The notes beneath the pieces are model-generated. The model saw only the letters and a list, made by a program, of their open reading frames with translations. It searched no databases and was not told the DNA's origin. Shown piece after piece: positions 1 through 59,470 of a stretch of DNA of 59,470 nucleotides; the stretch's first letter is position 1, and each line of letters opens with the position of its first letter. The stretch is from a bacterium (lineage in GTDB: Bacteria > Electryoneota > RPQS01). Location of the stretch: positions 1-59,470 of the forward strand of contig JAHJDG010000127.1 in NCBI GenBank assembly GCA_018812265.1. The letters are read 5' to 3'. Made by a program: the position numbers and the translations under genes.

Positions 1-2980
1 CACCGCCGGAACCGCTGACGCGGACGCGTCCCACGTACACGCCGCTCTCGACTCCGCCCACGTCCCACATCACCTCGAACGGTTCGGGAATCGCCGACTG
101 ATGGCTTAGTCTGGCGATCAAGCGGCCCGCCAGGTCGAACACCTTGATCTCCGCGCGAGCGATGTAGCCCACGGTAATCCGAAAATGACTTATGTCGGAC
201 GTGGGGTTGGGCCAGCAGTACAGCCAATCGGCGCGCGTGGTCACGCGGGGATTGAACAAGGGAACATTAATGATCGCACGGGATTCCGTATAATGGAAGC
301 GACTGTCGCCGTGCGCGTCAAGCAAACGGATCGGCGAAAAATACAAATCATCTCCCACGGATGTGAGTCGCATTACGTACAAACTGCGGTCGTTCGTCCA
401 TTCGAACGGAGTATGACTCGATTCCACGCCGGAAACCGCCCATGGGAATCCCCTGAACGCGCCTCCGTTGTGCGATACGGCAATGACTCGCGTATATAGC
501 GAGGATTCACTCGTTGAATCGAAAACGGGAGCGTCCAGACCCATAATATCCGGATCTCCACTGGCATTTAGATCCAGCGTCCACGTCAGTGGAGCGCCAA
601 TCCTCGGCGCATCTTCGCGCTCTACGGCGTTGCGGCCCAACCAGCCTCCCCCGTCGGGTATCCCGTTGCCGTCCCAATCTATACCGGGCGGACCGCAACT
701 CGGATGCTCGCAGAGGGACGTTCCCGTCGCGGCATTGACATATCCCATTCCATCGAAGAACACGGCGGTTGTATCCGGTCGGACGACAACGAGTATCGAG
801 TGCGACAGTCGCTCGTCCGCGATGGACCAGAGCGAGTCCATCGTTGTATCGCCTACCGAATAGCATACGGCCAGACCGTCCGTCACGAAGACAAACCGAT
901 GAGCCGGAAAGCTCTCCAGATTGAAGACCGCAACACTGTCATCAGCAAGGAAAGGCAGATCACGTTCGCTCAACCGGACCAATTCCGCGTCGTATAAAGT
1001 CGCAACATAGTTTGAGCGGGTTCGCCAGACCAATAGTCCGCGGCCATCGGCGCTATCGGATTGCGCCGGAAATGCCCGCGACGACCATTCGGAAGTGATC
1101 TCCCACCGCACGCGGGGATCGGTTCCCGACCAGTCCACCAAGCCGATGTATGCTCCTTCCAGGAGGATCTCGTCGCGACCGTCTCCGTCAACATCCACCG
1201 GATCGGTTGAAGAGAGACCGACTCCAGCGGGGAGCGAAGCCACAACGGATAGCACACCCTGATGAGAAATCTGATACAGTGAATCGCGGAGAATGAAGTA
1301 GATCTCGCGGAGGCTGTCGCCGTCGAGGTCTGCCACCGTCCATTCTGAAAGATCGGGTACTTGCACCGGAAAGCCGTCGGCCACACCTTCCATCCGGCAG
1401 ACAAAACTCATGACGCTGTCCACCGCCGAGAAATTGGAGAGACGCAATCGCGTGTACGACCCGTCATAAATACGGGCGGCGGGGAAGGAGTAATCCGCAA
1501 ACAACTCGTAATTCGCGCCACGGTTGGCGGCACGGTGTTGCGAATTATTCAAGTACCATGCGTCTTCCTGAATGCCGAGTTCGGTTCCGGACCCCGCCGA
1601 CGCGAAGCCGTACTCGCGTCCGATGTCCTGTGCGCCATCCGCCTCGACAAGATCCACTCCTCGATGATCGGGGTCGGCATTGACGGTGTTGTCATCGAGT
1701 CCCCGCACGATGACGTCCTCATCAATGTGCCAGATGAGAAGTCCACTGCCGGGAATTCCGAAATCATAGTGACTCGCTCCCACGGCAACTCCGAATCCCG
1801 GTTGATACTCAATGCGGCGGTCCCGCGACAGCAGGAATCCTTCCCGTGCCTGCGTACGTTCCTCGTAGTAGACATGCATCACATGCAGGCTGTCGCGATC
1901 CCACAGCGTAACACACTTGACGGAATCCGCGTCGGCATCGCGATTCTCGATTACGTAGTACTCACGAGCTGTGACGGGAATCTTCACGATTTGAGCAACA
2001 TCTCCCCCCCGGCCGAAGCGAGCCACATGAAGCGTATCGCCACGTCCCGACGGAAGATGAACCGCAGCCGCTTGCCATTCCATGTACACACGAGACCAGG
2101 CCGTAGGAAGCGACGGGACCAACGCCGACATATTACCCGATCCCTGATCCATCATTCCCCATCGCCCGACTCCGCTGTGTCCGGTTCGCGTGTCAAACAA
2201 ATCGGGCAGACCGAGCCAGTTGCCAAACAGCTTCACCATAATGCCATTAAGCGAGAGTTCCACGTCATAATCAAGCGCTTCCCGCTGGTTTTCCCCCTCC
2301 GGAAGAATCAGCCCCCGCTCGACTCCGCCTGGAATCTGAATGCTGCCCGAATAGCTCTGGACATCCCGCGCTGAGATGTAGGCCGAGGGAATGTCGAACG
2401 GCGTAGGGTCATAACCAAGATTGAAGTCCTTGCCGACTCCCGCATGAAATACCAGAATGGCGTTGTAGCGAGTGAAATCCAATTCGGGATCTTCCGATGC
2501 TTTGGCGCATGACTCTATGAACAGTTCGACCAGCCGGCGGTTAAGCAGCTCCGCATCCGAGTTGTAGTTGTAATGCCACATCGGATAATCGAGCCGGTAG
2601 GCGGAGCCTTCAATTAGCGGGAATACATCCATCATCGTCGTATCGAAGACGACTCCGCCCCGCGAAACCGTCTCGTAGTAGTGTCGGAGGAAGCGCAGAT
2701 GATCGCGAAAGTATTCGCGGTCGTGCGGAAGCGGATCAATTACGAGAGAGGAATCGAATCCCGTGCCTATGCGGCCCGTGCCCGTCGTGCCTTCAATACT
2801 ATCTTCCTGGAACTCCACGAGAATGGCACAGACGCGAATCGGATCGCCGACCGGCCATCGCTCGGAGAGTGAACACGTTCGCCCACTCTGCAACGCCACC
2901 GCGCCCACGGACGCGGCGAGCGCCGGAAGAGCAAACGTAACGGCAAGTAAGCCGGCGAGTAGAGTTCCTCGGATCGTCAC
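1..2980 (-). CDS. Exported M6 (immune inhibitor A)-like pseudo-metalloprotease with FG-GAP-like repeats and a T9SS-type C-terminal domain; 3' end runs off the window; absent from the ORF track
   Basis: Manual translation from GTG at 2980 stays open to position 2 (~993 codons). Signal peptide MTIRGTLLAGLLAVTFALPALAA. M6-like motifs VFHAGVGKD, LGLPDLFDT, GRWGMMDQGSG, YYVIENR, GLLIWHIDE, DLVEADG. DxDGD repeats DLDGDSLREI and DVDGDGRDEIL. CTD: WPNP...IKVFDLAGRLIA...WDVGGVESGVYVGRV. Confidence 0.85.
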   Translation of the reverse strand, partial: MTIRGTLLAGLLAVTFALPALAASVGAVALQSGRTCSLSERWPVGDPIRVCAILVEFQEDSIEGTTGTGRIGTGFDSSLVIDPLPHDREYFRDHLRFLRHYYETVSRGGVVFDTTMMDVFPLIEGSAYRLDYPMWHYNYNSDAELLNRRLVELFIESCAKASEDPELDFTRYNAILVFHAGVGKDFNLGYDPTPFDIPSAYISARDVQSYSGSIQIPGGVERGLILPEGENQREALDYDVELSLNGIMVKLFGNWLGLPDLFDTRTGHSGVGRWGMMDQGSGNMSALVPSLPTAWSRVYMEWQAAAVHLPSGRGDTLHVARFGRGGDVAQIVKIPVTAREYYVIENRDADADSVKCVTLWDRDSLHVMHVYYEERTQAREGFLLSRDRRIEYQPGFGVAVGASHYDFGIPGSGLLIWHIDEDVIVRGLDDNTVNADPDHRGVDLVEADGAQDIGREYGFASAGSGTELGIQEDAWYLNNSQHRAANRGANYELFADYSFPAARIYDGSYTRLRLSNFSAVDSVMSFVCRMEGVADGFPVQVPDLSEWTVADLDGDSLREIYFILRDSLYQISHQGVLSVVASLPAGVGLSSTDPVDVDGDGRDEILLEGAYIGLVDWSGTDPRVRWEITSEWSSRAFPAQSDSADGRGLLVWRTRSNYVATLYDAELVRLSERDLPFLADDSVAVFNLESFPAHRFVFVTDGLAVCYSVGDTTMDSLWSIADERLSHSILVVVRPDTTAVFFDGMGYVNAATGTSLCEHPSCGPPGIDWDGNGIPDGGGWLGRNAVEREDAPRIGAPLTWTLDLNASGDPDIMGLDAPVFDSTSESSLYTRVIAVSHNGGAFRGFPWAVSGVESSHTPFEWTNDRSLYVMRLTSVGDDLYFSPIRLLDAHGDSRFHYTESRAIINVPLFNPRVTTRADWLYCWPNPTSDISHFRITVGYIARAEIKVFDLAGRLIARLSHQSAIPEPFEVMWDVGGVESGVYVGRVRVSGSGG

Positions 2981-2987
2981 CGGCCGC

Positions 2988-4034
2988 CTACAGATCCACC
3001 GACAAAGAATACCGCATCGTGTCGGTCAACGGGTGATTGGTTCCGGCCGTCAGATAGCTGAAATCGAAACGGTAGCTGCTGTACCGGAGCGAAACCCCAA
3101 AGGTATAGGGGAAGACCTTTCCGAGATCATCATTCCAGTATCCGGCGCGCAAACCCACGAGGGTCGAGTACCAATACTCGACTCCGACGTTCCAGATCAG
3201 CGACTTGACGAGGTCGCCGTCGCTCCAGGCCGTGAAGAGCGCTTCATAGAATTCATCGGAACGCCCTTTGTCGTCGCGTTTCACGAGCTCCTTGTTCACG
3301 TCGGAGGCGATAGTGAGCTGGTTGTATTCCTGATCAATGATCTTGTAGGCAAATCCCATCTTGAGATTGGTAGGCAACGGATCGGCCTGCGCCCGGTCAA
3401 TGTAGGCGACTTTCGGCCCCATGTTGGACAGGTTCGCACCCAGTGACAATCCCCTTAGGAAGGCTGCCCGATGGAGGATCCCGACGTCGGCGGCAATTGC
3501 CGTAGCCGTTCCGCTTCCCTTTTCCTCACCGGCTCCTTGATCCGATAAGTGGCTGTAGGCAAGTTTGAGTCCGACACCCATTGCAAGATGCGGATTGATT
3601 TCCGCGCCATAGGTTCCGGTCAGGGCGATTTCATAGGATGAGAAGGTGCCTTCATTGCGACCTTGTTCATCGGTGCGCTGCGTCTCGCCTAAATTGAGGA
3701 AGATGAGGTTGCCGCCGAAGGTTCCCCATTCGGGGACTTCATGCGTCGCGCTCATGTAGGCATAGTACAGATCGGACAGATTGAACTGCGGGAGCCAGCG
3801 GACGTACATCATAGTGAACTCCTGTCCATGCTGAAATCCCAAGCCAGCAGGATTCCACCAGGTTGCGCTGGCGTCGTCGGAAATGGCGACAAACGCCTCT
3901 CCCATTCCGGCCGGTCGCGCCCCGGGTGCGATTTTCAAGAACAGAAGCGTCGCCTGGCTGACGCTGGCAGCCTGCACAACGGCAGTGCACAGCAAGGCTC
4001 CCAGAATCAGCAGGCCTGTCACCGCTCGCTTCAT
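2988..4034 (-). CDS. porV: PorV/PorQ-family outer-membrane beta-barrel (T9SS shuttle-like)
   Basis: LFLKIAPGARPAGMGEAFVAISDDASATWWNPAGL N-terminal motif; signal peptide; GGAGG RBS before ATG at 4034 (the ORF track starts 10 codons early). Confidence 0.85.
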   Translation of the reverse strand: MKRAVTGLLILGALLCTAVVQAASVSQATLLFLKIAPGARPAGMGEAFVAISDDASATWWNPAGLGFQHGQEFTMMYVRWLPQFNLSDLYYAYMSATHEVPEWGTFGGNLIFLNLGETQRTDEQGRNEGTFSSYEIALTGTYGAEINPHLAMGVGLKLAYSHLSDQGAGEEKGSGTATAIAADVGILHRAAFLRGLSLGANLSNMGPKVAYIDRAQADPLPTNLKMGFAYKIIDQEYNQLTIASDVNKELVKRDDKGRSDEFYEALFTAWSDGDLVKSLIWNVGVEYWYSTLVGLRAGYWNDDLGKVFPYTFGVSLRYSSYRFDFSYLTAGTNHPLTDTMRYSLSVDL

Positions 4035-4070
4035 AGGTCCTCCAGTAGATGTATGTTCATTCACGAAAGT

Positions 4071-7000
4071 TCAGCGCAGAATCACGAGCTTGCCGGTACT
4101 CTCGGCGGAATAGCCACCCGCATGCTCCGCTTTGATCTTGTAGAAATAAACGCCGTTGGCGAGGAGATGCCCCTCGCGATCGCGGCCGTCCCACGGGCGA
4201 TCGGAATTGCTGTTGAAAGCGGGACCGGCCGTCCCCAGTCCGTCCATCTCATAGACCAGTTTTCCCGAGAGCGTGAAGAGGCGCAGACGCACGCGGCGTG
4301 TATTTTCCTGTGTCAGATAGTACGTGAAATAGGTGACGTCATTCATCGGATTCGGCCAGTTGTAGACGTCACGGATGGCATATCCGGCCTCACCGGCCGC
4401 TCCCACGGTGAAGGTGAGCGTGGTTTGGTTCAGGTTGTTGAACGAGTCCCAGGCTTCGACGGTCAGGCGATGTTCACCTTCGGCGAGCGGGCCAATTATT
4501 TTATCGAGGCTTCCCGACCTGTGGCTGTCGAGTTCGTAGTTGAAGAACGGCGTCAGGTCCTCGGTTTGCGCATCGTCAATCCGAACCGTGATCTTGTGCC
4601 CGACTTCGCCTGAAAGATTGACGCCCGAGGCATCCGTAATGGCAACATGAAGTTTGGGCGTCGCGCTGACCAAGTCTCCCGGGCGGAAGGAAGCCGTCTC
4701 CAGCCACACGCGGATCTCAGGGGCAATCGTGTCGGTTTCCGACGAGGCTTGAGCGGCAATCGGAATATGCTCGCGGATACCGATGCCATCGGCCGAGTCG
4801 GATTCGCTGTCGGCCTTGCCGAAAAAGTAGAGACTGATCTTGGCGTTATTTCCACCATAGCGAACATCGCGGGGAACCCGGAAGGTCACTGAGTCAAATC
4901 TGCCATTTTGAACCGTCGCCCGACCACGGAAGATGGCGTTGCCGGGAAGCCCGACGTAGTATGGTGGAAGATTGGTGTTGTCGCACCAGTAGTAGGCAAG
5001 TGAGTCCTCGGTATCGAATACTCGGACTTCCACCACGCCCTGGAAATCCGACCATACGGGTCCGCCGGAGGATCGGGACACCTCCCCACTTAAGGTAAAC
5101 AAGGACAAAGCGCGCAGAGAATCGTCGGCGACGGTGACCTGGGCGAAGTACTCGGGGGTAGCAAGCCGGAGCACCGGATCGCCAAATAAATGGTAGAGAT
5201 TCACATTGCTTACGCGGGTTGCCTTTCCGACCAGCAGGGCATGGCCGAAGCTCTGGCGCGAGGCCAGACCTTGGCGGAACAGCTCGCTGTAGAAGGCAAT
5301 GGTAAACGTATTGTTGGGTGCGATGTACGTGAATCGCGTTGCCGCGACACAGGCCACCGCGCCGTCTCGGGGATCGGCCAGCAGCTCTTCCGGAAAGCAG
5401 CGGACGAGCGGTTTGTCGAAAGCGCCCCACGAGCAGGTTGCGGCCAAGAACAACGGCCACATCCGATAGTTGTTGAGCAGATTGCGGTCACGTTCCATGA
5501 CAAACAGCTGTTCATCGGACCAAATCCGCTCGTTACCATGACCCGCGTAGTTAATGATCAGAGTCCCGCGGTTGATAGCTTCAATCAGATCCCGCGTCGC
5601 GTCCGGTTTGACCGGACCGACGGGCGTATGCTTCATCGGATAGAATATCTCATATAGTTTGTTGAATGTGAAGTACTCAGGCAGCACGTCGTTAATGAGA
5701 TTTTCAGCCTGTTGCGTGTGCTGAGTCTCGCTGCCGGACGTCCAGCAGGTGACTTTATTCTCATCATCAGCGGCAAAACTCGCCGTATTCTTCCACGGAC
5801 CGTAGAGCGGGTGGGTGGCATAGGCGATGGTCTTCGAGACTGCGGTTTCGACCTCTGCCCGGCTCTGGGAAGGCCAGCGTCCCGCCAACAGCCACGGCAA
5901 TTGAGAACTGTTGCTGAACAGAGTGAAGAAGTCGTCGGTGCTGTTCGAGTTCGATTCCCACGGCGGCATCCAGTTGGCGTCAGCACTGGACTCGATGTTT
6001 CGGTAGTCATAGTCGCCGTCCCCCACGAACAACACGTATTTCACGGTGTCGGTTCCGTCCGAGCCGTGCCAATTGAAATAGGCGTACTTCAGGAAATTGC
6101 GGATCGCCACCGGATCGCGGACGCCCCAGCCGAACTCATCGAAGACGTCGCCCAGACGAACACGGACGGCGGACAGAGGCTCCTCACGATAGGATTCATG
6201 GAACTGCTTTAGGGAATCAAGAGCATCGTACCACTCGTCGTAGGTAAGCAGAATGATGCCGGCCCCGTTCAGCGGATCGCGCAGTTGGGAATAATCCAAG
6301 TCCGGCAGAGTTTTCGCTCCCCGAAAGACGGGATTGCGAATGCGATCCGGATTCGACGCGAAGTAACGACGCGGTACACTCATATAGGAAGAATCAACCA
6401 GAGTACTTCCAATGGCGCGGCGAGGTTGAAGGGGATTGCTGACATCGAGAATGAGAGCATTTTCGTTCAAGCCGCTGATCACATAGCGGAATTGTCCGGT
6501 CAGAGTTCGCGGCGCGAAGAATTCCAGCATGCCGTTATTGGCCGTCAGATCCCGGTCGAACTCGATCTCGACATAGTTGACGTAGACGGTGGCGGCGCTG
6601 GAAGGAAGGGTCAGATTCTGCATCCGGACGATATTGGCTCCGGGCTGCAGAACTCCGGCAGGGATCGGAACGCTATAGGGCGCGGTCGTATAGTGAGCGC
6701 TGTCCACCAGAGTGCTGCCGACATAGACGTTGAAGTTCTGGCCGACGTATTCCCGTGAATCGAAATCGAGACGGAGGGTGCCGGCAGTGCCAAGGGCGCC
6801 CGGCAGATTCAGGGAAAAGGTCCGTTCCTGCTGCGCGCCAAACGACGCCATGAACCAAATGAGACCGGATTCCCGGTAATCACCCGGCGCCCGGATAAAG
6901 ATATCCTGATCAACGTATTCGCGTACCCGGGTTCGATTGATTGGCGTGCCGCCGCCGGCCGCGGTGATCGGCGGCATTCGGAGGCCGTCGGAACCCATCG

Positions 7001-7976
7001 GATCCACGCCGACGAAATAGACGTTCTCGGTGGAGAACGGACTATGATGTGCCAGCGCGTTCAGGTACGTTTCATCACAGTAGTCCGCGCCCTTCAGTCC
7101 GCGTCCGAAAAAGAGAATGCGGTCTTCGGCGTCGAATACGCCGTCGCCGTCCACGTCTTCCATATGGATCGCGTTTTCCTTCAATTCCTCATCCACGGGA
7201 GTATCGGGCGACGTCGGAAGCAACCGGCCGCCGTTACCAAAAAGCTTGATCTTCGCCGCCGGCTGACCCACCAGACCCGCACCCGCCAAGGAAGAACCGG
7301 TAACCTGATAGATACCCGTCTCCGTCACCGCCAGACGATAGAGGGCGAAAGTAGGCCAGGAGAAGTAATCATCAAACGCTGTTTGGCGCGGATACGGCTG
7401 CCACCACGTCGAGGCAGTCAAGCCGTTCACGGCAATCGCCGACAGAATATCCCCTTCGCGTCCCACCGGCGCGGTTGACGTCGGCGTGCCCTCAAAGAGT
7501 ACGGACAGATCGGCGGACTCGAGAATCTGTGAGCGGCGAGCGTCACCAATCTGCAGAAAAACCACCACTTGGGCAAGGCGGAAGCCCTTCCACTCCTCAG
7601 TACGCTCAAGTATCGCCCAGGAGTGTCCTACCTGTTTCGCCGCATCCCCGACCAGAACGGGAGTACCCGGCAGACCGCCGTCGGTATTCCTTGTTCGAAC
7701 CGCGCCAATACGGAGATGCGGAGTGGTTCCGGGAGGCACCACGACGTAGAATGCCCGAACCGGCTGAACGAACTTCTCGGCAATCCAATAGTCCGCGTCG
7801 TCCCATCCGGTCAGGATACCGTACGGATTGACCGTATCGGGAACCTGAAATGCCGGATCGCCCGGAGCATACGTCCAAGTGCACTCACGGCTATCGGAGC
7901 GGGCAACGTGCACACCCGCGAACGTCCAAGATGTCAGAAAGACCCCCGCCAGAGTGATGGCTATTATAACTCTCAT
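4071..7976 (-). CDS. porU: PorU-like C25 (gingipain-family) T9SS sortase with FlgD-Ig-type CTD
   Basis: 1301 aa; signal peptide; FDEFGWG-RDPVAIRNFLKY and LFVGDGDYDYR; catalytic dyad NYAGHG and AATCSWG intact; C-terminus YNWPNP...WDGRDREGHLLANGVYFYKIKA; directly upstream of porV. Confidence 0.85.
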   Translation of the reverse strand: MRVIIAITLAGVFLTSWTFAGVHVARSDSRECTWTYAPGDPAFQVPDTVNPYGILTGWDDADYWIAEKFVQPVRAFYVVVPPGTTPHLRIGAVRTRNTDGGLPGTPVLVGDAAKQVGHSWAILERTEEWKGFRLAQVVVFLQIGDARRSQILESADLSVLFEGTPTSTAPVGREGDILSAIAVNGLTASTWWQPYPRQTAFDDYFSWPTFALYRLAVTETGIYQVTGSSLAGAGLVGQPAAKIKLFGNGGRLLPTSPDTPVDEELKENAIHMEDVDGDGVFDAEDRILFFGRGLKGADYCDETYLNALAHHSPFSTENVYFVGVDPMGSDGLRMPPITAAGGGTPINRTRVREYVDQDIFIRAPGDYRESGLIWFMASFGAQQERTFSLNLPGALGTAGTLRLDFDSREYVGQNFNVYVGSTLVDSAHYTTAPYSVPIPAGVLQPGANIVRMQNLTLPSSAATVYVNYVEIEFDRDLTANNGMLEFFAPRTLTGQFRYVISGLNENALILDVSNPLQPRRAIGSTLVDSSYMSVPRRYFASNPDRIRNPVFRGAKTLPDLDYSQLRDPLNGAGIILLTYDEWYDALDSLKQFHESYREEPLSAVRVRLGDVFDEFGWGVRDPVAIRNFLKYAYFNWHGSDGTDTVKYVLFVGDGDYDYRNIESSADANWMPPWESNSNSTDDFFTLFSNSSQLPWLLAGRWPSQSRAEVETAVSKTIAYATHPLYGPWKNTASFAADDENKVTCWTSGSETQHTQQAENLINDVLPEYFTFNKLYEIFYPMKHTPVGPVKPDATRDLIEAINRGTLIINYAGHGNERIWSDEQLFVMERDRNLLNNYRMWPLFLAATCSWGAFDKPLVRCFPEELLADPRDGAVACVAATRFTYIAPNNTFTIAFYSELFRQGLASRQSFGHALLVGKATRVSNVNLYHLFGDPVLRLATPEYFAQVTVADDSLRALSLFTLSGEVSRSSGGPVWSDFQGVVEVRVFDTEDSLAYYWCDNTNLPPYYVGLPGNAIFRGRATVQNGRFDSVTFRVPRDVRYGGNNAKISLYFFGKADSESDSADGIGIREHIPIAAQASSETDTIAPEIRVWLETASFRPGDLVSATPKLHVAITDASGVNLSGEVGHKITVRIDDAQTEDLTPFFNYELDSHRSGSLDKIIGPLAEGEHRLTVEAWDSFNNLNQTTLTFTVGAAGEAGYAIRDVYNWPNPMNDVTYFTYYLTQENTRRVRLRLFTLSGKLVYEMDGLGTAGPAFNSNSDRPWDGRDREGHLLANGVYFYKIKAEHAGGYSAESTGKLVILR

Positions 7977-8200
7977 GGGACATTCCCCTCAGAATGGACG
8001 ATATCCATGAGAAACGACCGAGCACACCCAGCGGGTGTACCCGGTCGGAAAACACTGCTCGAAAACCTTGAGTCATGCCCGGAGGCAAGAGGAATAGTCA
8101 ACAAAAGGGATCCTAAATCACCAAGCTGTCGGACTCTAAATCCTCTATCGAACGGGCATGCGTCTCCTGCGCTGTAAACCGATAGCGACCTTAACAACCT

Positions 8201-8229
8201 AATTTAACAATTCTTGGAACGGTTGTCAA
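8201..8229 (-). promoter_or_regulatory. Sigma70-type promoter for the porU operon
   Basis: TTGACA (8229-8224), 17-nt spacer ending TGn, TAAATT (8206-8201). Confidence 0.7.
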
Positions 8230-8292
8230 GCTCTCATGGTTCCGTAGGCGCGAGGCACATTCCTGTCGCCACGAACGATAAAGTATTGATTT

Positions 8293-9516
8293 TCAGCCAA
8301 ATAGGGTATTGATGTGGACAGGGTCAGATGCATTTCTAAGTACCAAGTACTCCTCCGAAGTCGGAGCCTCATCCTCGTTGGCCTGACCTTCAGCCGGGAA
8401 ATCGCCGCGGTTTTCCAATGACAGGATGAACGCCCCGACACACAACGGACAGAATTGGGTGCCTGACCCCGAGCGGAGTTCCTGCGCCGCCTCAGACGTG
8501 CTCATGGCCTTCCGGTATGCACGATGCGAACGCATGGCATCGAAAGCGTCTGCCACGGCAAGAATTCGGCCTTCCAGACTGATTTGGGTGCCCCGTAGGC
8601 CGTTGGGATAGCCACTGCCGTTGAAGCGCTCGTGGTGTTCGCGGACGATCCGCCGAATCTGAGTCAGAAACGGCAGTGATTTGAGGATATTATCGGTCAG
8701 AAAAATGTGGGATGCCATGATCCGGTGTTCATCAGGCAACAACGGACCGGGTTTGTTCAGGATCTGATCCGGCACGCCGATCTTGCCGAGGTCATGGAGG
8801 ACGCTGGCAAATCTCAGATCATGACGAGCCTCGTCGGAGAGACCCAGCACGTCGGCCATCAGAGAACAATAATAGAAGACCCGATCGCTGTGGCCTTTGG
8901 TGTAGGGATCTTTGGCCTCAACCGCCGCCGTCAGGGAGGTTACCATGTCCAAGTAGGCATTCTGTAATTCGGCCGACAGCGTTTCGATGCAGGCCTTTTG
9001 CTTCTCGACGGTCAGTTCCTCGCTGCGGATGCGGTCCCGGGCAGCCTGCAGCGAACGTTCCATCTCGGTGGCGGCAAGCTTCAGGCGGCGATTGTAGTCG
9101 AGAACGTCCTTGCGCAGATGGTCATGTTCGCAGAGCGATTCATAGTGCTCCAGCGCGCGGCGAATCGTAGAGACCAATGCCGCCAGATCCAGAGGTTTCG
9201 TGACAAACTTATATACGTTCCCTCGATTGATCGCTTCAACGGCCACGTTCAAGTCGGGGAGACCGGTCATGAGAATGGACACGATGCGTCGTCCGGAGCC
9301 CTGCATCTCCGCCAGCAGATCCACACCGCAACCGTCGGGCAGGTTGTGATCCGACAACACGACTCGGAAGGAGTGAACGGTCAATTCGGCCCGTGCCGCG
9401 GCAACCGTTTCTGCCGTCCGCAACGTGAAGCCTTCATCGGCCAACGTCTCGCGGAGAAGCTGCAGAACCGATGGATCGTCCTCGATGATTAGCAGATCGT
9501 GATCGTTATTGTCCAT
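8293..9516 (-). CDS. Response regulator receiver + coiled coil + HD-GYP cyclic dinucleotide phosphodiesterase
   Basis: REC domain (LLIIEDD, SDHNLPD, FVTKP); HDLGKIG and HHERFNGSGYP motifs; start placed at MDNND (9516). Confidence 0.9.
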   Translation of the reverse strand: MDNNDHDLLIIEDDPSVLQLLRETLADEGFTLRTAETVAAARAELTVHSFRVVLSDHNLPDGCGVDLLAEMQGSGRRIVSILMTGLPDLNVAVEAINRGNVYKFVTKPLDLAALVSTIRRALEHYESLCEHDHLRKDVLDYNRRLKLAATEMERSLQAARDRIRSEELTVEKQKACIETLSAELQNAYLDMVTSLTAAVEAKDPYTKGHSDRVFYYCSLMADVLGLSDEARHDLRFASVLHDLGKIGVPDQILNKPGPLLPDEHRIMASHIFLTDNILKSLPFLTQIRRIVREHHERFNGSGYPNGLRGTQISLEGRILAVADAFDAMRSHRAYRKAMSTSEAAQELRSGSGTQFCPLCVGAFILSLENRGDFPAEGQANEDEAPTSEEYLVLRNASDPVHINTLFG

Positions 9517-9613
9517 GCGCCCTTGACAAGCGGATACGCCGTCGTGAAGTCTGAACCGCGTAGAATCAACCGCTATAAGTGCGGCAAATACGGGGCCATG
9601 ATCCGTTGCGGGT

Positions 9614-10366
9614 CTACGACTGCAACTCGCCAATTGCGCGCAGAAAGACATCCTCCAGATCCGCTTGGTCGGTTTGCCGGCGCAGTTCATCGGGCGTACC
9701 CGAAGCACATACTCGTCCGCGATGGAGAATGATAAGGCGGTCACAGAGCTTCTCGGCCTCGCGCATCACGTGAGTCGAGAAAATAACGCACCGGCCGCGT
9801 CTGCGCGAGTCGTGAATGAATCGCACGATCTGCGCCGAGGCCAGGATGTCCAAACCTGACGTAGGCTCGTCGAAGATCAACACCGGCGGGTCATGCACAA
9901 TCGTTCGCGCGATGCTGACCCGCTGTTTCTGACCGCTGGAAAGTTTGTCACAGCGACGGGTGAGAAAATCCCCCATATCGAGCTGCTCGGAAATCTGCGA
10001 AAGGCGGGCGGCAATGGTCGGTTCCGAAAGCCCGTGCAAGCGTCCGAAATACTCGATCATCTCGCCGGCCGTGAGGCGACCATAGACTCCCGTATCCGAC
10101 GACAGGAATCCGATGGCGGAACGAACACGGTCCGGTTCGCTCCGCACGCTGTGGCCGGCGATCAATGCATCACCGCCCGTCGGTTTCAGTACCGTGGAAA
10201 GGATGCGGAGCGTGGTTGTTTTGCCCGCTCCATTGGTGCCCAGAACTCCAAAGACCTCGCCCGCCTGGGCATCGAAACACACGTCCATGCTCGCGCGTAC
10301 GATCTGTCCACCCGAATCGTGATAGTCTTTCGATAGACCTCGTACCGAGACCGCCACATTACTCAT
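9614..10366 (-). CDS. ABC transporter ATP-binding protein, NatA-like
   Basis: Walker A GTNGAGKTT, signature LSSGQKQR, Walker B LIFDEPT, H-loop STH; ATG at 10366 follows the GWxTD stop by 1 nt. Confidence 0.85.
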   Translation of the reverse strand: MSNVAVSVRGLSKDYHDSGGQIVRASMDVCFDAQAGEVFGVLGTNGAGKTTTLRILSTVLKPTGGDALIAGHSVRSEPDRVRSAIGFLSSDTGVYGRLTAGEMIEYFGRLHGLSEPTIAARLSQISEQLDMGDFLTRRCDKLSSGQKQRVSIARTIVHDPPVLIFDEPTSGLDILASAQIVRFIHDSRRRGRCVIFSTHVMREAEKLCDRLIILHRGRVCASGTPDELRRQTDQADLEDVFLRAIGELQS

Positions 10367-10367
10367 A

Positions 10368-11789
10368 TTATCGTCCCGGTGAGAACGGTCCGCTTGGGGA
10401 GAGCGTTTGATCGCGGGTTCGGAGTCGCTGTTCCCAGTTCGGATTGTAGATCTCGCCGCGTTTCGTGCTGTGAACGAGGTCAAGATCGCCAAAACCCTGA
10501 CGGTCCGCGAAGACGAAGAACACACCCCCTTCAAGCTGATCGTAGCCCCAGATCTCATGGTCAATGGTCTGCGGCATGGCGTAGTTGTTCTCCACGCGAT
10601 CCGGTTCGCCGTACAACACGAACACTCGACCTCGATCCGTCTTCCATCCCGGCCTTTGGAGATAGCTGTAGCGCCGGTTGGCTTCGACGATTCGGGCGAA
10701 ATAGCGGTTGCCGGCGCCGGGATCATCGCGTTCGCGTTTTTCCCAGAATTCCCTTATGAATTGCCGTTTTCCCTCGGGAGTCAGACGCCGAAGCCGGCGA
10801 TATTCATCTCGCGTAAGGATGTAGCGCATCCATCGCTCGGCACTGTCGGCATTCACGACCTCGAGGAAGTTCGGATCCACTTCCGCCAGGCGTGATCCGA
10901 ACTCGGGTTGATTCTGCAGATTCCTTCCGGCGGCAAGGTCTGCCGCCCGATACGTCCAGAATTTCTTGCGCATCGTGGCCGAGCGGCCGGATCGCAGCGA
11001 GATCACCGTCAGTTCGAGATAGTACGTTCCCGTCCGCAGAGTCGCCGTCGGAAAACCGTCTACGATAACGACCGAACTTCCGGTCGTCGGGCGAACCCCG
11101 GTCTGTTCGGGACGAACCGGCGCACCGGTTTCGGCGTCCAGCACCTTCCGAACAACCACGTGTGAATCCGCGCGTTGAGAATCGTAGTCCAATTCGTATG
11201 CTTCGGCGTAGAAATACAGAACCGGAATCTGCGTTCCATAGAATCCGGTCGCATTGGGTATCATGCGTACGCCGTGTTTCACAAACACCGATCCGTCGTC
11301 GGTATAGCTCAACTCAGTGCCGAGTTCGATTTGAGAAACGGACAAATCGCCGGTAGGCTGCGGCACCCGCAGGGAACAGGCGGCCGTCGCGACCGGCTGC
11401 GGATCCCAATGAAGCAGATGAGCCCGCAGAGCATAGCTCCCGGGCTTCATGATCAGGCGAAAGACGTGAGGATAGAAACTGCCTTGACCGTCTATCGGCT
11501 CGGTCTCGGTGCGAGCGTCCAGAGCGTGAAACGTGTCGGAGAGCACCACGTTCCCCGCTTGAAGCACGTCCAGCGAAACCTTGAACTCGGCAATCAAACT
11601 GTCGCCAACGACCTTGTAGCGAAGTCCGGCCTGTTGAACGGCGGTGTACACCTCAACGTAGCCGAGGGAATCGGCAGCACGGAAAGAGGCACAGTCCAGG
11701 TCCAGCGTGTAGTCGGCGCGGAGGGAGAAGGTCCCGATCAAGAGCGCCAACGCACAGGAAATCGAAAGGAAAGCGTCACGCATCGTCAC
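10368..11789 (-). CDS. Exported GWxTD domain protein
   Basis: Signal peptide; FWEKRE...YFARIVEANRRY...GWKTDRGRVFVLYGEP motif near the C-terminus. Confidence 0.85.
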   Translation of the reverse strand: MTMRDAFLSISCALALLIGTFSLRADYTLDLDCASFRAADSLGYVEVYTAVQQAGLRYKVVGDSLIAEFKVSLDVLQAGNVVLSDTFHALDARTETEPIDGQGSFYPHVFRLIMKPGSYALRAHLLHWDPQPVATAACSLRVPQPTGDLSVSQIELGTELSYTDDGSVFVKHGVRMIPNATGFYGTQIPVLYFYAEAYELDYDSQRADSHVVVRKVLDAETGAPVRPEQTGVRPTTGSSVVIVDGFPTATLRTGTYYLELTVISLRSGRSATMRKKFWTYRAADLAAGRNLQNQPEFGSRLAEVDPNFLEVVNADSAERWMRYILTRDEYRRLRRLTPEGKRQFIREFWEKRERDDPGAGNRYFARIVEANRRYSYLQRPGWKTDRGRVFVLYGEPDRVENNYAMPQTIDHEIWGYDQLEGGVFFVFADRQGFGDLDLVHSTKRGEIYNPNWEQRLRTRDQTLSPSGPFSPGR

Positions 11790-11810
11790 GTCCTTTCCGG
11801 ATTGACGAGA

Positions 11811-14800
11811 TCAAGCTACCGAGGAGAGCAACCGGACGGAGACCAGTTTGGAAATGCCTTCTTCCTCCATCGTGACCCCATAGAGGTTGTCGGCAATCTC
11901 CATGGTGCGCCGGTTGTGAGTTACAAGAATGAATTGCGTGTTTTCGCTGTGGGACCGGATCATCCGCGTGAAACGGTCAATATTCGCGTCGTCGAGCGGA
12001 GCGTCAACCTCATCGAATACGCAGAAGGGAGACGGCTTCACTTGATAGAGAGCGAACAAGAGAGCGTTCGCCGTCATGGTCTTTTCTCCGCCCGACATCA
12101 GCGAGAGCGATTTCAGCCGTTTGCCGGATGGATTAGCCCAAATCGTGATATCCGCCTCCAGCAGATCGGTTCCACTGAGAATCAAGTCCGCTTCCCCCGC
12201 CGGGAAAAATTCCTGGAAAAGCCGCTGGAAATGGCCGCGCACGGCTTCGAAGGTATGGAGGAACTGCGCCTGTGCCTTCTCGTTGATCCGCGCAATCGTA
12301 TCCTCGAGCGTTCGCTTCGCCTTGAGCAAGTCATCGCGTTGGGCAAGCATCATCTCCAAACGGGCGTTTTCCGTGGCATATTCCTCCACCGCCAGAGAGT
12401 TGATAGGTCCCAATCGTTCGATTTTCTGTTTCAACTCCTGAACGGATTCCGGCGAAGCATCAGCCTCGACAAGGTCGGGGTGAATATCTTCAAAATTCTC
12501 GTCCGCCAGATCAAGATTCCATTGTGCGCGGGCGCTGTTCACCACGGCGGCCAGCTCACCGCGCATTCGGGCAACTTCCGTCTCGATCCGGCGGCCTCCT
12601 TCCAGCTCACCGGCGTGGCTCTCGCGGAGATCCCGGAGCCGCTGCTCTTCCTCCGAGATGCGACCGCGAATCTCATCGAGCCGAACAGCCATCTTATCCA
12701 CGGCAGTCGCGCGCTCGTCCCTGAGCCGATACTTCTCAATCGAGAGCGCGTCAATCTCCTTCAGGCGGTTTTCAAACGTGACCAGCTCGTTGGCGGCCTG
12801 TTCAGCCGACTCATCGGCTTTCCTCAGGTTCGCTTCCATCTCGTGGATATCTTGTTCGAGACGCTCCTTTTCCGCTTGAGACAACTCCACCTTGTGATGG
12901 ATCGCATCCCGTTCTCGTTCAAACCCATGGAGCGTTTCACGATCCGCTATCGCCTGTCGCTGCACTTCGGAAAACGCATCCCCCACGGCGCGGCCGATCT
13001 GTTCGATGCCGTGCAGCTCCGTCTCCGCCGCGTGAACCGCTACCTCGGCTTCCCTCGATTGACGGTCACAATCGGTAATTTCTCGCGCCAGCGTCTCAAT
13101 TCTGGTTTGCGCGGATTGCTCGCGTTCTCCGAGTGCCGTCAAACGCGTCTCCCACTCCACCTGCTGTTCGCGGAGCGTTGTCCGCGCAACCAAAAGATGC
13201 GCGGTCTCACGTGAAAGTTCATCGAGTGTTCGTTTGACTTGATCCAACTTGTCACGCTGAGCCGCGGCGCGTGCGCCGACCGTTTCGCGTTCCCGCTCCG
13301 CCTCAACCAGACTCTGCTCGATCTCTTCAACTTGTTTCCGGAGTCCAATGTCGGCCGGTACGTCGGATTCTTCCGATCCGCCGTGCAGCAGACCCGTGTT
13401 GCCGATCCACTCCCCACCGAGCGTTATCAGCGTGCAGCGGTTGGTCTTTGCCCATTCTCCATATTCGAGCGCCGATTGCCAGTCGCGCACCAGAATGACG
13501 CGTCCCAGAAAATGCTCGAGGATCGAACTGCGGGTGTTTCCCTTAATCACCGACAACGCCGTTCCGATTGTACCCTCAGGCGGCACGACGGCCATTGAGG
13601 GCTCGACACGAAACGCGTCCATGGCCAGAAAAGTGGTTTGGCCGGCGTTCTCTCGTCGGAGCATCGCCATGGCAATCAGCGCCGCTTGGGTGGATTCGAC
13701 GAGGAAATAGTAGGCGGCCGGACCGAGCGCCACCTGCAGTGCGCGGCGATAGGGCTCCTCGACTTCGATGGTATCCCCCAGAATATCCAGCGCACCCTCG
13801 ATCGGATTTGTGCGCAACGCTCGCAGCGCGCTATGGGAGCGCGGTCCCTTCTCCTCCAACGTGGCCAGCAGGCGGAGACGCGCGCGGCCCGCCTCTATCA
13901 AACCTGCCAGTTGTCTATCCACTTCTTCAAGACGTCTGATCTCCTGCTCGACGGCGGTGCGTTCAGCCTGCGCAAGCGCCGTCTCCGATTCCTTGGCGCT
14001 TAGTTTCTCGCGCGCGGCGTCCGCCTGCACGGCCAGTTCAGCCAGTCGCGTTCTCAGTTCCTCGCACTCACCGCTCATGGAAACCAGTTCACCGGCAAGC
14101 AATTCCTTACGGCTTACAAATCCCGCATGAGATATCGCAAGACGTGCGGTCTCTTCGCGACACTGCGCGAATCGCCGTCTTAACACGTCAACCTTGTCGG
14201 AATGCTCCGCGGCAGCGGTCTCTGCGTCCCGCAACTTCCGCTCGCTCTCACTCAACCGCGCTTTCGCTTCACTTACCCTTCGCTCCGCTTCATCAAGTTC
14301 CGCTCGCACGGCGGCGAGATTCTCCTGGACGCCGGATAGCCTCACTTCGATCAGGCTGCGTTTGTCGGCAAGCAGCTGGCGTTCACGACGAGTACGCTCG
14401 ATCGTTTGACGAGCCGCTTGATCCCTGGCCCGCAAACCGGCTTCTTCCGCCTCCATGCCCGAGATCTGAGCCACAACTTCCGATAAGCTCCGGCGAAGCT
14501 CCGTGGCTTCTTTCTCGGCGTCGGTCTCAGAGCGTCGCAGTTCCAGCAGGCGAGCTTCTTCGAGTCGAATGGCGCTCTGAGCGCTATCGGTGGCGACGGA
14601 TGACTTGCTGAGGGCTTCTTCCAGCGGACGCAGATCCGCCTTGATCCGCCGATACTCTCGATAGATCAGAGCGGTTTCGGTCAGCCGGAGTTGCGCCGCA
14701 AACTCTCCATAGCGACGCGCTCGCATGGCTTGTCGCTTGAGGGACGCGACCTGCCGTTCGACTTCGGTCAGAACATCGGCCAGTCGCGCCAGATCCTCCT

Positions 14801-15353
14801 CGGTTTGCTTCAACTTGAGCAGAGCTTGCCGGCGGCGGATTTTATACTTGGCGACACCGGCGGCCTCCTCGAACAACATCCGTCGTCCTTCACCGTCCTC
14901 CCGAAGGATGTCTTCCACCATCTTGAGTTCGAGGATGGTGTATAGATTCGGTCCCATTCCGCTGTCGTGGAGCAGATCGGTGATGTCACGGAGTCTGCAT
15001 ACGTTTCCGTTGAGAAGGTACTCGCTGGTACCGTCGCGAAAAAGACGGCGGGCGATCTCGACCTCGGTGAACGGAGTGTCGAGCAAACCTTGACTATTAT
15101 CCAGAACGATTTTGACCTCGGCGGCGCCGGCCGGCTTGCGAATGACCGTCCCGTTGAAAATAACGTTCTCCATCCGTTCCCCGCGGAGCACGGAGGATCG
15201 CTGCTCGCCAAGCACCCAACGAAGAGCGTCCACGATATTCGACTTGCCGCAACCGTTCGGACCGACAACGGCGGTTACGCCGGGCGCAAAATCCAGAGTC
15301 GTCGTCTTCGCAAACGACTTGAAACCGGTAATGTTGAGGGAAAGCAGTTGCAT
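11811..15353 (-). CDS. smc: Chromosome segregation protein SMC
   Basis: GFKSF, GPNGCGKSN, long coiled coils with a hinge, MSGGEK, FDEVDAPLD; 1180 aa. Confidence 0.97.
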   Translation of the reverse strand: MQLLSLNITGFKSFAKTTTLDFAPGVTAVVGPNGCGKSNIVDALRWVLGEQRSSVLRGERMENVIFNGTVIRKPAGAAEVKIVLDNSQGLLDTPFTEVEIARRLFRDGTSEYLLNGNVCRLRDITDLLHDSGMGPNLYTILELKMVEDILREDGEGRRMLFEEAAGVAKYKIRRRQALLKLKQTEEDLARLADVLTEVERQVASLKRQAMRARRYGEFAAQLRLTETALIYREYRRIKADLRPLEEALSKSSVATDSAQSAIRLEEARLLELRRSETDAEKEATELRRSLSEVVAQISGMEAEEAGLRARDQAARQTIERTRRERQLLADKRSLIEVRLSGVQENLAAVRAELDEAERRVSEAKARLSESERKLRDAETAAAEHSDKVDVLRRRFAQCREETARLAISHAGFVSRKELLAGELVSMSGECEELRTRLAELAVQADAAREKLSAKESETALAQAERTAVEQEIRRLEEVDRQLAGLIEAGRARLRLLATLEEKGPRSHSALRALRTNPIEGALDILGDTIEVEEPYRRALQVALGPAAYYFLVESTQAALIAMAMLRRENAGQTTFLAMDAFRVEPSMAVVPPEGTIGTALSVIKGNTRSSILEHFLGRVILVRDWQSALEYGEWAKTNRCTLITLGGEWIGNTGLLHGGSEESDVPADIGLRKQVEEIEQSLVEAERERETVGARAAAQRDKLDQVKRTLDELSRETAHLLVARTTLREQQVEWETRLTALGEREQSAQTRIETLAREITDCDRQSREAEVAVHAAETELHGIEQIGRAVGDAFSEVQRQAIADRETLHGFERERDAIHHKVELSQAEKERLEQDIHEMEANLRKADESAEQAANELVTFENRLKEIDALSIEKYRLRDERATAVDKMAVRLDEIRGRISEEEQRLRDLRESHAGELEGGRRIETEVARMRGELAAVVNSARAQWNLDLADENFEDIHPDLVEADASPESVQELKQKIERLGPINSLAVEEYATENARLEMMLAQRDDLLKAKRTLEDTIARINEKAQAQFLHTFEAVRGHFQRLFQEFFPAGEADLILSGTDLLEADITIWANPSGKRLKSLSLMSGGEKTMTANALLFALYQVKPSPFCVFDEVDAPLDDANIDRFTRMIRSHSENTQFILVTHNRRTMEIADNLYGVTMEEEGISKLVSVRLLSSVA

Positions 15354-15386
15354 CGTGTCAAGTACTCTCGAAAATCTTCACATCAT

Positions 15387-16814
15387 CTATGCGTCAAGTA
15401 TCTCTCTAAGCAATCCGTTTACAATCTTAGGATTGGCCGATCCCTTGGTGACTTTCATGGCCTCACCCATGAAGAATCCGAGCAGGTTTTTCTTGCCGGA
15501 CTTGTATCGTTTCACTTCCTCAGGATGTCCGGCCAGAATCTGCTCCACAATCCGTCGCAGCTCATCGGTGTCCGTCGTTTGCGCAAGGCCCTCGCCTTCG
15601 ATGATTTCCCGAGCACTGCGACCGTCCTCGAGCATTTTCCAGAATACGTCCTTGGCGGCGGAAAGCGATACGATATCCGCCTGCACCGCTTGGATCAGTT
15701 CCGCCAACGCTGGCGGAGGAAGCGGGAACTCCCTCATCCCCCAGCCCCGTTCGGAGAGTGCGCGTCTCACTTCTCCCTGCATCCATGCCGCCGCTGATCG
15801 CGGATCAATTCCCCGGTGTATCAGCGTCTCAAAGTAGTCTCCCAAACCGCGATCTGACGCCAGCACGGATACCGCTTCCTCATGAAGCTTCAATTCCTCA
15901 CGGTACCGACGGCGACGCGCATCGGGCAGTTCGGGAAGTTGCCGTCGAATCCGCGCCAATTCCTCCTCCGACACCGCAACCTCGACGAGATCCGGCTCGG
16001 GGAAATACCGGTAATCATCCGATCCCTCCTTGCGGCGCATGGGACGAATCTCCTCCAGAGTTTCATCCCACAGTAGGGTCTGACGAATCACCGTTCCGGT
16101 GGAAGTATACAGTTGAATCTGGCGTTCCCGCTCGCTGCGAATTGCCCGCTCAACGGCACGAATGGAATTCAGATTCTTGATCTCCGTGCGCTCGTTTAGG
16201 GATTCCTGGTCCGATGGGCGTACGGAGATGTTCACGTCGCAACGCAGCGATCCCCGCTCCATGTTGCCGTCACAAACGCCGACGAAGCGCAATAGCCCAC
16301 GAATCGTTCCGACGAAGGCGCCTGCCTCAAGTTCCGTGCGGAAATCCGGTTCGGTGACAATCTCCACCAGGGGAACACCGCAGCGGTTCATGTCCACGAT
16401 AGTGGAGCCGTCATCCTGATGAAGAGACTTCCCGGCATCCTCCTCGATGTGGGCGCGGGTGATGCGAATCCGCTTGGTTCCCCACTCCCCCTCGATATCC
16501 ACCCATCCGCCGGTGCTGAACGGCTCGTCGTACTGTGAAATCTGATAGCCCTTGGGAAGATCAGGATAGAAATAATTCTTACGGTCGAATTTGCTGCGCG
16601 GATGAACTGTCGCGTTGAGAGCAAGAGCCAACAGTGCCGCTTGTTCCACTACGTTTCGATTCAGAACCGGTAAGGCTCCCGGCATTCCGAGACAAGTGGG
16701 ACAAGCCAACGTATTGGGCGATTCTCCGTAGCGATTCGGACAGCGGCAGAACGCCTTGGTCTCCGTCAGCAGTTGCGCATGAATCTCCAAACCGACAATC
16801 AGTTCGTAGTTCAC
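15387..16814 (-). CDS. gatB: Asp/Glu-tRNA amidotransferase subunit B
   Basis: GLEIHAQL, FDRKNYFYPDLPKGYQISQ, HIEEDAGK, RCDVNIS, EIKNLNS, YRYFPEPDL. Confidence 0.97.
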   Translation of the reverse strand: MNYELIVGLEIHAQLLTETKAFCRCPNRYGESPNTLACPTCLGMPGALPVLNRNVVEQAALLALALNATVHPRSKFDRKNYFYPDLPKGYQISQYDEPFSTGGWVDIEGEWGTKRIRITRAHIEEDAGKSLHQDDGSTIVDMNRCGVPLVEIVTEPDFRTELEAGAFVGTIRGLLRFVGVCDGNMERGSLRCDVNISVRPSDQESLNERTEIKNLNSIRAVERAIRSERERQIQLYTSTGTVIRQTLLWDETLEEIRPMRRKEGSDDYRYFPEPDLVEVAVSEEELARIRRQLPELPDARRRRYREELKLHEEAVSVLASDRGLGDYFETLIHRGIDPRSAAAWMQGEVRRALSERGWGMREFPLPPPALAELIQAVQADIVSLSAAKDVFWKMLEDGRSAREIIEGEGLAQTTDTDELRRIVEQILAGHPEEVKRYKSGKKNLLGFFMGEAMKVTKGSANPKIVNGLLREILDA

Positions 16815-18232
16815 GACGCAGCCTCAGCCTGTATTTTTTCAACTTCTTTCCCCAACTGAAGGAGAAGCGTTTCCGAGAAATGAGGTCCCATGATCTGCAG
16901 TCCGATGGGCAAACCCGAAGCATCCTTCCCTACGGGAACCGATATCGCGGGAATACCCGCCAGATTCGCCGGAACCGTATACACGTCGGAGAGATACATG
17001 GCCAACGGATCGTCGAGTTTCTCGCCGATCCGGAATGACGTCGTCGGGCTGGTGGGTGTGACGATTACGTCCACCTCGTCAAAGGCTCGCTGAAAGTCTT
17101 CCAGGATCCGTCGGCGGACCTGCTGGGCCTTCCGATAGTACGCATCGAAGTATCCGGCGGACAAGACAAACGTCCCCATCATGATTCGCCGCCGAACCTC
17201 GGGACCGAATCCTTCTCCCCGAGTCAACTCATAGACTTCGGCGAGTTCCTCCGCCTTTTCGTGCCGCCAGCCGTAGCGGGCACCATCGTAGCGCGCGAGA
17301 TTCGAGCTGGCCTCGGCCGTCGCCAGGATATAGTAGACGGGAATTGCATAGCGGGTATGGGGAAGCGAGATCGCCCGCACCGCATGCCCTCGATCTTTCA
17401 ACGAATGGATAGCGGATTCCACCGTGTTTCGAACGTCGGACGAAATCCCCTCGACGAAGTACTCGGATGGAACGCCCATTCGCAGCGAACGATTCAACGG
17501 CGGCAGACCGCCATTGCATTCGGGCGGAGGAACATGCGCGCTGCTCGAATCTCTTGCGTCCACTCCCGCCATCACACAAAGAAGATTAAACAGTCCTTCG
17601 CAGGAGATGGTCAACGCACCGATTTGATCGAGCGACGATCCATAGGCCACCAAACCGTAGCGTGACACTCGGCCATAGGTGGGTTTCAGCCCGGCCACGC
17701 CGCAGAACGAGGCCGGCAGACGAACACTCCCTCCCGTATCGCTACCGAGAGCCGCATGCACAACGCCCGAGGCGACGGCCACGGCGCTCCCGCCCGAGGA
17801 ACCGCCGGCCACGCGCTCGGTATCCAGCGGATTGCGAACGGCGCCGAAGATCGTGTTCTCGGACGAAGAACCCATCCCGAATTCGTCCAAGTTTGTTTTC
17901 CCGATAACGATCGCGCCCGCCTCCTCCAGTCTTTGTACGGCCGTTGCCGAAAAGCGACTCTCGAAATTCTCCAGCATTCGCGACGCGCAAGTAAGACGCA
18001 CGCCCTCGATGGCGATGTTGTCTTTCACGGCAAGAATCCATCCCCCGAGCGGCGGTGATTGTCCGCTGCGAAAAGCGTCACGGACATTGAGCGCAGCGCG
18101 GCGGGCGCGTTCCCGCATAATCGTCACGAACGCCCGCAAGGATTCCTTCTCATGCGCCAGCGATAATGCTCGCTCAACCGCCTCAGGAATCTGATTGGGG
18201 TGGCTCTGGAGATACTCTGGGCTGGGCAGCAT
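16811..18232 (-). CDS. gatA: Asp/Glu-tRNA amidotransferase subunit A
   Basis: Amidase signature [33 protein letters not shown]; start placed at MLPSP (18232). Confidence 0.95.
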
Positions 18233-18470
18233 CGTGAGGTTGTACGGTAACCGAAGTGCGTTCGCTTTCGGTGGATGACGTGGAACTCGGGTGGATCGGC
18301 GGTTTGTCTCCGCCGGCGTTTTCGACTCCCGCCCGAACCTCGTACATTGCCTGACGAAACATGGCGAGGCTCCTGCCGAAAGCGCGGGCGGCATCGGGAA
18401 GACGCTGGCCACCGAACAGCAGCAGAATCACCAACGCGACAATCAGCAGCTCCGACGCACCGATATTCAT
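18183..18470 (-). CDS. tatA: Twin-arginine translocase TatA/TatE subunit
   Basis: [25 protein letters not shown]: TM helix, FG hinge, amphipathic helix; ATGA overlap with the purQ stop. Confidence 0.85.
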
Positions 18471-19210
18471 GAATGTACCGAAGGAGAAATCGCAGCCGGC
18501 GACGGATTCGATCGCGGGGATCGCCGGATGTGACAAGCCATCGAGTGAAAGACAGCCGCACCGTCCGTAAGTCCGACCAGCGGATCGCAGGCCCGCTCGG
18601 GATGCGGCATCAGCCCAAGAACGTTACCTTCTTCGTTCACGATTCCGGCGATTCCGCGCGTGCTTCCGTTGGGATTGCCGTCGGGAACGTCGGGCCGGAC
18701 CGGGCCGGAATAGCGGAAGACGATACGTCCTTCGGACTCGAGGGCTTCAATCGTTGCGGGATCCGCCACGTAGCAGCCTTCGGCGTGAGCAATGGGAATC
18801 CGCAGTGTCTGTCCCAGTGAATACTCGGACGTGAATGCCGTACCGTTGTTCTCCACGCACAGCGAGACCACTCGCGACACAAACTTCAGCGAACGATTCC
18901 GAATCAAGGCTCCGGGAAGCAGACCCGCTTCACAAAGAATCTGGAATCCGTTGCAAATACCGATGACCAATCCACCGTGGCGGGCAAAGCGGCGGACATC
19001 GTCCATGATCGGGGACAGCTTGGCCAATGCGCCGGCCCGAAGGTAATCGCCATAGGAAAATCCACCGGGAATCACCACCGCGTCACATGGATCCAACATA
19101 CGTTCCTTATGGAACACGTTTCGCACTTCATAGCCAAGAACGCGACCGATCGAATCCAGCGCGTCGTGATCGCAATTTGAACCCGGAAACGTGATCACCG
19201 CACAGATCAC
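18467..19210 (-). CDS. purQ: FGAM synthase glutaminase subunit
   Basis: [32 protein letters not shown]. Confidence 0.96.
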
Positions 19211-19446
19211 GGAACCTCCACACGGTAGGTCTCGATCACGGGGTTGGCGAGCAACGTTCGACCGACGTCATCCAGCAGACGGGACGCCTCTTCGCGCGAC
19301 ATGTCGGACAGATCAAACTCCACGAGCTTGCCGATGCGTACGTTTCGCACTCGCGATTCGCCGCGGTTCTGCAGGAATCCACAAACGGTCTGGCCCTGCG
19401 GATCCAATACGCCCGGTTTGTAGGTGACGAAAACGGTGGCTTTCAA
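19207..19446 (-). CDS. purS: FGAM synthase subunit PurS
   Basis: KPGVLDPQG...VRIGK...LLANPVIETY; 79 aa; directly before purQ. Confidence 0.93.
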   Translation of the reverse strand: MKATVFVTYKPGVLDPQGQTVCGFLQNRGESRVRNVRIGKLVEFDLSDMSREEASRLLDDVGRTLLANPVIETYRVEVP

Positions 19447-20195
19447 CGCTGACCTCGAGATGTTGTTGCGGACTCCACTCCGGATTCTTCCGGACGACGG
19501 CTGAACGATCGCGCACGGGCAATGCGTACGGCACCGGCGATGAATCCGACCAAAGCAATAACGACGAAGACTGGAAACGTCAATAAACGCGGACTGACGG
19601 CCATCGCGATCAGAGCCGCAAACAAGAAGATCAATTTCGCAAGGTTGTGGCCCGGCTCACGTAGCGAAAGCCTCGGCAAGCCCGGCATCGGGAAACGGCT
19701 GATCATCAGCACACTGGTCACGATGACCAATAGAGTCAGCACAAAGACGTCTCCCACTCCGCCCCACAGGAACAGATTCATGATGACAAACGATGCGAGC
19801 AAACAGCCGTGCAGCGGAGCACTCAGACCGATAAAATCATGCTCGCCCACGGGAGCAGAAGCAGTGAACCGCGCCAATCGAATCGCCGCAAACAACGCTG
19901 AGATGAAAGCGATCAGAACTCCCCAGAACTCAAGACTGCTAAGCGCTGTCGTGTAGATGAGAACGGCCGGAGCCACTCCAAACGACATCATGTCGGCCAG
20001 AGAATCGAAATACACGCCAAACCGCGATCCGCTACCGAAGAAGCGCGCCGCCTTTCCGTCAAATGCATCGAAAACCGCAGCCAGAATAATCAACCAGGCG
20101 GCAAGATCGGGCCGCCCCGTGGTAGCGAGTAGGATCGAAAGCAAACCGCAAAAAGCATTGGCGGAAGTCAGTCCATCGGCGATGCGATTTTTCAC
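19443..20195 (-). CDS. pssA: CDP-diacylglycerol--serine O-phosphatidyltransferase
   Basis: CDP-alcohol phosphatidyltransferase motif DAFDGKAAR...FGVYFDSLADMMSFGVAP; follows psd. Confidence 0.9.
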   Translation of the reverse strand: MKNRIADGLTSANAFCGLLSILLATTGRPDLAAWLIILAAVFDAFDGKAARFFGSGSRFGVYFDSLADMMSFGVAPAVLIYTTALSSLEFWGVLIAFISALFAAIRLARFTASAPVGEHDFIGLSAPLHGCLLASFVIMNLFLWGGVGDVFVLTLLVIVTSVLMISRFPMPGLPRLSLREPGHNLAKLIFLFAALIAMAVSPRLLTFPVFVVIALVGFIAGAVRIARARSFSRRPEESGVESATTSRGQR

Positions 20196-20839
20196 GCTTC
20201 GTCTTCCATTCGTCTCAAGTGACCGATCACCGTCTCACCGGCCCTGACGCATGCTCCGCGCTTGATGGCGAGCTCACTGGCGGGCGGCATGAATACGTCC
20301 ATTCGCGATCCAAAATAGATGATACCGAAACGTTCGCCGCACGTCACGTCGTCTCCTCGTTGAATGCGACATGACAGTCGGCGAGCGAGGAGTCCTGAAA
20401 CCTGCCGCCATGACACCATGCCATGGGGCGTGCGGCTCACTACGTCAATGCGAGCGTTCTTGTCTGCGGCATGAGCCGTGAAAGCAGGCCGGTAGGAACC
20501 CTTGTGGGATACGACGGATTCGACCGTGCCCGACGCCGGAACGCGGTTGACGTGCACGTTGAGAATCGAGAGGAAGATCGCCACGTGCCATCGGCCGTCG
20601 TCCAGCTTCCCCGCCTCGATAACACGACCGTCGGCGGGCGCGACCACAAGATCGTCTCCGGAAGGCGGACAGCGCTCGGGATCGCGGAAAAACCACAACA
20701 AGCCAAGCGCAACAAGCACGGCCGCGCTTCCCATTCCACTGGCTATTCCACTTCCCCAAGTTGCGGAGATCGCGAATCCTGCAGCGGCCAGCAACAGAAC
20801 GGCTAACACGACCGGAATTCCTTCAGGTGCGAGGCGCAT
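20192..20839 (-). CDS. psd: Phosphatidylserine decarboxylase proenzyme
   Basis: FFRDPER, APADG, IFLSILNVHVNRVP, self-cleavage motif FGSR. Confidence 0.92.
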   Translation of the reverse strand: MRLAPEGIPVVLAVLLLAAAGFAISATWGSGIASGMGSAAVLVALGLLWFFRDPERCPPSGDDLVVAPADGRVIEAGKLDDGRWHVAIFLSILNVHVNRVPASGTVESVVSHKGSYRPAFTAHAADKNARIDVVSRTPHGMVSWRQVSGLLARRLSCRIQRGDDVTCGERFGIIYFGSRMDVFMPPASELAIKRGACVRAGETVIGHLRRMEDEA

Positions 20840-20864
20840 GAACTACTCCGCCACGACGTTCTTA

Positions 20865-21599
20865 CTACATCGCACGGGTAAGCCGATCATGCAATTCGCG
20901 GTAGGTCTTCTCGATTCCGGACAAATCCTGAAGATAGCGATCTTTGTCGAGGCGGCGATTCTTTCGTTTGTCCCAGATTCGGCACGTATCCGGTGAGATT
21001 TCGTCGCCGATGCAAACATGATCGTTGACGACTCCAAACTCGAGACTGAATTGCGCCAGTGACAGACCGCGACGGTCGAAGAGCGATTTCAGAATCGCAT
21101 TCGCTTTGGATGCCATGCGACAGATGGCTCGCACATCATCCATCTTTGCATATCCCAGAGCGAGTGCATGCGTCTCATTGATCTGCGGATTGCCCAGCTT
21201 GCGGTCCTTGAGATAATATTCTACGATGGGAAAGTCAAGGGACTGTCCATCTTCGAGCGCAAACTGCTCTGAGAGCGGTGGAGCCGCAATATTATGAACC
21301 ACCACTTCAATGGAAATCATTTTCAGTCGGCGAACCAACAGTTCGCCGTCGGAAAGCTGCTCGACAAAGTGAGTTGGCACGTGATAGTTTTCGAGGTACT
21401 GCAGCAGGAATCCGGAAATCGAGGCATTGACACTGCCCTTTCCCGACACCCGCGCTTTCTTGGATCCGCCCCAATCGAGGAAGTCATCCTTGAACTCGAG
21501 GATCGCAAGGTTGTCGCGGTCCGTCGCATACAAGCGCTTCGTACGACCTTCAAACAACAACTCGCGCTTTTCCAAGTTCGCCCTTTCCGTTTCAATCAC
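20865..21599 (-). CDS. purC: SAICAR synthetase-like protein with several degenerate active-site motifs
   Basis: ELLFEGRTKRLY, FKDD, GKG, LEFG, DEISPDTCRIWD, LDKD; directly after purB. The fold call is secure, activity is not (see findings). Confidence 0.8.
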   Translation of the reverse strand: MIETERANLEKRELLFEGRTKRLYATDRDNLAILEFKDDFLDWGGSKKARVSGKGSVNASISGFLLQYLENYHVPTHFVEQLSDGELLVRRLKMISIEVVVHNIAAPPLSEQFALEDGQSLDFPIVEYYLKDRKLGNPQINETHALALGYAKMDDVRAICRMASKANAILKSLFDRRGLSLAQFSLEFGVVNDHVCIGDEISPDTCRIWDKRKNRRLDKDRYLQDLSGIEKTYRELHDRLTRAM

Positions 21600-21602
21600 G
21601 TA

Positions 21603-22904
21603 TCAGTCTTCGAGAATATCCAACCGACGCAGAACCTTCTCCGCCATGTCGTATCGCGGTTCAACTCGAACCAGCTCCCCCATACGCTCGGCACCGAGAG
21701 CCTCCCGGACTTCCGAATCGTTCAGCAACTCGTCGAGGAATTTCGTCTTCGTGTCGAGCACTTTGTGGGCGGCCGCCTGCACGTGCGAGTAGGCCCGTTC
21801 GCGCGTCCATCCGGTCTCCGTCAACGCCAAGAGCACGCGTTCCGATGCCAGAAGCCCGTGCGTCATGTCAAGATTCTCCTGCATGCGCTCCGGGCGTACA
21901 TCCAAGCCGTCCAAGACCCGAATCAGAATATGCAGCATGTAGTCGAGAGCGATACAGGCATCCGGAAAAACTACTCGCTCAGCCGAGGAGTGCGAAATGT
22001 CTCGTTCGTGCCACAGCGATACGTTTTCCAGTCCCACCATCGCGTAGCCGCGCAGCAGTCGCGCCATCCCGCACAATCGCTCGCAGAGAATCGGATTTCG
22101 CTTGTGGGGCATCGCCGAAGAACCCTTCTGCTTCTTCCCGAACGGCTCGAAGGCTTCAGCAACCTCGGTACGCTGCAGGTGGCGCACTTCAGTGGCGATT
22201 CGCTCCACGGTGGACGCGATCAGCGCAAGCAAACTCAGAAACTCGGCATGACGTTCACGAGCCACGATCTGAGTGGAGATCGGTGCAGCGCCCAATCCTA
22301 GGCGTTTCATCACCGCCTCTTCCAGCTCGGTATCGGTATGGGCATAGTTCCCGACGGCGCCGGAGAGCTTTCCAACCAGCACTCGTTCCAACGTCTGCCA
22401 CATGCGCGTCTCGTGCCGCGCAAATTCATCTTCCCAAAGCGCGAACTTGAGGCCGAACACCGTCGGTTCCGCATGGATGCCGTGCGTTCGACCCACCGTC
22501 GGAGTGTGACGGAATTCGCGGGCTCGCCGCGTCAAGATCAACCGAATCGCCGCCATATCATCGAGCAGCAACGCCGCCGCATCCTTAATCTGCAGCGCGA
22601 AGGCGGTATCGAGAACGTCGGACGACGTCAGTCCTTGATGGATGTATCGCGAGTTCGGCCCCACGTACCGTGCGATCACCGTCAGAAACGCGATGACGTC
22701 ATGCTGGACGTCGGCTTCGACTTCGGCGATCTCATCGGGCGAGAACCGCGCCGTGTTTCGGATGTGAGCGCAAACATCGGCGGGAATGCCACTGCGCTCC
22801 GCCCTTGCTTCGAGAACGGCAAGCTCAACTTTCCACCAAGCCTCGAAACGGGCTTGATCCGTCCATAGTCGAGCCATCGGTTCACGGGAGTATCGAGTGA
22901 TCAT
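21603..22904 (-). CDS. purB: Adenylosuccinate lyase
   Basis: MITRYSREPM, HDVIAF, GRTHGIHAEPT, signature SSAMPHKRNP. Confidence 0.96.
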   Translation of the reverse strand: MITRYSREPMARLWTDQARFEAWWKVELAVLEARAERSGIPADVCAHIRNTARFSPDEIAEVEADVQHDVIAFLTVIARYVGPNSRYIHQGLTSSDVLDTAFALQIKDAAALLLDDMAAIRLILTRRAREFRHTPTVGRTHGIHAEPTVFGLKFALWEDEFARHETRMWQTLERVLVGKLSGAVGNYAHTDTELEEAVMKRLGLGAAPISTQIVARERHAEFLSLLALIASTVERIATEVRHLQRTEVAEAFEPFGKKQKGSSAMPHKRNPILCERLCGMARLLRGYAMVGLENVSLWHERDISHSSAERVVFPDACIALDYMLHILIRVLDGLDVRPERMQENLDMTHGLLASERVLLALTETGWTRERAYSHVQAAAHKVLDTKTKFLDELLNDSEVREALGAERMGELVRVEPRYDMAEKVLRRLDILED

Positions 22905-24178
22905 CGTTGCGCCTCGGATTCGTCCGGCGGGAGCGGTGCCAATGTCACCTTCACTTCATAAACCTTTTGCTTCCGATAGATCTTGATGATCAGCGTGTCA
23001 CCAACCCGCAAATCTGTGCTGCGCAGGATCTCCTTGGCCGCGCGGGCCGAATCCACCGGACGTCCGGCGATCTCGACAATCACATCTTCGATGTGGATTC
23101 CGGCCTCGGCCGCCGGACTACCCGGCTCGACGCCCGTCACTTCCGCGCCATGCGGTTGATCCAAACCGTGGATGCGGGCTCGCGTCCACGTCAGATCGCG
23201 AGCGCGAATGCCGATCCAATAGTTGCGGTTAACTCCGCCCTTGAGAAGATCGTCAATCGCCGCCGAAATCCGGTTGGAGGGAATCGCAAACCCGATTCCC
23301 ACCGATCCGCCGGACTCCGAAAAGATCAGGGTGGTCATGCCGACGGCTACTCCTTCGGCATTGAGCAGCGGACCGCCCGAGTTGCCGCGATTGATCGCCG
23401 CGTCCGTCTGAATCATCTCGGAGTAGATTCGGCCGTCAATCTCGCTCTTGAAGTCGCGTCCCAGTGCCGATATCACTCCCACCGACACCGACGGTTGATC
23501 GTTCACGTTGAACAGTCCGTACGGATTTCCCAGGGCGATCACCCACTCTCCGACAATACTCTCATCACTATTCCCGAGCGGGATCACCGGCAGGTCTTGC
23601 GCGTCAATTTTGAGCAAGGCCATATCGAGCAGCGGGTCCGTTCCCACCACCTTCGTTACGTATCGCTGACGAGAAGTGGTCGTAACCACCACCTCCGTGG
23701 CATTCCGCACGACGTGTTCATTGGTAACGATGTAACCGTCGGAACTGATGAGGAATCCGGATCCCAGGTTCTCTACGCGACGCTTGATCGTGCGCGGCCA
23801 CATTCGTTCATCGAACAGCATCCAACTCAAGGGATCGGAAGGCAACCAGGGATTACGAACCTCCCGCACTTGAACGACGTTGATACCCACTACCGCATCG
23901 GACGTCCGGGCAATGGCGCGAGTGATGGCATTCGTTCGATGGTCGGCGATTTCTTCCTGAAGAAGAACTCGACGGTCGAACTCCTCCGGGGAAAGCGAAG
24001 GAATAGCCATTTCCGAGTCAGCCCTCTGCGACGCGGACTGCTCCGAGGCGATATCCGTATGCGTCATCGCCTTGAGCGATTCGATGTCCCGCTCTAAATC
24101 TCGATTGCGGTTGAACTGGTAAATAACCAGCAGTCCGGCAATCAGACCGACGATGAAAAAATTAAGGAACTTCCACAT
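22901..24178 (-). CDS. HtrA/DegP-family S1C serine protease with one PDZ domain
   Basis: N-terminal TM helix; GSGFLIS, TNEHVV, IQTDAAINRGNSGGP; C-terminal PDZ. Confidence 0.92.
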   Translation of the reverse strand: MWKFLNFFIVGLIAGLLVIYQFNRNRDLERDIESLKAMTHTDIASEQSASQRADSEMAIPSLSPEEFDRRVLLQEEIADHRTNAITRAIARTSDAVVGINVVQVREVRNPWLPSDPLSWMLFDERMWPRTIKRRVENLGSGFLISSDGYIVTNEHVVRNATEVVVTTTSRQRYVTKVVGTDPLLDMALLKIDAQDLPVIPLGNSDESIVGEWVIALGNPYGLFNVNDQPSVSVGVISALGRDFKSEIDGRIYSEMIQTDAAINRGNSGGPLLNAEGVAVGMTTLIFSESGGSVGIGFAIPSNRISAAIDDLLKGGVNRNYWIGIRARDLTWTRARIHGLDQPHGAEVTGVEPGSPAAEAGIHIEDVIVEIAGRPVDSARAAKEILRSTDLRVGDTLIIKIYRKQKVYEVKVTLAPLPPDESEAQR

Positions 24179-24971
24179 AACTCCGCCACACCCTCTCCAG
24201 ACGGGCGCGGACCTCTTCCGACCATGATTCGTATCCCACGGCCATGAGGGTCAATCCGTGTGCGGGAGCCTTGGGTCCCGCTTGCCGGACGTCTTCGGCC
24301 AAGAGAATTCTCTCAATATCCTGCGGATCCCGGCGACCGCGACCCACCTCTACAAACGTTCCCACCAGTAGCCGAACCATCCCGTGAAGAAAGCGATTGG
24401 CTGCGATACGGAACTCGAGGTGTGGACCGTGTTCCCGCCATTCCGCGTGATGCACCGTGGAGAGATAGTGAAGCTCTTTCTCGCTTTCATGCGCGAACGA
24501 TCGGAAAACTCGCTCTCCGACGATCAAGCCGGCAGCACGCTGCATCGGGACCGGATCCAGTCGAAATGGACACCACCACGAATACGAGCGACCGACGGCC
24601 AAGGGACGAAGTGCAATCCGATAGCGATAGGCTCGCCACTGCGCGCTATAGCGCGCATGGAAACGATCGTCCGCGATCCGGGTATCGGTAATTCGCACAT
24701 CCGGCGGCAGGAGGGAGTTTAGCGCCTTCGTGATGACTTCCGGCGGGCGCTCTCGATGAACCGTGAAGTGTGCCACTTGACCGAGCGCATGAACTCCGGT
24801 ATCCGTTCGCCCCGCCGCCATCACAACCGTCGGTTCGCCGAAAAGTTGGAGAACGGCGTTCTGCAAACAACCCTGCACCGTCCGCACGTCCGGTTGAACC
24901 TGCCAGCCGGCGAAGTCGGCTCCATCGTATTCGAGGTTGAGCCGGTATCGGGTTACAGCTCGCGAATGCAT
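24162..24971 (-). CDS. truA: tRNA pseudouridine(38-40) synthase
   Basis: EYDGADFAGWQ, AGRTDTGVHA, FHARYSA, RFLHGMVR; start uncertain (ATG 24971 chosen). Confidence 0.93.
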   Translation of the reverse strand: MHSRAVTRYRLNLEYDGADFAGWQVQPDVRTVQGCLQNAVLQLFGEPTVVMAAGRTDTGVHALGQVAHFTVHRERPPEVITKALNSLLPPDVRITDTRIADDRFHARYSAQWRAYRYRIALRPLAVGRSYSWWCPFRLDPVPMQRAAGLIVGERVFRSFAHESEKELHYLSTVHHAEWREHGPHLEFRIAANRFLHGMVRLLVGTFVEVGRGRRDPQDIERILLAEDVRQAGPKAPAHGLTLMAVGYESWSEEVRARLERVWRSYVEVP

Positions 24972-24991
24972 GGCCGGGCCGTGCTCACCGA

Positions 24992-25762
24992 CTACATCCA
25001 CGGTGCAATGGCACAAGTCAATACAAATATAACTGTTACAATAAGTTCGGCAGGCATCACCGGATGAGTGTGAAGCGCCGTTCGGACAATTCGAGGATCG
25101 TAGCCGCGTGCCTCCAGAGCGAAAGTCACATGATCTGCCCGTCGGAAGGCGGTCATGAGAAGGGAAAACAGCACTGTACGGACCTGCCGCAGTCGCGCAA
25201 CTCTCCCCCCCATCCGGTCAAGTCCCCGCGCTGCATGGGCCAATCGGATACGACGATACTCCTGCTCGAGAAATGGCACAAATCTAAGGGCCAGCGTTAC
25301 CACTAGTTCGGTCTGGGTCAAGGCGGAACGGCCGAGCTTCATACGACCGAGAAGCCGACCCACAGCCTTCCCGTACTGCTGAGGTGAATGCAAGTCGAAT
25401 AGTACAACCGTAACCGAGAGAATAAAAGCCAAACGCAGAGTGAAAAACACCGCCGCAAGAATACTCTCGGACGTAATTCCAATTCGAGGAAATTCTGCTA
25501 AACCAACCGAATCATGGCCACTTAGAAAGACATGGAATAGTCCGGTCAGCAGCAGAAATGGCCATAGGCGAAGAACCCCCCGTGTCACATTCCATACCGA
25601 AACTCTCATTGTGACAATAGCCAGCAACCATATTCCGGCCAGAAGAGTAAGCCCCTCAGCCCGGCTTATCAGAACCAAGCTCACGAGGAAAGCGATCCCG
25701 CCTCCGAGAAGACATAATGGATGGGGAGCCCGGCGCCGTCGCTGAGTAACTTGTGAGTTCAT
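24992..25762 (-). CDS. ecfT: Energy-coupling factor transporter transmembrane component T (CbiQ/EcfT family)
   Basis: Multiple TM helices; ALRFVP and both cytoplasmic ARG coupling motifs (HAARG, LEARG); directly upstream of truA. Confidence 0.8.
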   Translation of the reverse strand: MNSQVTQRRRRAPHPLCLLGGGIAFLVSLVLISRAEGLTLLAGIWLLAIVTMRVSVWNVTRGVLRLWPFLLLTGLFHVFLSGHDSVGLAEFPRIGITSESILAAVFFTLRLAFILSVTVVLFDLHSPQQYGKAVGRLLGRMKLGRSALTQTELVVTLALRFVPFLEQEYRRIRLAHAARGLDRMGGRVARLRQVRTVLFSLLMTAFRRADHVTFALEARGYDPRIVRTALHTHPVMPAELIVTVIFVLTCAIAPWM

Positions 25763-25780
25763 ATCTCTTTAAATCTATCT

Positions 25781-25809
25781 AATATACACATCCCACGTGC
25801 GAGAGTCAA
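25781..25809 (-). promoter_or_regulatory. Sigma70-type promoter for ecfT-truA and downstream genes
   Basis: TTGACT (25809-25804), 17-nt spacer ending TGTG, TATATT (25786-25781). Confidence 0.7.
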
Positions 25810-25834
25810 GCGAACCCTCTCAGTTACACAAGGG

Positions 25835-25865
25835 AGAAAATCGCCCCGAACAGAGCTCGGGGCGA
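25835..25865 (-). terminator. Intrinsic terminator after ndk
   Basis: 9-bp stem TCGCCCCGA/TCGGGGCGA, 7-nt loop, followed by TTTTCT on the minus strand. Confidence 0.7.
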
Positions 25866-25893
25866 ATGTCATCAGGGTGTGTTTCGACTGCAA

Positions 25894-26292
25894 TCAGGCA
25901 AAGAAAAAGTCTGTTTCGATTACTCCATTTTCAGGCGAGTCGGAACCGTGAACCGCATTGGTTTCGATGTTTGTTCCATATTGTCTGCGAATGGTTCCCG
26001 TATCGGCTTTTTTGGGGTCCGTGGAACCGATTACCTTTCGCCAATGTTCAACGGCGTTCTCACGTTCCAAACGTCCCACAACCACCGGGCCGCTGGTGAT
26101 GTACTTGATCAGCGCGGGGAAAAACGGCCGTTCCTTGTGAACGGCATAGAAAGACCCTGCTTGCTCAGAGGTCAATTGCAGCATTCGTAACCCGGTGATC
26201 GCGAAGTTCTCCTTTTCAACCCGCGCGATAATGTCACCTACATGGTGCGCCGCCACCGCATCGGGCTTGATAATCATCAGTGTCTTTTCCAT
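25894..26292 (-). CDS. ndk: Nucleoside diphosphate kinase
   Basis: MEKTLMIIKPDAV, FYAVHKERPFF, active-site NAVHGSDS. Confidence 0.97.
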   Translation of the reverse strand: MEKTLMIIKPDAVAAHHVGDIIARVEKENFAITGLRMLQLTSEQAGSFYAVHKERPFFPALIKYITSGPVVVGRLERENAVEHWRKVIGSTDPKKADTGTIRRQYGTNIETNAVHGSDSPENGVIETDFFFA

Positions 26293-26320
26293 GAGTCGGG
26301 TGTGCTGTCCTGTAGCGTTG

Positions 26321-27196
26321 CTATCGTTTCAGAGCTTTAGCCATCGTGGCGCCGATATCTCCGGGCGAATCAGCCACGAAAATTCCGGCATCCCGCAGAG
26401 CCTTGATTTTTTCGGTTGCGGTGCCTTTCCCCCCCGCGATAATCGCTCCGGCATGTCCCATGCGACGGCCGGGAGGAGCGGTCAAGCCAGCGATGAACGC
26501 CGCCACCGGCTTGCGGAATTCCTTCTGGATGTATGCCGCCGCTTCCTCTTCCGCGGAGCCGCCGATCTCACCGATCATCACCACGGCTTCGGTCTGCGGA
26601 TCATCCTTGAAGAGTCTCAGTGCGTCCATGAACGAAGTGCCGTTGACGGGATCACCGCCGATTCCGATACAGGTGGATTGTCCCAGCTTGCGGTCGCTGA
26701 GTTGTTTCACCGCTTCGTAGGTAAACGTACCCGAACGGCTGATGACGCCGCACTTGCCCGGCTGGTGGATGAACGCGGGCATGATGCCCATCTTGCCGAT
26801 TCCGGGAGAAATCACTCCGGGACAATTGGGACCCACCATCCGGCAGGCGGATTTGTTCAGAGCGTTCTTGACTCGCACCATGTCCCGCACCGGCACTCCC
26901 TCGGTAATCGCAACGATTATTTTCAATCCGGCGTCAATCGCTTCGAGCATCGCGTCGGCGGCGAAGGCCGGCGGAACGAAGATCACCGAGGCATTGGCGC
27001 CGGTTTCGCGAGCGGCTCGTTCGACGGTGTCAAAGATGGGGAGTTTACCTTCCCATTTCTGGCCGCCCTTGCCCGGCGTGACTCCGGCAACCACCTTAGT
27101 ATTGTATTCGAGCATCTGAGTAGTGTGGAAGGTTCCCTCGCCGCCCGTGATGCCCTGAACGAGGATGCGAGTATCTTCCGTAAGTAGTATGGCCAT
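26321..27196 (-). CDS. sucD: Succinyl-CoA synthetase alpha subunit
   Basis: VQGITG, GPNCPG, SRSGT, GIGGDP, phospho-His RMGHAGA. Confidence 0.97.
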
Positions 27197-27250
27197 GAAA
27201 CGGCTCCAATCAGCAGATTATCGTGTAACGTTTTCCGGTCGCGACCTGTA

Positions 27251-28414
27251 TTATGCCTTCACCGCCGCGACGGCTTTCTTGGCAGCATCGGTGAGATCCG
27301 TAGCGACAACAAAGCTCAAGCCGGATTCACTCAGCATCTTGGCGGCGACGTCCGCGTTTGTTCCTTCGAGACGGATGACGACCGGCACGGAGATCTTGGT
27401 CTTTTTCACGGCTTCGATTACGCCGCCCGCTACGCGGTCACAGCGGACGATTCCGCCGAAAATGTTGATGAGTACGGCGCGAACGTTTTTATCGGAAAGA
27501 ATGATGCGGAAACCTTCGGCAGTCGTCTCGGCGCTGGCCGTGCCACCCACATCAAGGAAATTGGCGGGCATTCCGCCGTGCAGTTTGATGATATCCATCG
27601 TCGCCATCGCCAAGCCCGCACCGTTGACCATGCAGCCGACGTTTCCGTCGAGTTTGATGTAGTTGAGATTGGACTTGGACGCTTCGACTTCGGCCGGATC
27701 CTCTTCGGTCAGATCGCGCATCGCCACCACGTCCGGGTGACGGAACAGCCCGTTGTCGTCCAGATTCACCTTTGCATCCAATGCGATGATCCGCCCGTCG
27801 CCCGTTTCCACCAGCGGATTGACCTCTACCAAACTGGCATCGGCATCCTCAAAGGCTCGATACATGGCGGTGAAACAATGGATCGCGCTTTTAAAAGCCG
27901 CTCCCGACAGTCCGAGTGCGAATGCCAGACGGCGCGCATGAAATGCTTGGAATCCGGTCGCCGGATTGACGTGCACCTTGACGATTTTCTCGGGCGTTTC
28001 GGCGGCGACCTTCTCGATTTCCATACCGCCTTCGGTGGAAACCATGAAAACGTTTTGTGCGACGGCCCGATCGAGCAGGAGTCCCGCATATAACTCGCGG
28101 CGGATATCCACACCTTCCTCGATCAGGAGACGCAACACCTTCTTCCCTTCCGGTCCGGTCTGGTGAGTAACGAGTTGCATGCCGAGAATCTGCGCGGCAT
28201 ACTGCCGGACTTCTTGCTCGTTCTTCGCGAGTTTCACTCCCCCGCCCTTGCCGCGTCCGCCCGCGTGAATCTGGGCCTTCACCACCACCGGAAACTTGCC
28301 GAGGCCGCGAGCGATGTCGAGAGCTTCGTCCACCGAGAACGCCACCTTGCCTTTCGGCACCGGCACGTCATGGCGGGCCAGAATCTCCTTGGCCTGATGT
28401 TCGTGAATCTTCAT
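27251..28414 (-). CDS. sucC: Succinyl-CoA synthetase beta subunit
   Basis: [45 protein letters not shown]. Confidence 0.97.
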
Positions 28415-28465
28415 CTTGACTCCACGCCCTTATCTGAAAACTCCACGTCGCCGCCGGATCAAGTG

Positions 28466-29470
28466 TCAGTCCGGGACGATGGTGGTACCACTTTTTCCAT
28501 CCAGACTTTCGACGAATTTCGACAAATCGCAAATAATGATGCGCTGTCCACCCGATTTCAAGAAAGAGATCGCCGCTTCGATCTTGGGTCCCATGCTTCC
28601 CGGCGGGAAGTGACCTTCGGCAAGATATTGCTCCGCTTCCCGGAGTGTCATTCGAGAAAGGTTGCGCTGGTCGGGCTTGCCGTAGTTCACAGCCACGAAT
28701 TCCGTATCGGTCAGGATGAACAGTTCCTGTGCACCGATATCGCGCGCCAGAACCGCCGAGGCTCGATCCTTGTCAATCACCGCATCCACACCTTCCAGCC
28801 AACCGTCGGATTCACGGTACACCGGAATTCCTCCCCCGCCGGCGGCAATCACGATTTCGCCGCGTCCCACCAGTCGAGCAAGGGTAGATCCGTTGAGAAT
28901 CTGCAGCGGCTGTGGGCTTCCCACCACTCGTCTCCAGCCGCGCGAACCATCCTGCTTGACCACCCACCCTTCCGTCTCCGACAACTTGCGCGCTTCGTCC
29001 TCACCGTAAAACTGGCCGATGTATTTCGTCGGATTCCGCAGCGCCGGGTCTTCGGGATCCACCACGACCTGCGTGACGATGGTGACCACTTGCCGCTCAA
29101 CACCCCGACGCAGCAGCACATTCTGAAGGCATTGCTCGATCATGTAGCCCATGCCGCCTTCCGTGTCGGCCACGATAATCCCAAGCGGAAGAATCGGCGC
29201 TCGTCCTTTGGTAAGCTCAACCCTCAGAAGGGCATTGCCGACCTGCGGACCGTTGCCGTGGGTGATCGCCAAGCGATAGCCCCGTTGGATCAGTTCAGCA
29301 ACTCCCGTCAACGCTTCGCGTGTGTGGCGGAATTGGTTGGGGATCGTATCAGGCTCTTTCGGGCTGGAAATCGCATTTCCGCCCAAAGCCACGACCGCAA
29401 TGGGTGATTTGTCTTGCCCTTGGGGCTGCAAATGTTCCTCTATCCGAGTCTGCTTTGTACCAGTCGTCAC
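28466..29470 (-). CDS. arcC: Carbamate kinase
   Basis: ALGGNAI, THGNGPQVG, GGGGIP, VIDKD, PPGSMGPK; alternative TTG start at 29431 after GAGG. Confidence 0.92.
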   Translation of the reverse strand: MTTGTKQTRIEEHLQPQGQDKSPIAVVALGGNAISSPKEPDTIPNQFRHTREALTGVAELIQRGYRLAITHGNGPQVGNALLRVELTKGRAPILPLGIIVADTEGGMGYMIEQCLQNVLLRRGVERQVVTIVTQVVVDPEDPALRNPTKYIGQFYGEDEARKLSETEGWVVKQDGSRGWRRVVGSPQPLQILNGSTLARLVGRGEIVIAAGGGGIPVYRESDGWLEGVDAVIDKDRASAVLARDIGAQELFILTDTEFVAVNYGKPDQRNLSRMTLREAEQYLAEGHFPPGSMGPKIEAAISFLKSGGQRIIICDLSKFVESLDGKSGTTIVPD

Positions 29471-29484
29471 AAAGAAGAGCTTTT

Positions 29485-29513
29485 AATATATCAGACTGCC
29501 ACAAGAATGTCAA
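29485..29513 (-). promoter_or_regulatory. Sigma70-type promoter for arcC-sucC-sucD-ndk
   Basis: TTGACA (29513-29508), 17-nt spacer ending TGA, TATATT (29490-29485). Confidence 0.75.
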
Positions 29514-29514
29514 G

Positions 29515-31509
29515 TTAGCCGTCGGTGGTACGCAGCTCACGCAACTCCTTTTCCCTGCGTACTTCCAGTTCCTCAAGCCGAAGCGCCGCCTGCTCCCAGA
29601 GCTCGATGAGAGAGGGCAATTCCTTCCGAATCCGATCATATTCCGCCATCAGCGACCGGCACCGTTCCGGGTCCCGATAGAGACTCTCATCGGCAAGTAC
29701 GGGTTCGATCTCAAGCTTACGGGACTCGTGGCGATCAATGTTTCGTTGAATCTTCTCCAGTTCCTTGCGCGCTTGTCGGATTCCCTCGGAGTGGCGGTTT
29801 CTCACGTCCGCTTCGAGGCGCTTACGTTCCCGTTTCTGATATCGTCCATCGGGAACCGGTTGCTCGGTTGCTTCGTGGAGACGACCTTCCCCCGATTGCA
29901 GAGCGTCTCCCGCCAAACCCTTCCGCTCGAGGTACTCCGACAAGCTCCCCGGATAATCCTGCAATCGTCCACCTTCCAACTCCATAATCCGTTCCACCAA
30001 ACGGTCAAGGAAATACCGATCGTGACTGACAACGATCAGGGTTCCGTCATACTCCTTGAGGGCACTCAGCAGCACGTCCTGTGAAGTCATGTCCAGATGA
30101 TTCGTCGGCTCATCAAGAATCAGCAGATTGGCCGGACGGAGAAGCATCTTGGCCAGGGCCAACCGAGCCTTCTCGCCGCCCGACAGAACCGATACTTTCT
30201 TGAGAACGTCGTCGCCGGAAAAGAGAAACGCGCCCAGAAGCTTCCGGAGTTCATTCTGGGTCGGTCCGTGCGATTCGGATTCCATCTCCTCAAGCACGGT
30301 GCGGCGGGGATCAAGGTGGAAGTCGGCTTCCTGAGCGAAATAATTAACCTCCACGTTGTGCCCGAGCTTGACGCTGCCGCCGGTCGGTTGCTCAATACCC
30401 GTAATCAGCCGGCAGAGCGTGGACTTGCCGGCCCCGTTGACGCCGACCAGAGCGACCTTCTGACCTCGCGCAAGCACCAGGTCCAGTTCGCTGAACACCG
30501 GAATGGAACCGTAGTGGTGATGCAGGCCGATGAATTCGAGAACGATTCGGCCGCTGGGCGGCGCGGGTGGAAAACGAAACCGAACTTGGCGGGCTGAACT
30601 GCTCAGCCTGACCTGTCCGAGTTTTTCGAGGGTCTTAATCCGGCTTTGTACTTGACTGGCCTTGGTCGCCTTGTATCGGAATCGTTCGACGAATCGCTCG
30701 ATCCGCTTGCGTTCGTCCGCGATTCGAGCCGCCTCCGCCTCCAACTGCTCCTCCCGCAGCGCGCGCGCCTTCTCGTAGGCCGAGTAATTCCCCTCGTAGA
30801 GGATCAGTTCCCCGTGGTCAATCTCGGCGATACCATCCGTAACGCTGTTCAGGAAACGGCGGTCATGGCTGACGACGATCAGCGCGCCATCGTAGCGAGT
30901 CAGATAGCCTTCCAACCACAACAGGGCGGGCAAGTCAAGATGATTCGTCGGTTCGTCGAGTAGGAGGAGATCGGGATCTTGCAGAAGAAGCTTGGCCAGA
31001 GCGATGCGCATCTGCCAGCCGCCGGAAAACTCTTCCACGCGACGTCCGTGGTCGGTATCGCGAAAGCCTAATCCCTTCAGCACCCGAGCCACTTTCGCTT
31101 CCGCCCGATAGCCCTCGAGATCCTCCCACCGGTGTTGAACCACGCCCAAACGTTCGATCAAATCCACGTCATCGGGAGTCCGGTCGAGTCTTCCGTGAAG
31201 CTCGGAAAGTTCAGATTCGAGTCGCGGCAAGTCCGGAAGACCGTTCCAGGCTTCGGCGAACAGCGTTCGACCGGAGTGAGTTACTCCTTCTTGAGGAAGA
31301 TATCCGGCGGCAAGATCGCGGGTTCGCTCCACCCGGCCGTCCGTAGGCTCAGTGACACCGAGCATGATCCTGAGTAGGGTGGTTTTGCCCGCTCCATTGG
31401 GACCGATGAGTCCGAATCGTTGACGCCGGAAGATGGACCACGACAGGGGTTTCAGCAGTATCTTCCCCGGTAAAACAAGGGCGACTTCATGAAGATGCAG
31501 CAGCCTCAT
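29515..31509 (-). CDS. ABC-F family ATP-binding protein
   Basis: Two ABC domains (GPNGAGKTT, FSGGWQMR, LLDEPTNHLD; GVNGAGKST, LSGGEK), no TM segments, C-terminal coiled coil. Confidence 0.93.
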   Translation of the reverse strand: MRLLHLHEVALVLPGKILLKPLSWSIFRRQRFGLIGPNGAGKTTLLRIMLGVTEPTDGRVERTRDLAAGYLPQEGVTHSGRTLFAEAWNGLPDLPRLESELSELHGRLDRTPDDVDLIERLGVVQHRWEDLEGYRAEAKVARVLKGLGFRDTDHGRRVEEFSGGWQMRIALAKLLLQDPDLLLLDEPTNHLDLPALLWLEGYLTRYDGALIVVSHDRRFLNSVTDGIAEIDHGELILYEGNYSAYEKARALREEQLEAEAARIADERKRIERFVERFRYKATKASQVQSRIKTLEKLGQVRLSSSARQVRFRFPPAPPSGRIVLEFIGLHHHYGSIPVFSELDLVLARGQKVALVGVNGAGKSTLCRLITGIEQPTGGSVKLGHNVEVNYFAQEADFHLDPRRTVLEEMESESHGPTQNELRKLLGAFLFSGDDVLKKVSVLSGGEKARLALAKMLLRPANLLILDEPTNHLDMTSQDVLLSALKEYDGTLIVVSHDRYFLDRLVERIMELEGGRLQDYPGSLSEYLERKGLAGDALQSGEGRLHEATEQPVPDGRYQKRERKRLEADVRNRHSEGIRQARKELEKIQRNIDRHESRKLEIEPVLADESLYRDPERCRSLMAEYDRIRKELPSLIELWEQAALRLEELEVRREKELRELRTTDG

Positions 31510-33263
31510 GATCGTCTTGCCAAAGCTACCGGTCGTTTTGCCGATTGCATGCGCGTGCCGCCCTTGCCCAGCGCTTCGAGGTACACGATGTATAGACCGG
31601 TCGGAACGAATTGCCCTCCATCGTCGCGGCCATCCCAGAGTATTTCGCCGGAAAAACCCGCCGCCGCGTTGTTGGCAAGTCTTCTCACCGCACGACCGCG
31701 AACGTCGTAAATCTTGACATCAATCCGAGAATCGCCATGTTCGAGCCGAAAGCGAATGAAGAGTACGTCTTCGTGTCCGTCTCCATCGGGCGAGAACGGA
31801 TTCGGCTCCAGTACAAGGAGTTGTCGAGGCATGCCCGTGGATGGCAGAGTCCGCGAGTTCGTTCGGCCCAGAGTCGAGCCTGTGCTGTCCAGCGATGCCG
31901 CCCAATTGAGGGGATCGTTGGACGCCGAGTACGCGGAGATGCGTTCGATGCTGACTCCCGCCTCACCGTTTCCCCACGATGGCCGATAGTCCACCCGGTC
32001 CACAAGCTGATGATGGGAGTCGAACAACACCAGTGAATCGCCGCTGTTGTTCAAGGTCACTTCGCCGGAATTCCAGATCATTACCGGCACGGTCGGCGGA
32101 ATGTTCTCGAACAACACTTGCGAATCGGCGGCCAACACGATGAATTGCATCGGCGGCAGTACAATCTCCGGCAGGAGCTGCAACCGCGACGTATCGAGCA
32201 GCGCCGTTCCGTCGCCGAACCGCCAACCTGCGAGATTCCACGACAGTACGCTCGCATTGTAGAGCTCGATCCACTCGCTCCGTTGGGACTCGGGCTGATA
32301 CATGATCTCGTTGATAACCAGCCAACTCTGAGCACCGGATGTACCGATGGCAATTGCCCACTCATCATTGCTGTGGCGATCATCCCGCCCGGACAGTTTC
32401 GCCACAAACGTGTGAATGGATTCATCAGGCAATGTCCAGTCGCGGCGAAACTCCTCCGAGTCACCGGGAGACAGAATCGCCGTAAGCCACCGATTCAGCA
32501 CGTGGAGCGAGTCCGTTGTTCCACTGGGCTCTATCCGTTCGTAGAGAAATAAGGAATCTCGCATCGGTTGGAGTCCGACGTTTTCCACTCGCACGGTAAT
32601 CTCGATTGTCTCCCCCACGCGCGCGTCAACAGGTGCGTAGGTCAGGGATGTAATCGCCAAGTCTTGTTCGGGAGGCGTTACGCTGTTTCGCCCTCCCGGA
32701 GTTCCCCCCAGAGTCACGGCTTCCGTCCAGTTGGAGCTGCCGTCTCCGGCAGTCGGCAGAATCTTTTCCTCTGATTGACCTTGCTCATTACCGAGAGTGT
32801 AGGTGTACGAAGAGACCGTCTGTCCTTGCGGACTGATCAGCGACACCGTCTCGGCCGTGCTGTTGGATAGACCACGGCTGCCAAACGTCGAGTTGTCTAT
32901 GGTAACGACGAGCGCGTTCTCCGGAATGCGACCGTCATAGGTCGTGCTTCCATTCTCGAAATAGTCCGGGTCGAGAATGAGAACGTACCGATTGGACTGC
33001 ACGAGAAGACCGTGCTCGAGGGCGATAACTCGATCCGTATCCGCTCCATCAGTTACCCGCCATCCGTCCAAGTTCACTGCATGGGGGCTATTATTGAAGA
33101 GCTCGATGTACTCATCATCGTTCTCATCGCCGCTCGGATTGTACATGATCTCATTCAGCGTCAGCCCCGGCGCCTCACTGGATAGCAATAGAAAACCGAT
33201 GATCACAGAGATCGCAATACTACGCAAGTGATATATCCTCGATGTGACGGACTTTCGGTTCAT
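31506..33263 (-). CDS. Exported protein with two lamin-tail domains, a CARDB-like Ig domain and a T9SS-type CTD
   Basis: Signal peptide; LNEIMYNP..EYIELFN and INEIMYQP..EWIELYN; DLAITSL...TITVRVENVG; PNPFSPDGDGHED...WDGRDDGG..VPTGLYIV. Confidence 0.8.
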   Translation of the reverse strand: MNRKSVTSRIYHLRSIAISVIIGFLLLSSEAPGLTLNEIMYNPSGDENDDEYIELFNNSPHAVNLDGWRVTDGADTDRVIALEHGLLVQSNRYVLILDPDYFENGSTTYDGRIPENALVVTIDNSTFGSRGLSNSTAETVSLISPQGQTVSSYTYTLGNEQGQSEEKILPTAGDGSSNWTEAVTLGGTPGGRNSVTPPEQDLAITSLTYAPVDARVGETIEITVRVENVGLQPMRDSLFLYERIEPSGTTDSLHVLNRWLTAILSPGDSEEFRRDWTLPDESIHTFVAKLSGRDDRHSNDEWAIAIGTSGAQSWLVINEIMYQPESQRSEWIELYNASVLSWNLAGWRFGDGTALLDTSRLQLLPEIVLPPMQFIVLAADSQVLFENIPPTVPVMIWNSGEVTLNNSGDSLVLFDSHHQLVDRVDYRPSWGNGEAGVSIERISAYSASNDPLNWAASLDSTGSTLGRTNSRTLPSTGMPRQLLVLEPNPFSPDGDGHEDVLFIRFRLEHGDSRIDVKIYDVRGRAVRRLANNAAAGFSGEILWDGRDDGGQFVPTGLYIVYLEALGKGGTRMQSAKRPVALARRS

Positions 33264-33624
33264 GCTCGTCCCACCAAATGGATATCACGTCCACTCGACA
33301 GGGAGCGTTGATCGAATGACTCTTCGTATACGCGCGCACCAGAGCGTTCAACTTGCGCCGTTTTGCCGTATGCACGCGCGACTCGGGCGGAAGTGATCCT
33401 TGTGCACGAGCCGATTTCACTTCCACGAATACGTACATGTCTCCGCGGCGGCAAACGATATCGAGTTCGCCAAGCGGACACCGCCAGTTTCGTTCGACTA
33501 TCCGATAGCCGCTGCGATGCAGATAATCGGTTGCCGCATCCTCGCCGGCTGCGCCAATCTCCGCATCGGTTGGCGGTGCTCCGCTACTGCGCGTCCGCCG
33601 CCGTTTGAAGAAGTTCCCGAACAC
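33220..33624 (-). CDS. yraN: YraN family putative endonuclease
   Basis: GAAGEDAATDYL..GYRIVERNWR...GELDIV..FVEVK; follows rnhB; start placed at GTG 33624. Confidence 0.85.
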   Translation of the reverse strand: MFGNFFKRRRTRSSGAPPTDAEIGAAGEDAATDYLHRSGYRIVERNWRCPLGELDIVCRRGDMYVFVEVKSARAQGSLPPESRVHTAKRRKLNALVRAYTKSHSINAPCRVDVISIWWDEHEPKVRHIEDISLA

Positions 33625-34255
33625 CTTTGAACGTCCGCCGATGAATTGGGCAAGGTCCAAGCCGTTTGAGAGCGGTGCGATGCTGCTCCGTTGGATATCC
33701 CATATGACGCGCAAAACCGTAGCCGGGGTATACGCGATCAAACTCCTCCATAATTCGATCGCGATGCACTTTGGCCACGATGGAGGCCGCGCCGATCGTA
33801 GCCACCAGGGCGTCACCCTTGCGAATCGGCTTGACCAAACCACAGGCTTTGGGTGCATGAATGCCGTCTACTAAAATCATTTTCGGCACGTTATCGAGAC
33901 CGGCAATCGCCCGCGTCATTGCAGCAAGTGACGCCTGCAATATGTTGAGTTCGTCAATTTCTTCGTGGGAACAGACGCCTACTGCATACTGGAGCGACTC
34001 TGTGATCGCGCGATAGCACGTTTCCCTTCTGCGTTTCGTCAGCGTCTTTGAATCTCGTGCCGACCAGACAGCTTCGCAATCGCGAAAGATCACCGCCGCC
34101 GCCACCACCGGACCCGCGAGCGGACCACGACCCGCCTCATCCACACCGCAAATCGGCGACAAACCGGCCTTCGTCAAGATGATCTCCAGCGGTTCGTCAG
34201 TCACCGAGAATCCCAAATCCGATAGGACAAGTGAAGTGGATTGGCTATGTACCAT
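33584..34255 (-). CDS. rnhB: Ribonuclease HII
   Basis: GVDEAGRGPLAGPVVAAAV, RDSKTL, VDG, KGDA...AASIVAKVHRD, HMGYPT, IHRRTF; start uncertain (34255 or GTG 34204). Confidence 0.93.
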   Translation of the reverse strand: MVHSQSTSLVLSDLGFSVTDEPLEIILTKAGLSPICGVDEAGRGPLAGPVVAAAVIFRDCEAVWSARDSKTLTKRRRETCYRAITESLQYAVGVCSHEEIDELNILQASLAAMTRAIAGLDNVPKMILVDGIHAPKACGLVKPIRKGDALVATIGAASIVAKVHRDRIMEEFDRVYPGYGFARHMGYPTEQHRTALKRLGPCPIHRRTFKGVRELLQTAADAQ

Positions 34256-36683
34256 ACAATCCCCACAAACGCGCGAATCTGCGAGCGGGTGATTCAATGT
34301 ACTCCCAACGTCCGTCAACCGAGCGAAAATTCAACGACCCCTGTTCCGCGGTGGAATAAACCGTTGCTCCAATCCTCTGCAAGCGGTTGAGCACCGAAGG
34401 GTCGGGATGACCGAAACGATTGCCAACGCCGGCTGAGACAACGGCGATGCGTGGCGACGTCGCGCGTAGAAAATCAAGACATGAGGACGATTTGCTTCCG
34501 TGATGAGCGATCTTGAGCAGCTCGACGTTCAACGATTCTCCCCAACCAAGCAGATTCTTTTCGGTCATGCTGTCAATATCGGCGACCAGTAATGCCGTCG
34601 CACCTTCACATTCGAGTCGCAAGACGAGAGACTTTGCATTGTCGCTACGGGATTCATTCAGCGTCATCGAATCCGGCGAAAGCACCGTGAGAACCGTTCC
34701 CGGAGTCAGTTGAATCCGTTCGCCGATGCGTAGTTCCTGCCAGTTCACACCCTCTGCTTCCGCCGTCAGTCGAGTCTCCAGAAAGGTGCGAGTCTCTCCG
34801 GAGTCACGATTCGTAAGCACTCTTCCGACGGGAATCAGCCCCAGGATATCCGAGGTTCCCCCGATGTGATCATTATCGGGATGGGTCAGCACGACCGCAT
34901 CGAGCCGCCGCACGTTGTTCTCTGCGAGAAAGGGAAGAATGCGATCGGCAGCCGACCAATCACCGTAGGCGGGGCCGGTGTCAATGAGCACGGCTTTCCG
35001 TCCGGCAGTTACGAGAATCGCGTCACCGTTGCCAACCGATAGGAAGGAAATCTCGGGATTGGGTGCGGCACCGTGAAAGACCGATCCCCAGGCAACAAGA
35101 TTCGCCGACAGTAGAATCCCGGTGAGAATCCACTTGCCTCGCTGCATCGCAGCTCCCACGACAAATAGTCCCACACACGCGTAGAAAAACACCAGCAGTA
35201 CCGTGGAAAACGAGGGAACCGCAGTGCTGGCAAGCGGCAAAGCGGCGAAGAATTCAACTGACTTGCCGAGAAGATAGGACAAGCCATCCAATGAAGCCGC
35301 AACGATTCGCGAAAATCCGGGAACAACGGCTTCTGTGAGCAAAAGCAGAACCGCCCATAGCAGCAGCACCGCAAATCCCGGAACGGCGATCAGATTGCCG
35401 AGCGCACCGATGAGTGGTACGCGATGAAACAAGAAACCCACCAGCGGTAGAGTCCCGACCTGTGCGCCAAGTGTAGCCGATCCCAGACTGACGACTCCGT
35501 GAACCCATGTTACCCGCGATCCGCCGATCACTCGCAGCATGTTCGTCCGCAGAAACGTAAAGCCGCCCACGATCCCCACAACCGCAAGATAGGAGAGCAG
35601 AAATCCGGCATCCAGAATATCGAGCGGCCGCCACAGAAGTTCAACAAGGGCGGCAGCGGCCACGGTGTTCAAAATTTCATATCTTCGATAGAGCAGATTG
35701 CCCAGAACAATGAAACCCGCCATCAGCGATGCACGGATCAGAGATGGCGCTTCTCGGCCCAGTTCCATGTAGAGCAAAACGGCCGTAAGAAGAAGCGCAA
35801 GGCGGAGTCCGCGGGGCAGACAGAGCGCGCCGGCCGCCGCCCAGATCATGGCGATCAGAAAACCGACGTTCATTCCGCTCAATGCGAAGACGTGACTGAG
35901 TCCGGTCAGGCGAAGCCGGTCTGAGAATTCCGGACTGAAGTCGCGGCGTTCTCCAAGAACAAGCGCCTTGCTCAGTGCGGCGGCATCGGGTGACAGTCTT
36001 CGATCGAAGGTCGCAACGATGAATGCGCGAATATCATCAACGATCCGGCGCACACTGAAACCCGGTGCCGGTTGACAAAGAACATCGGTCGCTTCGCAGC
36101 GGAGCACCGCCACCTCCTGTCGCACGAGGATTCCGATCATCCGGCCCATGCTCCCGGCAGCATAGGTGGCGCTCGAACGAAGCTCTCCCGCCGCATCCAC
36201 TTGGTCGCCATAGCGAAAAGCGGATAGCGCGGCCGAATCGCCGAGAACTCGCACGGTCAGCGGCGCGCAGCGAACGATATGAGTATCGCCGAACAGCAGA
36301 GCGCGGTGCAACGTTACGCTTTGAACGTCGCCCCGTCCCTCCAGCGGGAACAAGACGCGACCGCTGACTCGTACCGGGGTGCTCTCGCCTTCAAGACGTT
36401 CCACCTCGCCTCGCACGTCTCTACCGATGGCGTCGGTGGCTCTCAGGCAGGCAAGCGACGCAACCGCGAGCATTCCCAAGACGATGGGAACGGCAAGCGG
36501 CAAACGTACAACCGCCGCCGCACCGGCCAGCACGAATAATCCGATGCAGACAGCGAGGAGCGGTAGTGGCGGCCAGATAAGGTACAGCCCCGCGGCAACG
36601 CCCGCGATCACCGACAGCATGAAGGGAAGAATCGGAACCTTGCGGAGCGTCCACGTTTCCCAAAGCCGCATCGCTTGCCTCAC
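34245..36683 (-). CDS. comEC: ComEC/Rec2 DNA uptake competence protein
   Basis: GLSHVFALSGMNV, GFLLSY in the competence domain; metallo-beta-lactamase domain VGNGDAI, THPDNDHIGG, KIAHHGS, FGHP. Confidence 0.92.
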   Translation of the reverse strand: MRQAMRLWETWTLRKVPILPFMLSVIAGVAAGLYLIWPPLPLLAVCIGLFVLAGAAAVVRLPLAVPIVLGMLAVASLACLRATDAIGRDVRGEVERLEGESTPVRVSGRVLFPLEGRGDVQSVTLHRALLFGDTHIVRCAPLTVRVLGDSAALSAFRYGDQVDAAGELRSSATYAAGSMGRMIGILVRQEVAVLRCEATDVLCQPAPGFSVRRIVDDIRAFIVATFDRRLSPDAAALSKALVLGERRDFSPEFSDRLRLTGLSHVFALSGMNVGFLIAMIWAAAGALCLPRGLRLALLLTAVLLYMELGREAPSLIRASLMAGFIVLGNLLYRRYEILNTVAAAALVELLWRPLDILDAGFLLSYLAVVGIVGGFTFLRTNMLRVIGGSRVTWVHGVVSLGSATLGAQVGTLPLVGFLFHRVPLIGALGNLIAVPGFAVLLLWAVLLLLTEAVVPGFSRIVAASLDGLSYLLGKSVEFFAALPLASTAVPSFSTVLLVFFYACVGLFVVGAAMQRGKWILTGILLSANLVAWGSVFHGAAPNPEISFLSVGNGDAILVTAGRKAVLIDTGPAYGDWSAADRILPFLAENNVRRLDAVVLTHPDNDHIGGTSDILGLIPVGRVLTNRDSGETRTFLETRLTAEAEGVNWQELRIGERIQLTPGTVLTVLSPDSMTLNESRSDNAKSLVLRLECEGATALLVADIDSMTEKNLLGWGESLNVELLKIAHHGSKSSSCLDFLRATSPRIAVVSAGVGNRFGHPDPSVLNRLQRIGATVYSTAEQGSLNFRSVDGRWEYIESPARRFARLWGLYGT

Positions 36684-36696
36684 TGACGGTTGAGAG

Positions 36697-37416
36697 CTAC
36701 GGCTTCTCCACTACGAATAATGTGGCGATTCCCGCCGACAGACGGATTTGTTTGCGACACGTAAGTCCGACTCCGGCGAATACGTGCGCCAGTTCCTCGG
36801 CGCTCAAGAAACCGGCCACCGTATTCGTAAGATAGGCGTAGGCCACGGCGTTCCGGGAGATTCGCGCGCCGATCGGAATCAACACTCGCTGCATGTACCC
36901 GCGGAATATTCGATCAATCCACCTCGAACGATCCGGTGTGAATTCCAGTATTACTCCCCGCCCGCCCGGTTTGAGAGTCCGACACAACTCCGACATTCCA
37001 CCCGGCAGGTTCTCGAAATTGCGAATGCCGAAAGCGACCATGAAACCATCAAACGACGCATCGGCAAACGGAAGCCGCTCGGCCACGCCGCGCATCAGCA
37101 GGAACTGGCAGGGCTTGATGCATCCCGCTTTGGCATCGGCGCGAGTCAACATGGCCAACGCCGGGTCCACGAGAACGGTACGGATGTGGGGATTCACTTC
37201 GTGCGCGGTCAGAGACATATCCCCCGTGCCCGCGCCGCAGTCAAGAATCGTTTCTCCCGTTTGCGCGGCCAGATGCTTAATGGCCGTGCGTCGCCATCGC
37301 CGATCCACGCCTAATGACAAGAGATGATTGAGAAGATCATAAGTCGGAGAGATGCGGTCGAACATCTCCGCAACTTCACGTGCTGGAGTGCCGCTCACGG
37401 GATTCTCGGACTCCAT
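36697..37416 (-). CDS. ubiE: UbiE/MenG-family quinone C-methyltransferase
   Basis: MFDRISPTYDLLNHLLSLGVDRRWR, SAM motif LDCGAGTGD, AFGIRN, LKPGG. Confidence 0.88.
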   Translation of the reverse strand: MESENPVSGTPAREVAEMFDRISPTYDLLNHLLSLGVDRRWRRTAIKHLAAQTGETILDCGAGTGDMSLTAHEVNPHIRTVLVDPALAMLTRADAKAGCIKPCQFLLMRGVAERLPFADASFDGFMVAFGIRNFENLPGGMSELCRTLKPGGRGVILEFTPDRSRWIDRIFRGYMQRVLIPIGARISRNAVAYAYLTNTVAGFLSAEELAHVFAGVGLTCRKQIRLSAGIATLFVVEKP

Positions 37417-37459
37417 TTCGTATTCATCGAGCGTGGGTACGGGATGGCCACCGAAAGTA

Positions 37460-38272
37460 TCAAGCCGCAGTTGCCGCGAGGTAGGCGAGGAAAAGGGGAG
37501 CGGAAATCAATAGGGAATCGAAACGATCGAGAAGTCCGCCGTGACCGGGCAAGATTGCCGACGTGTCTTTGAGGCTGGACTCTCTTTTCATGAGAGATTC
37601 GAGTAGATCACCCGCCTGTCCTCCCAAACCGACGATGATCGGAAGCATGACGTAGTCCAGAGGCAAGGGAGAAACCCAGCCCAAACCAGCCAGGGCGGGC
37701 AGAATCAGCGAAGACCCGACAAAACCGCCCACAAATCCCTCCACCGTCTTATTCGGGCTTGCCTGAGTGAACAGCGGACGCCTTCCCGCATATCGGCCCA
37801 CGAAGTAGGCGGCGGAATCACACATCCATGTCGCTACGAAAAGAATCACCAGAGCACCGGCCGGCTCCAGACGGACGAACCGGTTCACCGTGGCGAGGGG
37901 AATCCAGAACGCAAGGGGCAAAGCTATATAGAAGACATAGAGAGCCACGCCACTCAGGACGGCGAGGGGACGTCGCTTTGAAAAAAACAACCCCGCAATA
38001 AGCAGAATCCCCAGCACCGCTGCTGCGACGATCGTTGCCAGTTTGGAATCAGGAGCGATCAACAGAAAATCAACGGCGAGCGCCGCCAGAATCATGGCGG
38101 GCACAAGTGAGCGAATGCCGTCGGATCGCCACAGACGCAGCCACTCGGGCAGAATAGCGAGTTGCAGCGCCAGCACCAGCGCCACGACGTACCATTTGCC
38201 CAATCGAGCCACCGCCAGCAGAAGGGGGATGCCGACCGCGGCAATCAGGACTCGTTTGGCCAGATTACGCAC
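37460..38272 (-). CDS. cdsA: Phosphatidate cytidylyltransferase
   Basis: DSAAYFVG, SPNKTVEGF, GDLLES..KR...KD...LPGHGGLLDRFDS; GTG overlaps the upstream TAG. Confidence 0.92.
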   Translation of the reverse strand: MRNLAKRVLIAAVGIPLLLAVARLGKWYVVALVLALQLAILPEWLRLWRSDGIRSLVPAMILAALAVDFLLIAPDSKLATIVAAAVLGILLIAGLFFSKRRPLAVLSGVALYVFYIALPLAFWIPLATVNRFVRLEPAGALVILFVATWMCDSAAYFVGRYAGRRPLFTQASPNKTVEGFVGGFVGSSLILPALAGLGWVSPLPLDYVMLPIIVGLGGQAGDLLESLMKRESSLKDTSAILPGHGGLLDRFDSLLISAPLFLAYLAATAA

Positions 38273-40494
38273 TAATGGAATCGGCGTCCTCTGAGGGATT
38301 CTTCGGAGGGAGGCCAACCGGTTTCATCGGGCTCCTCTTCGAGAAGGTCTTCAACCGGCGCGCGTGAACCCAAGAGCTGCGCATCGGTGAGAAGAAAGCA
38401 CGAAACCGAATCCGGTGGACCAAGTTTGCGCCGCAGCCGTTCGGCGAAAGACGAGTCGGGAAACAGCGCCAGCAGGCGGGTATAAATGACACGCGCGGAG
38501 TCGAAACGAGCAAATTCCTCCTCGTAGATATGCGCCTTGGCGAAAAGAGCCGTTTGTCCGGCGGTCGAAGTGGAATCGGTGGCGATAACCGCCGAGTACA
38601 GCTTCAAAACCGAATCCAACGGTGCTTCACTTTGAAAACGCGCGTACTCCGCCGCCTGGAGAGCCTCGACTTGCGGCGAAACCGGAATCACGATAAGGGG
38701 CAGACCCAATGCCTGCCGCGCGACATTGGCGGCGTCAGCGGAAACGCTATCGTCATCTACCACCGCCTGATAGTATTGCCGCGCTCGTTCGCTTATACCG
38801 CTGTCCTGCTCTGCACAGTAACTCGCGAGGTACAGATTTGCCTTCCAGCGAACTCGAGAATCAAAGGGAAAGTCGGCGGCAAGCCGGTAATAGTGCATCG
38901 CACTGTCCGGCTCTATCAGATTGTATTGATAGAACTCGGCCACGTGAAGGTATGCCAACTGAAGTTCTCTAAGGAGAGTCTCGCGGCGATCTTCACTGAG
39001 CGGAATCGGCGGCGAGGGTTGACCAACGGAGGGCGGTAATCCGACCTCTTCGCCGAGTTCAGAGGATTCCTCCGTCGAATCGGTTTCCGTACTGTCAGAT
39101 GCCGCGCGCGCCGGCTGAATCGAATCGGGAACCGCCGTAGTCGTACTCCTCGGCTCCCCTGCCAAAGCGCTGTCGGCGGGCAAATCCGGTTCACCAAAGT
39201 GCAGGGATTCTCCGGTTTGAACGGAATCCAACGTACGGACTTCATCTTGTTCCGTCGGGATTTCCCCCGTCGGCTCCACGGGCGCTTCGGGTTGCGTTGA
39301 GTCTGCGGAAGTGGAGTCCCCCGACGGGGGCGCTTCCAATTCGGCGCGAATCTCGCTAATGCGTTCAATTGCCAACAGACCCTTCGAGATCAGCGCCAGC
39401 GCCGCGCGAGCCGAATCGGCGATTTCCGCCGCTGCTCCCGATTTGATGGTGCTGTCGAGGTGCGCCTTCGCTTCGGGCAAATTGGCAAGATGATCGCGAT
39501 AGACCATCGCCATGCGGAAATGCGCCAATGCCCGCTGCTCACCGGTCGGATGCCGACGAACGTAGTCCGTGTAAAGTGCGATGGATTCGTCTATCCGCCC
39601 CGATTGAAGAGTCAAGTCGGCCAACTCAAGAGGGATGTCATCCGCGTGACTCAGAAATCGCGGGTTAGCCGACAGCTTTCTCAAGATCGTTCCGGCCTGC
39701 TCGTAATTCTGGATCCTCATCTCCGCGCGCGCCCAATAGACGAACGCGTTGTAAGCCTGCTCCCAATCCGTGGTTTGCTGAGTGACGCGGACGAAGGCAT
39801 CCCGCGCCTCTTCATAGCGCCGTTGCGAGAATCTGCATAATCCGTAGTGATACATCGCATTCATCGCCTCGGCTCTGGGAGGACGCAACTGATACGCGGC
39901 ATTGAACTGCTCCGCAGCGTCGTCCCACCGCTTCTGGTCCCGATAGAGAACACCCAACTGATAATGGAGAGCGGCGAGATCCGTATCGCGCTTGGCTTTG
40001 GGCAGACCATTCACGAGCAGTTCGATCGCTTGATCACGATTGGTCTGCTCCGCGAGCGTGCGCGCCCGGAAGAGAATCGCGGAGGGAATGTGCTTGCTCT
40101 TCGGGAACAGCGTCGTTAGCTCAGTGAACTTCCGGTCCGCCCGACCGAGTTCACCCAACCGATAGTACGAAACGCCCATCAGATACAACGCATCATCCAC
40201 CCAGCGACTCTTCGGATAGAGTTCGAGGAGCTTCGCACAGGTCTCGAGCACTTTGCGATATTTCTCTGGCGACCGTACATCCCGTTGAACACCGGCGCCT
40301 TGCGGATTTGCCGGAGTCCGTGGCGGAGACGGTTGTTGCGTCTGTGCTGGTTGCGGTTGATTGCGGTTGTCCCGTTCCGCCTCCGCAAACTTCCGCTTGG
40401 CATTATAGAACGTGTTGTAGTAGGCACAGCCCGCCGTGAGCAGCGCCAGACCCATGACCGCCAACAGGAGGAGAGGTAGAATCCGTCGTCTCAT
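38272..40494 (-). CDS. TPR-repeat lipoprotein with an acidic Pro/Ser-rich linker
   Basis: Lipobox LTAG|C followed by AYYNTFYNA; TPR helices (YPKSRWVDDALYLMG, FPKSKHIPSA); low-complexity linker at ~39001-39335. Confidence 0.8.
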   Translation of the reverse strand: MRRRILPLLLLAVMGLALLTAGCAYYNTFYNAKRKFAEAERDNRNQPQPAQTQQPSPPRTPANPQGAGVQRDVRSPEKYRKVLETCAKLLELYPKSRWVDDALYLMGVSYYRLGELGRADRKFTELTTLFPKSKHIPSAILFRARTLAEQTNRDQAIELLVNGLPKAKRDTDLAALHYQLGVLYRDQKRWDDAAEQFNAAYQLRPPRAEAMNAMYHYGLCRFSQRRYEEARDAFVRVTQQTTDWEQAYNAFVYWARAEMRIQNYEQAGTILRKLSANPRFLSHADDIPLELADLTLQSGRIDESIALYTDYVRRHPTGEQRALAHFRMAMVYRDHLANLPEAKAHLDSTIKSGAAAEIADSARAALALISKGLLAIERISEIRAELEAPPSGDSTSADSTQPEAPVEPTGEIPTEQDEVRTLDSVQTGESLHFGEPDLPADSALAGEPRSTTTAVPDSIQPARAASDSTETDSTEESSELGEEVGLPPSVGQPSPPIPLSEDRRETLLRELQLAYLHVAEFYQYNLIEPDSAMHYYRLAADFPFDSRVRWKANLYLASYCAEQDSGISERARQYYQAVVDDDSVSADAANVARQALGLPLIVIPVSPQVEALQAAEYARFQSEAPLDSVLKLYSAVIATDSTSTAGQTALFAKAHIYEEEFARFDSARVIYTRLLALFPDSSFAERLRRKLGPPDSVSCFLLTDAQLLGSRAPVEDLLEEEPDETGWPPSEESLRGRRFH

Positions 40495-41258
40495 TGTGCT
40501 ACGCTTCCGGAAGATGAATCCCGACGTCCGCGTTCGAATATTTCCACAAGTTCCGGCAGGATCGTGCCGGCAGGTCCCAACAGATGGTAGGTCACCGAAC
40601 CGCTGAGCGGAGTTTCCTCCATATTTACCTCTATGACGGGGATCCCCCGTGATAGAGCGATTTCGGGCAGAGACGCCGCCGGGTAGACCACTGCCGAGGT
40701 TCCGATCGTCAAGAAGAGATCGCAGCGCTGAGAGGCTTCAGCCGCAGCCTCAAAGACTCCCGGCGGAAGCATCTCGCCAAACCAGACCACCCCCGGCCTG
40801 AGCATCCCTCCACAGGGGCACATAGGGACTTTCCCGGCAAAGGTGATCTCTTCCATCGAGCTTTCGGATCCGCAGCGATTGCATCTATTAATTCTAATAT
40901 TACCATGAAGTTCAAGAACGTTTCGACTCCCCGCCATGAGATGAAGTCCGTCCACGTTCTGGGTCACTAAAGTAAATTTCGGAGCGAGTTCCTCCCACCT
41001 CGCGAGCGCCATATGGCCGGGATTGGGCTTGACGGTTGTGAGGATATCCCGGCGGTGCTGATACCATTCCCAAACTAAGTCAGGATTAGCCATGAAAGCG
41101 TCCATGTTGGCCAGCTCCTGTGGCTTAAACTTCGACCACAGCCCTTCCTTTCCCCGAAAGGTGGCCACACCGGATTCGGCTGAGATTCCGGCACCCGTTA
41201 GGACACATATATGTGAAGCATTTTTAATGTCTTGCACGAGCCGAGTGCCGATTTCCAT
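40491..41258 (-). CDS. cobB: NAD-dependent protein deacylase (class III sirtuin)
   Basis: TGAGISAESGVATFRG, TQNVDGLH, zinc-binding Cys pairs, RPGVVWFGE, IGTSAVVYPAA; start 41258 or GTG 41273. Confidence 0.93.
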   Translation of the reverse strand: MEIGTRLVQDIKNASHICVLTGAGISAESGVATFRGKEGLWSKFKPQELANMDAFMANPDLVWEWYQHRRDILTTVKPNPGHMALARWEELAPKFTLVTQNVDGLHLMAGSRNVLELHGNIRINRCNRCGSESSMEEITFAGKVPMCPCGGMLRPGVVWFGEMLPPGVFEAAAEASQRCDLFLTIGTSAVVYPAASLPEIALSRGIPVIEVNMEETPLSGSVTYHLLGPAGTILPELVEIFERGRRDSSSGSVAQ

Positions 41259-41273
41259 GCGAGGTTTTCCCAC

Positions 41274-41302
41274 TTGACATTGGATATCCCATTGAGTATA
41301 TT
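41274..41302 (+). promoter_or_regulatory. Sigma70-type promoter for rpsT
   Basis: TTGACA (41274-41279), 17-nt spacer, TATATT (41297-41302). Confidence 0.75.
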
Positions 41303-41380
41303 AGGCTACTCAAAGGAAGGGTGTTGCCGATTCCGAATTCAAGCGGCAACATCGTCTGATAATCTCAAAGAATCCATCGT

Positions 41381-41638
41381 ATGGCGCAACATAAATCTTG
41401 CGAGAAGAGGATGAAGACGGCCGCCGCCGCCCGGCTTCGCAACCGTCGGGATCGCGCACGCTGCCGCGCCGCCGAAAAACACGTTCTGAATGCGACCGAT
41501 ATCGCAGCGGCTCGGACCGCCCTGATGGAAGCGTACGCCTTGATGGACCGCATGGTTCACAAAGGGCTATTCCATCGCAATGCGGCGGCCCGGCGAAAGG
41601 CAGCTTTGGCACACCGCGTAAACCGAATGCAAGCGTAG
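41381..41638 (+). CDS. rpsT: 30S ribosomal protein S20
   Basis: MAQHKSCEKRMKT...RNRR...KGLFHRNAAARRKAAL; 85 aa, basic. Confidence 0.93.
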   Translation: MAQHKSCEKRMKTAAAARLRNRRDRARCRAAEKHVLNATDIAAARTALMEAYALMDRMVHKGLFHRNAAARRKAALAHRVNRMQA

Positions 41639-41667
41639 CTGCTCTTCTCAGACGGGATTCCCCCGCC

Positions 41668-41732
41668 GAGCCGGTGTTACTCTGGCGCTCCTCCCCCTCC
41701 AGCCAGAGTCGGAACACCGGCTCTTCTTTTTT
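41668..41732 (+). terminator. Long hairpin plus U-tract after rpsT
   Basis: GAGCCGGTGTT-ACTCTGGC pairs with GCCAGAGT-cgg-AACACCGGCTC (19 bp, 3-nt bulge, 15-nt loop), then TTCTTTTTT. Confidence 0.75.
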
Positions 41733-41748
41733 CGATCTCTTCAGCGAT

Positions 41749-43221
41749 TCAGCGCGGCCGCTCGTAATTGGGAGCTTCCCGCGTGATAATCACGTCATGG
41801 GGATGGCTCTCACGATAACCGGCTGACGAGGCTTGAACAAGCCGCGCGTTCCGGTGCAACTCTGCGATGTCGCGAGCCCCGCAATACCCCATCGCCGCTC
41901 GCAATCCCCCCACGAGTTGGAACACCGTGTCCGCCAGCTTCCCCTTGTAGGGGACGCGGCCTTCGATTCCCTCGGGAACAAACTTGCCACTGGCATCGGC
42001 CGCCGACTGGAAATAACGGTCGGCGCTGCCTTGCTTCATGGCTCCCACCGAACCCATTCCCCGGAACTGCTTGTAGCTGCGGCCCTCCAGAAGAATCATC
42101 TCGCCCGGACTCTCCTCCGTACCCGCGAAGAGGCTGCCGATCATCACCGAATCCGCTCCGGCGGCAATGGCCTTGGCGATGTCGCCCGAATAGCGAATCC
42201 CGCCATCGGCAACGGCCGGAATGCCTCGCTCGCGGGTCGCGCGAATCACCTCAAGAATCGCCGTGACCTGCGGCATTCCCACTCCCGCCACGACCCGGGT
42301 GGTGCAGATCGAACCCGGTCCCACGCCGATTTTCACCGCATCCGCTCCCGCCTTGACAAGTGCCTCCGCCCCATCGGCCGTTACGACGTTGCCGGCGATG
42401 AGGTCCGGGGCCGGGAACTCCGCCCGCAGTCGTTCCACCATGCGGATGACGTTGACGGAGTGTCCGTGAGCCGTATCCACGACCAGAGCGTCCACTCCGG
42501 CTTCCACGAGCGCATGGGCACGATCCATTGTGTCCTCTCGCACTCCCACGGCCGCCGCCGCGCGAAGCCGGCCCTCTTCGTCCTTGCAGGCATTGGGAAA
42601 CAGTGATCGCTTCAGAATGTCCTTGGCCGTGACCAGTCCCGCCAGTCGTCCCTGACCATCTACCAGCAGCAATTTCTCGATCCGATGCTTCTGCAGGATC
42701 CTTTTGGCCGTGTCCAGGTCGGTCCCGAGTGGCGCGGTAATCAAACGATCTCGCGGAGTCATGATGTCGCGCAAGGGCCGAGCATAGTCTTCCTCGAAAC
42801 GCAGGTCGCGGTCGGTCACGATTCCATGCAGTTCTTCGCCGCTGACGACCGGGATCCCGCTGATTCCCTTGTCACGCATTAATTTCAGAGCGTCTCCCAC
42901 TCGGGCATTGGGAGGCAACGTATGCGGCTTGAGAATCGTTGCCGATTCACTCCGCTTGACTCGCGTGACCTCGGCCGCTTGCGCTTCCACCGACATGTTC
43001 TTGTGGACAACACCGATACCGCCTTCGCGGGCCAGCGCAATACACAGAGCCGCCTCGCTGACCGTATCCATGGCCGCCGAAACGAGCGGAATGTTGAGAG
43101 CGATTCGACGGCTGAAGCGAGTGCGAACAATGGCCTGCGAGGGGATCACTTCGGAATAGGCCGGGAGCAGCAGAACGTCGTCAAAGGTGATCCCGAGACA
43201 TTCGATTTTTTCGTGAGCCAA
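41749..43221 (-). CDS. guaB: IMP dehydrogenase
   Basis: [19 protein letters not shown] pair, [28 protein letters not shown]; TTG start. Confidence 0.97.
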
Positions 43222-43254
43222 GTTTCGTCCCTCGAATGGAGAACCGGCCTTCCG

Positions 43255-45828
43255 TCAGCCGGCCATGAACGTCGAATAGAAATACTGGAAATAGGTGAGC
43301 GTCCCTAAGCGGTTCTCGAGAACCGCCAGAGCAATCGCGGTCAGCGCACCCGCCAATACCATCACCACCGCGTATACCCGCAATCGAGTCGTCCCGAATC
43401 CCTCGCAGAGTGTGCTCATCAGCCGCAATCCTCCCCACACGATGCCTGCGACAACCGCAATCAAGACGGCGGTCGAGATCGTGGGAATCTGCACGGCTCG
43501 ATGGAAGACCACCGATACCGGAAGCAGGAACAACACGGCTGCGAACGACCAGACGACGTAGTTCCACGCCTGCCGGGTGTCTACGCGGCTCCGCAGAATG
43601 GCGGATACAAACCGAATCAGCATCGCCTTGAGTACGATGAGGAGCGCGAAAAGCACCGAACAATACAAGAGCAACCGAACGGGATCGAGTATGAGTTCAA
43701 TCACCCAAGCCTTGATATGAGCACCCGTCAAAAAGTGAGTGAGAGCATAGTCGAGCGCAAGGTTATCCTTCAAACTGTATAAACCCGCAGCCATCAGGAG
43801 ACCCAGGGATACCGATTCGAGCGCCCACAAGAGCAGCGGCTGTCCGGGGTGCAGGAACCGGCGATGTCGCAGGTCGCTGCAGAATCCGTGCGCATGCAGG
43901 AAGGTGCGCTTGAGATTCTGTCGGAATACGTTATTGCGGCGCAATTCGATGGACAGCGCAAAGATCGCGATGAGTCCGGCCACCGGAAACACCAATGGCG
44001 GAGCGGTTGTTGAACTGATCGGTACCGGAGGAGATGCCTGCCCCGTCCGAACGAGATCCCGGAGCTTGGCATAGGCAAGACGTTCCTGACGATTCCAATC
44101 CACCAATCCGAAAGCGTAGAGATGGGGATCGTCGGCGGCCGGTTGACCGAGAAGCGGACTGCTTCCGTAATAATCACTCAGCGAGTGAATCAGGAAACCG
44201 TCCACGTCGGTCCGGTCTTCAACTGCGAGCACGCTGCGGGTCAGGAACTCCGCTTGATTCACGATGCCGGCGAAAGCCCGTTCGTCCGCACCTTCACTCC
44301 AAGCCGAACGTCGAATGCCGGAGAAGATCACCGGGACAACCGTCGTGGTCAGATCGTTCAACCGATTGCTCTGCGAATCCCACGCCATCAGGATGAAATC
44401 CGCAGGAATCGAACCCGCATTCGCGTTCCGGAGTTCCACGTAGCAGGGCCGTTCGTCAAGCTGTTTCACGTGCTGTCTGAGCCATCCCGCGAAATCCGCC
44501 GTCGCCGGATTTTTCCAATCCAATCCCGTTCCCAAACCCCAGGCCAGAACACAGGGATGCTGTTGAAAGGCTTCGATCTCCTGCGTGACGGCCTGCCCGA
44601 CCAGCGCTCGATAGCTCGCTTGCTCCAGCAGCTTTCCCGGAATCCTGTCCACTCCGGTCTCCACAAGAACGGAAAGCCCCAGCTCGTCGGCAAGATCGAG
44701 CAGTAGCGGCGGCGGAGGATCGGAAGGAACTCGGATCACGTTCATTCCCAGATCACGAATCGAAATCAGATCCTGCCGCAGCCGAGTCGGCGACACGACC
44801 CGCCGTCCGATAGCGTATTCCGGAACGAAATCCACGCCGCGCACATAGAAAGGCTGTCCGTTGAGAAACAACGCGCCCTCGCGCACCTCCACCGTGCGGA
44901 AACCGAACGTCCGCTCAAACCGGTGAAGCGTATCGGAACCTGCGATTAGCGTCGCGGCAAGGGTATAAAGATGCGGCTGTGCCGGCGACCACAGATTCGC
45001 ATGGAAAGGCGGCAGGGTGATGACGGCTTGATAGTCGTTCGCGCGACCCTGTCTCAAGACATCGTTTCGCCCCGATGCAACCGCTTGCCCCATCGAATCG
45101 TACACACTCACAAGAACGAGAACATCGGACTTGCGGCCACTGCTGTCGAGAGTGGTTTTCATCGGTCCATACTGTGCAATCCGTACTTGCGCCGTGCCGC
45201 TGATGACCGACAATTCGCTATTGGATTCCCTCATGAAGCGAGCGTCTTCAATGGACCACGAAGGCACTCCCCGAAGGTAAACGCCCGAGAAGCATCCTCC
45301 ATAGTCCTGCGACTGCAGAAGCTGTCGCCGCACCGGAAACGTCCCTTTGGGCGTCAAATGATGCGTAATCCGCAGCTCGATTTCATTGGTTGTGCCGAAT
45401 CGAAGCTGATCGGAGGCCAGGTCACAGACGAATCCAAGATGAAATCCGGTGAGCGAAGCCACCAGCCGACCGTTGATGCGAACCTCACAGGAATGGCTGA
45501 TTTCCGGCAAGTGAAGCTGGAAATGTAGCGGGCGGAGTGAATCGGCAAGATAGAACGAACGCCGAAAAACCACCGGAGCGGCATCGCCTTCGAAACACCC
45601 CGGAATGAACGCCGATTGCGACTCGTCCTGCTCTCCGCGCTGCAATTCCCACGTGCCGCGCAGATCCAGCACCACTTGATGCGGATTCTCCTGAAGACGG
45701 GGAGTCGGCGGAGCCATCGCTTCCCGCTGATCGTAATACACGAAACCCTCGGCCGGGCGCACGAATACCACCAGCACGAGGGTCAGCAATGTGAGAAACG
45801 GAAAATGAACCTGATTGCGCACACTCAT
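43255..45828 (-). CDS. GH2-fold protein lacking the catalytic glutamates, with about six C-terminal TM helices
   Basis: Signal peptide; GH2 sugar-binding/Ig/TIM architecture (LWSPAQPHLY, FGFRTVEV, LNGQPFYVRG, DELGLSVLVE, HPCVLAWGLG, GLVDWNRQERLAY); hydrophobic C-terminal segments. Confidence 0.8.
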   Translation of the reverse strand: MSVRNQVHFPFLTLLTLVLVVFVRPAEGFVYYDQREAMAPPTPRLQENPHQVVLDLRGTWELQRGEQDESQSAFIPGCFEGDAAPVVFRRSFYLADSLRPLHFQLHLPEISHSCEVRINGRLVASLTGFHLGFVCDLASDQLRFGTTNEIELRITHHLTPKGTFPVRRQLLQSQDYGGCFSGVYLRGVPSWSIEDARFMRESNSELSVISGTAQVRIAQYGPMKTTLDSSGRKSDVLVLVSVYDSMGQAVASGRNDVLRQGRANDYQAVITLPPFHANLWSPAQPHLYTLAATLIAGSDTLHRFERTFGFRTVEVREGALFLNGQPFYVRGVDFVPEYAIGRRVVSPTRLRQDLISIRDLGMNVIRVPSDPPPPLLLDLADELGLSVLVETGVDRIPGKLLEQASYRALVGQAVTQEIEAFQQHPCVLAWGLGTGLDWKNPATADFAGWLRQHVKQLDERPCYVELRNANAGSIPADFILMAWDSQSNRLNDLTTTVVPVIFSGIRRSAWSEGADERAFAGIVNQAEFLTRSVLAVEDRTDVDGFLIHSLSDYYGSSPLLGQPAADDPHLYAFGLVDWNRQERLAYAKLRDLVRTGQASPPVPISSTTAPPLVFPVAGLIAIFALSIELRRNNVFRQNLKRTFLHAHGFCSDLRHRRFLHPGQPLLLWALESVSLGLLMAAGLYSLKDNLALDYALTHFLTGAHIKAWVIELILDPVRLLLYCSVLFALLIVLKAMLIRFVSAILRSRVDTRQAWNYVVWSFAAVLFLLPVSVVFHRAVQIPTISTAVLIAVVAGIVWGGLRLMSTLCEGFGTTRLRVYAVVMVLAGALTAIALAVLENRLGTLTYFQYFYSTFMAG

Positions 45829-45846
45829 GTCACGTGCGGGAATCCG

Positions 45847-47010
45847 TCAACCTGCCAGTTCATGATTCTTGGCGACAATCATCAAGCATAAACTCGTACT
45901 CAATTCCAGATCCTTGACGTACACATGCTCGGACGTGGTATGTTCATTCCTCATCCCGCATCCGATTACGACGGCCGGAAGGCCCTTCTCGTTGTACACG
46001 TTGGCGTTCGTGCCGCCTCCGATTGCCATGGGCTGCATGTTCAGCCCCAGTGTCGTCCCCGCCTCTGCCACCAAGCGATAAACGGGGCTGTCAAACGGAA
46101 CACTCATGGCGTCGTACTCGCGACGGATGTCGGCATGGAACTTCGGTGCGATCACCTTGCCGTTCACGGATCGGGTGAATTGAGCGACGGCTTGCTCGAA
46201 ACACTCGGACATGTGTTGGGTCTGCGCTTCGAGAGCGTTCTTGGAATGGCTGCGTGCTTCCGCCGTAGCCGTCAGCTTGTCGGCAACGATGTTCGTGGCG
46301 CGCCCGCCGCTTACCGTGCCGATATTCGCGGTGGATTCCTCGTCGAGGCGACCCAACCGCATGTTTGACACGGCCCGCGCGAACACTTCGATCGCGGACA
46401 CGCCCTTTTCCGGCGCCATTCCCGCATGCGCGGCAATCCCGTCAATCTCGTAGGTCATGCGATTCGCACTTGGCGCACGAAAGACAATCCGATCCAATTC
46501 CTCTCCATCCAGGACGAACGCATACTTCGCCTCAACCGCCGAAAGATCCACATGGTTGGCGCCCAAGAGTCCAATTTCCTCCGATACGTCGAAAATCGCC
46601 TCGACCGGTCCGTGAGGCATGTTGGACTCATGAAGGCAACGAAGTAGTTCCACCACGGCGGCCACTCCCGCCTTGTCGTCCGCACCCAACACGGTTGTGC
46701 CGTCCGATCGAATCACACCGTCCTGAAGCTGTGGTTTGATCCCGATACATGGCATAACGCTATCCAAATGCGCCGAGAACAATACGGCCGGCGCCTTCGA
46801 ATTGCGAGCCGCCATGCGCACGTGCAGGTTTCCGCAGTTGCCGCCGATCTTCTCGCCCGCGTTGTCGCGCCAGTATCGAACTCCCAGCGGACGGAGCAGA
46901 CTCTCCAGATAATCGGCCACGGCGGCCTCCTGCAAGGATGGAGTGTCAATCCGTACCAAATCCATAAACGTGCGAACCAGCCGATCGGAATTCAGTCGTG
47001 GAATGGTCAT
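45847..47010 (-). CDS. M20 family peptidase T-like metallopeptidase
   Basis: SAHLDSV, GADDKAG, SEEIGLLG, GGTNAN, HTTSE. Confidence 0.88.
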   Translation of the reverse strand: MTIPRLNSDRLVRTFMDLVRIDTPSLQEAAVADYLESLLRPLGVRYWRDNAGEKIGGNCGNLHVRMAARNSKAPAVLFSAHLDSVMPCIGIKPQLQDGVIRSDGTTVLGADDKAGVAAVVELLRCLHESNMPHGPVEAIFDVSEEIGLLGANHVDLSAVEAKYAFVLDGEELDRIVFRAPSANRMTYEIDGIAAHAGMAPEKGVSAIEVFARAVSNMRLGRLDEESTANIGTVSGGRATNIVADKLTATAEARSHSKNALEAQTQHMSECFEQAVAQFTRSVNGKVIAPKFHADIRREYDAMSVPFDSPVYRLVAEAGTTLGLNMQPMAIGGGTNANVYNEKGLPAVVIGCGMRNEHTTSEHVYVKDLELSTSLCLMIVAKNHELAG

Positions 47011-48380
47011 GACGATGATGGTCCTTCATTCATTGTGCGTCCGATGACGCCGTTTGGGTGTGGAGCAATGACCTCCACCGAACAAATCATGCCTGCAAAA
47101 CCGTCTGGCATGTCTGCGTACACATCCAAATAGTCTGAAGCGTGTCCGGCGAGCAATCCACCGACGCGCCGGCTCTCAAACAACACGGATTCAATGCAAC
47201 CGATATGTTGTTCCCTGAATCGTCGCCGCAGATCCGCGTCGAGATCCTTCATGATTCGAACTCGCGTGCGAGTCTCGCTTTCCGGCACGGGATCGGGCAG
47301 GCGAAGCGCCGGCGTACCGGGACGCGGACTGTAGGGAAACACGTGCAGGTAGGAAACGGGAGAATCGTCCAGAAACTCTCGAGTGGCTTTAAAACTCCGG
47401 TTTGACTCGCCGGGGAAGCCCACGATGACGTCCGCTCCGAAACCCCACCGATTATGGATACGGGCAGACCGGTCAAAGATCCGTTCGATGTCGCGCACCG
47501 TGTATCGCCGGTTCATGCGACGAAGAATCTCATCGTCGGCAGTTTGCAGCGGCAGATGAAGATGCGGACAAATCACTTCCGACTCGGCCATCACGCGAAG
47601 CAATCGGTCACTGATCGCCCACGGTTCCACGCTGCCGAGCCGCAATCGTCGCAGACCCTCAACTTCGCGAAGCGATTCCAATAGCAGGGACAAGCCGTCG
47701 TTCAGACCGAGATCTCGACCATAAGTGCCGAGCGCCACTCCGGTCAGGACGATCTCCGCAAATCCCTCGCCCACAAGCCGTTGAATCTCCGCAACGGCGT
47801 CCGCAATCGGCAGGCTTCGCCCGCGACCGCGTAATCGCGGGATAATGCAGTACGTGCAACTCTGGGAACAACCGTCCTGAATCTTGAGAAAAGTCCGGGT
47901 TCTCCCCAACAGACTCGTCACGACCGCTGACGGTTCGAATCGAGCGGCCCGATGGACTCCCCCGACGTGAACTCCGGTTGGACCCGCTGTAAGCCCCGGC
48001 GTGACGTAGTCGAGTACGCGACCTTTCTCGCGGTTCCCAATCACTACTCTCACACCGTCCATGGCAGCCAGTGTGTCGGGAGTCCGCTCAGCCATACATC
48101 CCGCCGCCACGATCAGAGCGGTCGGATGTTGCCGACGATACGAGCGCAGAAGTGTTCGTGCTTTTCGTTCCGCGTTGGCGGTGACGGCACACGTGTTGAC
48201 GACGAAGATGTCCGCCTGCGTTGCCCGATCAACGACGTCGTAGCCCGCCGCGCGAAACTGAGCGAGAATCTGTTCGCTCTCGTACTGATTCAACTTGCAG
48301 CCGAGTGTAGCGACCGATGCCGTTCGCGGAGGAGATGGGTTCTCCTCTACGTCACCGAAATGCTCGGATACGGCTTGCAT
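47007..48380 (-). CDS. mtaB: tRNA threonylcarbamoyladenosine methylthiotransferase
   Basis: TLGCKLNQYE, NTCAVT, radical SAM KIQDGCSQSCTYCIIP, DVIVGFPGE, TRAM tail; AAGGAG RBS before ATG 48380. Confidence 0.9.
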   Translation of the reverse strand: MQAVSEHFGDVEENPSPPRTASVATLGCKLNQYESEQILAQFRAAGYDVVDRATQADIFVVNTCAVTANAERKARTLLRSYRRQHPTALIVAAGCMAERTPDTLAAMDGVRVVIGNREKGRVLDYVTPGLTAGPTGVHVGGVHRAARFEPSAVVTSLLGRTRTFLKIQDGCSQSCTYCIIPRLRGRGRSLPIADAVAEIQRLVGEGFAEIVLTGVALGTYGRDLGLNDGLSLLLESLREVEGLRRLRLGSVEPWAISDRLLRVMAESEVICPHLHLPLQTADDEILRRMNRRYTVRDIERIFDRSARIHNRWGFGADVIVGFPGESNRSFKATREFLDDSPVSYLHVFPYSPRPGTPALRLPDPVPESETRTRVRIMKDLDADLRRRFREQHIGCIESVLFESRRVGGLLAGHASDYLDVYADMPDGFAGMICSVEVIAPHPNGVIGRTMNEGPSSS

Positions 48381-48399
48381 GCTCCTTGTGGCGGATCCT

Positions 48400-50295
48400 C
48401 TACTCGCGAGGCTCGCCGCCTTCTTCACCCTCCTCGCCTTTCGTGGGAGATTCTTCAGGGGGAGTTATTTCTTTCCCAGAGGACGGTTGATCCACTGTCG
48501 GCGGCAACGGAGTCGGCGGCTCATCCATGTCGCTGCCGATAATATACTGCTGGTAGGCATCGTCCTCCGGCTCTTCGGCGGCCGACTCCTCCGCCGGCGC
48601 CTGGGCCGCCAAAATGATCTTCTTCGACTCCTTGTCGAACTCAATCACCTCGAGCTGCAATTCCTCACCGACCGAGATCGCTTGCTTGCCGCCGCGAGTA
48701 ACGCGCTTCAGTTGGCTGTTGGGAGCGAAGCCCTCCACGTCCTTCGGCAATTCGACGACCACGCCTTTTTCGAGAACGCGCGCAACTTTGCCGGTGGTTC
48801 GCGTTCCCACCGCATAGAGCTGCGCGAACTCATCCCACGGATTCGCCTGTGCCTGTTTGAGTCCAAGCGCAATGCGACGTTCATTCCGATCGAAACCGAG
48901 GACGACGATCTCGACCTCTTCTCCTTTCTTCAGAATCTCACCGGGGTGACGCACGCGCTTCGTCCACGACAGATCGGAAATGTGAACGAGACCGTCAATG
49001 CCGTCTTCCAGTTCGACGAACGCCCCAAACGGTACGAGATCGCGAACCCGTCCGACGTGGCGCGTTCCCACCGCGTATTTGATTTCGAGGTTCTCCCACG
49101 GATCCGGCTCCACCTGCTTCAGTCCCAAAGAGATCTTGCGATTCTCCTTGTCAATACTGAGGACGACCACGTCAATTTCATCGCCCACCGATAGAAGGGC
49201 CGAGGGATGCTTGATATGCTGAGTCCAGCTCATTTCACTGATGTGAACCAGCCCTTCGAGACCTTTCTCGAGCTCAACGAATGCTCCGTAGCGGGCAATC
49301 GAAACGACGCGCCCATGCACTTTCGCTCCCACCGGATACTTCTCTTCCACTCCTTCCCAGGGATGAGGCTGGAGTTGTTTCAGCCCGATGGAGATGCGCT
49401 GGCGCTCCTTGTCGTAGTCGAGAACCTTGACGGTGATCTTCGAATCGAGTTGAACCAGCTCGGACGGATGACTGACGCGTCCCCAGGAGAGATCGGTGAT
49501 GTGCAGCAAACCGTCCACACCCCCGAGATCAACAAAGACGCCGAAATCGGTGATGTTCTTCACGCTACCGGTCATCACGTCGCCGACCTTGAGCTCGCCG
49601 AGCACCTTCTCGCGGATTCCGGCCAGGCTCTCTTCGACGATCACTTTTCGCGAAACCACGATATTCTTGCGCATATCGTTCAGCTTCACGATCCGAAATT
49701 CCATTTCGTTTCCGACGAGGGCGTCAAAGTCCCGCACCGGATGCACGTCAATCTGTGAACCGGGAAGGAACGCGTCTATCGAGAGGACGTCCACCACGAA
49801 ACCGCCCTTGATGCGACGCATGACCTTGCCGCGGATAATCTCCTGATCGCGATAGATCGCTCCAATGCGCTCCCAAATCTTGAGGAAGTCCGCCTTTCTC
49901 TTGGAAAGGATCAACTGTCCTTCAGCATCTTCCACACGATCAAGATAGACCTCGACGTCATCGCCGACGTTGAACGATTCACCGGGCGCGAATTCCTCAA
50001 TGGCAACCGTGCCCTCGGACTTGAATCCAATGTCAATCGAGATTTCTTTCTCGCCGACGGCGATAATCTTGCCCTTGATGATTTCGCCCTCGCGGAACTC
50101 CATAATCATCTTCTCATAGAGTGCCGCCAAGTCCTGAGTCTCATGGGACTCGGTCTTGCTTTCGGGCAGTTCCTCCGGGCGGACCTTGCGACCGCGAAAA
50201 CGCACTTCTTCGACGATTCTCTGAGGCTCAACGGACGCCGGCACAGGTTCGCCGGCGGGTGTCGGCTCAGGAGATGGGTTTGGGGTTTGATTCAT
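48400..50295 (-). CDS. rpsA: 30S ribosomal protein S1
   Basis: Six S1 repeats (DIGFKSEG, FLPGSQ, FGVFVDLGGVDGLLHITD, GLVHISEMSW); acidic Pro-rich termini. Confidence 0.97.
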   Translation of the reverse strand: MNQTPNPSPEPTPAGEPVPASVEPQRIVEEVRFRGRKVRPEELPESKTESHETQDLAALYEKMIMEFREGEIIKGKIIAVGEKEISIDIGFKSEGTVAIEEFAPGESFNVGDDVEVYLDRVEDAEGQLILSKRKADFLKIWERIGAIYRDQEIIRGKVMRRIKGGFVVDVLSIDAFLPGSQIDVHPVRDFDALVGNEMEFRIVKLNDMRKNIVVSRKVIVEESLAGIREKVLGELKVGDVMTGSVKNITDFGVFVDLGGVDGLLHITDLSWGRVSHPSELVQLDSKITVKVLDYDKERQRISIGLKQLQPHPWEGVEEKYPVGAKVHGRVVSIARYGAFVELEKGLEGLVHISEMSWTQHIKHPSALLSVGDEIDVVVLSIDKENRKISLGLKQVEPDPWENLEIKYAVGTRHVGRVRDLVPFGAFVELEDGIDGLVHISDLSWTKRVRHPGEILKKGEEVEIVVLGFDRNERRIALGLKQAQANPWDEFAQLYAVGTRTTGKVARVLEKGVVVELPKDVEGFAPNSQLKRVTRGGKQAISVGEELQLEVIEFDKESKKIILAAQAPAEESAAEEPEDDAYQQYIIGSDMDEPPTPLPPTVDQPSSGKEITPPEESPTKGEEGEEGGEPRE

Positions 50296-50355
50296 AGAAG
50301 ATTCCCGATTGCTTTGCGCCCGCCCGGGAACTTGACGGGGTTGAGTTGAAACAGA

Positions 50356-51036
50356 TTATCTGAGACGTTCATCATCAATCACACTTCGCTCATAGACCGG
50401 TCCCCTGGACGGCGATGGATCCTGAGCGAAAACCAGCGACAGATCGCGAATGCGCTCCACGACGGCGTCCGACACGGCCTGATAGAGCTCCCGTCCCCGA
50501 AGACCCTCCGGCATCAGTTCCGAGGCCGGGATCGAATGCCCGAACGTAACCGCCACTCCCGGTCGGCCTCGCAATCTCGGTGATGCTTGGGCCGTCCCGT
50601 GAAGATAGGCCGGAATGACCGGCGCGCCCGAAAGACACACGACCCAACCCAGACCCAGCTTCGGCTTCAGGAATCCATCTTCCGGCGCGCGGGTGCCCTC
50701 GGGGAAAAACGCCAGAGCTCCATTCTGCCGGAGGACGTCCAAACATTTAGCCAGTGCCGTACGGTCAAACTCACCGCGGCGGACGGGAAAGGCATTCAGA
50801 TAACGGAGGAATCGCCCGAGCAGCGCGTTGCGAAAAAGTTCCTCCTTGGCAAAGTAGTGAAGTTCACGCCGGACCACCGCTCCCAGCAGCGGCGGATCGT
50901 AGTTCGAGCGATGGTTCGACGCGACGATAATCGGGCCGGACTCGGGAATGTTCTCAACGCCGTGAATGGAGATTCCGCATCCCAAACGGAATAGTCCCTG
51001 AGCCAATCCCCGAACCAGGGCATACCCCTGACGCAT
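50356..51036 (-). CDS. plsC: 1-acyl-sn-glycerol-3-phosphate acyltransferase
   Basis: HX4D motif NHRSNYD, FAKEEL, FPEGTR. Confidence 0.88.
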   Translation of the reverse strand: MRQGYALVRGLAQGLFRLGCGISIHGVENIPESGPIIVASNHRSNYDPPLLGAVVRRELHYFAKEELFRNALLGRFLRYLNAFPVRRGEFDRTALAKCLDVLRQNGALAFFPEGTRAPEDGFLKPKLGLGWVVCLSGAPVIPAYLHGTAQASPRLRGRPGVAVTFGHSIPASELMPEGLRGRELYQAVSDAVVERIRDLSLVFAQDPSPSRGPVYERSVIDDERLR

Positions 51037-51039
51037 GGA

Positions 51040-51735
51040 TCAACCTTTGCGCCGCGCGGCCATCACCTTCCTGGCCATTTCCACCACATGCTCGACCTGA
51101 TCCCCGATCGTGAGATGTGTCGTGTCAAGCTCGATGGCATCTTGCGCCTTGCGAAGAGGACTGTGCGCGCGCGTTGAATCCCGATCATCGCGAGTCCGAA
51201 TGGCGGATTCAACCTCGTCAAGGCTCTGCTCGATGCCACGACCAAGCATCTCCTTGCGTCGCCGCTTCGCGCGCGTCTTGACGTCCGCGACCAAGAATAT
51301 CTTCACGTCGGCGTCGGGAAAAACCACCGTGCCGATGTCCCGGCCGTCCAACACGATCCCGCCCGACTTGCCGAGTTCGCGTTGCCATCCGACGAGGTGC
51401 TCGCGAACGCTCGGATCTTCCGACACCGGACCCACCCACAGCGATACTTCGGGCGAACGGATCTCATCGGTCACGTCTTCATCGTCGAGAAGGATTCTTG
51501 TTTGTGACCGATCTTCCTTCTGGCTGACCGTCGTCGCACGCAGAAGGGCAGCCACTTTGCCCGCGTCGGTCAATTCGATTCCGCAACGGAGCATCTTGAG
51601 AGCGACGGCACGATACATCGCACCCGTATCCACGTGCATGTATCCGAGCCGTTGAGCGACCAACTTGGCGGTCGAGGATTTCCCGCTGCTGGCCGGGCCG
51701 TCTATGGCGATCACTAATCCGGACGACCGACTCAC
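51040..51735 (-). CDS. cmk: Cytidylate kinase
   Basis: IAIDGPASSGKSS, DTGAMYR, DGRDIGTVVFPDA, RDDRD. Confidence 0.96.
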   Translation of the reverse strand: MSRSSGLVIAIDGPASSGKSSTAKLVAQRLGYMHVDTGAMYRAVALKMLRCGIELTDAGKVAALLRATTVSQKEDRSQTRILLDDEDVTDEIRSPEVSLWVGPVSEDPSVREHLVGWQRELGKSGGIVLDGRDIGTVVFPDADVKIFLVADVKTRAKRRRKEMLGRGIEQSLDEVESAIRTRDDRDSTRAHSPLRKAQDAIELDTTHLTIGDQVEHVVEMARKVMAARRKG

Positions 51736-53435
51736 GATTTGATTCGACCACCCTTCTCTTCTTCGATGAAGATGTGCGTGACGATCTTTCCGGCAAAGAA
51801 CTCTTCTCCCTCACCCAACATGCACCGTTCCCACGGAAAGGCGGACGAAGTGTCTTCCGCCGCTTCGCCCGTGGTAGCCGCGTAGAAGTCGGCGATGCGC
51901 TGCTGCCACTTCTTCATGTTGGACGGTCGCAGATCCAGCCAGCCCTTGTCCGCCCATTCATCTATGCAGCCGTCCCACATCGGAATTTCATTGCTGCCGG
52001 AGTAGGCCGGGATTTTCACTTCCGGGCCACGCAGAATGCTCTTGCCGTCGGGAAGAAGAATGGGAACGCCGATCGAGATTATCGTGGCCCGCAGCTTCGA
52101 ATCCTTCCGGAGAATGCTCCAAAGCTCTTCGGAGACGACCTCCGGTCTGATGTTCACCGACGACGACGGATCCGGATACGCCCGTTTGATCAGGTGCGCC
52201 TCATAAAGCAGTTTGGAAAGGTGCGGCGGGCCGAGCATTTCAAACGCGACACTCGAAATCCCGTGTTCATGCTCGAGACGTTGCATCTCTCCCAAGGCTG
52301 CGCCCCGCAGAATGGCGGCTCGATACGACGGCCCCATCGCGACCGCGTCCAACGCTCCCACGACGTCGAAACCGCTGTTGCCGCCCTCGATTTCCCACAA
52401 CACGGCATCGGCGATTTCCTCGGGAGTTACGAACTCCATTTGCTGTGCCGCCGTGATCGTGAAAAACTCCCCGGCCGAGAAGATTCCGTTTTCTCCCGTG
52501 TCAATAAACACCGATTTCAGATTATCTCCCGTTGATTCGCCGCTGTCGGGGTGATTCCTTACGAACGTTCCGCCCAGAAGCTCGGGCTTCTCGGGACTGC
52601 AATCGTAGAGCGGAATGGGACGGCCGCCCCGAAGCACTTCGCCGTACGCGATTCTCTTCCAGGCGATTGCCGCCGCCGGTTTGACCTCCTTGACGTACGG
52701 ACAACCCGGTGTGCGCGCCATCAGAAACAGCAACATGGTATGCGCGCCGGCCATGGAAGATTTGGCGAGGAGTTGCGCCGACGGCTTTTCTTCGGAATGT
52801 GTGTACGGAATATTGAAACCCATGCCGCCGGTGCCGGTCGTCCCCACTTTAATGTACGTGTGAACCCCCGTCTGACTGGACGATTCCGCCAAGACCTGAA
52901 TGTGGCGGATCAGCTGCGGGACATAGACCGTTCCGCAAAAACGCTCCATCCGGTCAAGGATAGAATCGTCCACCGGAGTCCGCTTGGCGTGCATTTCGAA
53001 GATACTCTTCACGTCGTAGTACGCCGAATAGATGTCCTGATAGGCGAATCCCGTTGCGGCATTCACGCAATCCACGATAACGTCGGGACGGTGCTCCGCA
53101 ATAAGACGATGCAGGAAGAACACCTTCAGCCGTTCGGGCGTCAGCTTCTCGAAAACGTCTTCGATGAATTGCCGTCGAAGCTGCGGTTTGCTCATAACTT
53201 CGCGACGAGGAATGTCTTTGAAATCCTCGCGTACGAAGATGTCTCCCCACGCCGGGGTCATGGTGACCTTGGGAAACTCGGCTTCGAGCTCGCGGACCGC
53301 CTCCTCGGCCTCCGACTGTCGAAGCGAAAGCACGATAATCTTCGACGGCCCGCGCGAAAGAATTCGACGACAGACCGCCATGCCAACAAGCCCCCACCCG
53401 CCCAGCACCATCACGGTTGAATTTCTCAGCATCAT
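51732..53435 (-). CDS. Uncharacterised 567-aa protein with an N-terminal NAD(P)-binding Rossmann (atypical SDR-like) domain
   Basis: VLGGWGLVG (GxxGxxG), PDVIVDCVNAA, KVGTTGTGG; overlaps the scpB stop and the cmk start. Confidence 0.7.
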   Translation of the reverse strand: MMLRNSTVMVLGGWGLVGMAVCRRILSRGPSKIIVLSLRQSEAEEAVRELEAEFPKVTMTPAWGDIFVREDFKDIPRREVMSKPQLRRQFIEDVFEKLTPERLKVFFLHRLIAEHRPDVIVDCVNAATGFAYQDIYSAYYDVKSIFEMHAKRTPVDDSILDRMERFCGTVYVPQLIRHIQVLAESSSQTGVHTYIKVGTTGTGGMGFNIPYTHSEEKPSAQLLAKSSMAGAHTMLLFLMARTPGCPYVKEVKPAAAIAWKRIAYGEVLRGGRPIPLYDCSPEKPELLGGTFVRNHPDSGESTGDNLKSVFIDTGENGIFSAGEFFTITAAQQMEFVTPEEIADAVLWEIEGGNSGFDVVGALDAVAMGPSYRAAILRGAALGEMQRLEHEHGISSVAFEMLGPPHLSKLLYEAHLIKRAYPDPSSSVNIRPEVVSEELWSILRKDSKLRATIISIGVPILLPDGKSILRGPEVKIPAYSGSNEIPMWDGCIDEWADKGWLDLRPSNMKKWQQRIADFYAATTGEAAEDTSSAFPWERCMLGEGEEFFAGKIVTHIFIEEEKGGRIKS

Positions 53436-54205
53436 GGGTTGGCGTCCTTCTCGGGATCAGTTACTTCAACCGGTGGGATCGGCCACCGGCCATTATCCGT
53501 TTCCTCCGTGGGATCAATCGTATGTGGATCGGAGGATGATTCGTCGGTACCGAGCTCCATTTGGGCGTGCTCCTCTTCGCGTCGCTGGCCCCACTCGCGC
53601 AACAGCTCGGAATCTCTCGGCAAATCAGACAGGTCGGACAGTCCGAAATGCTTCAGGAAGTCCGGCGTGGTCTCGTACAACAAGGGTCGCCCCAGCACGT
53701 TGGCTCGACCGCGCACCGCGATCAAGCGGCGGTCCAGCAGCGTCCGCAGAACACCGCCGCAATCCACGCCGCGAATTTCGTCAATCTCCGTCCGCGTGAC
53801 CGGACCGCGAAAGGCAATGACGGCCAGCGTCTCGAGAGCCGCCCGTGACAGGCGAGAACGAGCCCGCTCGGCAAACAGTTTGCGCAGAACTCCGGAGTAG
53901 TCCCGGCGCGTGAAAAACTGGTAGCCGCCGGCGACGTGCAGAATCTCGAAAGCGCGTCCTTCCCGCTCATAATCCATGTTCAGCTCACGCACGAGATCGG
54001 GCAGCTTCGTAGCGTGCCGCTTGCCAACCGCCGCCGTAAACTGGCTCTCCGTCAGCGGTTCGGTACTGGCGAAAATCAAAGCCTCGGCCGCCGCCTTGAG
54101 AAACGATCCGTCGCGTTCCGGCTCCTCCGCTTCCACGGGATCGTTCTCCACCATCGAATCGTGCAGCTCGTCCCGGTTCTCTTCTGGCTCACTCATGATT
54201 GTCAT
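53432..54205 (-). CDS. scpB: SMC-Scp complex subunit ScpB
   Basis: EALIFAS, VAGGYQF, LSRAALETLAVIAFRGPVTR, IRGVD, GRPLLYETT..FLKHFGL. Confidence 0.96.
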   Translation of the reverse strand: MTIMSEPEENRDELHDSMVENDPVEAEEPERDGSFLKAAAEALIFASTEPLTESQFTAAVGKRHATKLPDLVRELNMDYEREGRAFEILHVAGGYQFFTRRDYSGVLRKLFAERARSRLSRAALETLAVIAFRGPVTRTEIDEIRGVDCGGVLRTLLDRRLIAVRGRANVLGRPLLYETTPDFLKHFGLSDLSDLPRDSELLREWGQRREEEHAQMELGTDESSSDPHTIDPTEETDNGRWPIPPVEVTDPEKDANP

Positions 54206-54942
54206 GCCGCCTGCAACTCCGGAACGTGCGCGCGGCTTAGAAAGATCTCGGAGAACGTCTCATTCTGCTCGACGCGTACCTGCTGCCGCTTCGCCAACTC
54301 AAGCACGGCCAGGAATGTCACGATAAACACCATGCGCTCCAGGTCGCGATCGAGTTGCTTCAAGAGCCCAAATCGTCCCAGTCTCTCGATGAGCGCAAAC
54401 ACCCATCTCATCCGCTCCTCAAGGCTCACCTTGTGAAGTCGCACCTGATGGAACAACCGGCTTTCCTTGCGACGCAAGACGTCCTCAATCGCGCACGTAA
54501 GGTCATAGATCGTCATCGGAAAAAGGTACTCGGTCGGCTCGGGTCGCGCGGAATCGGGAACGGGCGACCGTCCGGTCTCCCAGCGCTCCAGCATATCCGC
54601 TTCGTGATGTCCAAACCGCTCCGCTTCTTCCTTCGTCTTTTGATAGAGCAGGAGACGCTCGATAAGCTCGCGGCGCGGGTCCTCGACTTCCTCCATCTCC
54701 TCAACTTCGGGTCGCGGCAGCATCAATTTCGCCTTGATGGCGATCAGCGTGGCCGCCATCACCAGATAGTCGCCGGCCTCTTCCAGATTCTCAACGCCCA
54801 TCGCTTCGACCACCGCCAAGTACGAATCCGTGATCTCGGCCATCGGAAGGTCCAGAATGTCGTATTCCTTCCGCGCCACCAAGAACAGCAGCAGATCCAG
54901 CGGTCCCTCGAAGCGGGGTAGTTTCACCTGCCACACGCTCAT
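54202..54942 (-). CDS. scpA: Segregation and condensation protein A (kleisin)
   Basis: FEGPLDLLLFLV, YLVMAATLIAIKAKLMLP, FLAVLEL. Confidence 0.96.
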   Translation of the reverse strand: MSVWQVKLPRFEGPLDLLLFLVARKEYDILDLPMAEITDSYLAVVEAMGVENLEEAGDYLVMAATLIAIKAKLMLPRPEVEEMEEVEDPRRELIERLLLYQKTKEEAERFGHHEADMLERWETGRSPVPDSARPEPTEYLFPMTIYDLTCAIEDVLRRKESRLFHQVRLHKVSLEERMRWVFALIERLGRFGLLKQLDRDLERMVFIVTFLAVLELAKRQQVRVEQNETFSEIFLSRAHVPELQAA

Positions 54943-55955
54943 CCGAACCCCATTACGTCGTGGACTTCACGCATGGTGGCTTCGGCGGTCCGGCCGGCGC
55001 GAGCCGTGCCGTCCGCAATGATCTCTTCGACCTCGCCGGGATGAGATTCGTAGTGTTGTCGCCGCTCGCGAACCGGAGCCAGATGCTCGATGATACTCGC
55101 CGCGCAGCGTTGTTTACAGTCCACACATCCCAAAGCTCCGCTCTCGCAGCCCTGCCGGATCTCGGGAACGATGTCGCCGTTAAATCGGTTTTGGTAGGCA
55201 AACACCAGACAGATATCGGGATGGCCCGGATCATTGCGGCGAATCTTCTGTGGATCGGTTACGGCCTGCCGCATCTTCTTCTGAATTTCTTCCGGCGAGT
55301 CGGAAATGAGAATGGTGTTGCCCAGCGACTTCGACATGCGCCGTCCGTCCAGTCCGGGCAATCGCGGAAAGTTCGAGAGCACGCCTTCCGGTTCGGGAAA
55401 GACCGGCCGGTCGGGCGAAAAAACGTTGTTGAAGCGGCGGGCGATTTCGCGGGTCACCTCGATATGCGGGAGCTGATCTTCTCCCACCGGAACGGCTTCG
55501 CCCTTGTACATGAGAATGTCGGCGGCCTGAAGAACCGGATAGCCCAAGTGACCGTAGGTAACGCGGGCTTCAAGTTCGAGATCGCGAATTTGTTCTTTCA
55601 ATGTCGGATTTCGTTCGAGGCGGGCCGTCGTGATCAGCATGGAAAGCAGCAGATGGAGTTCTGCGTGCTGTTTCACCTGAGATTGGATGAAGAACGGACT
55701 CTTCCGGGGGTCGAGACCGGCCGCCAGCCAGTCCGTAACCATCTCCAACGTGTTCCCGCGGATGAGTCGGGTGTGTTCGTAGTCCGTGGTCAGGGTATGC
55801 CAGTCGGCGACGAAATGATAGCTCTCGTATTCATCCTGCAAACCAACCCAGTTTTCAAGCGCCCCCACGTAGTTTCCCAGATGGAGTCGTCCGGTCGGCC
55901 GCATGCCCGAAAGAAGGCGTTTTTTTCGTGGACTTTTTGAAGCTGATTCTGGCAT
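54939..55955 (-). CDS. trpS: Tryptophan--tRNA ligase
   Basis: SGMRPTGRLHLGN, YPVLQAADI, VPVGEDQ, MSKS. Confidence 0.97.
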   Translation of the reverse strand: MPESASKSPRKKRLLSGMRPTGRLHLGNYVGALENWVGLQDEYESYHFVADWHTLTTDYEHTRLIRGNTLEMVTDWLAAGLDPRKSPFFIQSQVKQHAELHLLLSMLITTARLERNPTLKEQIRDLELEARVTYGHLGYPVLQAADILMYKGEAVPVGEDQLPHIEVTREIARRFNNVFSPDRPVFPEPEGVLSNFPRLPGLDGRRMSKSLGNTILISDSPEEIQKKMRQAVTDPQKIRRNDPGHPDICLVFAYQNRFNGDIVPEIRQGCESGALGCVDCKQRCAASIIEHLAPVRERRQHYESHPGEVEEIIADGTARAGRTAEATMREVHDVMGFG

Positions 55956-55968
55956 ACGATTAAACCGG

Positions 55969-55997
55969 AAGATACAATATTCTCACGAAAATAGCAA
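55969..55997 (-). promoter_or_regulatory. Candidate sigma70 promoter for trpS-scpAB
   Basis: TTGCTA (55997-55992), 17-nt spacer, TATCTT (55974-55969). Confidence 0.45.
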
Positions 55998-56020
55998 CCG
56001 GATCGCCGCTGGCGATCCGG
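55988..56020 (-). terminator. Intrinsic terminator after the propeller gene
   Basis: Perfect 10-bp stem CCGGATCGCC/GGCGATCCGG with a 3-nt loop, then TTGCTATTTT. Confidence 0.65.
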
Positions 56021-56031
56021 GCCAAATTCGA

Positions 56032-57330
56032 CTATTTCATCAGCACAATGGGGTAGGCTCGGCCCCCCCGACCATCATCCAAGATTGCATAATAAGTTCC
56101 GGTTGCCAATGGATTTACTCGATCTCGATCCCACTGCCACCCTACTTCTTGCCGGCCCGTTCCCACAGGTAGGCGTGCCACAATCTGTCCTATGCTGTTA
56201 TATATTAAGATGATAGATGGTTCTGTCAGGCTCGCAGAAAGCCGAAACCTCACGCTGCCATTCGACGGGTTTGGATAGGCCTCACGGATGGCACTTTCAC
56301 GGGCTACGAGGCGAGGTACAACTGGCTGAATCGGACTCTCACCGCCGTAAAGTACCATCTGTCCGGGTCCATCGGAAACCGGATAACGGTTAAAAAGAGC
56401 GCCCGCGTTACTCCGATGTTCGACCTCATCCGTCATCGCGCAAGACACGAAGAACGATCCGTCCGCCAATGCCTCAACGTCGGTGGCGCCACTGCCCACT
56501 CGAATCGGTGACGCCTGATCGTTCAGAACGGTAAGATCGTCGAGCCGATAGCGGTAGACCTCGCCGTGATCTCCCCAACCGCCCGCCGCCAGCAGCGCCT
56601 GCCCGCCGCCGAAACTGATGTTGCTGGGGGATCCTCCGACTTCCACCACCGCTTCCGTCTGCCGATTCCCCAAGTCCACGACGTGAATCTCCCCGCCCAC
56701 CGTTCCGTAGTTTCCCGTGCACACCACGTGCAGACGATCCCATTCGTCCACCGCCGCCGTCTGCGGATTCATTCCCACTCTAAGGCTGTCGAGTAGATGA
56801 AAATCGCCGCGATTATAGATCATCACCACGCCCGGCCCATACTGGCCAGACGGCAAATAGCGCGTGAGACAAACGTACACGCGATCCCCATGAGCGACGA
56901 TTCCCTGGGGAGCGACGCCTACGTAGACATTACCCACAACTTGCCCACTTGATAGTCGGATGAGCAAGACGTTATTCGAAATCCAGTTCGTAACCGCCAG
57001 CGTGTCAGAGTTGAGCGTCGCCGCCGAATGGGGATTCACTCCGCCGGTCGTGGGAATGTCCCGCAGCGTCACATCGGTTTCAGCGTCAATCTCTTGAACG
57101 GTATTGAGCAGGGAATTGGTGACGAACAGACGGCTGCCGTGCGCGATGATATCGTTGCAGCCGTATCCCAGATCGAGCACGTGCGGATTCACCGCGCCCG
57201 TTTCCAAGCGGATTTCGGCCAGGGATTCGTCTCCATATTGCACAACGTACAACCGATCCTGCCCGTCGGCCATCGAGACGATCAGCAGCAGGAAAAGAAG
57301 CGTCCGGTGCAGTCTGATCTCGCAAGTCAT
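56032..57330 (-). CDS. YncE/BtuG-like beta-propeller with T9SS type A CTD
   Basis: ATGA overlap with the TonB receptor stop; signal peptide without a lipobox; propeller repeats (GVAPQGI, GMNPQTA, GGSPSNI, GSGATDV); CTD AYPNPSN...IYNSIGQIV...LATGTYY...IVLMK. Confidence 0.78.
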   Translation of the reverse strand: MTCEIRLHRTLLFLLLIVSMADGQDRLYVVQYGDESLAEIRLETGAVNPHVLDLGYGCNDIIAHGSRLFVTNSLLNTVQEIDAETDVTLRDIPTTGGVNPHSAATLNSDTLAVTNWISNNVLLIRLSSGQVVGNVYVGVAPQGIVAHGDRVYVCLTRYLPSGQYGPGVVMIYNRGDFHLLDSLRVGMNPQTAAVDEWDRLHVVCTGNYGTVGGEIHVVDLGNRQTEAVVEVGGSPSNISFGGGQALLAAGGWGDHGEVYRYRLDDLTVLNDQASPIRVGSGATDVEALADGSFFVSCAMTDEVEHRSNAGALFNRYPVSDGPGQMVLYGGESPIQPVVPRLVARESAIREAYPNPSNGSVRFRLSASLTEPSIILIYNSIGQIVARLPVGTGRQEVGWQWDRDRVNPLATGTYYAILDDGRGGRAYPIVLMK

Positions 57331-59470
57331 GATACCGTCGCGCGAATACCGCCGTACCATTGCCGAAGCGGCATCGGTGCGTGCCGTACGATTCGATAAT
57401 TCGAGTCGAGCGCGTTCTCGCAGCCGACCGTGGATTGAAGCTCGACGGAACCGATTTGGAAAGTATAGGAACTCTGGAGGTCCATTACTTCGTACTTGCT
57501 GAGCCATTTCGAATTCGTTTCAAGGATCGGCCGCGCGGCTACCCAGCGATAGGTGGCGACGACGTGAATGCCTGTATGATCGAATACAAAGCCTGCGCGA
57601 TGAGTTCGCGGAGCACGGTAGGTGAGGTATTTGCCGCCCGTGTTGCGATCATCCGTGTCATCGCGCGCTTCCGTCCAGTTGACGCCCGTGTTCAGGCGAA
57701 ACCTGCCCTGCCAGAGACTCTGCTCAAAGAATAGGTCCAGCGTCTGAATGTGCGCTTGATGGAGATTGAATGGCTTCCAGTAGTTGTCGAAGGTTCGTCG
57801 CCAGACGATCAGGTCCCGCACGCGCTGTTCCGAAGCCGACGCCTCGCAACGGGTGACGTTGGACGTGGCGGTCTCAAACGTGAGCCGCCCCGTCCATTCA
57901 TCCGAGGTCTCCGCCTCAAGATCGGGATTCCCGCGCGTGGCCATGTCATCCAACCAGAACAGCGAATACAACGAGGGCGCGCGATACGATTTGCCCCGCG
58001 AAGCGAATCCGGCGATTCGGTAGGATGGGCGATATTCCGCCGTCAGTCCCACTCGCGGCAGAAGTACGCGATCTTCCCCGAACGTCTCCCATCGCAGACC
58101 GGACTCCAGCACCAGTGAAGAGAAGTTGCTTCTCGTCGCGAGCAATCGCACGTCGGTCTTGCACCAGAGCGCTCCGCTCGCTCGCTCCGCCGTTCCTCCG
58201 GCAATCTGAATACCCGCGAGGCGATCTTCTCCGGCGGAAGCGCCCCCTTGAACCCTCGTTCGCGGCAGTTCGACGAACGCGGAGAATTCGCCGCTCCAAC
58301 GCTGCGACCTCTCATCCGTCCTTAGCACACGGCCATAGCCGTCGTCGTTCGTGTACTCTCGCCGGCTTCGATCATACCCGCCGTTTCCCCGAATCGTTAC
58401 GGAAGAAAAATGACGCACAGCCCGCAACGCAATCGCTTCCTGCTGGCTGCTCTGCCGCGCGCGCGGTGTGAGTTGCGGCGCAAGATAGCCGGGCATGCCG
58501 CGGGCCTGCCGATCGGCCAGACCGGTGAGCTCGACGGATCCGGCCGCACTCGATCCTGTTTGTGCCTTGATTAGGAGCTGATCGCGCGTAACGTCATTGT
58601 TAACTCGATGACAGGTCTGGCCAAGATCGGGCGTAAACGATCCCGTGCCGTCATCCTCCGATATCCGGTACTCGAAATCACCGGGGCCGTTCGTGCGAGC
58701 AAAACTCAGCAAACTCGCGAGTGGGCCGGTTTGACCGGAACCGAAAAAACTCGTCCGCCCGTACGTGGAGTGCATTTCCGCCTCGGCAGAATAGGTGGCA
58801 GTGTTTTGCGGACGCCGAGTCGTGACGTCAATTACACCCCCGATAGCCTCACCGCCGAGTTCGGTCTGACCGCCCCGATAAACCGCCACGTTCTCCACCC
58901 ACTCCAGAGGAACCGACGACAGATCCGCCTCGCCGCTCCCCGCATTTTGAATTCGCCTTCCATCCACTCGCACCAGAACCTGTCCCGGCTGCGATCCGCC
59001 GATACTCGCGGTCACCGGCGATCCGAGAGTCCCGTCGCTCCGCACATCGAGGCCAACCTCCGAATGCAGAAAACCCGCCAAGTCGCGCGCGGAGCTTGTC
59101 TCAATATCACGACGATGAAAGATTCTTGTCGGCGCGGACAATGACAGTCCTTCGACAGTTACCTCGGGTAGTACTGCGGCTAAACGATGGAGTGTCAACA
59201 ACAATTGCAGTTGCTCACCGCTCGCAAGATCGAACGTTGTGTCACGTGAAACACACCGATTCGCCGACACTTCGAGACGATACCTGCCGCACGTCAGTCC
59301 GTCAAACGAGACGCAACCGCCCGCATCCAACGACTGAGCAATGCCTACCGGCCACAACACGGCCGTTCCGCCGGGAGGGACCGCTTGCCGATCACTCGTG
59401 ACGCGAACGAATACCGCGCCGCCCGTCTGTGCCACCGACGACGCCACGAGCAGAAACACCCATAGAAACG
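57327..59470 (-). CDS. TonB-dependent receptor, BtuB (cobalamin)-like; 5' end outside the window
   Basis: Frame open to the edge (..FLWVFLLVASSVAQ). Ig-like N domain, LPEVTV TonB box, plug ASIGGSQPGQVLVRVDG...DLSSVPLEWVENVAVYRGG..GEAIGGVIDVTT, RGNPDLEAETS, C-terminal ENALD..Y...PMPLR. Confidence 0.85.
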   Translation of the reverse strand, partial: FLWVFLLVASSVAQTGGAVFVRVTSDRQAVPPGGTAVLWPVGIAQSLDAGGCVSFDGLTCGRYRLEVSANRCVSRDTTFDLASGEQLQLLLTLHRLAAVLPEVTVEGLSLSAPTRIFHRRDIETSSARDLAGFLHSEVGLDVRSDGTLGSPVTASIGGSQPGQVLVRVDGRRIQNAGSGEADLSSVPLEWVENVAVYRGGQTELGGEAIGGVIDVTTRRPQNTATYSAEAEMHSTYGRTSFFGSGQTGPLASLLSFARTNGPGDFEYRISEDDGTGSFTPDLGQTCHRVNNDVTRDQLLIKAQTGSSAAGSVELTGLADRQARGMPGYLAPQLTPRARQSSQQEAIALRAVRHFSSVTIRGNGGYDRSRREYTNDDGYGRVLRTDERSQRWSGEFSAFVELPRTRVQGGASAGEDRLAGIQIAGGTAERASGALWCKTDVRLLATRSNFSSLVLESGLRWETFGEDRVLLPRVGLTAEYRPSYRIAGFASRGKSYRAPSLYSLFWLDDMATRGNPDLEAETSDEWTGRLTFETATSNVTRCEASASEQRVRDLIVWRRTFDNYWKPFNLHQAHIQTLDLFFEQSLWQGRFRLNTGVNWTEARDDTDDRNTGGKYLTYRAPRTHRAGFVFDHTGIHVVATYRWVAARPILETNSKWLSKYEVMDLQSSYTFQIGSVELQSTVGCENALDSNYRIVRHAPMPLRQWYGGIRATVS
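59238..59253. other. parS centromere-like site inside the TonB receptor gene
   Basis: TGTGTCACGTGAAACA, a 15/16 match to the parS palindrome TGTTTCACGTGAAACA. Confidence 0.7.

What the first reader, a model, noticed from the sequence alone, without database searches (positions are those of the whole stretch)
43255..45828. Membrane-anchored GH2 pseudo-glycosidase
Seen: the acid/base motif WSxGNE reads WGLGTG (~44521-44550), the nucleophile motif PxxxSEYG reads PVIFSGIR (~44317-44340), and RTSHYP reads RVPSDP. The full GH2 architecture is kept and fused to about six C-terminal TM helices. Established: GH2 needs both glutamates. Inference: a periplasmic glycan-binding sensor or chaperone rather than a hydrolase, conceivably tied to the O-glycosylation suggested by the sequons.
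Basis: partly seen in the sequence, partly recalled or inferred. Interest (0 to 1): 0.65.

Follow-up and report, generated by a model that had tools for sequence, protein, structure and literature searches.

The report
Dead GH2 glycosidase fused to Yip1
This gene encodes an exported enzyme-shaped domain (beta-glucuronidase/galactosidase fold) that has lost its whole catalytic machinery and is welded to a Yip1-type membrane bundle; it belongs to a large, conserved, uncharacterised protein family of uncultured KSB1/Calditrichota/Ignavibacteria-type bacteria.

Summary
Window 43255-45828 (-) encodes an 857-aa protein with four parts: a signal peptide, a three-domain GH2 (beta-glucuronidase-like) ectodomain, a linker TM helix, and a five-helix Yip1-like bundle.

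Three independent alignments put T434-G435 at the acid/base Asn-Glu and G504 at the nucleophile Glu. At least four further active-site residues are also replaced.

This is not a one-off. A profile of the TM domain finds about 500 representative clusters (50% identity), and essentially all have the same GH2-like-plus-TM architecture. None of 119 full-length members keeps both glutamates, and the catalytic columns are hypervariable.

Labelled members are all MAGs: KSB1, Calditrichota, Ignavibacteria, Kapabacteria, Delongbacteria and Cloacimonadota. Gene neighbours are always housekeeping (guaB, smc, rpiB, purC, hrcA-grpE-dnaJ). They are never sugar-utilisation loci.

"Not a hydrolase" is well supported. 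"Glycan sensor" is untested and is weakened by the loss of the sugar-binding residues. The O-glycosylation link has no support.

My best reading is a constitutive envelope protein whose pseudo-enzyme ectodomain serves as a binding or scaffold module for a Yip1 membrane unit. I found no literature on it.

The parts
43255..45828 (-). Whole gene: 857-aa GH2-like/Yip1-like fusion protein (includes the stop codon)
   Evidence: ORF list. Full-length orthologs at 46-63% identity.
45745..45828 (-). Signal peptide, residues 1-28 (hydrophobic core, then the conserved P-A-E-G|F)
   Evidence: Hydropathy segment 5-32. A26/E27/G28 are at least 90% conserved in the orthologs. The cleavage site is inferred.
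45259..45687 (-). Domain 1, residues ~48-190: GH2 N-terminal jelly-roll ('sugar-binding') domain. The active-site loop Asp is replaced by Gln/Asn.
   Evidence: hhalign starts at residue 48. Weak Pfam Glyco_hydro_2_N2 hit. All-beta model with pLDDT mostly above 80. Loop columns.
44896..45258 (-). Domain 2, residues ~191-311: GH2 immunoglobulin-like beta-sandwich ending in the W-S-P-x-x-P-x-L-Y motif
   Evidence: Pfam PF00703, E 3.1e-8, residues 228-311. W280/P285/Y288 are conserved in both the family and canonical GH2.
44035..44895 (-). Domain 3, residues ~312-598: (beta/alpha)8 TIM barrel of GH2 without its catalytic machinery
   Evidence: Pfam PF02836. Eight strands in the model. hhalign runs to residue 599.
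44821..44835 (-). V-D-F-V-P, residues 332-336, end of beta1: replaces the canonical G-x-N-R-H (His lost)
44716..44733 (-). R-V-P-S-D-P, residues 366-371, end of beta2: replaces R-x-x-H-Y-P (Arg kept, His-Tyr lost)
44524..44541 (-). W-G-L-G-T-G, residues 430-435, end of beta4: replaces W-x-x-G-N-E (acid/base Glu becomes Gly, Asn becomes Thr)
   Evidence: Strand 427-431.
44311..44334 (-). P-V-I-F-S-G-I-R, residues 499-506, beta7: replaces P-x-x-x-x-E-[YFW]-G (nucleophile Glu becomes Gly504)
   Evidence: Strand 500-505.
44173..44199 (-). G-F-L-I-H-S-L-S-D, residues 544-552, beta8: canonical Trp becomes His548. Asp552 is invariant in the family and in canonical GH2.
43936..43992 (-). TM1, residues 613-631: linker helix that takes the chain from the periplasm to the cytoplasm
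   Evidence: Hydropathy. TM-only model helix 8-26. Coordinates.
43846..43935 (-). Cytoplasmic juxtamembrane loop, residues 632-661 (NNVFRQNLKRTFLHAHGFCSDLRHRRFLHP). This is the most conserved segment of the protein, rich in Arg/Lys.
   Evidence: Mean column conservation is 0.91 in the orthologs against 0.65 for the ectodomain. R641, F649 and R657 are 98-100% conserved in 119 members.
43306..43845 (-). TM2-TM6, residues 662-841: five-helix Yip1-like bundle (W760, W798 and R802 nearly invariant), followed by a short C-terminal helix
   Evidence: TM-only AF2 model, pLDDT 93.1, pTM 0.87. Pfam Yip1 is above the gathering score in family members P0353 and P0314. The window protein gives only a sub-threshold DUF4271 hit.

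Best explanation
The gene encodes a constitutively used cell-envelope protein, not a glycosidase.

Shown:
- A Sec-type signal peptide exports a three-domain GH2 (beta-glucuronidase-like) fold into the periplasm.
- Both catalytic glutamates and most -1 subsite residues of that fold have been replaced.
- One linker TM helix returns the chain to the cytoplasm. An Arg/Lys-rich juxtamembrane loop, the most conserved part of the protein, then leads into a five-helix Yip1-type bundle.
- The fold, the fusion and the loss of the catalytic residues are conserved across hundreds of sequence clusters in KSB1, Calditrichota, Ignavibacteria, Kapabacteria and related uncultured lineages.
- The gene always lies among housekeeping genes.

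Inferred:
- The ectodomain is a pseudo-enzyme kept as a rigid binding or scaffolding module. Its partner is unresolved: an envelope polymer or a periplasmic protein.
- The Yip1 bundle with its cytoplasmic loop is the functional core. It could act as a receptor, a transporter subunit or a membrane organiser.
- This would make it analogous to the dead-glycosidase ectodomains of 4F2hc/rBAT and Klotho.
For: Catalytic loss. T434-G435 and G504 align with N-E and the nucleophile E by phmmer, MAFFT with 39 canonical GH2 and hhalign. Both lie at the ends of beta4 and beta7 in the model. The beta1 His, the beta2 His-Tyr, the beta8 Trp and the domain-1 Asp are also lost.

Family-wide pattern. The TM profile finds 499 representative clusters, 437 of them at E<1e-10, mostly 800-950 aa with the TM domain at the C-terminus. 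The short hits are fragments that still carry the end of the barrel. In 119 full-length members the two catalytic columns are hypervariable and none keeps N-E plus the nucleophile E. The most GH2-like member, P0168, keeps N-E but has Lys at the nucleophile position.

Constraint. The ectodomain is as conserved as the TM domain among orthologs (0.65 against 0.70 mean column conservation; 44-61% against 48-63% identity). The conserved ectodomain residues are the fold-defining ones shared with canonical GH2.

Yip1. Pfam Yip1 scores 31.5 and 30.5 bits, above the 28.6 cut-off, over the whole profile in P0353 and P0314. NCBI names such members 'YIP1 family protein'. Topology follows the positive-inside rule.

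Context. The arrangement rpsA, MiaB-like, M20 peptidase, this gene, guaB is conserved in 8 genome loci. In distant lineages the downstream gene is guaB, smc, rpiB, purC or hrcA. No SusC/D, sugar transporter or other glycosidase was seen in any context.
Against: There is no direct evidence for any ligand or partner. The barrel rim (the former active-site face) is not more conserved than the rest of the ectodomain, so a conserved pocket ligand is not indicated. Gene neighbourhoods differ between lineages and give no consistent functional partner. I could not superpose coordinates, so an unconventional active site cannot be excluded geometrically; in the close orthologs the candidates would be invariant R366, D381, H424, E465, H548 and D552. 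No function is known for any prokaryotic Yip1 protein (PMC6682643), so the role given to the membrane module is conjecture.
Confidence: 0.6

Rival explanations
1. One reading: a periplasmic lectin-like glycan sensor or chaperone. It would bind a glycan in the old active-site pocket without cleaving it, possibly serving the protein O-glycosylation pathway.
For: The GH2 fold and its jelly-roll 'sugar-binding' domain are retained. R366 and D552 of the pocket are kept. Some pocket-side loops are highly conserved among the orthologs: 367-373 at 0.90, 549-583 at 0.74, and the domain-1 loop 158-170 at 0.85. Three D-[ST]-x sequons are conserved in 9-11 of 11 orthologs. One distant locus has PMT-type and GT genes upstream, and another has a GT2 nearby.
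Against: The residues that hold the -1 sugar in GH2 (two His, Asn, Trp, Asp) are all replaced, and those columns are hypervariable across the family. Sequons are not enriched (p = 0.22) and are not conserved in the wider family. Glycosylation genes are absent from most contexts.
Confidence: 0.2
2. A cell-cycle or envelope-growth factor functionally coupled to SMC. The family would have been ancestrally co-transcribed with smc, linking the state of the periplasm or cell wall to chromosome organisation or division.
For: smc lies directly downstream, with gaps of 1 to about 260 nt, in three independent distant lineages: L009/L015, L011 and L013/L017. One gene call (P0240) even reads from the Yip1 domain into the SMC N-terminus. 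L015 has gatB-tpiA-gene-smc, whereas the window has gatA-gatB-smc-GWxTD at 10368-18412. FtsW/RodA, SpoIID/SPOR and SLT genes lie near the gene in other lineages.
Against: The linkage is broken in the window lineage, where smc is 28 kb away, and in at least four other lineages, without loss of either gene. Adjacency of housekeeping genes can be inherited gene order without functional coupling. No mechanism links a periplasmic domain to SMC.
Confidence: 0.1
3. A cryptic enzyme. The barrel would still catalyse a reaction (glycoside cleavage by other residues, or a different chemistry) using relocated residues.
For: The close orthologs have invariant polar residues around the barrel (R366, D381, H424, E465, D477, H548, D552, E582). 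The ectodomain is under clear constraint.
Against: Across 119 members only D552 is invariant, and it is equally invariant in canonical GH2. E465, H548 and H424 are not conserved in the wider family. No alternative acid pair is conserved. D437, next to the old acid/base position, is Asn or Lys in some orthologs.
Confidence: 0.07
4. A decaying relic or an annotation artefact: a degenerating GH2 gene fused by chance to a membrane protein ORF.
For: The catalytic residues are gone. All NCBIfam hits are far below their cut-offs.
Against: The reading frame is intact over 857 aa. Full-length orthologs and hundreds of clusters share the same architecture. The ectodomain is conserved to the same degree as the TM domain. 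The AF2 model is confident for the ectodomain.
Confidence: 0.02

Closest known systems
GH2 beta-glucuronidases/beta-galactosidases (e.g. PDB 6d1p, 6d7j, 6ld0, 6xxw, 5z18; E. coli LacZ/GusA)
   Same: Homologous three-domain core: jelly-roll, Ig-like and (beta/alpha)8 barrel. hhalign E 3e-52; Foldseek E 1e-34. The fold-defining motifs are retained: WSPxxPxLY, LNG, GxNxxR, DELGL, and the invariant Asp after beta8.
   Different: The acid/base Asn-Glu, the nucleophile Glu, the beta1 His, the beta2 His-Tyr, the beta8 Trp and the domain-1 Asp are all missing. It is membrane-anchored through a C-terminal six-helix domain. It sits in a housekeeping rather than a catabolic context.
Yip1 domain family (Pfam PF04893; eukaryotic YIPF proteins; bacterial 'YIP1 family proteins' such as DUF1282/YohC; Yip1-domain proteins in bacteriocin clusters)
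   Same: Five TM helices preceded by a cytoplasmic segment. Family members reach the Pfam gathering score over the full profile. Like other prokaryotic Yip1 proteins, it has no known function (PMC6682643).
   Different: It is preceded by a ~600-aa exported domain and an extra TM helix. The window protein itself does not reach the Yip1 threshold. No Rab-type partner exists in bacteria. No solved structure resembles the modelled bundle (best Foldseek E 1.3).
4F2hc (CD98hc)/rBAT heavy chains of heteromeric amino-acid transporters
   Same: A membrane-anchored ectodomain with a glycosidase (GH13) fold. In 4F2hc it lacks catalytic residues and serves a multi-pass membrane partner rather than sugar hydrolysis (PMC8537225; role recalled from established knowledge).
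   Different: A different GH family, and eukaryotic. It has a single-pass anchor disulfide-linked to a separate transporter, rather than a covalent fusion to the multi-pass domain. This is an analogy only, not homology of function.
alpha/beta-Klotho
   Same: A membrane-anchored pseudo-glycosidase: GH1-like domains lacking a catalytic Glu, acting as a non-enzymatic scaffold/co-receptor (PMC11696049; established knowledge).
   Different: GH1 rather than GH2, a single-pass anchor, and from animals. The ligand (FGF23/FGFR) is known, whereas none is known here.
PADLOC model PDLC01990 'CARF_m8--CARF_Beta-galactosidase_LolE_TM'
   Same: Another prokaryotic protein type in which a beta-galactosidase-like domain is fused to a multi-pass TM domain. 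The window protein matches its beta-galactosidase part (E 5.6e-16).
   Different: The match covers only the GH2 region (residues 224-445). There is no CARF domain, no LolE-type TM domain and no defence context here.

Membership tests
Glycoside hydrolase family 2 (CAZy GH2, clan GH-A) | Sequence and fold homology to the GH2 core (jelly-roll + Ig-like + (beta/alpha)8 barrel) | tested here: met
   Pfam PF02836 and PF00703 are above their cut-offs. hhalign probability 100, E 3.3e-52. Foldseek against PDB returns GH2 beta-glucuronidases at E 1e-34.
Glycoside hydrolase family 2 (CAZy GH2, clan GH-A) | Acid/base Glu in the N-E motif at the end of strand beta4 | tested here: not met
   T434-G435 aligns with N-E. 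The orthologs have [STA]-x. The column is variable in 119 members.
Glycoside hydrolase family 2 (CAZy GH2, clan GH-A) | Nucleophile Glu at the end of strand beta7 | tested here: not met
   G504 aligns with the invariant Glu. The orthologs have G, R or Q. In the 119-member alignment one member (P0149; not named in that output) has Glu at this column, paired with R-N rather than N-E at the acid/base position; the rest lack it. P0168 has Lys.
Glycoside hydrolase family 2 (CAZy GH2, clan GH-A) | Retaining beta-glycosidase activity | not testable with these tools
   Needs an enzyme assay of the purified ectodomain.
Yip1 domain family (Pfam PF04893) | Match to the Yip1 profile above the gathering score | tested here: inconclusive
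   The window protein gives no Yip1 hit, only DUF4271 at 20.8 bits against a 29.7 cut-off. Homologous family members P0353 (31.5 bits) and P0314 (30.5 bits) pass the 28.6 cut-off over profile positions 3-172 of 173. The link between them is the TM profile search.
Yip1 domain family (Pfam PF04893) | Five TM helices with the preceding segment in the cytoplasm | tested here: met
   TM2-TM6 are seen in the hydropathy plot and in the pLDDT-93 model. The loop before TM2 carries 6 Arg/Lys. Topology is predicted, not measured.
DUF4271 (Pfam PF14093) | Match to the profile above the gathering score | tested here: not met
   20.8 bits against a 29.7 cut-off, covering only positions 81-168 of 206.
Membrane-anchored pseudo-glycosidases (functional class: 4F2hc, Klotho) | Glycosidase fold retained, catalytic residues lost, sequence under purifying constraint | tested here: met
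Membrane-anchored pseudo-glycosidases (functional class: 4F2hc, Klotho) | Demonstrated non-enzymatic role (scaffold, co-receptor or chaperone for a membrane partner) | not testable with these tools
   Requires genetics and biochemistry in a cultured carrier.

The most novel reading that the evidence does not exclude
The GH2-like/Yip1 fusion is a lineage-defining, possibly essential envelope receptor of the KSB1-Calditrichota-Ignavibacteria group. A dead glycosidase ectodomain would read the state of the cell wall or periplasm and transmit it through a Yip1 bundle and its invariant Arg-rich cytoplasmic loop. The gene would have been ancestrally co-transcribed with smc. If so, it would give the first function for any prokaryotic Yip1 protein and a bacterial counterpart of the Klotho/4F2hc principle.
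Probability: 0.12. Interest if true: 0.8.

Novelty: new variant of a known kind. Interest (0 to 1): 0.55.

Why it matters
Pseudo-glycosidases on membranes are known mainly from animals (Klotho, 4F2hc/rBAT). This would be a large bacterial family built on the same principle, using a GH2 fold, for which my full-text searches found no described pseudo-enzyme.

It is also the only context I know of in which a prokaryotic Yip1 domain is permanently joined to a large extracytoplasmic domain. That bears on the open question of whether Yip1 proteins are receptors, transporters or membrane organisers (raised in PMC6682643).

There is a practical consequence for annotation. These genes are labelled 'beta-galactosidase', 'GH2 TIM barrel-domain containing protein' or 'YIP1 family protein' in MAGs. 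They inflate CAZyme counts and predictions of carbohydrate degradation for KSB1, Calditrichota and Ignavibacteria, although they almost certainly hydrolyse nothing.

Tried and rejected
- Genome-collection scan with the 70-sequence alignment A4 failed because no stretch was conserved enough. I repeated it with A1, which found only 8 close loci, so I could not test whether cultured species such as Ignavibacterium, Melioribacter or Caldithrix carry the gene.
I scanned selected members instead.
- The word-indexed homolog search with the TM-only alignment A5 gave only 4 hits, probably swamped by low-complexity TM words.
- Foldseek of the confident TM-only model against PDB gave nothing (best E 1.3). 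No solved structure informs the bundle.
- Full-text searches returned nothing relevant. The terms were Yip1 + GH2, DUF4271, bacterial Yip1 domain, and GH2 pseudoenzyme. The 'family 2' hits were really family 28.
- PADLOC gave only a generic match to the beta-galactosidase part of a CARF fusion model. I rejected a defence role because there is no CARF domain and no defence context.
- I compared conservation of the barrel's catalytic face with the opposite face. The family shows no enrichment (0.64 against 0.65), but the canonical control shows only a weak one (0.48 against 0.45). The test does not discriminate.
- Sequon enrichment was not significant.
- A search for RNA runs found only DNA metagenomes, from biofilm and groundwater, so there is no expression evidence.
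- A lipoprotein signal was rejected. The Cys before P-A-E-G in some orthologs lacks a lipobox and is Arg in the window protein.
Full report
**1. What is in the sequence**

Window 43255-45828 on the minus strand is an intact 857-codon ORF. It lies in a long same-strand run of housekeeping genes:
- rpsA (48400-50295)
- a MiaB/MtaB-like radical-SAM gene (47007-48428)
- an M20 peptidase gene (45847-47010), ending 19 nt upstream of this ORF
- this gene
- guaB (41749-43221), starting 34 nt downstream

Pfam finds the GH2 immunoglobulin-like domain (residues 228-311, E 3e-8). It also finds the first 188 of 302 positions of the GH2 TIM-barrel profile (residues 313-491, E 5.5e-12), plus a sub-threshold DUF4271 match in the C-terminal hydrophobic part. 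All NCBIfam beta-galactosidase and beta-glucuronidase models hit far below their cut-offs, for example 87 bits against 900. phmmer against PDB gives GH2 enzymes, with 6d1p best at E 5e-19.

**2.

In the PDB alignments, WGLGNENDW of 6d1p and 6d7j pairs with WGLGTGLDW of the query.

I aligned the 11 full-length orthologs (46-63% identity; alignment A1) with 39 ordinary GH2 sequences. Every ordinary sequence has H-Y in R-x-x-H-Y-P, N-E at the end of beta4, and Glu in the beta7 motif. The one exception is a single sequence that is poorly aligned at the beta7 motif. All 11 orthologs have P-[FS]-[GD], [STA]-x and G/R/Q at those columns.

An independent profile-profile alignment (hhalign, A1 against 25 canonical GH2; probability 100, E 3.3e-52, 522 columns) gives the same pairings:

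| Window residue | Canonical GH2 residue |
|---|---|
| S369/D370 | H-Y |
| T434/G435 | N-E (acid/base) |
| G504 | nucleophile Glu |
| V335 | His of N-R-H |
| H548 | beta8 Trp |
| D552 | invariant Asp (kept) |

The Asp of the domain-1 loop before Y-G-G is Gln or Asn.

By established knowledge of E. coli LacZ, recalled rather than tested, these positions correspond to H357, H391, N460/E461, E537, W568 and D201.

The AlphaFold2 model has mean pLDDT 74.9, with most of the ectodomain above 80 apart from a few loops. It has eight barrel strands, and residues 435 and 504 sit at the C-terminal ends of beta4 and beta7. Foldseek returns about 600-residue GH2 beta-glucuronidases (E 1e-34, TM-score about 0.72 normalised to the target).

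The motif coordinates are 44716-44733 (RVPSDP), 44524-44541 (WGLGTG) and 44311-44334 (PVIFSGIR).

**3. The membrane part**

Hydropathy gives an N-terminal signal-like segment and a C-terminal hydrophobic region that the models resolve into six helices. I built a TM-only model from 26 diverse family sequences. It is confident (pLDDT 93.1, pTM 0.87) and shows, in order:
- TM1
- two short amphipathic helices
- TM2
- two short periplasmic helices
- TM3 to TM6
- a terminal helix

The loop after TM1 (NNVFRQNLKRTFLHAHGFCSDLRHRRFLHP) carries six Arg/Lys. It is the best-conserved segment of the whole protein: 0.91 mean column conservation among orthologs, against 0.65 for the ectodomain. With the signal peptide, this places the GH2 domain in the periplasm and the loop in the cytoplasm. 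This topology is predicted, not measured.

In distant members, TM2-TM6 match Pfam Yip1 across the full profile. Two members exceed the gathering score (31.5 and 30.5 bits against 28.6), and NCBI names such proteins 'YIP1 family protein'.

No solved structure resembles the bundle (best Foldseek E 1.3). [quoted passage not shown]

**4. It is a large family, and the loss is family-wide**

A profile of the TM domain was searched against 1.84 billion representative proteins. It found 499 clusters at E<=1e-3, of which 437 are at E<=1e-10. Most hits are 800-950 aa with the TM domain at the C-terminus. The short hits are fragments that still begin with the end of the GH2 barrel. I found no free-standing version and no version with a different ectodomain.

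In 119 full-length members (median 22% ectodomain identity to the window protein):
- The acid/base and nucleophile columns are hypervariable (S/D/T/R/G and S/G/R/D/K...).
- Only two members keep N-E, and none combines it with a nucleophile Glu.
- The most GH2-like member (P0168, TIM-barrel E 4e-30) reads IIGKYG where 6ncy reads VTEFG.
- The conserved ectodomain positions are the fold-defining ones shared with real GH2: W60, P76, G178, W280, P285, Y288, N323, N363, R366, D381, G384, G544, D552 and G574.
- No new conserved acid pair appears.

I could not check it geometrically.

**5. Who has it, and in what company**

Eight genome loci carry close orthologs. One is labelled candidate division KSB1. 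The rest are labelled 'bacterium' or are doubtfully labelled TPA bins.

Cluster names for distant members include KSB1, Calditrichota/Caldithrix, Cloacimonadota, 'Bacteroidota bacterium', Ignavibacteria and Kapabacteria. One contig is labelled Delongbacteria. All are MAGs. The window sequence itself occurs in biofilm and groundwater metagenomes.

Gene order around the gene is fully conserved in the close lineage. Distant lineages show five contexts:

| Context | Loci |
|---|---|
| guaB, rpsT, Sir2 downstream | window lineage, L016, L020 |
| smc directly downstream | L009/L015, L011, L013; one and two small ORFs intervene in L017 |
| after a TPR-ExbB-ExbD-ExbD cluster and before rpiB | L012, L021 |
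| before purC and ftsW/rodA | L014 |
| divergent from sprA and before hrcA-grpE-dnaJ | L018, L019 |

No locus has SusC/D, sugar transporters or other glycosidases. This is the opposite of what a catabolic GH2 would show in these phyla.

The smc link is intriguing. One gene call runs from the Yip1 domain into the SMC N-terminus. L015 has gatB-tpiA-gene-smc, while the window has gatA-gatB-smc-GWxTD 28 kb away. However, the linkage is broken in several lineages.

**6. Interpretation**

Shown:
- The fold is retained and is as conserved as the membrane domain.
- The catalytic and -1 subsite residues are gone throughout an old, widespread family.
- The fusion to a Yip1-type bundle is obligatory.
- The context is housekeeping.

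Inferred:
- The ectodomain is a pseudo-enzyme used as a binding or scaffolding module.
- The Yip1 bundle and its Arg-rich cytoplasmic loop are the functional core.

The ligand is open. The loss of the sugar-coordinating residues, and the lack of extra conservation on the barrel rim (weakly discriminating), argue against a simple 'binds the old substrate without cutting it' model. A few pocket-side loops are nevertheless well conserved among close orthologs.

The closest functional analogies are the dead-glycosidase ectodomains of 4F2hc/rBAT and Klotho (PMC8537225 and PMC11696049). These are analogies, not homologies.

The proposed tie to O-glycosylation has no support (contexts above).

**7. 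Novelty and score**

I found no paper on this architecture. Databases label members inconsistently as beta-galactosidase, GH2 TIM-barrel protein, YIP1 family protein or hypothetical.

I rate it a new variant of a known kind: a membrane-anchored pseudo-glycosidase, here GH2 fused to Yip1, in bacteria.

Interest is 0.55. It is a real, clean and widespread family with an unusual fusion, and it has practical consequences for annotation. Its function remains unassigned.

Noticed in passing
window 10368-18412 (-): gatA (16811-18412), gatB (15387-16814), smc (11811-15353) and a GWxTD-domain gene (10368-11789) lie in a row. In several distant lineages the GH2-like/Yip1 gene sits directly upstream of smc, and L015 has gatB-tpiA-gene-smc. 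The window lineage therefore looks like a relocation of the gene away from smc.
   Followed up: partly
P0240 (representative-library protein, 845 aa): A gene call that runs from the GH2 barrel through the Yip1-like domain into an SMC N-terminal ATPase head (SMC_N, E 3e-36, residues 602-739). It is either a read-through or frameshift artefact, or a real fusion of the two adjacent genes.
   Followed up: no
window 45537-45545, 45093-45101 and 44928-44936 (-), residues 96-98, 244-246 and 299-301: Three D-[ST]-[AILVMT] motifs (DSL, DSM, DTL) of the Bacteroidota-type O-glycosylation sequon are conserved in 11, 9 and 11 of 11 orthologs. They are not enriched over chance (p = 0.22) and are not conserved in the wider family.
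   Followed up: partly
window 4071-7976 (-): A 1301-aa protein with a Peptidase_C25 (gingipain-type) domain, E 3e-77. Together with sprA next to family members in Ignavibacteria, this suggests type IX secretion organisms. No C-terminal sorting domain was checked.
   Followed up: no
window 43255-45828, PADLOC hit: The GH2 region matches the PADLOC model 'CARF_m8--CARF_Beta-galactosidase_LolE_TM' (E 5.6e-16). Beta-galactosidase-like domains are therefore fused to multi-pass TM domains in at least one other, CRISPR-associated, protein type.
   Followed up: no
window 33000-56000: Nearly every gene in this 23-kb stretch is on the minus strand, with very short or overlapping junctions. Examples are a 4-nt overlap between the MiaB-like and M20 peptidase genes and a 29-nt overlap between rpsA and the MiaB-like gene. 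The small ribosomal protein S20 gene (41381-41638, +) is the exception. The order is conserved in 8 related genomes.
   Followed up: partly
L012 3983-6864 and L021 3997-6868: In the Delongbacteria/Calditrichota-labelled lineage the gene follows a cluster of a 1630-aa TPR protein, two small ORFs, ExbB, ExbD, ExbD and a 345-aa ORF without Pfam hits (possibly TonB-like). A SpoIID/SPOR gene lies about 1 kb downstream.
   Followed up: no
window 57327-59459 (-): A TonB-dependent receptor (Plug domain, E 2e-12) at the window edge. It supports a diderm envelope for this organism.
   Followed up: no

Follow-up and report, generated by a model that had tools for sequence, protein, structure and literature searches.

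Gene X, which lies between scpB and cmk in the window (the whole 59,470-nucleotide stretch of DNA analyzed), encodes what its sequence indicates is a member of an already catalogued protein family, PF27054, and probably a reductase that uses NAD(P)H to act on 2-oxo acids from amino acids, whose coupling to scpB and cmk would reflect an old gene order. The preliminary description had presented this protein as novel and of unknown function; instead, it is a full-length family member, and the family includes a biochemically characterized enzyme, Ind2. The family membership, fold, motif conservation, and phyletic and synteny patterns of gene X are established here. The gene and its neighbors are located as follows.

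48400..55955, minus strand: probable transcription unit trpS-scpA-scpB-X-cmk-plsC-rpsA (spacing, hairpin search, gene order in relatives)
54939-55955, minus strand: trpS (Pfam)
54202-54942, minus strand: scpA (Pfam)
53432-54205, minus strand: scpB, upstream neighbor of gene X (PF04079, E 2.1e-51)
51732..53435, minus strand: gene X, whole, 567 aa, stop codon included (ORF list and translation); predicted Ind2-family (PF27054) atypical SDR oxidoreductase
51040-51735, minus strand: cmk, downstream neighbor of gene X (PF02224, E 5.6e-70)
50356-51036, minus strand: plsC (Pfam)
48400-50295, minus strand: rpsA (Pfam)

Pfam matches confirmed the identity of all neighbors in the run that had originally been described, and every gene lies on the minus strand, a point absent from the preliminary description. 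From trpS to plsC, consecutive genes overlap or are separated by ≤3 nt, a 60-nt gap precedes rpsA, and a strong terminator-like hairpin was found only upstream of trpS (55998-56020); gene order and spacing suggest that the seven genes probably form one transcription unit. The 4-nt overlaps reported at both ends of gene X were also recovered, with ATGA at 53432-53435 combining the scpB stop codon with the ATG start of the 567-aa ORF translation, and GTGA at 51732-51735 combining its stop codon with the GTG start of cmk. The G+C content of gene X (0.576) is close to that of the window (0.580), hence we consider the gene to be native.

Assignment to PF27054 (Pfam 38.1, Beta_methylindole_red_C) was made through the precomputed annotation of homologs. 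More than 7800 homologs were detected, with PF27054.1 precomputed on 120/120 among the matches listed, and the same model is carried by a 328-aa fragment cluster that is 100% identical to gene X (P0054). Likewise, the nearest clusters in the ESM Atlas belong to PF27054 (feature score 0.99, TM 0.86). A Pfam-A scan of the protein itself returned only sub-threshold SDR models, namely KR (21.1 bits, cut-off 22.6), Epimerase (19.0, cut-off 20.9), and Polysacc_synt_2 (18.8, cut-off 20.2), all restricted to residues 7-73, and an NCBIfam scan gave only sub-threshold N-terminal Rossmann matches. Searches of PDB sequences with both gene X and a family profile yielded N-terminal Rossmann similarity only and no solved family member, and a literature search found no paper naming PF27054 or its enzyme name.

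Gene X aligns with Ind2 from Streptomyces griseus (P0340, 570 aa; Swiss-Prot name “Beta-methylindole-3-pyruvate reductase”) over 554 residues at 31% identity (BLASTP, E 1e-68). According to PMC8246080 and PMC5925218, Ind2 is an NADH-dependent ketone reductase that converts 3-methylindolepyruvate and NADH to indolmycenic acid in indolmycin synthesis. The two proteins have the same length and architecture, share the motifs KVxTTGxGGMGxNxPYTH, PAAxIxW, LGPxxSKxLxE, and GWxDLRP, and both lack the SDR Tyr while keeping the Lys of helix alphaF. In an alignment of 41 diverse members, invariant or near-invariant columns that are kept in Ind2 include G12/G15/G18, P117, D122, N125, K196, T199-T200, and G201/G203/G206, along with PYTH, K225, P253, R377, G402, K408, E412, D501, and W510. 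Since nearly every invariant or near-invariant family column is kept in Ind2, the catalytic apparatus is likely shared by both proteins, and gene X displays all of the family motifs (GxxGxxG, DxVNxA, TTGxGGMG..PYTH, the alphaF Lys, LGPxxSK..E, and GWxDLR).

Unlike Ind2, which comes from an actinobacterial antibiotic gene cluster, gene X is carried in single copy as a core gene by FCB-type phyla, within a housekeeping operon, and indolmycin-type chemistry is not expected. In a FastTree phylogeny of 128 members, gene X falls within a 76-row “core” clade with 100% local support, while Ind2 is placed in the other half of the tree; this separate major clade and the housekeeping context rule out an orthologous relationship. 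At 31% identity, the substrate of gene X, and even its reaction type, may differ from those of Ind2. Other PF27054 members, grouped in clade A, share the same architecture at 30-34% identity to gene X and include a gut Clostridia group (e.g., P0310 from Clostridium sp. CAG:557) and paralogs from the phylum of gene X (G007/G076). Unlike gene X, these paralogs close an operon for a molybdoenzyme of the xanthine-dehydrogenase type (2Fe-2S, MoCo, and FAD subunits); they belong to the accessory gene set and not to the core, and their substrates are probably different.

The predicted structure and family conservation divide the protein into the following parts.

52677..53435, minus strand: Rossmann/SDR core, residues 1-253, beta1 to beta6 (AF2 model, pLDDT 87.9)
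53382..53402, minus strand: GGWGLVG, residues 12-18, dinucleotide-binding GxxGxxG loop (G12, G15, and G18 invariant in 41 members)
53055..53084, minus strand: DVIVDCVNAA, residues 118-127, strand beta4 and NNAG-like motif (P117 invariant, D122 and N125 nearly so)
52797..52856, minus strand: YIKVGTTGTGGMGFNIPYTH, residues 194-213, family signature after beta5 (alignment and model)
52761..52775, minus strand: QLLAK, residues 221-225, helix alphaF, YxxxK position (K225 nearly invariant)
52326..52676, minus strand: beta-rich insertion in the SDR substrate-loop region, residues 254-370 (model secondary structure, conservation)
51735..52325, minus strand: mainly helical, family-specific C-terminal domain, residues 371-567 (folded alone, pLDDT 72.5)

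All motifs quoted in the preliminary description were found, including GTTGTGGMG at residues 198-206, and both sequence and model support its view of an NAD(P)-binding, SDR-derived protein devoid of the canonical YxxxK Tyr. Structural comparison with VIA-align returned more than 600 chains at Z of at least 8, with SDR alignments running from residue 1 to about residue 370 and a Z of 18.0 to 6nkh (rmsd 3.0, 233 residues aligned), and Foldseek gave a probability of 1.00 to many SDRs, the top matches being PglF, Pen, and 3pvz. The same core topology is found in the SDRs MalC (6nkh), sorbose reductase (3ai1), and AerF (6jh7), and in the PglF/CapD-type dehydratases (5bju, 6bwc, 3pvz), at Z of 16-18 over about 200-245 aligned residues and Foldseek E of about 1e-5 to 1e-6. 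Gene X shares with these proteins the Gly-rich NAD(P) loop, the NNAG-like motif, a Ser/Thr after beta5, the Lys in alphaF, and a Pro after beta6; unlike them, it is about twice their size, with ~150 inserted residues and a 200-residue C-terminal domain, lacks the catalytic Tyr, and shows only 10-18% identity, with all SDR Pfam models below cut-off. We read PF27054 as an SDR-derived fold in which the canonical Tyr was lost, while large insertions and a helical C-terminal domain of its own were acquired.

The core itself includes helical insertions at about residues 65-115 and 135-190, and residues 254-370, which carry conserved DTGENG and MEFVTPEE blocks, end in the last core strand. The ~300-aa C-terminal region previously regarded as unrecognized is therefore too generous an estimate: the SDR core reaches about residue 370, and only the last ~200 residues are unmatched. 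Structure searches, of the kind that had been proposed for each half, recovered an SDR fold for the N-terminal part and no match for these last residues, the C-terminal domain alone reaching a best VIA Z of 4.8 among 48,161 chains and a best Foldseek E of 3.3. No match was found for this domain, which does not by itself show a new fold; within it, R377, LGPPxLSKLLxE (402-412), and GWxDLR (498-503) are conserved. Two single metagenomic sequences show longer forms, one of 924 aa with a 3-hydroxyacyl-CoA-dehydrogenase (3HCDH) C-domain ahead of the X-like part, and one of 685 aa with a PPIase after a truncated X, although both fusions may be gene-calling artefacts.

Catalytic positions were placed by order of secondary structure rather than by residue-level superposition, and the model puts T199/T200 at what would be the SDR catalytic Ser/Thr position. 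Position 221 is a Gln where the SDR Tyr is expected, in a column that is variable across the family, and Y211, T212, and H213 are candidate stand-ins for the missing Tyr. The Ind2 segment IKVSTTGLGGMGYNCPYTH is almost identical to YIKVGTTGTGGMGFNIPYTH, and the Ind2 counterpart of DVIVDCVNAA reads IVIDAVNSA. No acidic residue follows beta2 in gene X (SLR); Ind2 has TSR at this site, yet uses NADH.

Gene X is found as a single copy without stops in 76/79 genomes of its own phylum (46-83% identity), a pattern that suggests purifying selection and core status, and in 49/201 sampled Bacteroidota genomes. Its “core” clade is near-universal in KSB1-like bacteria and is also present in Calditrichota, Marinimicrobia, Ignavibacteria, and Gemmatimonadota. 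Among 96 dereplicated loci surveyed, only about 19 had an informative neighborhood, none of them from its own phylum, in which gene X has housekeeping neighbors only, and the 26 Ignavibacteria-type loci showed only a divergent EIIA-2/hisS context. The informative loci include same-strand arrangements of OFOR beta/gamma-buk-ptb-X (L056/L075), with shorter forms consisting of OFOR gamma-ptb-X (L070) and ptb-X (L087), as well as ECH-BCKDH E1(alpha-beta)-X (L128/L129/L132, same strand). The same-strand order X-S46 dipeptidyl-peptidase-alanine-transaminase-like also occurs, the peptidase in 5 loci and the transaminase-like gene in 4, and a same-strand aldehyde dehydrogenase accompanies gene X in 10. 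The products of the same-strand neighbors in these other lineages all act on acyl-CoAs or on 2-oxo acids that derive from amino acids.

Together with the homology to Ind2, these data point to an oxidoreductase that is cytoplasmic, catalytically competent, and dependent on NAD(P)H. It would most likely reduce a 2-oxo acid at its C2 carbonyl by hydride transfer from NAD(P)H, yielding a 2-hydroxy acid, or perform the reverse reaction. We infer this reaction class from one characterized paralog at 31% identity, and the substrate class from gene neighborhoods in other lineages, with branched-chain or aromatic 2-oxo acids from amino acids being likely substrates of the “core” clade. Gene X would then form a reductive side path that balances redox next to the oxidative routes that lead through OFOR or BCKDH to acyl-CoA and on to ptb/buk. 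This proposed role resembles that of the NAD-dependent 2-hydroxyacid dehydrogenases of fermentation, which also reduce amino-acid-derived 2-oxo acids beside OFOR/ptb/buk; these have unrelated folds and belong to unrelated families, so that the likeness would be functional only. The phenyllactate, hydroxyisocaproate, and indolelactate dehydrogenases of amino-acid fermentation belong to the LDH or D-2-hydroxyacid-DH families. The genome that carries gene X also encodes Mdh/Ldh and a D-2-hydroxyacid dehydrogenase, and therefore has no obvious gap at this step. In favor of the proposed role, the same genome has four POR-gamma (OFOR) loci as well as a ptb-like gene, all located away from gene X.

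Presence in 76/79 genomes within the trpS...rpsA operon looks more “essential” than expected of a fermentation side branch. We regard it as rather doubtful, though worth stating, that the “core” clade represents an unrecognized central enzyme of FCB-type bacteria with a Tyr-less SDR mechanism, a new substrate-capping domain, and an essential housekeeping product. If so, retention in the operon would reflect a product needed for growth (e.g., a 2-hydroxy acid) rather than a dispensable fermentation valve.

The same neighborhoods could be read as those of an amino-acid dehydrogenase or imine-type reductase, interconverting a 2-oxo acid, NH3, and NAD(P)H with an amino acid and feeding OFOR/BCKDH. 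In the Bacillus ptb-bcd-buk-bkd operon, leucine dehydrogenase (Bcd) feeds the BCKDH route, and gene X, when directly after ptb or BCKDH-E1, occupies the position of Bcd. The longest PDB alignments of the family profile are to NAD domains of leucine dehydrogenases (6acf, residues 6-152, E 1.5e-4; also 3vpx and 8hpe), but these matches are weak and Rossmann-level, and the fold of gene X is SDR rather than ELFV-type. Moreover, aminotransferases, which already give 2-oxo acids, adjoin gene X in some loci, and the only characterized family member, Ind2, yields a hydroxy acid, not an amino acid (PMC8246080). An amino-acid dehydrogenase is therefore unlikely.

A functional tie to the operon partners, either the SMC-ScpAB condensin or cmk/plsC in nucleotide or phospholipid supply, is suggested by the overlaps with both flanking genes, the near-universal presence in the phylum, and the order scpA-scpB-X-cmk-plsC, which is kept in the 27 loci of relatives from its own phylum that have flanks long enough to include the neighboring genes, at identities as low as 53%, and also in Calditrichota, where an RluB/RluF-like pseudouridine synthase is inserted. 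Adjacency to scpAB as such was seen in 26/29 relatives’ loci of the phylum. This scpB-X-cmk synteny is, however, limited to KSB1-like and Calditrichota genomes, and outside of these gene X is never near scpB or cmk (82/96 loci). In total, scpB lies ≤3 genes from gene X in 10/96 loci, with no case among those of Ignavibacteria type or from other Bacteroidota. Co-occurrence in Bacteroidota is poor (ScpB in 177/201 genomes, gene X in 49/201), and where both occur they are separated by hundreds of kb or sit on different contigs (e.g., 1.99 vs 1.60 Mb in G086, and 1.16 vs 3.74 Mb in G119). The operon itself mixes unrelated housekeeping genes such as trpS and rpsA, and the similarity of the C-terminal domain to Mycobacterium tuberculosis ScpB (Z 3.4, rank 39) is at noise level. 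Outside the two lineages, homologs include one of known function and are rarely beside scpAB, essentially the pattern that the preliminary description had set against its own speculative condensin link. We thus consider a role shared with the operon partners very unlikely, the adjacency to condensin genes being a lineage-specific gene-order quirk and not a functional link. The other view offered at the outset, a metabolic passenger in a housekeeping operon, is the best one, and translational coupling to scpB and cmk would derive from an old run of housekeeping genes, unrelated to one another, that KSB1-like and Calditrichota bacteria carry.

We give similarly little credence to a non-orthologous replacement of PanE, in which gene X would reduce 2-dehydropantoate to pantoate. 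Ketopantoate, like the Ind2 substrate, is a beta-branched 2-oxo acid, and CxnC, a PanE homolog, was proposed as a functional equivalent of Ind2 (PMC5925218). In the genome carrying gene X (97.5% complete), panB is adjacent to panC and the sole ApbA matches are GpsA, a 3-hydroxyacyl-CoA dehydrogenase, and a UDP-glucose dehydrogenase. Among the first-look candidates scored in the 201 sampled Bacteroidota, however, a clear ApbA/PanE (E 1e-19 to 1e-43) was found in 11/49 X-positive genomes and in just 14/152 X-negative ones, hence there is no anti-correlation between gene X and PanE. IlvC can also provide ketopantoate reduction, and (R)-pantoate and (2S)-indolmycenate have opposite configurations at C2.

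The initial wording of an “NAD(P)-binding enzyme or sensor” is upheld for the enzyme, favored by the Ind2 homology, while a regulatory or NAD(P)-sensing role without catalysis is highly improbable. The sensor would account for QLLAK in place of YxxxK and for the sub-threshold matches to every SDR Pfam model, but Ind2, an active NADH-dependent reductase, also lacks this Tyr. Both family clades share an invariant block of polar residues, and, as judged from entry titles, the PglF-type dehydratases that are closest by Foldseek include variants at a Met replacing Tyr. Finally, TyrA (prephenate dehydrogenase) is often encoded upstream of cmk in Actinobacteria and Pseudomonas, yet its replacement by gene X, suggested by this positional analogy alone and by the binding of an arylpyruvate by Ind2, is scarcely credible and was rejected because PDH_N genes co-occur with gene X: two in its own genome (94.8 and 53.4 bits), and at least one alongside X in 20/23 genomes of its GTDB family and, above cut-off, in 33/79 of the phylum. 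Prephenate dehydratase was detected in 0/79 genomes of the phylum, which raises the possibility of an incomplete Phe/Tyr branch there.

Overall, gene X illustrates how tight translational coupling within a housekeeping operon can hint at a false functional link. We suggest annotating its product as an NAD(P)H-dependent oxidoreductase of the Ind2 family (PF27054), with 2-oxo-acid reductase as the probable activity; both “hypothetical” and “short-chain dehydrogenase” describe it less accurately, and we would not treat the protein as a condensin partner. Solving its substrate, its Tyr-less chemistry, and the role of its C-terminal domain would fill a recurrent gap in the metabolic reconstruction of KSB1, Calditrichota, Marinimicrobia, and Ignavibacteria.

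X, the 567-aa protein under study, is encoded on the minus strand between scpB and cmk.

51732-53435, minus strand: X, 567-aa open reading frame (ORF list and translation)
X residues 12-18: GGWGLVG
X residues 118-127: DVIVDCVNAA
X residues 198-206: GTTGTGGMG
X residues 221-225: QLLAK
55998-56020, minus strand: terminator-like hairpin (10 bp, G+C-rich, T-rich tail) between a BtuG-like gene and trpS

All four motifs quoted in the preliminary description were found at these residues, and both reported gene overlaps were recovered, the ATG start of X overlapping the scpB stop (ATGA) and its TGA stop overlapping the GTG start of cmk (GTGA). Same-strand neighbours identified by Pfam are trpS, scpA, and scpB upstream and cmk, plsC, and rpsA downstream. 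No other strong terminator-like site occurs across 47.9-56.2 kb, and the hairpin delimits this unit at its upstream end, hence the run from trpS to rpsA is probably a single operon. The G+C content of the X gene agrees with that of the window.

Against local Pfam and NCBIfam models, X yielded only a sub-threshold N-terminal Rossmann signal. It is nevertheless no orphan. A word-indexed search returned >7800 homologs, nearly all ~565 aa long and annotated as “short-chain dehydrogenase” or “hypothetical”, and when 50%-identity representatives were searched exhaustively, 239 clusters reached E ≤1e-30. All X homologs among the matches listed carry PF27054, a newer Pfam accession whose model is named Beta_methylindole_red_C in the ESM Atlas. 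Using a high-G+C Polymorphospora representative as query led to a Streptomyces match, whose cluster holds P0340, the Streptomyces griseus protein Ind2 (Swiss-Prot “Beta-methylindole-3-pyruvate reductase”). Ind2 is described as an NADH-dependent ketone reductase converting 3-methyl-indolepyruvate to indolmycenic acid (PMC8246080; PMC5925218). The alignment of X with Ind2 covers both proteins over their full length (31% identity across 554 columns, E 1e-68), and essentially all invariant or near-invariant columns of a 41-member family alignment are retained in Ind2. Both lack a Tyr four residues ahead of the conserved alphaF Lys; since Ind2 is active, loss of the YxxxK Tyr is a family trait compatible with catalysis and does not mark X as a dead enzyme. 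Overall, X is very probably an Ind2-family oxidoreductase, sharing family, architecture, and motifs with Ind2, the closest protein known, but belonging to another clade, having another genomic role, and presumably acting on another substrate. By fold X is a short-chain dehydrogenase/reductase (SDR), yet it has neither the YxxxK motif nor the above-threshold Pfam score of classical SDRs.

An AlphaFold2 model of X built on the alignment was confident (pLDDT 87.9, pTM 0.86), and exhaustive structural comparison delineated an SDR core from residue 1 to ~370, with a best match at Z 18.0 (rmsd 3.0, 233 residues aligned), hundreds of further SDR matches, and Tyr-less PglF/CapD-type dehydratases ranking first in Foldseek. 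From the order of secondary structure elements, i.e. a topological mapping rather than a residue-level superposition, we infer that beta1 would carry GxxGxxG, beta4 would be associated with VNAA as an NNAG-like motif and beta5 with TT199-200 at the SDR Ser/Thr position, while alphaF would bear K225 and beta6 would be associated with P253. The unrecognized C-terminal region previously proposed does exist, although it spans ~200 residues and not ~300, as the SDR core reaches ~370. Folded alone, residues 371-567 reached a pLDDT of 72.5 and had no structural match (best VIA Z 4.8 over 48,161 chains, best Foldseek E 3.3).

A tree of 128 full-length PF27054 members separated into two halves. One groups Ind2 and further actinobacterial proteins with a large set from gut Clostridia and with paralogs from a few genomes of the phylum of X. 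The other, whose 76 rows form a clade at a local support of 100%, gathers X with KSB1, Calditrichota, Marinimicrobia, Ignavibacteria-type, and other sequences, so that X is a paralog and not an ortholog of Ind2. Across its GTDB phylum, X was detected in 76 of 79 genomes, including 50 of the 51 high-quality ones, as a single copy without internal stops and with 46-83% identity. It was also single-copy in the sampled Bacteroidota genomes encoding it (49 of 201). Two genomes of the phylum, each of a different family, have a 551-aa paralog from the Ind2 half (31-34% identity) at the end of a xanthine-dehydrogenase-type molybdoenzyme operon encoding 2Fe-2S, MoCo, and FAD subunits, along with a YtoQ-like gene in G007:

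L117 (G007:C1), 7985-13995: molybdoenzyme operon with X paralog
L118 (G076:C182), 7179-14342: molybdoenzyme operon with X paralog

Two metagenomic sequences appear as fusions, namely P0240 (685 aa), in which a truncated X N-half is joined to a PPIC-type PPIase, and P0141 (924 aa), in which a 3-hydroxyacyl-CoA-dehydrogenase C-domain precedes a full X-like part; each was seen once and could stem from an error in gene calling or assembly.

The scpA-scpB-X-cmk-plsC order was retained, down to 53% identity, in the 27 loci of phylum relatives with flanks reaching these neighbours, and in Calditrichota-type genomes with an RluB/RluF-like pseudouridine synthase between scpB and X. Among 96 species-dereplicated loci, however, scpB was near X in only 10 and cmk followed it in only 14, and 26 Ignavibacteria/Melioribacter loci showed a divergent EIIA-2/hisS/lgt/SpoU context. 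ScpB was detected in 177 of the 201 Bacteroidota genomes vs 49 for X, and in genomes with both, either the two were on separate contigs or hundreds of kb lay between them. The speculative link to condensin is thus not upheld, essentially on the terms set in the preliminary description: a homolog (Ind2) has a known function, and homologs rarely neighbour scpAB. The adjacency is a lineage-specific trait of an ancient string of housekeeping genes with no relation to one another.

More informative contexts came from other lineages within the clade of X. In two loci (L056, L075), genes for 2-oxoacid:ferredoxin oxidoreductase (OFOR) beta and gamma subunits, a butyrate-type kinase, and phosphate butyryltransferase (ptb) precede X on the same strand, with shorter forms in L070 (gamma-ptb-X) and L087 (ptb-X). 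Three loci combine enoyl-CoA hydratase and a fused E1 alpha-beta 2-oxo-acid dehydrogenase ahead of X, five have an S46 dipeptidyl peptidase after it, four an alanine-transaminase-like aminotransferase, and ten a nearby aldehyde dehydrogenase. The 3-hydroxyacyl-CoA-dehydrogenase C-domain of the long family member P0141 also belongs with these contexts. These partners all produce or use up 2-oxo acids derived from amino acids, or the acyl-CoA products of such acids, which fits the Ind2 precedent of 2-oxo-acid reduction. X would then be an NAD(P)H-dependent reductase, i.e. a 2-hydroxy-acid dehydrogenase, probably serving as a redox-balancing branch; that its substrates are amino-acid-derived 2-oxo acids is a proposition we hold with even confidence. 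The genome of origin (G000) encodes a ptb-like gene and several OFOR loci, all elsewhere than X. Separately, a ~1600-aa T9SS C-terminal sorting-domain protein and then a SIS+CBS (KpsF/GutQ-like) gene follow X on the same strand in three Bacteroidota loci (L125, L127, L135), and L110 is also listed for this context.

Replacement of ketopantoate reductase (PanE) by X has a low probability. G000 encodes panB and panC but no ApbA/PanE-type enzyme, its three weak matches being GpsA, 3-hydroxyacyl-CoA dehydrogenase, and UDP-glucose dehydrogenase (contigs C136, C189, and C98 are also cited for the panC/panB and ApbA observations). However, clear ApbA co-occurs with X in 11 of 49 X-positive Bacteroidota, and most X-negative ones also lack it (25 of 201 genomes showed a clear ApbA). 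tyrA often lies upstream of cmk, hence the idea that X replaces TyrA, which was dropped because G000 has genes with a prephenate-dehydrogenase N-domain (PDH_N) and 33 of 79 genomes combine these with X.

G000:C201:21842-23514: panC and panB, adjacent
G000:C19:19963-21567: PDH_N site

Two phylum families (f1, f2) encode two adjacent ~380-390-aa PDH_N genes. Prephenate dehydratase (PF00800) was detected in 0 of 79 phylum genomes vs 14 of 14 control genomes; the explanation is either an absent or replaced Phe branch, or another function for the PDH_N genes. Finally, G000 encodes both Mdh/Ldh and D-2-hydroxyacid dehydrogenase, leaving no obvious gap of that kind for X to fill.

For X as a candidate 2-oxo-acid reductase, the family was already catalogued and one member characterized. 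What novelty is left is biochemical, namely a C-terminal domain without structural match, a Tyr-less mechanism, and the substrate of this half of the family.

Follow-up and report, generated by a model that had tools for sequence, protein, structure and literature searches.

The two genes at the edge of the DNA analysed here (the window, 59,470 nt in full length) are read, with a probability of about 0.62, as the last two of a corrinoid-uptake operon, in which a BtuB-like TonB-dependent receptor is followed by a BtuG homologue that would be delivered by the T9SS. In Bacteroides, BtuG proteins are surface lipoprotein beta-propellers that capture cobalamin for BtuB. Unlike these lipid-anchored proteins, the propeller of the window carries a Sec/signal peptidase I (SPI) signal at its start and ends in a type A T9SS domain (CTD).

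The receptor ORF, counted from its first GTG, occupies 57327..59459 on the minus strand. The frame is still open at the last base of the window, 59470 (...FLWVFLLVASSVAQ), so that the N-terminal signal peptide is truncated; receptor orthologues are about 720 aa long. The two top-scoring families were TIGR01779 (TonB-B12, the best NCBIfam match; 119 bits, E 1.9e-34) and NF007926 (84 bits), despite scores far below their BtuB equivalog cut-offs of 599.7 and 836 bits, respectively. The top PDB sequence matches were E. coli BtuB and B. thetaiotaomicron BtuB1 and BtuB3, spanning the barrels of the latter two, and these results bear out the first-pass annotation of a BtuB-like receptor. The barrel family PF00593 is on record for the C-terminal part of the receptor gene and for an orthologue. 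The N-terminal extension matched PF13620 weakly (Table 1), and in the orthologue L003 the score was 26.8 bits, also below the cut-off of 32.3.

The propeller gene, on the same strand, encodes a 432-aa product consisting of an SPI signal, a seven-bladed propeller and the CTD. The receptor stop (TGA, 57329-57327) and the propeller start (ATG, 57330-57328) share the sequence ATGA, confirming the overlap noticed earlier. This tight junction is also kept in relatives, and the propeller gene was found directly 3' of the receptor gene in 52 of 70 loci. The precursor starts with MTCEIRLHRTLLFLLLIVSMA, followed after the predicted cleavage site by DGQDRLYVV. Its only early Cys is residue 3, ahead of the hydrophobic core, so that the sequence has no lipobox, in line with the first-pass annotation. 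A longer ORF of 491 aa, starting at 57507, was rejected because it would overlap the receptor gene by 180 nt, and its extension neither forms a signal peptide nor is conserved in homologues. Downstream, a terminator-like hairpin (a consensus match only) begins 12 nt past the propeller stop and is likely to be the operon end.

Table 1. Features of the window that bear on the receptor/propeller pair and its export.
Feature	Position	Strand	Basis
PorV/PorQ-family outer-membrane protein, adjoins porU downstream	2988..4064	-	NF033709, 285 bits (cut-off 90)
PorU, T9SS sortase / C-terminal signal peptidase	4071..7976	-	NF033707, 654 bits (cut-off 420)
Terminator-like hairpin with T-rich tail	55988..56020	-	10-bp stem, 8 GC pairs, then TTGCTATTTT
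Type A T9SS CTD, Ig-like, 7 strands	56035..56289	-	PF18962, TIGR04183, motifs, model
Flexible linker, propeller to CTD	56290..56325	-	pLDDT < 50, residues 333-343
Seven-bladed YVTN-type beta-propeller, BtuG-like	56326..57267	-	AlphaFold pLDDT 91; Foldseek; hhalign
Signal-peptidase-I signal peptide of propeller, SMA/DGQ, no lipobox	57268..57330	-	residues 1-21, sequence
ATGA stop/start overlap, receptor/propeller	57327..57330	-	direct sequence reading
BtuB-like TonB-dependent receptor	57327..59470	-	ORF, frame open to 59470
Plug domain of receptor	58833..59138	-	PF07715, 48.2 bits (cut-off 23.9), residues 108-209
Carboxypeptidase-regulatory-like extension, receptor N-terminus (weak match)	59190..59327	-	PF13620, 17.8 bits (cut-off 32.3)

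Profile and model comparisons support the propeller as a remote but significant homologue of BtuG. Alignment of the propeller family with a BtuG alignment by hhalign gave 99.6% (E 3.8e-24) over 299 columns, which is the whole propeller. In a Foldseek search, ranks 2-17 were all occupied by BtuG1, BtuG2 or BtuG3 (E about 1e-16), in agreement with the BtuG-like fold proposed in the first-pass annotation; the entries holding only a BtuG propeller gave a target-normalised TM of 0.73-0.80, with some 340 columns superimposed at an rmsd of about 3-5 A. The next match outside BtuG, hydrazine synthase beta, was about four orders of magnitude weaker. The profile of the family matched BtuG1 at 4e-17 and, less strongly, BtuG2/3 (about 4e-8), and an intermediate lipoprotein (P0047) matched both sides. 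Sequence identity to BtuG is 13-18%. The Pfam family of BtuG, PF16819 (DUF5074), is present in all true BtuG relatives; it gave no match in the window propeller at E <= 0.01 and matched only one of 37 homologues (1.3e-5).

The pair resembles BtuB-BtuG of B. thetaiotaomicron (BtuG1/2/3; DUF5074/PF16819; PDB 8BLW, 8BM0, 8P97) in its seven-bladed fold with profile homology over the whole domain, in a propeller gene that follows the gene of a BtuB-like receptor at its 3' side, in a cobalamin-riboswitch locus (in orthologues) and in a strongly acidic domain. The net charge of the propeller domain is -21, which recalls the negative binding face of BtuG (PMC6143338, PMC10404256). E. coli YncD/YncE likewise has a receptor gene beside the gene of a YVTN-type propeller of related fold, but YncE was a much weaker structural match (1e-10 vs 1e-16 for BtuG), behind every BtuG entry, and the locus described here would, judging by its orthologues, belong to a cobalamin-riboswitch operon. 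The Pfam YNCE threshold (PF21783) was not reached by the propeller (16.2 vs 27.1 bits).

The window ends within the receptor signal peptide, before the expected riboswitch site, and gave no Rfam match. An upstream riboswitch and btuFCD had both been named in the first-pass annotation as things to look for; in relatives the former was found and the latter were not. RF00174 lies ahead of the operon at 88-94 bits in all four syntenic orthologous loci, and btuFCD is absent from the relatives' operons, an ECF-S-like gene standing in its place. The order in the closest relatives is ECF-S-like membrane protein, compact BtuB-fold receptor, receptor and propeller. RF00174 was also present in nine of ten diverse propeller loci. 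Among the 57 loci with at least 5 kb of flank, nhmmer placed a riboswitch upstream, in the same orientation, in 40; the 17 in which it detected none are mostly from Cloacimonadota, WOR-3 and Caldithrix.

The CTD comprises the C-terminal 85 residues of the propeller protein. In the window protein it scored 20.4 bits against Por_Secre_tail (PF18962, cut-off 27) and 19.2 bits against TIGR04183 (curated cut-off 23). Among 37 aligned homologues, 36 matched PF18962 (best E 1.2e-10), and the motifs AYPNPFN and IxIYNxxGQ and a terminal K/R are conserved across the family. The AlphaFold model of the domain is a seven-strand Ig-like sandwich. The assignment is solid for the family, which supports the type A CTD described earlier, although the window protein itself scores below both cut-offs.

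Machinery for the PorU/PorV route suggested in the first-pass annotation is encoded in the same window. The match of PorU to its model spans positions 7-1095 of 1095 and the protein has a Peptidase_C25 match of 261 bits; it would process the CTD of the propeller, with cleavage expected in the linker by analogy with the T9SS paradigm. The PorV/PorQ-family protein scored 206 bits against the PorV equivalog, below the cut-off of 250. The Sec signal, the Ig-like domain of about 85 aa with TIGR04183/PF18962 motifs and the presence of PorU and PorV-family genes are features shared with type A CTD cargo such as gingipain RgpB (PorU and PorV). Unlike the usual T9SS cargo (protease, adhesin or glycoside hydrolase), the propeller would be the nutrient-capture partner of a TonB-dependent receptor. 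In the literature searched, a single paper, on the BAM complex, names BtuG and T9SS together.

The exchange of anchors was followed across about ten FCB phyla, which contributed 80 species-level loci. A CTD without lipobox was found in 53 and a lipobox without CTD in 27 (25 by script and 2 by eye), while the two never occurred together (Fisher p about 6.5e-22, uncorrected for phylogeny). All 53 CTD-bearing homologues have an SPI-type signal. On a rough neighbour-joining tree at least seven switches of anchor were counted. Sixteen of 23 lipobox homologues, read by eye, have at least two acidic residues after the Cys, like the surface-export signals of Bacteroidota. These counts support replacement of the lipid anchor by a CTD as a family-wide, mutually exclusive alternative, in line with the different architecture proposed in the first-pass annotation.

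The following sequence of events is proposed. When corrinoids are scarce, the cobalamin riboswitch, which is seen in orthologues and would sit just past the end of the window, would permit transcription of the operon. The propeller precursor would pass the inner membrane by the Sec system and be cut by signal peptidase I, after which the T9SS would recognise the type A CTD and PorU would remove it at the cell surface; a second role, attaching the freed C-terminus to an anionic lipopolysaccharide, may also fall to PorU. Seated on the receptor's extracellular loops in the manner of BtuG on BtuB, the acidic propeller would take a corrinoid into its central cavity and pass it to the receptor for TonB-driven import. 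The capture of corrinoids, the contact with the receptor, the removal of the CTD and the C-terminal tether are inferred here.

The same homology, riboswitch and T9SS evidence would also suit a propeller that is exported, loses its CTD and is shed as a diffusible, hemophore-like corrinoid carrier that returns to the receptor, although this is rather unlikely. Outside Porphyromonas, release is the fate of many type A CTD cargoes. Both lipoprotein and CTD propellers are present at nine loci. In those of Eisenbacteria and Gemmatimonadota it is the lipoprotein copy that adjoins the receptor, the CTD copy lying elsewhere in the operon, which suggests a division of labour. Such a carrier would resemble HasA-HasR in being a secreted protein encoded beside its receptor, but the propeller fold is unrelated and both secretion system and ligand differ. 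In the clade of the window, however, the CTD form is the sole propeller and takes the position of BtuG, where the overlapping stop and start suggest 1:1 co-production with the receptor. The repeated, exclusive exchange with a lipid anchor argues for an equivalent, cell-attached site, and the PorU sortase is present; a propeller resident on the receptor is preferred.

The residues by which BtuG contacts corrinoids include an EGxF loop (BtuG2 E55, G56 and F58), and only about 60% of the contacts are common to BtuG1 and BtuG2 (bioRxiv 10.1101/2024.02.16.580637). In the hhalign mapping most of these contact residues are not conserved in the propeller. The SEGLF loop (BtuG2 E55/G56/F58, BtuG1 F60) corresponds to a five-residue deletion, and the BtuG1 contacts R141, R244 and E249 are replaced by H101, T205 and G209, respectively. 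Similar contacts are limited to Y290 with W252 and residue 139 with N99, about two of the six named. The most conserved segments of the family, RLHVVC-TGNY and AAGGW, align to the BtuG1 contacts R244 and Y290. Unlike BtuG, the propeller family has its own invariant motif, HVVCTGNY.

In a broader and more doubtful reading, a lipid anchor at the N-terminus and a T9SS domain at the C-terminus would be interchangeable modules that, across the FCB group, place a BtuG-type lid on a B12 receptor, the CTD lid being C-terminally tethered and binding corrinoids differently, since it lacks the EGxF loop and has the invariant HxxC-TGNY at its cavity. The His or Cys of this motif could possibly ligate cobalt, by analogy with BtuM, in which Cys80 is the cobalt ligand. 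If this reading were true, the T9SS with its PorU sortase would be a working part of B12 uptake.

Poor conservation of the BtuG binding site and deletion of one contact loop would be explained if the propeller merely shared a transcript with the receptor and were a generic surface protein of the YVTN type, which binds another ligand (for example another tetrapyrrole or a metal) or serves as a structural cap or as a shield against phage or colicin. Consistent with this, the top sequence-profile match of the propeller, outscoring BtuG, was an archaeal S-layer YVTN propeller (1l0q), and some loci have no riboswitch. This explanation is nevertheless regarded as improbable, as cobalamin-riboswitch operons host the propeller family in at least nine phylum-level groups, and, given how many riboswitches a genome usually has, one would fall within 7 kb by chance in about 1% of cases. 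The concentration of conservation at the B12 contacts of BtuG and the strongly acidic domain also argue for a corrinoid ligand.

The ECF-S-like protein, encoded by the first gene of the relatives' operons directly behind the cobalamin riboswitch, matched PF12822 above cut-off and distinguishes these operons from BtuG loci, which have BtuFCD. Its gene lies outside the window. A small PF12822 membrane protein adjoining a btuB-like gene recalls BtuM (solitary ECF-S-type cobalamin transporter, PDB 6FFV) and ECF-CbrT. There was no sequence match between the relatives' protein and BtuM, and it lacks the invariant cysteine by which the BtuM family is defined (PMC6072759). An EcfT/CbiQ-family gene is encoded in the window, so the ECF-S-like protein may depend on an ECF module and not act alone.

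YncE, a structural relative of the propeller, is periplasmic and has no CTD. A periplasmic carrier of this kind, with a non-secretory Ig-like CTD, shuttling corrinoids from the receptor to the ECF-S-like transporter in place of BtuF, would fit the missing btuF and btuCD and the slightly higher FlgD_ig score in the window propeller (24.5 vs 20.4 for Por_Secre_tail), but it is very improbable given the T9SS tail in nearly all homologues, the PorU and PorV-family genes, the exclusion between CTDs and lipoboxes that mostly carry surface-export-like acidic residues, and BtuG matches about six orders of magnitude above YncE.

BtuG was reported to be exclusive to Bacteroidetes, and to help Bacteroides of the gut prevail when competing for B12 (PMC6143338). 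In contrast, the propeller family occurs in KSB1-like and other FCB phyla. Together with a B12 receptor and a riboswitch it was found in KSB1-like bacteria, Calditrichota, Zixibacteria, Ignavibacteria, LCP-89, Eisenbacteria, Gemmatimonadota and a GN15 locus. Cloacimonadota and WOR-3 also have it linked to a receptor, with a riboswitch found in only a few of their loci. If the preferred reading is true, B12 capture by a receptor plus lid would go back a long way in the FCB group, extending beyond Bacteroidetes, and the repeated replacement of a lipid anchor by a T9SS tail would tie the T9SS to vitamin acquisition. The reading would also provide a name for proteins annotated as "T9SS type A sorting domain-containing protein", "YVTN family beta-propeller protein" or "DNA-binding beta-propeller fold protein YncE". 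The paired lipoprotein and CTD forms offer a natural experiment on surface targeting in phyla that have no cultured models. The source organism of the window is an uncultured bacterium from biofilm/groundwater.

In the reading we consider best supported (probability about 0.6), the propeller protein would be a capture protein of the BtuG type (BtuG1, BtuG2 and BtuG3 being the Bacteroides surface lipoprotein beta-propellers that capture B12 for BtuB), delivered by the type IX secretion system (T9SS) and acting together with its neighbour, the receptor, both encoded in a corrinoid uptake operon under riboswitch control. The first-pass annotation had reported that the two genes overlap and that the propeller has no lipobox. 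Both features were found on re-reading: the propeller ATG shares ATGA with the receptor TGA (57330-57327), and the signal peptide (MTCEIRLHRTLLFLLLIVSMA/DGQ) is of the signal-peptidase-I (SPI) type. A terminator-like hairpin begins 12 nt past the propeller stop, followed by trpS, scpA and scpB. A longer start at 57507 (491 aa) was rejected because it would share 180 nt with the receptor gene, lacks a signal peptide and is not conserved.

Features of the window and of related loci (L numbers, loci of relatives carrying propeller homologues)
Feature	Position	Strand	Details
TonB-dependent receptor	57327 to window edge (59470)	-	ORF; GTG start at 59459 in ORF list
Propeller gene	56032-57330	-	432 residues: SPI signal, propeller, short flexible linker, 85-residue C-terminal domain
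PorU	4071-7976	-	NF033707, 654 bits (cut-off 420), model positions 7-1095 of 1095
PorV/PorQ-family protein	2988-4064	-	285 bits (cut-off 90); directly downstream of PorU
GWxTD-domain protein	10368-11789	-	TIGR04514, 82 bits
EcfT/CbiQ-family gene	24992-25762	-	beside truA (24162-25016)
Second likely T9SS cargo	31506-33263	-	585 aa
567-aa ORF	51732-53435	-	scpB / ORF / cmk order in all relatives
First gene after riboswitch	L005:5520-6077		ECF S-component family, PF12822
Protein of about 600 aa	L005:6074-7891; L002:5111-6916; L003:6054-7838; L007:6086-7861		between ECF-S-like gene and receptor
Extra CTD protein	L021:4720-5973 (example)		about 420 aa
Loci with both propeller forms	L021, L023, L026, L067 (tandem); L058, L075, L077, L080, L083
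Loci with no riboswitch detected	L038, L044, L053, L055-L057, L059-L061, L063, L074, L023, L026, L067, L068, L071, L066

The AlphaFold model of the propeller protein (37-sequence alignment, pLDDT 91) has a seven-bladed propeller at about residues 25-330; residues 333-343 are disordered, and an Ig-like domain of seven strands follows. The proposed likeness to BtuG was examined by Foldseek against the PDB. Rank 1 was 1l0q, a YVTN propeller from an archaeal S-layer that also has a PKD domain and matched both parts of the model, and ranks 2-17 were occupied only by BtuG1, BtuG2 or BtuG3 entries (E about 1e-16, identity 13-18%), the propeller-only entries giving target-normalised TM values of 0.73-0.80 and an rmsd of about 3-5 A. 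The first non-BtuG protein after these was about four orders of magnitude weaker. With the propeller family profile, BtuG1 was detected at 4e-17, BtuG2/3 more weakly at about 4e-8. In hhalign, the family was compared with a BtuG alignment consisting of the BtuG1 propeller sequence, rebuilt from printed alignments, and its relatives, all with Pfam DUF5074 (PF16819); the match covered the whole propeller (99.6% probability, E 3.8e-24, 299 columns). One lipoprotein, P0047, matches both families. By the Foldseek ranks, profile matches, hhalign result and this bridging protein, the propeller is thus a remote homologue of BtuG, as had been suspected. A YncD/YncE-type pair was rejected as the closest model, E. 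coli YncE being found by Foldseek at 1e-10 versus about 1e-16 for BtuG. The Pfam DUF5074 model as it stands does not take in the window propeller, and the database names of its homologues are generic.

The receptor frame is open as far as base 59470, where it reads ...FLWVFLLVASSVAQ, which corresponds to the hydrophobic core of a signal peptide with its cleavage region; the window thus ends within the gene. It contains a Plug domain (48 bits) and, at its N-terminus, a weak carboxypeptidase-regulatory-like extension. In NCBIfam its two top matches were both BtuB models, at 119 and 84 bits, above haem/siderophore receptor models; in the PDB the best sequence matches were E. coli BtuB for the plug and B. 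thetaiotaomicron BtuB1/BtuB3 for the barrel. Although the scores fall far under both BtuB equivalog cut-offs, these matches agree with the earlier assignment, and the predicted protein is BtuB-like by best match, not a certified BtuB. The only other contig with this gene holds merely 726 nt of it, no metagenome contig scanned had an exact match to the last 40 bases of the window, and Logan contigs from the source runs stop at the same base or just 14 nt further on.

The first-pass annotation had also proposed looking for a cobalamin riboswitch upstream of the window. No Rfam match was found in the window itself, the relevant DNA falling past base 59470, but the element was present in orthologous loci. 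Propeller homologues were found at 47-61% identity, and four were taken with their flanks; all four kept synteny at either end, with rplS upstream and trpS, scpA, scpB and cmk downstream, and carried RF00174 between rplS and the first gene (88-94 bits, gathering score 31.5). The operon order in all four was a small ECF-S-like membrane protein, a Pfam-less protein of about 600 aa, the receptor and the propeller. A scan with one genome per species yielded 80 loci from KSB1, Calditrichota, Zixibacteria, Cloacimonadota, Ignavibacteria, LCP-89, WOR-3, Eisenbacteria, Gemmatimonadota and GN15. Of 10 diverse loci, 9 had a same-strand riboswitch upstream according to Rfam, and an nhmmer model made from these matches detected it in 40 of the 57 loci whose upstream flank was 5 kb or longer. 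It was undetected by nhmmer within 5-7 kb in 17 of the 57, mostly from Cloacimonadota, WOR-3 and Caldithrix, and Rfam was likewise blank in the about 10-11 of these on which it was run. In 52/70 loci a TonB-dependent receptor had a propeller immediately 3' of it. Six loci (L009, L014, L016, L017, L047 and L051) with this FCB-type operon and T9SS tails come from public MAG records named 'uncultured Alphaproteobacteria bacterium', labels that are probably wrong since the loci are syntenic with KSB1-like contigs.

The protein of about 600 aa had no Pfam or NCBIfam match. Its model (pLDDT 88) is a plug-plus-barrel TonB-dependent transporter with E. coli BtuB as the nearest structure (target-normalised TM 0.80-0.82), so the riboswitch operons of the relatives are predicted to contain two receptors in tandem, and the idea of a new B12 binder was dropped. 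The first gene of these operons encodes no invariant cysteine and gave no PDB sequence match to BtuM; since that cysteine is missing, it was not accepted as BtuM in the strict sense. The EcfT/CbiQ-family gene of the window, which has no adjoining EcfA gene, may be the partner module of the ECF S-component protein.

A type A C-terminal sorting domain (CTD) had been assigned to the propeller. This holds at the family level, PF18962 being matched by 36 of 37 homologues (best 1.2e-10) and the type B model by only three of the 37, but in the window protein itself the domain falls under the curated cut-offs. The postulated PorU/PorV route is available: the window encodes both the sortase PorU (1301 aa, carrying a Peptidase_C25 domain and ending in a CTD-like tail of its own) and a PorV/PorQ-family protein, and the organism therefore has type A CTD machinery. 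The porU-porV pair (2988-7976) shows that this KSB1-like bacterium, which is uncultured, has a T9SS. Between the GWxTD gene and porU, which are a few genes apart, lie genes for a response regulator and for an ABC ATPase. In a second likely T9SS cargo, two Lamin Tail Domains are combined with a signal domain of the CHU_C type (type B-like). The 567-aa ORF had no Pfam match at 1e-5 in our scan; its orthologues are labelled PF27054 (Beta_methylindole_red_C) in precomputed tables.

The most telling result of the analysis is an exchange of anchors. Among the species-level loci, 53 propellers have a CTD and an SPI signal without lipobox, 25 (plus two recognized by eye) have a lipobox cysteine and, like BtuG2, a linker of about 15-25 residues, without CTD, and none combines CTD and lipobox (Fisher p about 6.5e-22, uncorrected for phylogeny). 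Three have neither, two of them clearly with extra N-terminal domains, and six have an unclassified tail of 60-80 residues (four with SPI signal, two with lipobox). At least seven anchor switches are required on a neighbour-joining tree, where the LCP-89 loci L018 (CTD) and L035 (lipobox) are adjacent. CTD and lipobox behave like two solutions to a single requirement, which we infer to be placement on the cell surface. The propeller could be held there by a PorU-made anchor, or by docking on the receptor alone. Release as a shed scavenger is given some room by the nine loci where one operon encodes a lipoprotein propeller as well as one with a CTD, but the stop/start overlap and the exclusive exchange with lipid anchors speak for a lid that stays bound to the cell; release is rather improbable. 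In the Cloacimonadota and WOR-3 loci with both forms, an extra CTD protein lies between receptor and propellers.

Named B12 contacts are E55, G56, F58, Q93, N107, S131, R135, W149, W194, S195, Q219, W272 and others in BtuG2, and F60, R141, R244, E249 and Y290 in BtuG1 (PMC10404256; bioRxiv 10.1101/2024.02.16.580637). By hhalign sequence mapping, the SEGLF loop of BtuG is a five-residue deletion in the propeller family, and R141, R244 and E249 correspond to H101, T205 and G209; similar residues are retained only at Y290 (W252) and residue 139 (N99). The strongest family conservation, RLHVVC-TGNY in blade 5 and AAGGW in blade 6, coincides with two of the segments that hold BtuG1 contacts, those of R244 and Y290, and the propeller domain is acidic (net charge -21), resembling the acidic binding face of BtuG. 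Because the conserved segments map to BtuG1 contact segments and the domain is acidic while pocket residues have changed, corrinoid binding is plausible, probably in a mode different from that of BtuG. A non-corrinoid role is improbable, and a periplasmic carrier is very improbable, both being less likely than the other readings.

BtuG has been reported, by BlastP, as exclusive to Bacteroidetes (PMC6143338). Among the papers listed from the library searched, none linked T9SS with B12 capture, and the one paper found to mention BtuG together with T9SS deals with the BAM complex. The propeller family shares fold and ancestry with BtuG and, in the orthologues, its operon logic, but differs in export and anchoring device, pocket residues, phyla and inner-membrane partner. 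One homologue, P0043 (448 aa), lacks a CTD and combines a lipobox-like LAFGC signal with a Big_7 Ig domain added at the N-terminus, a third architecture of the family.
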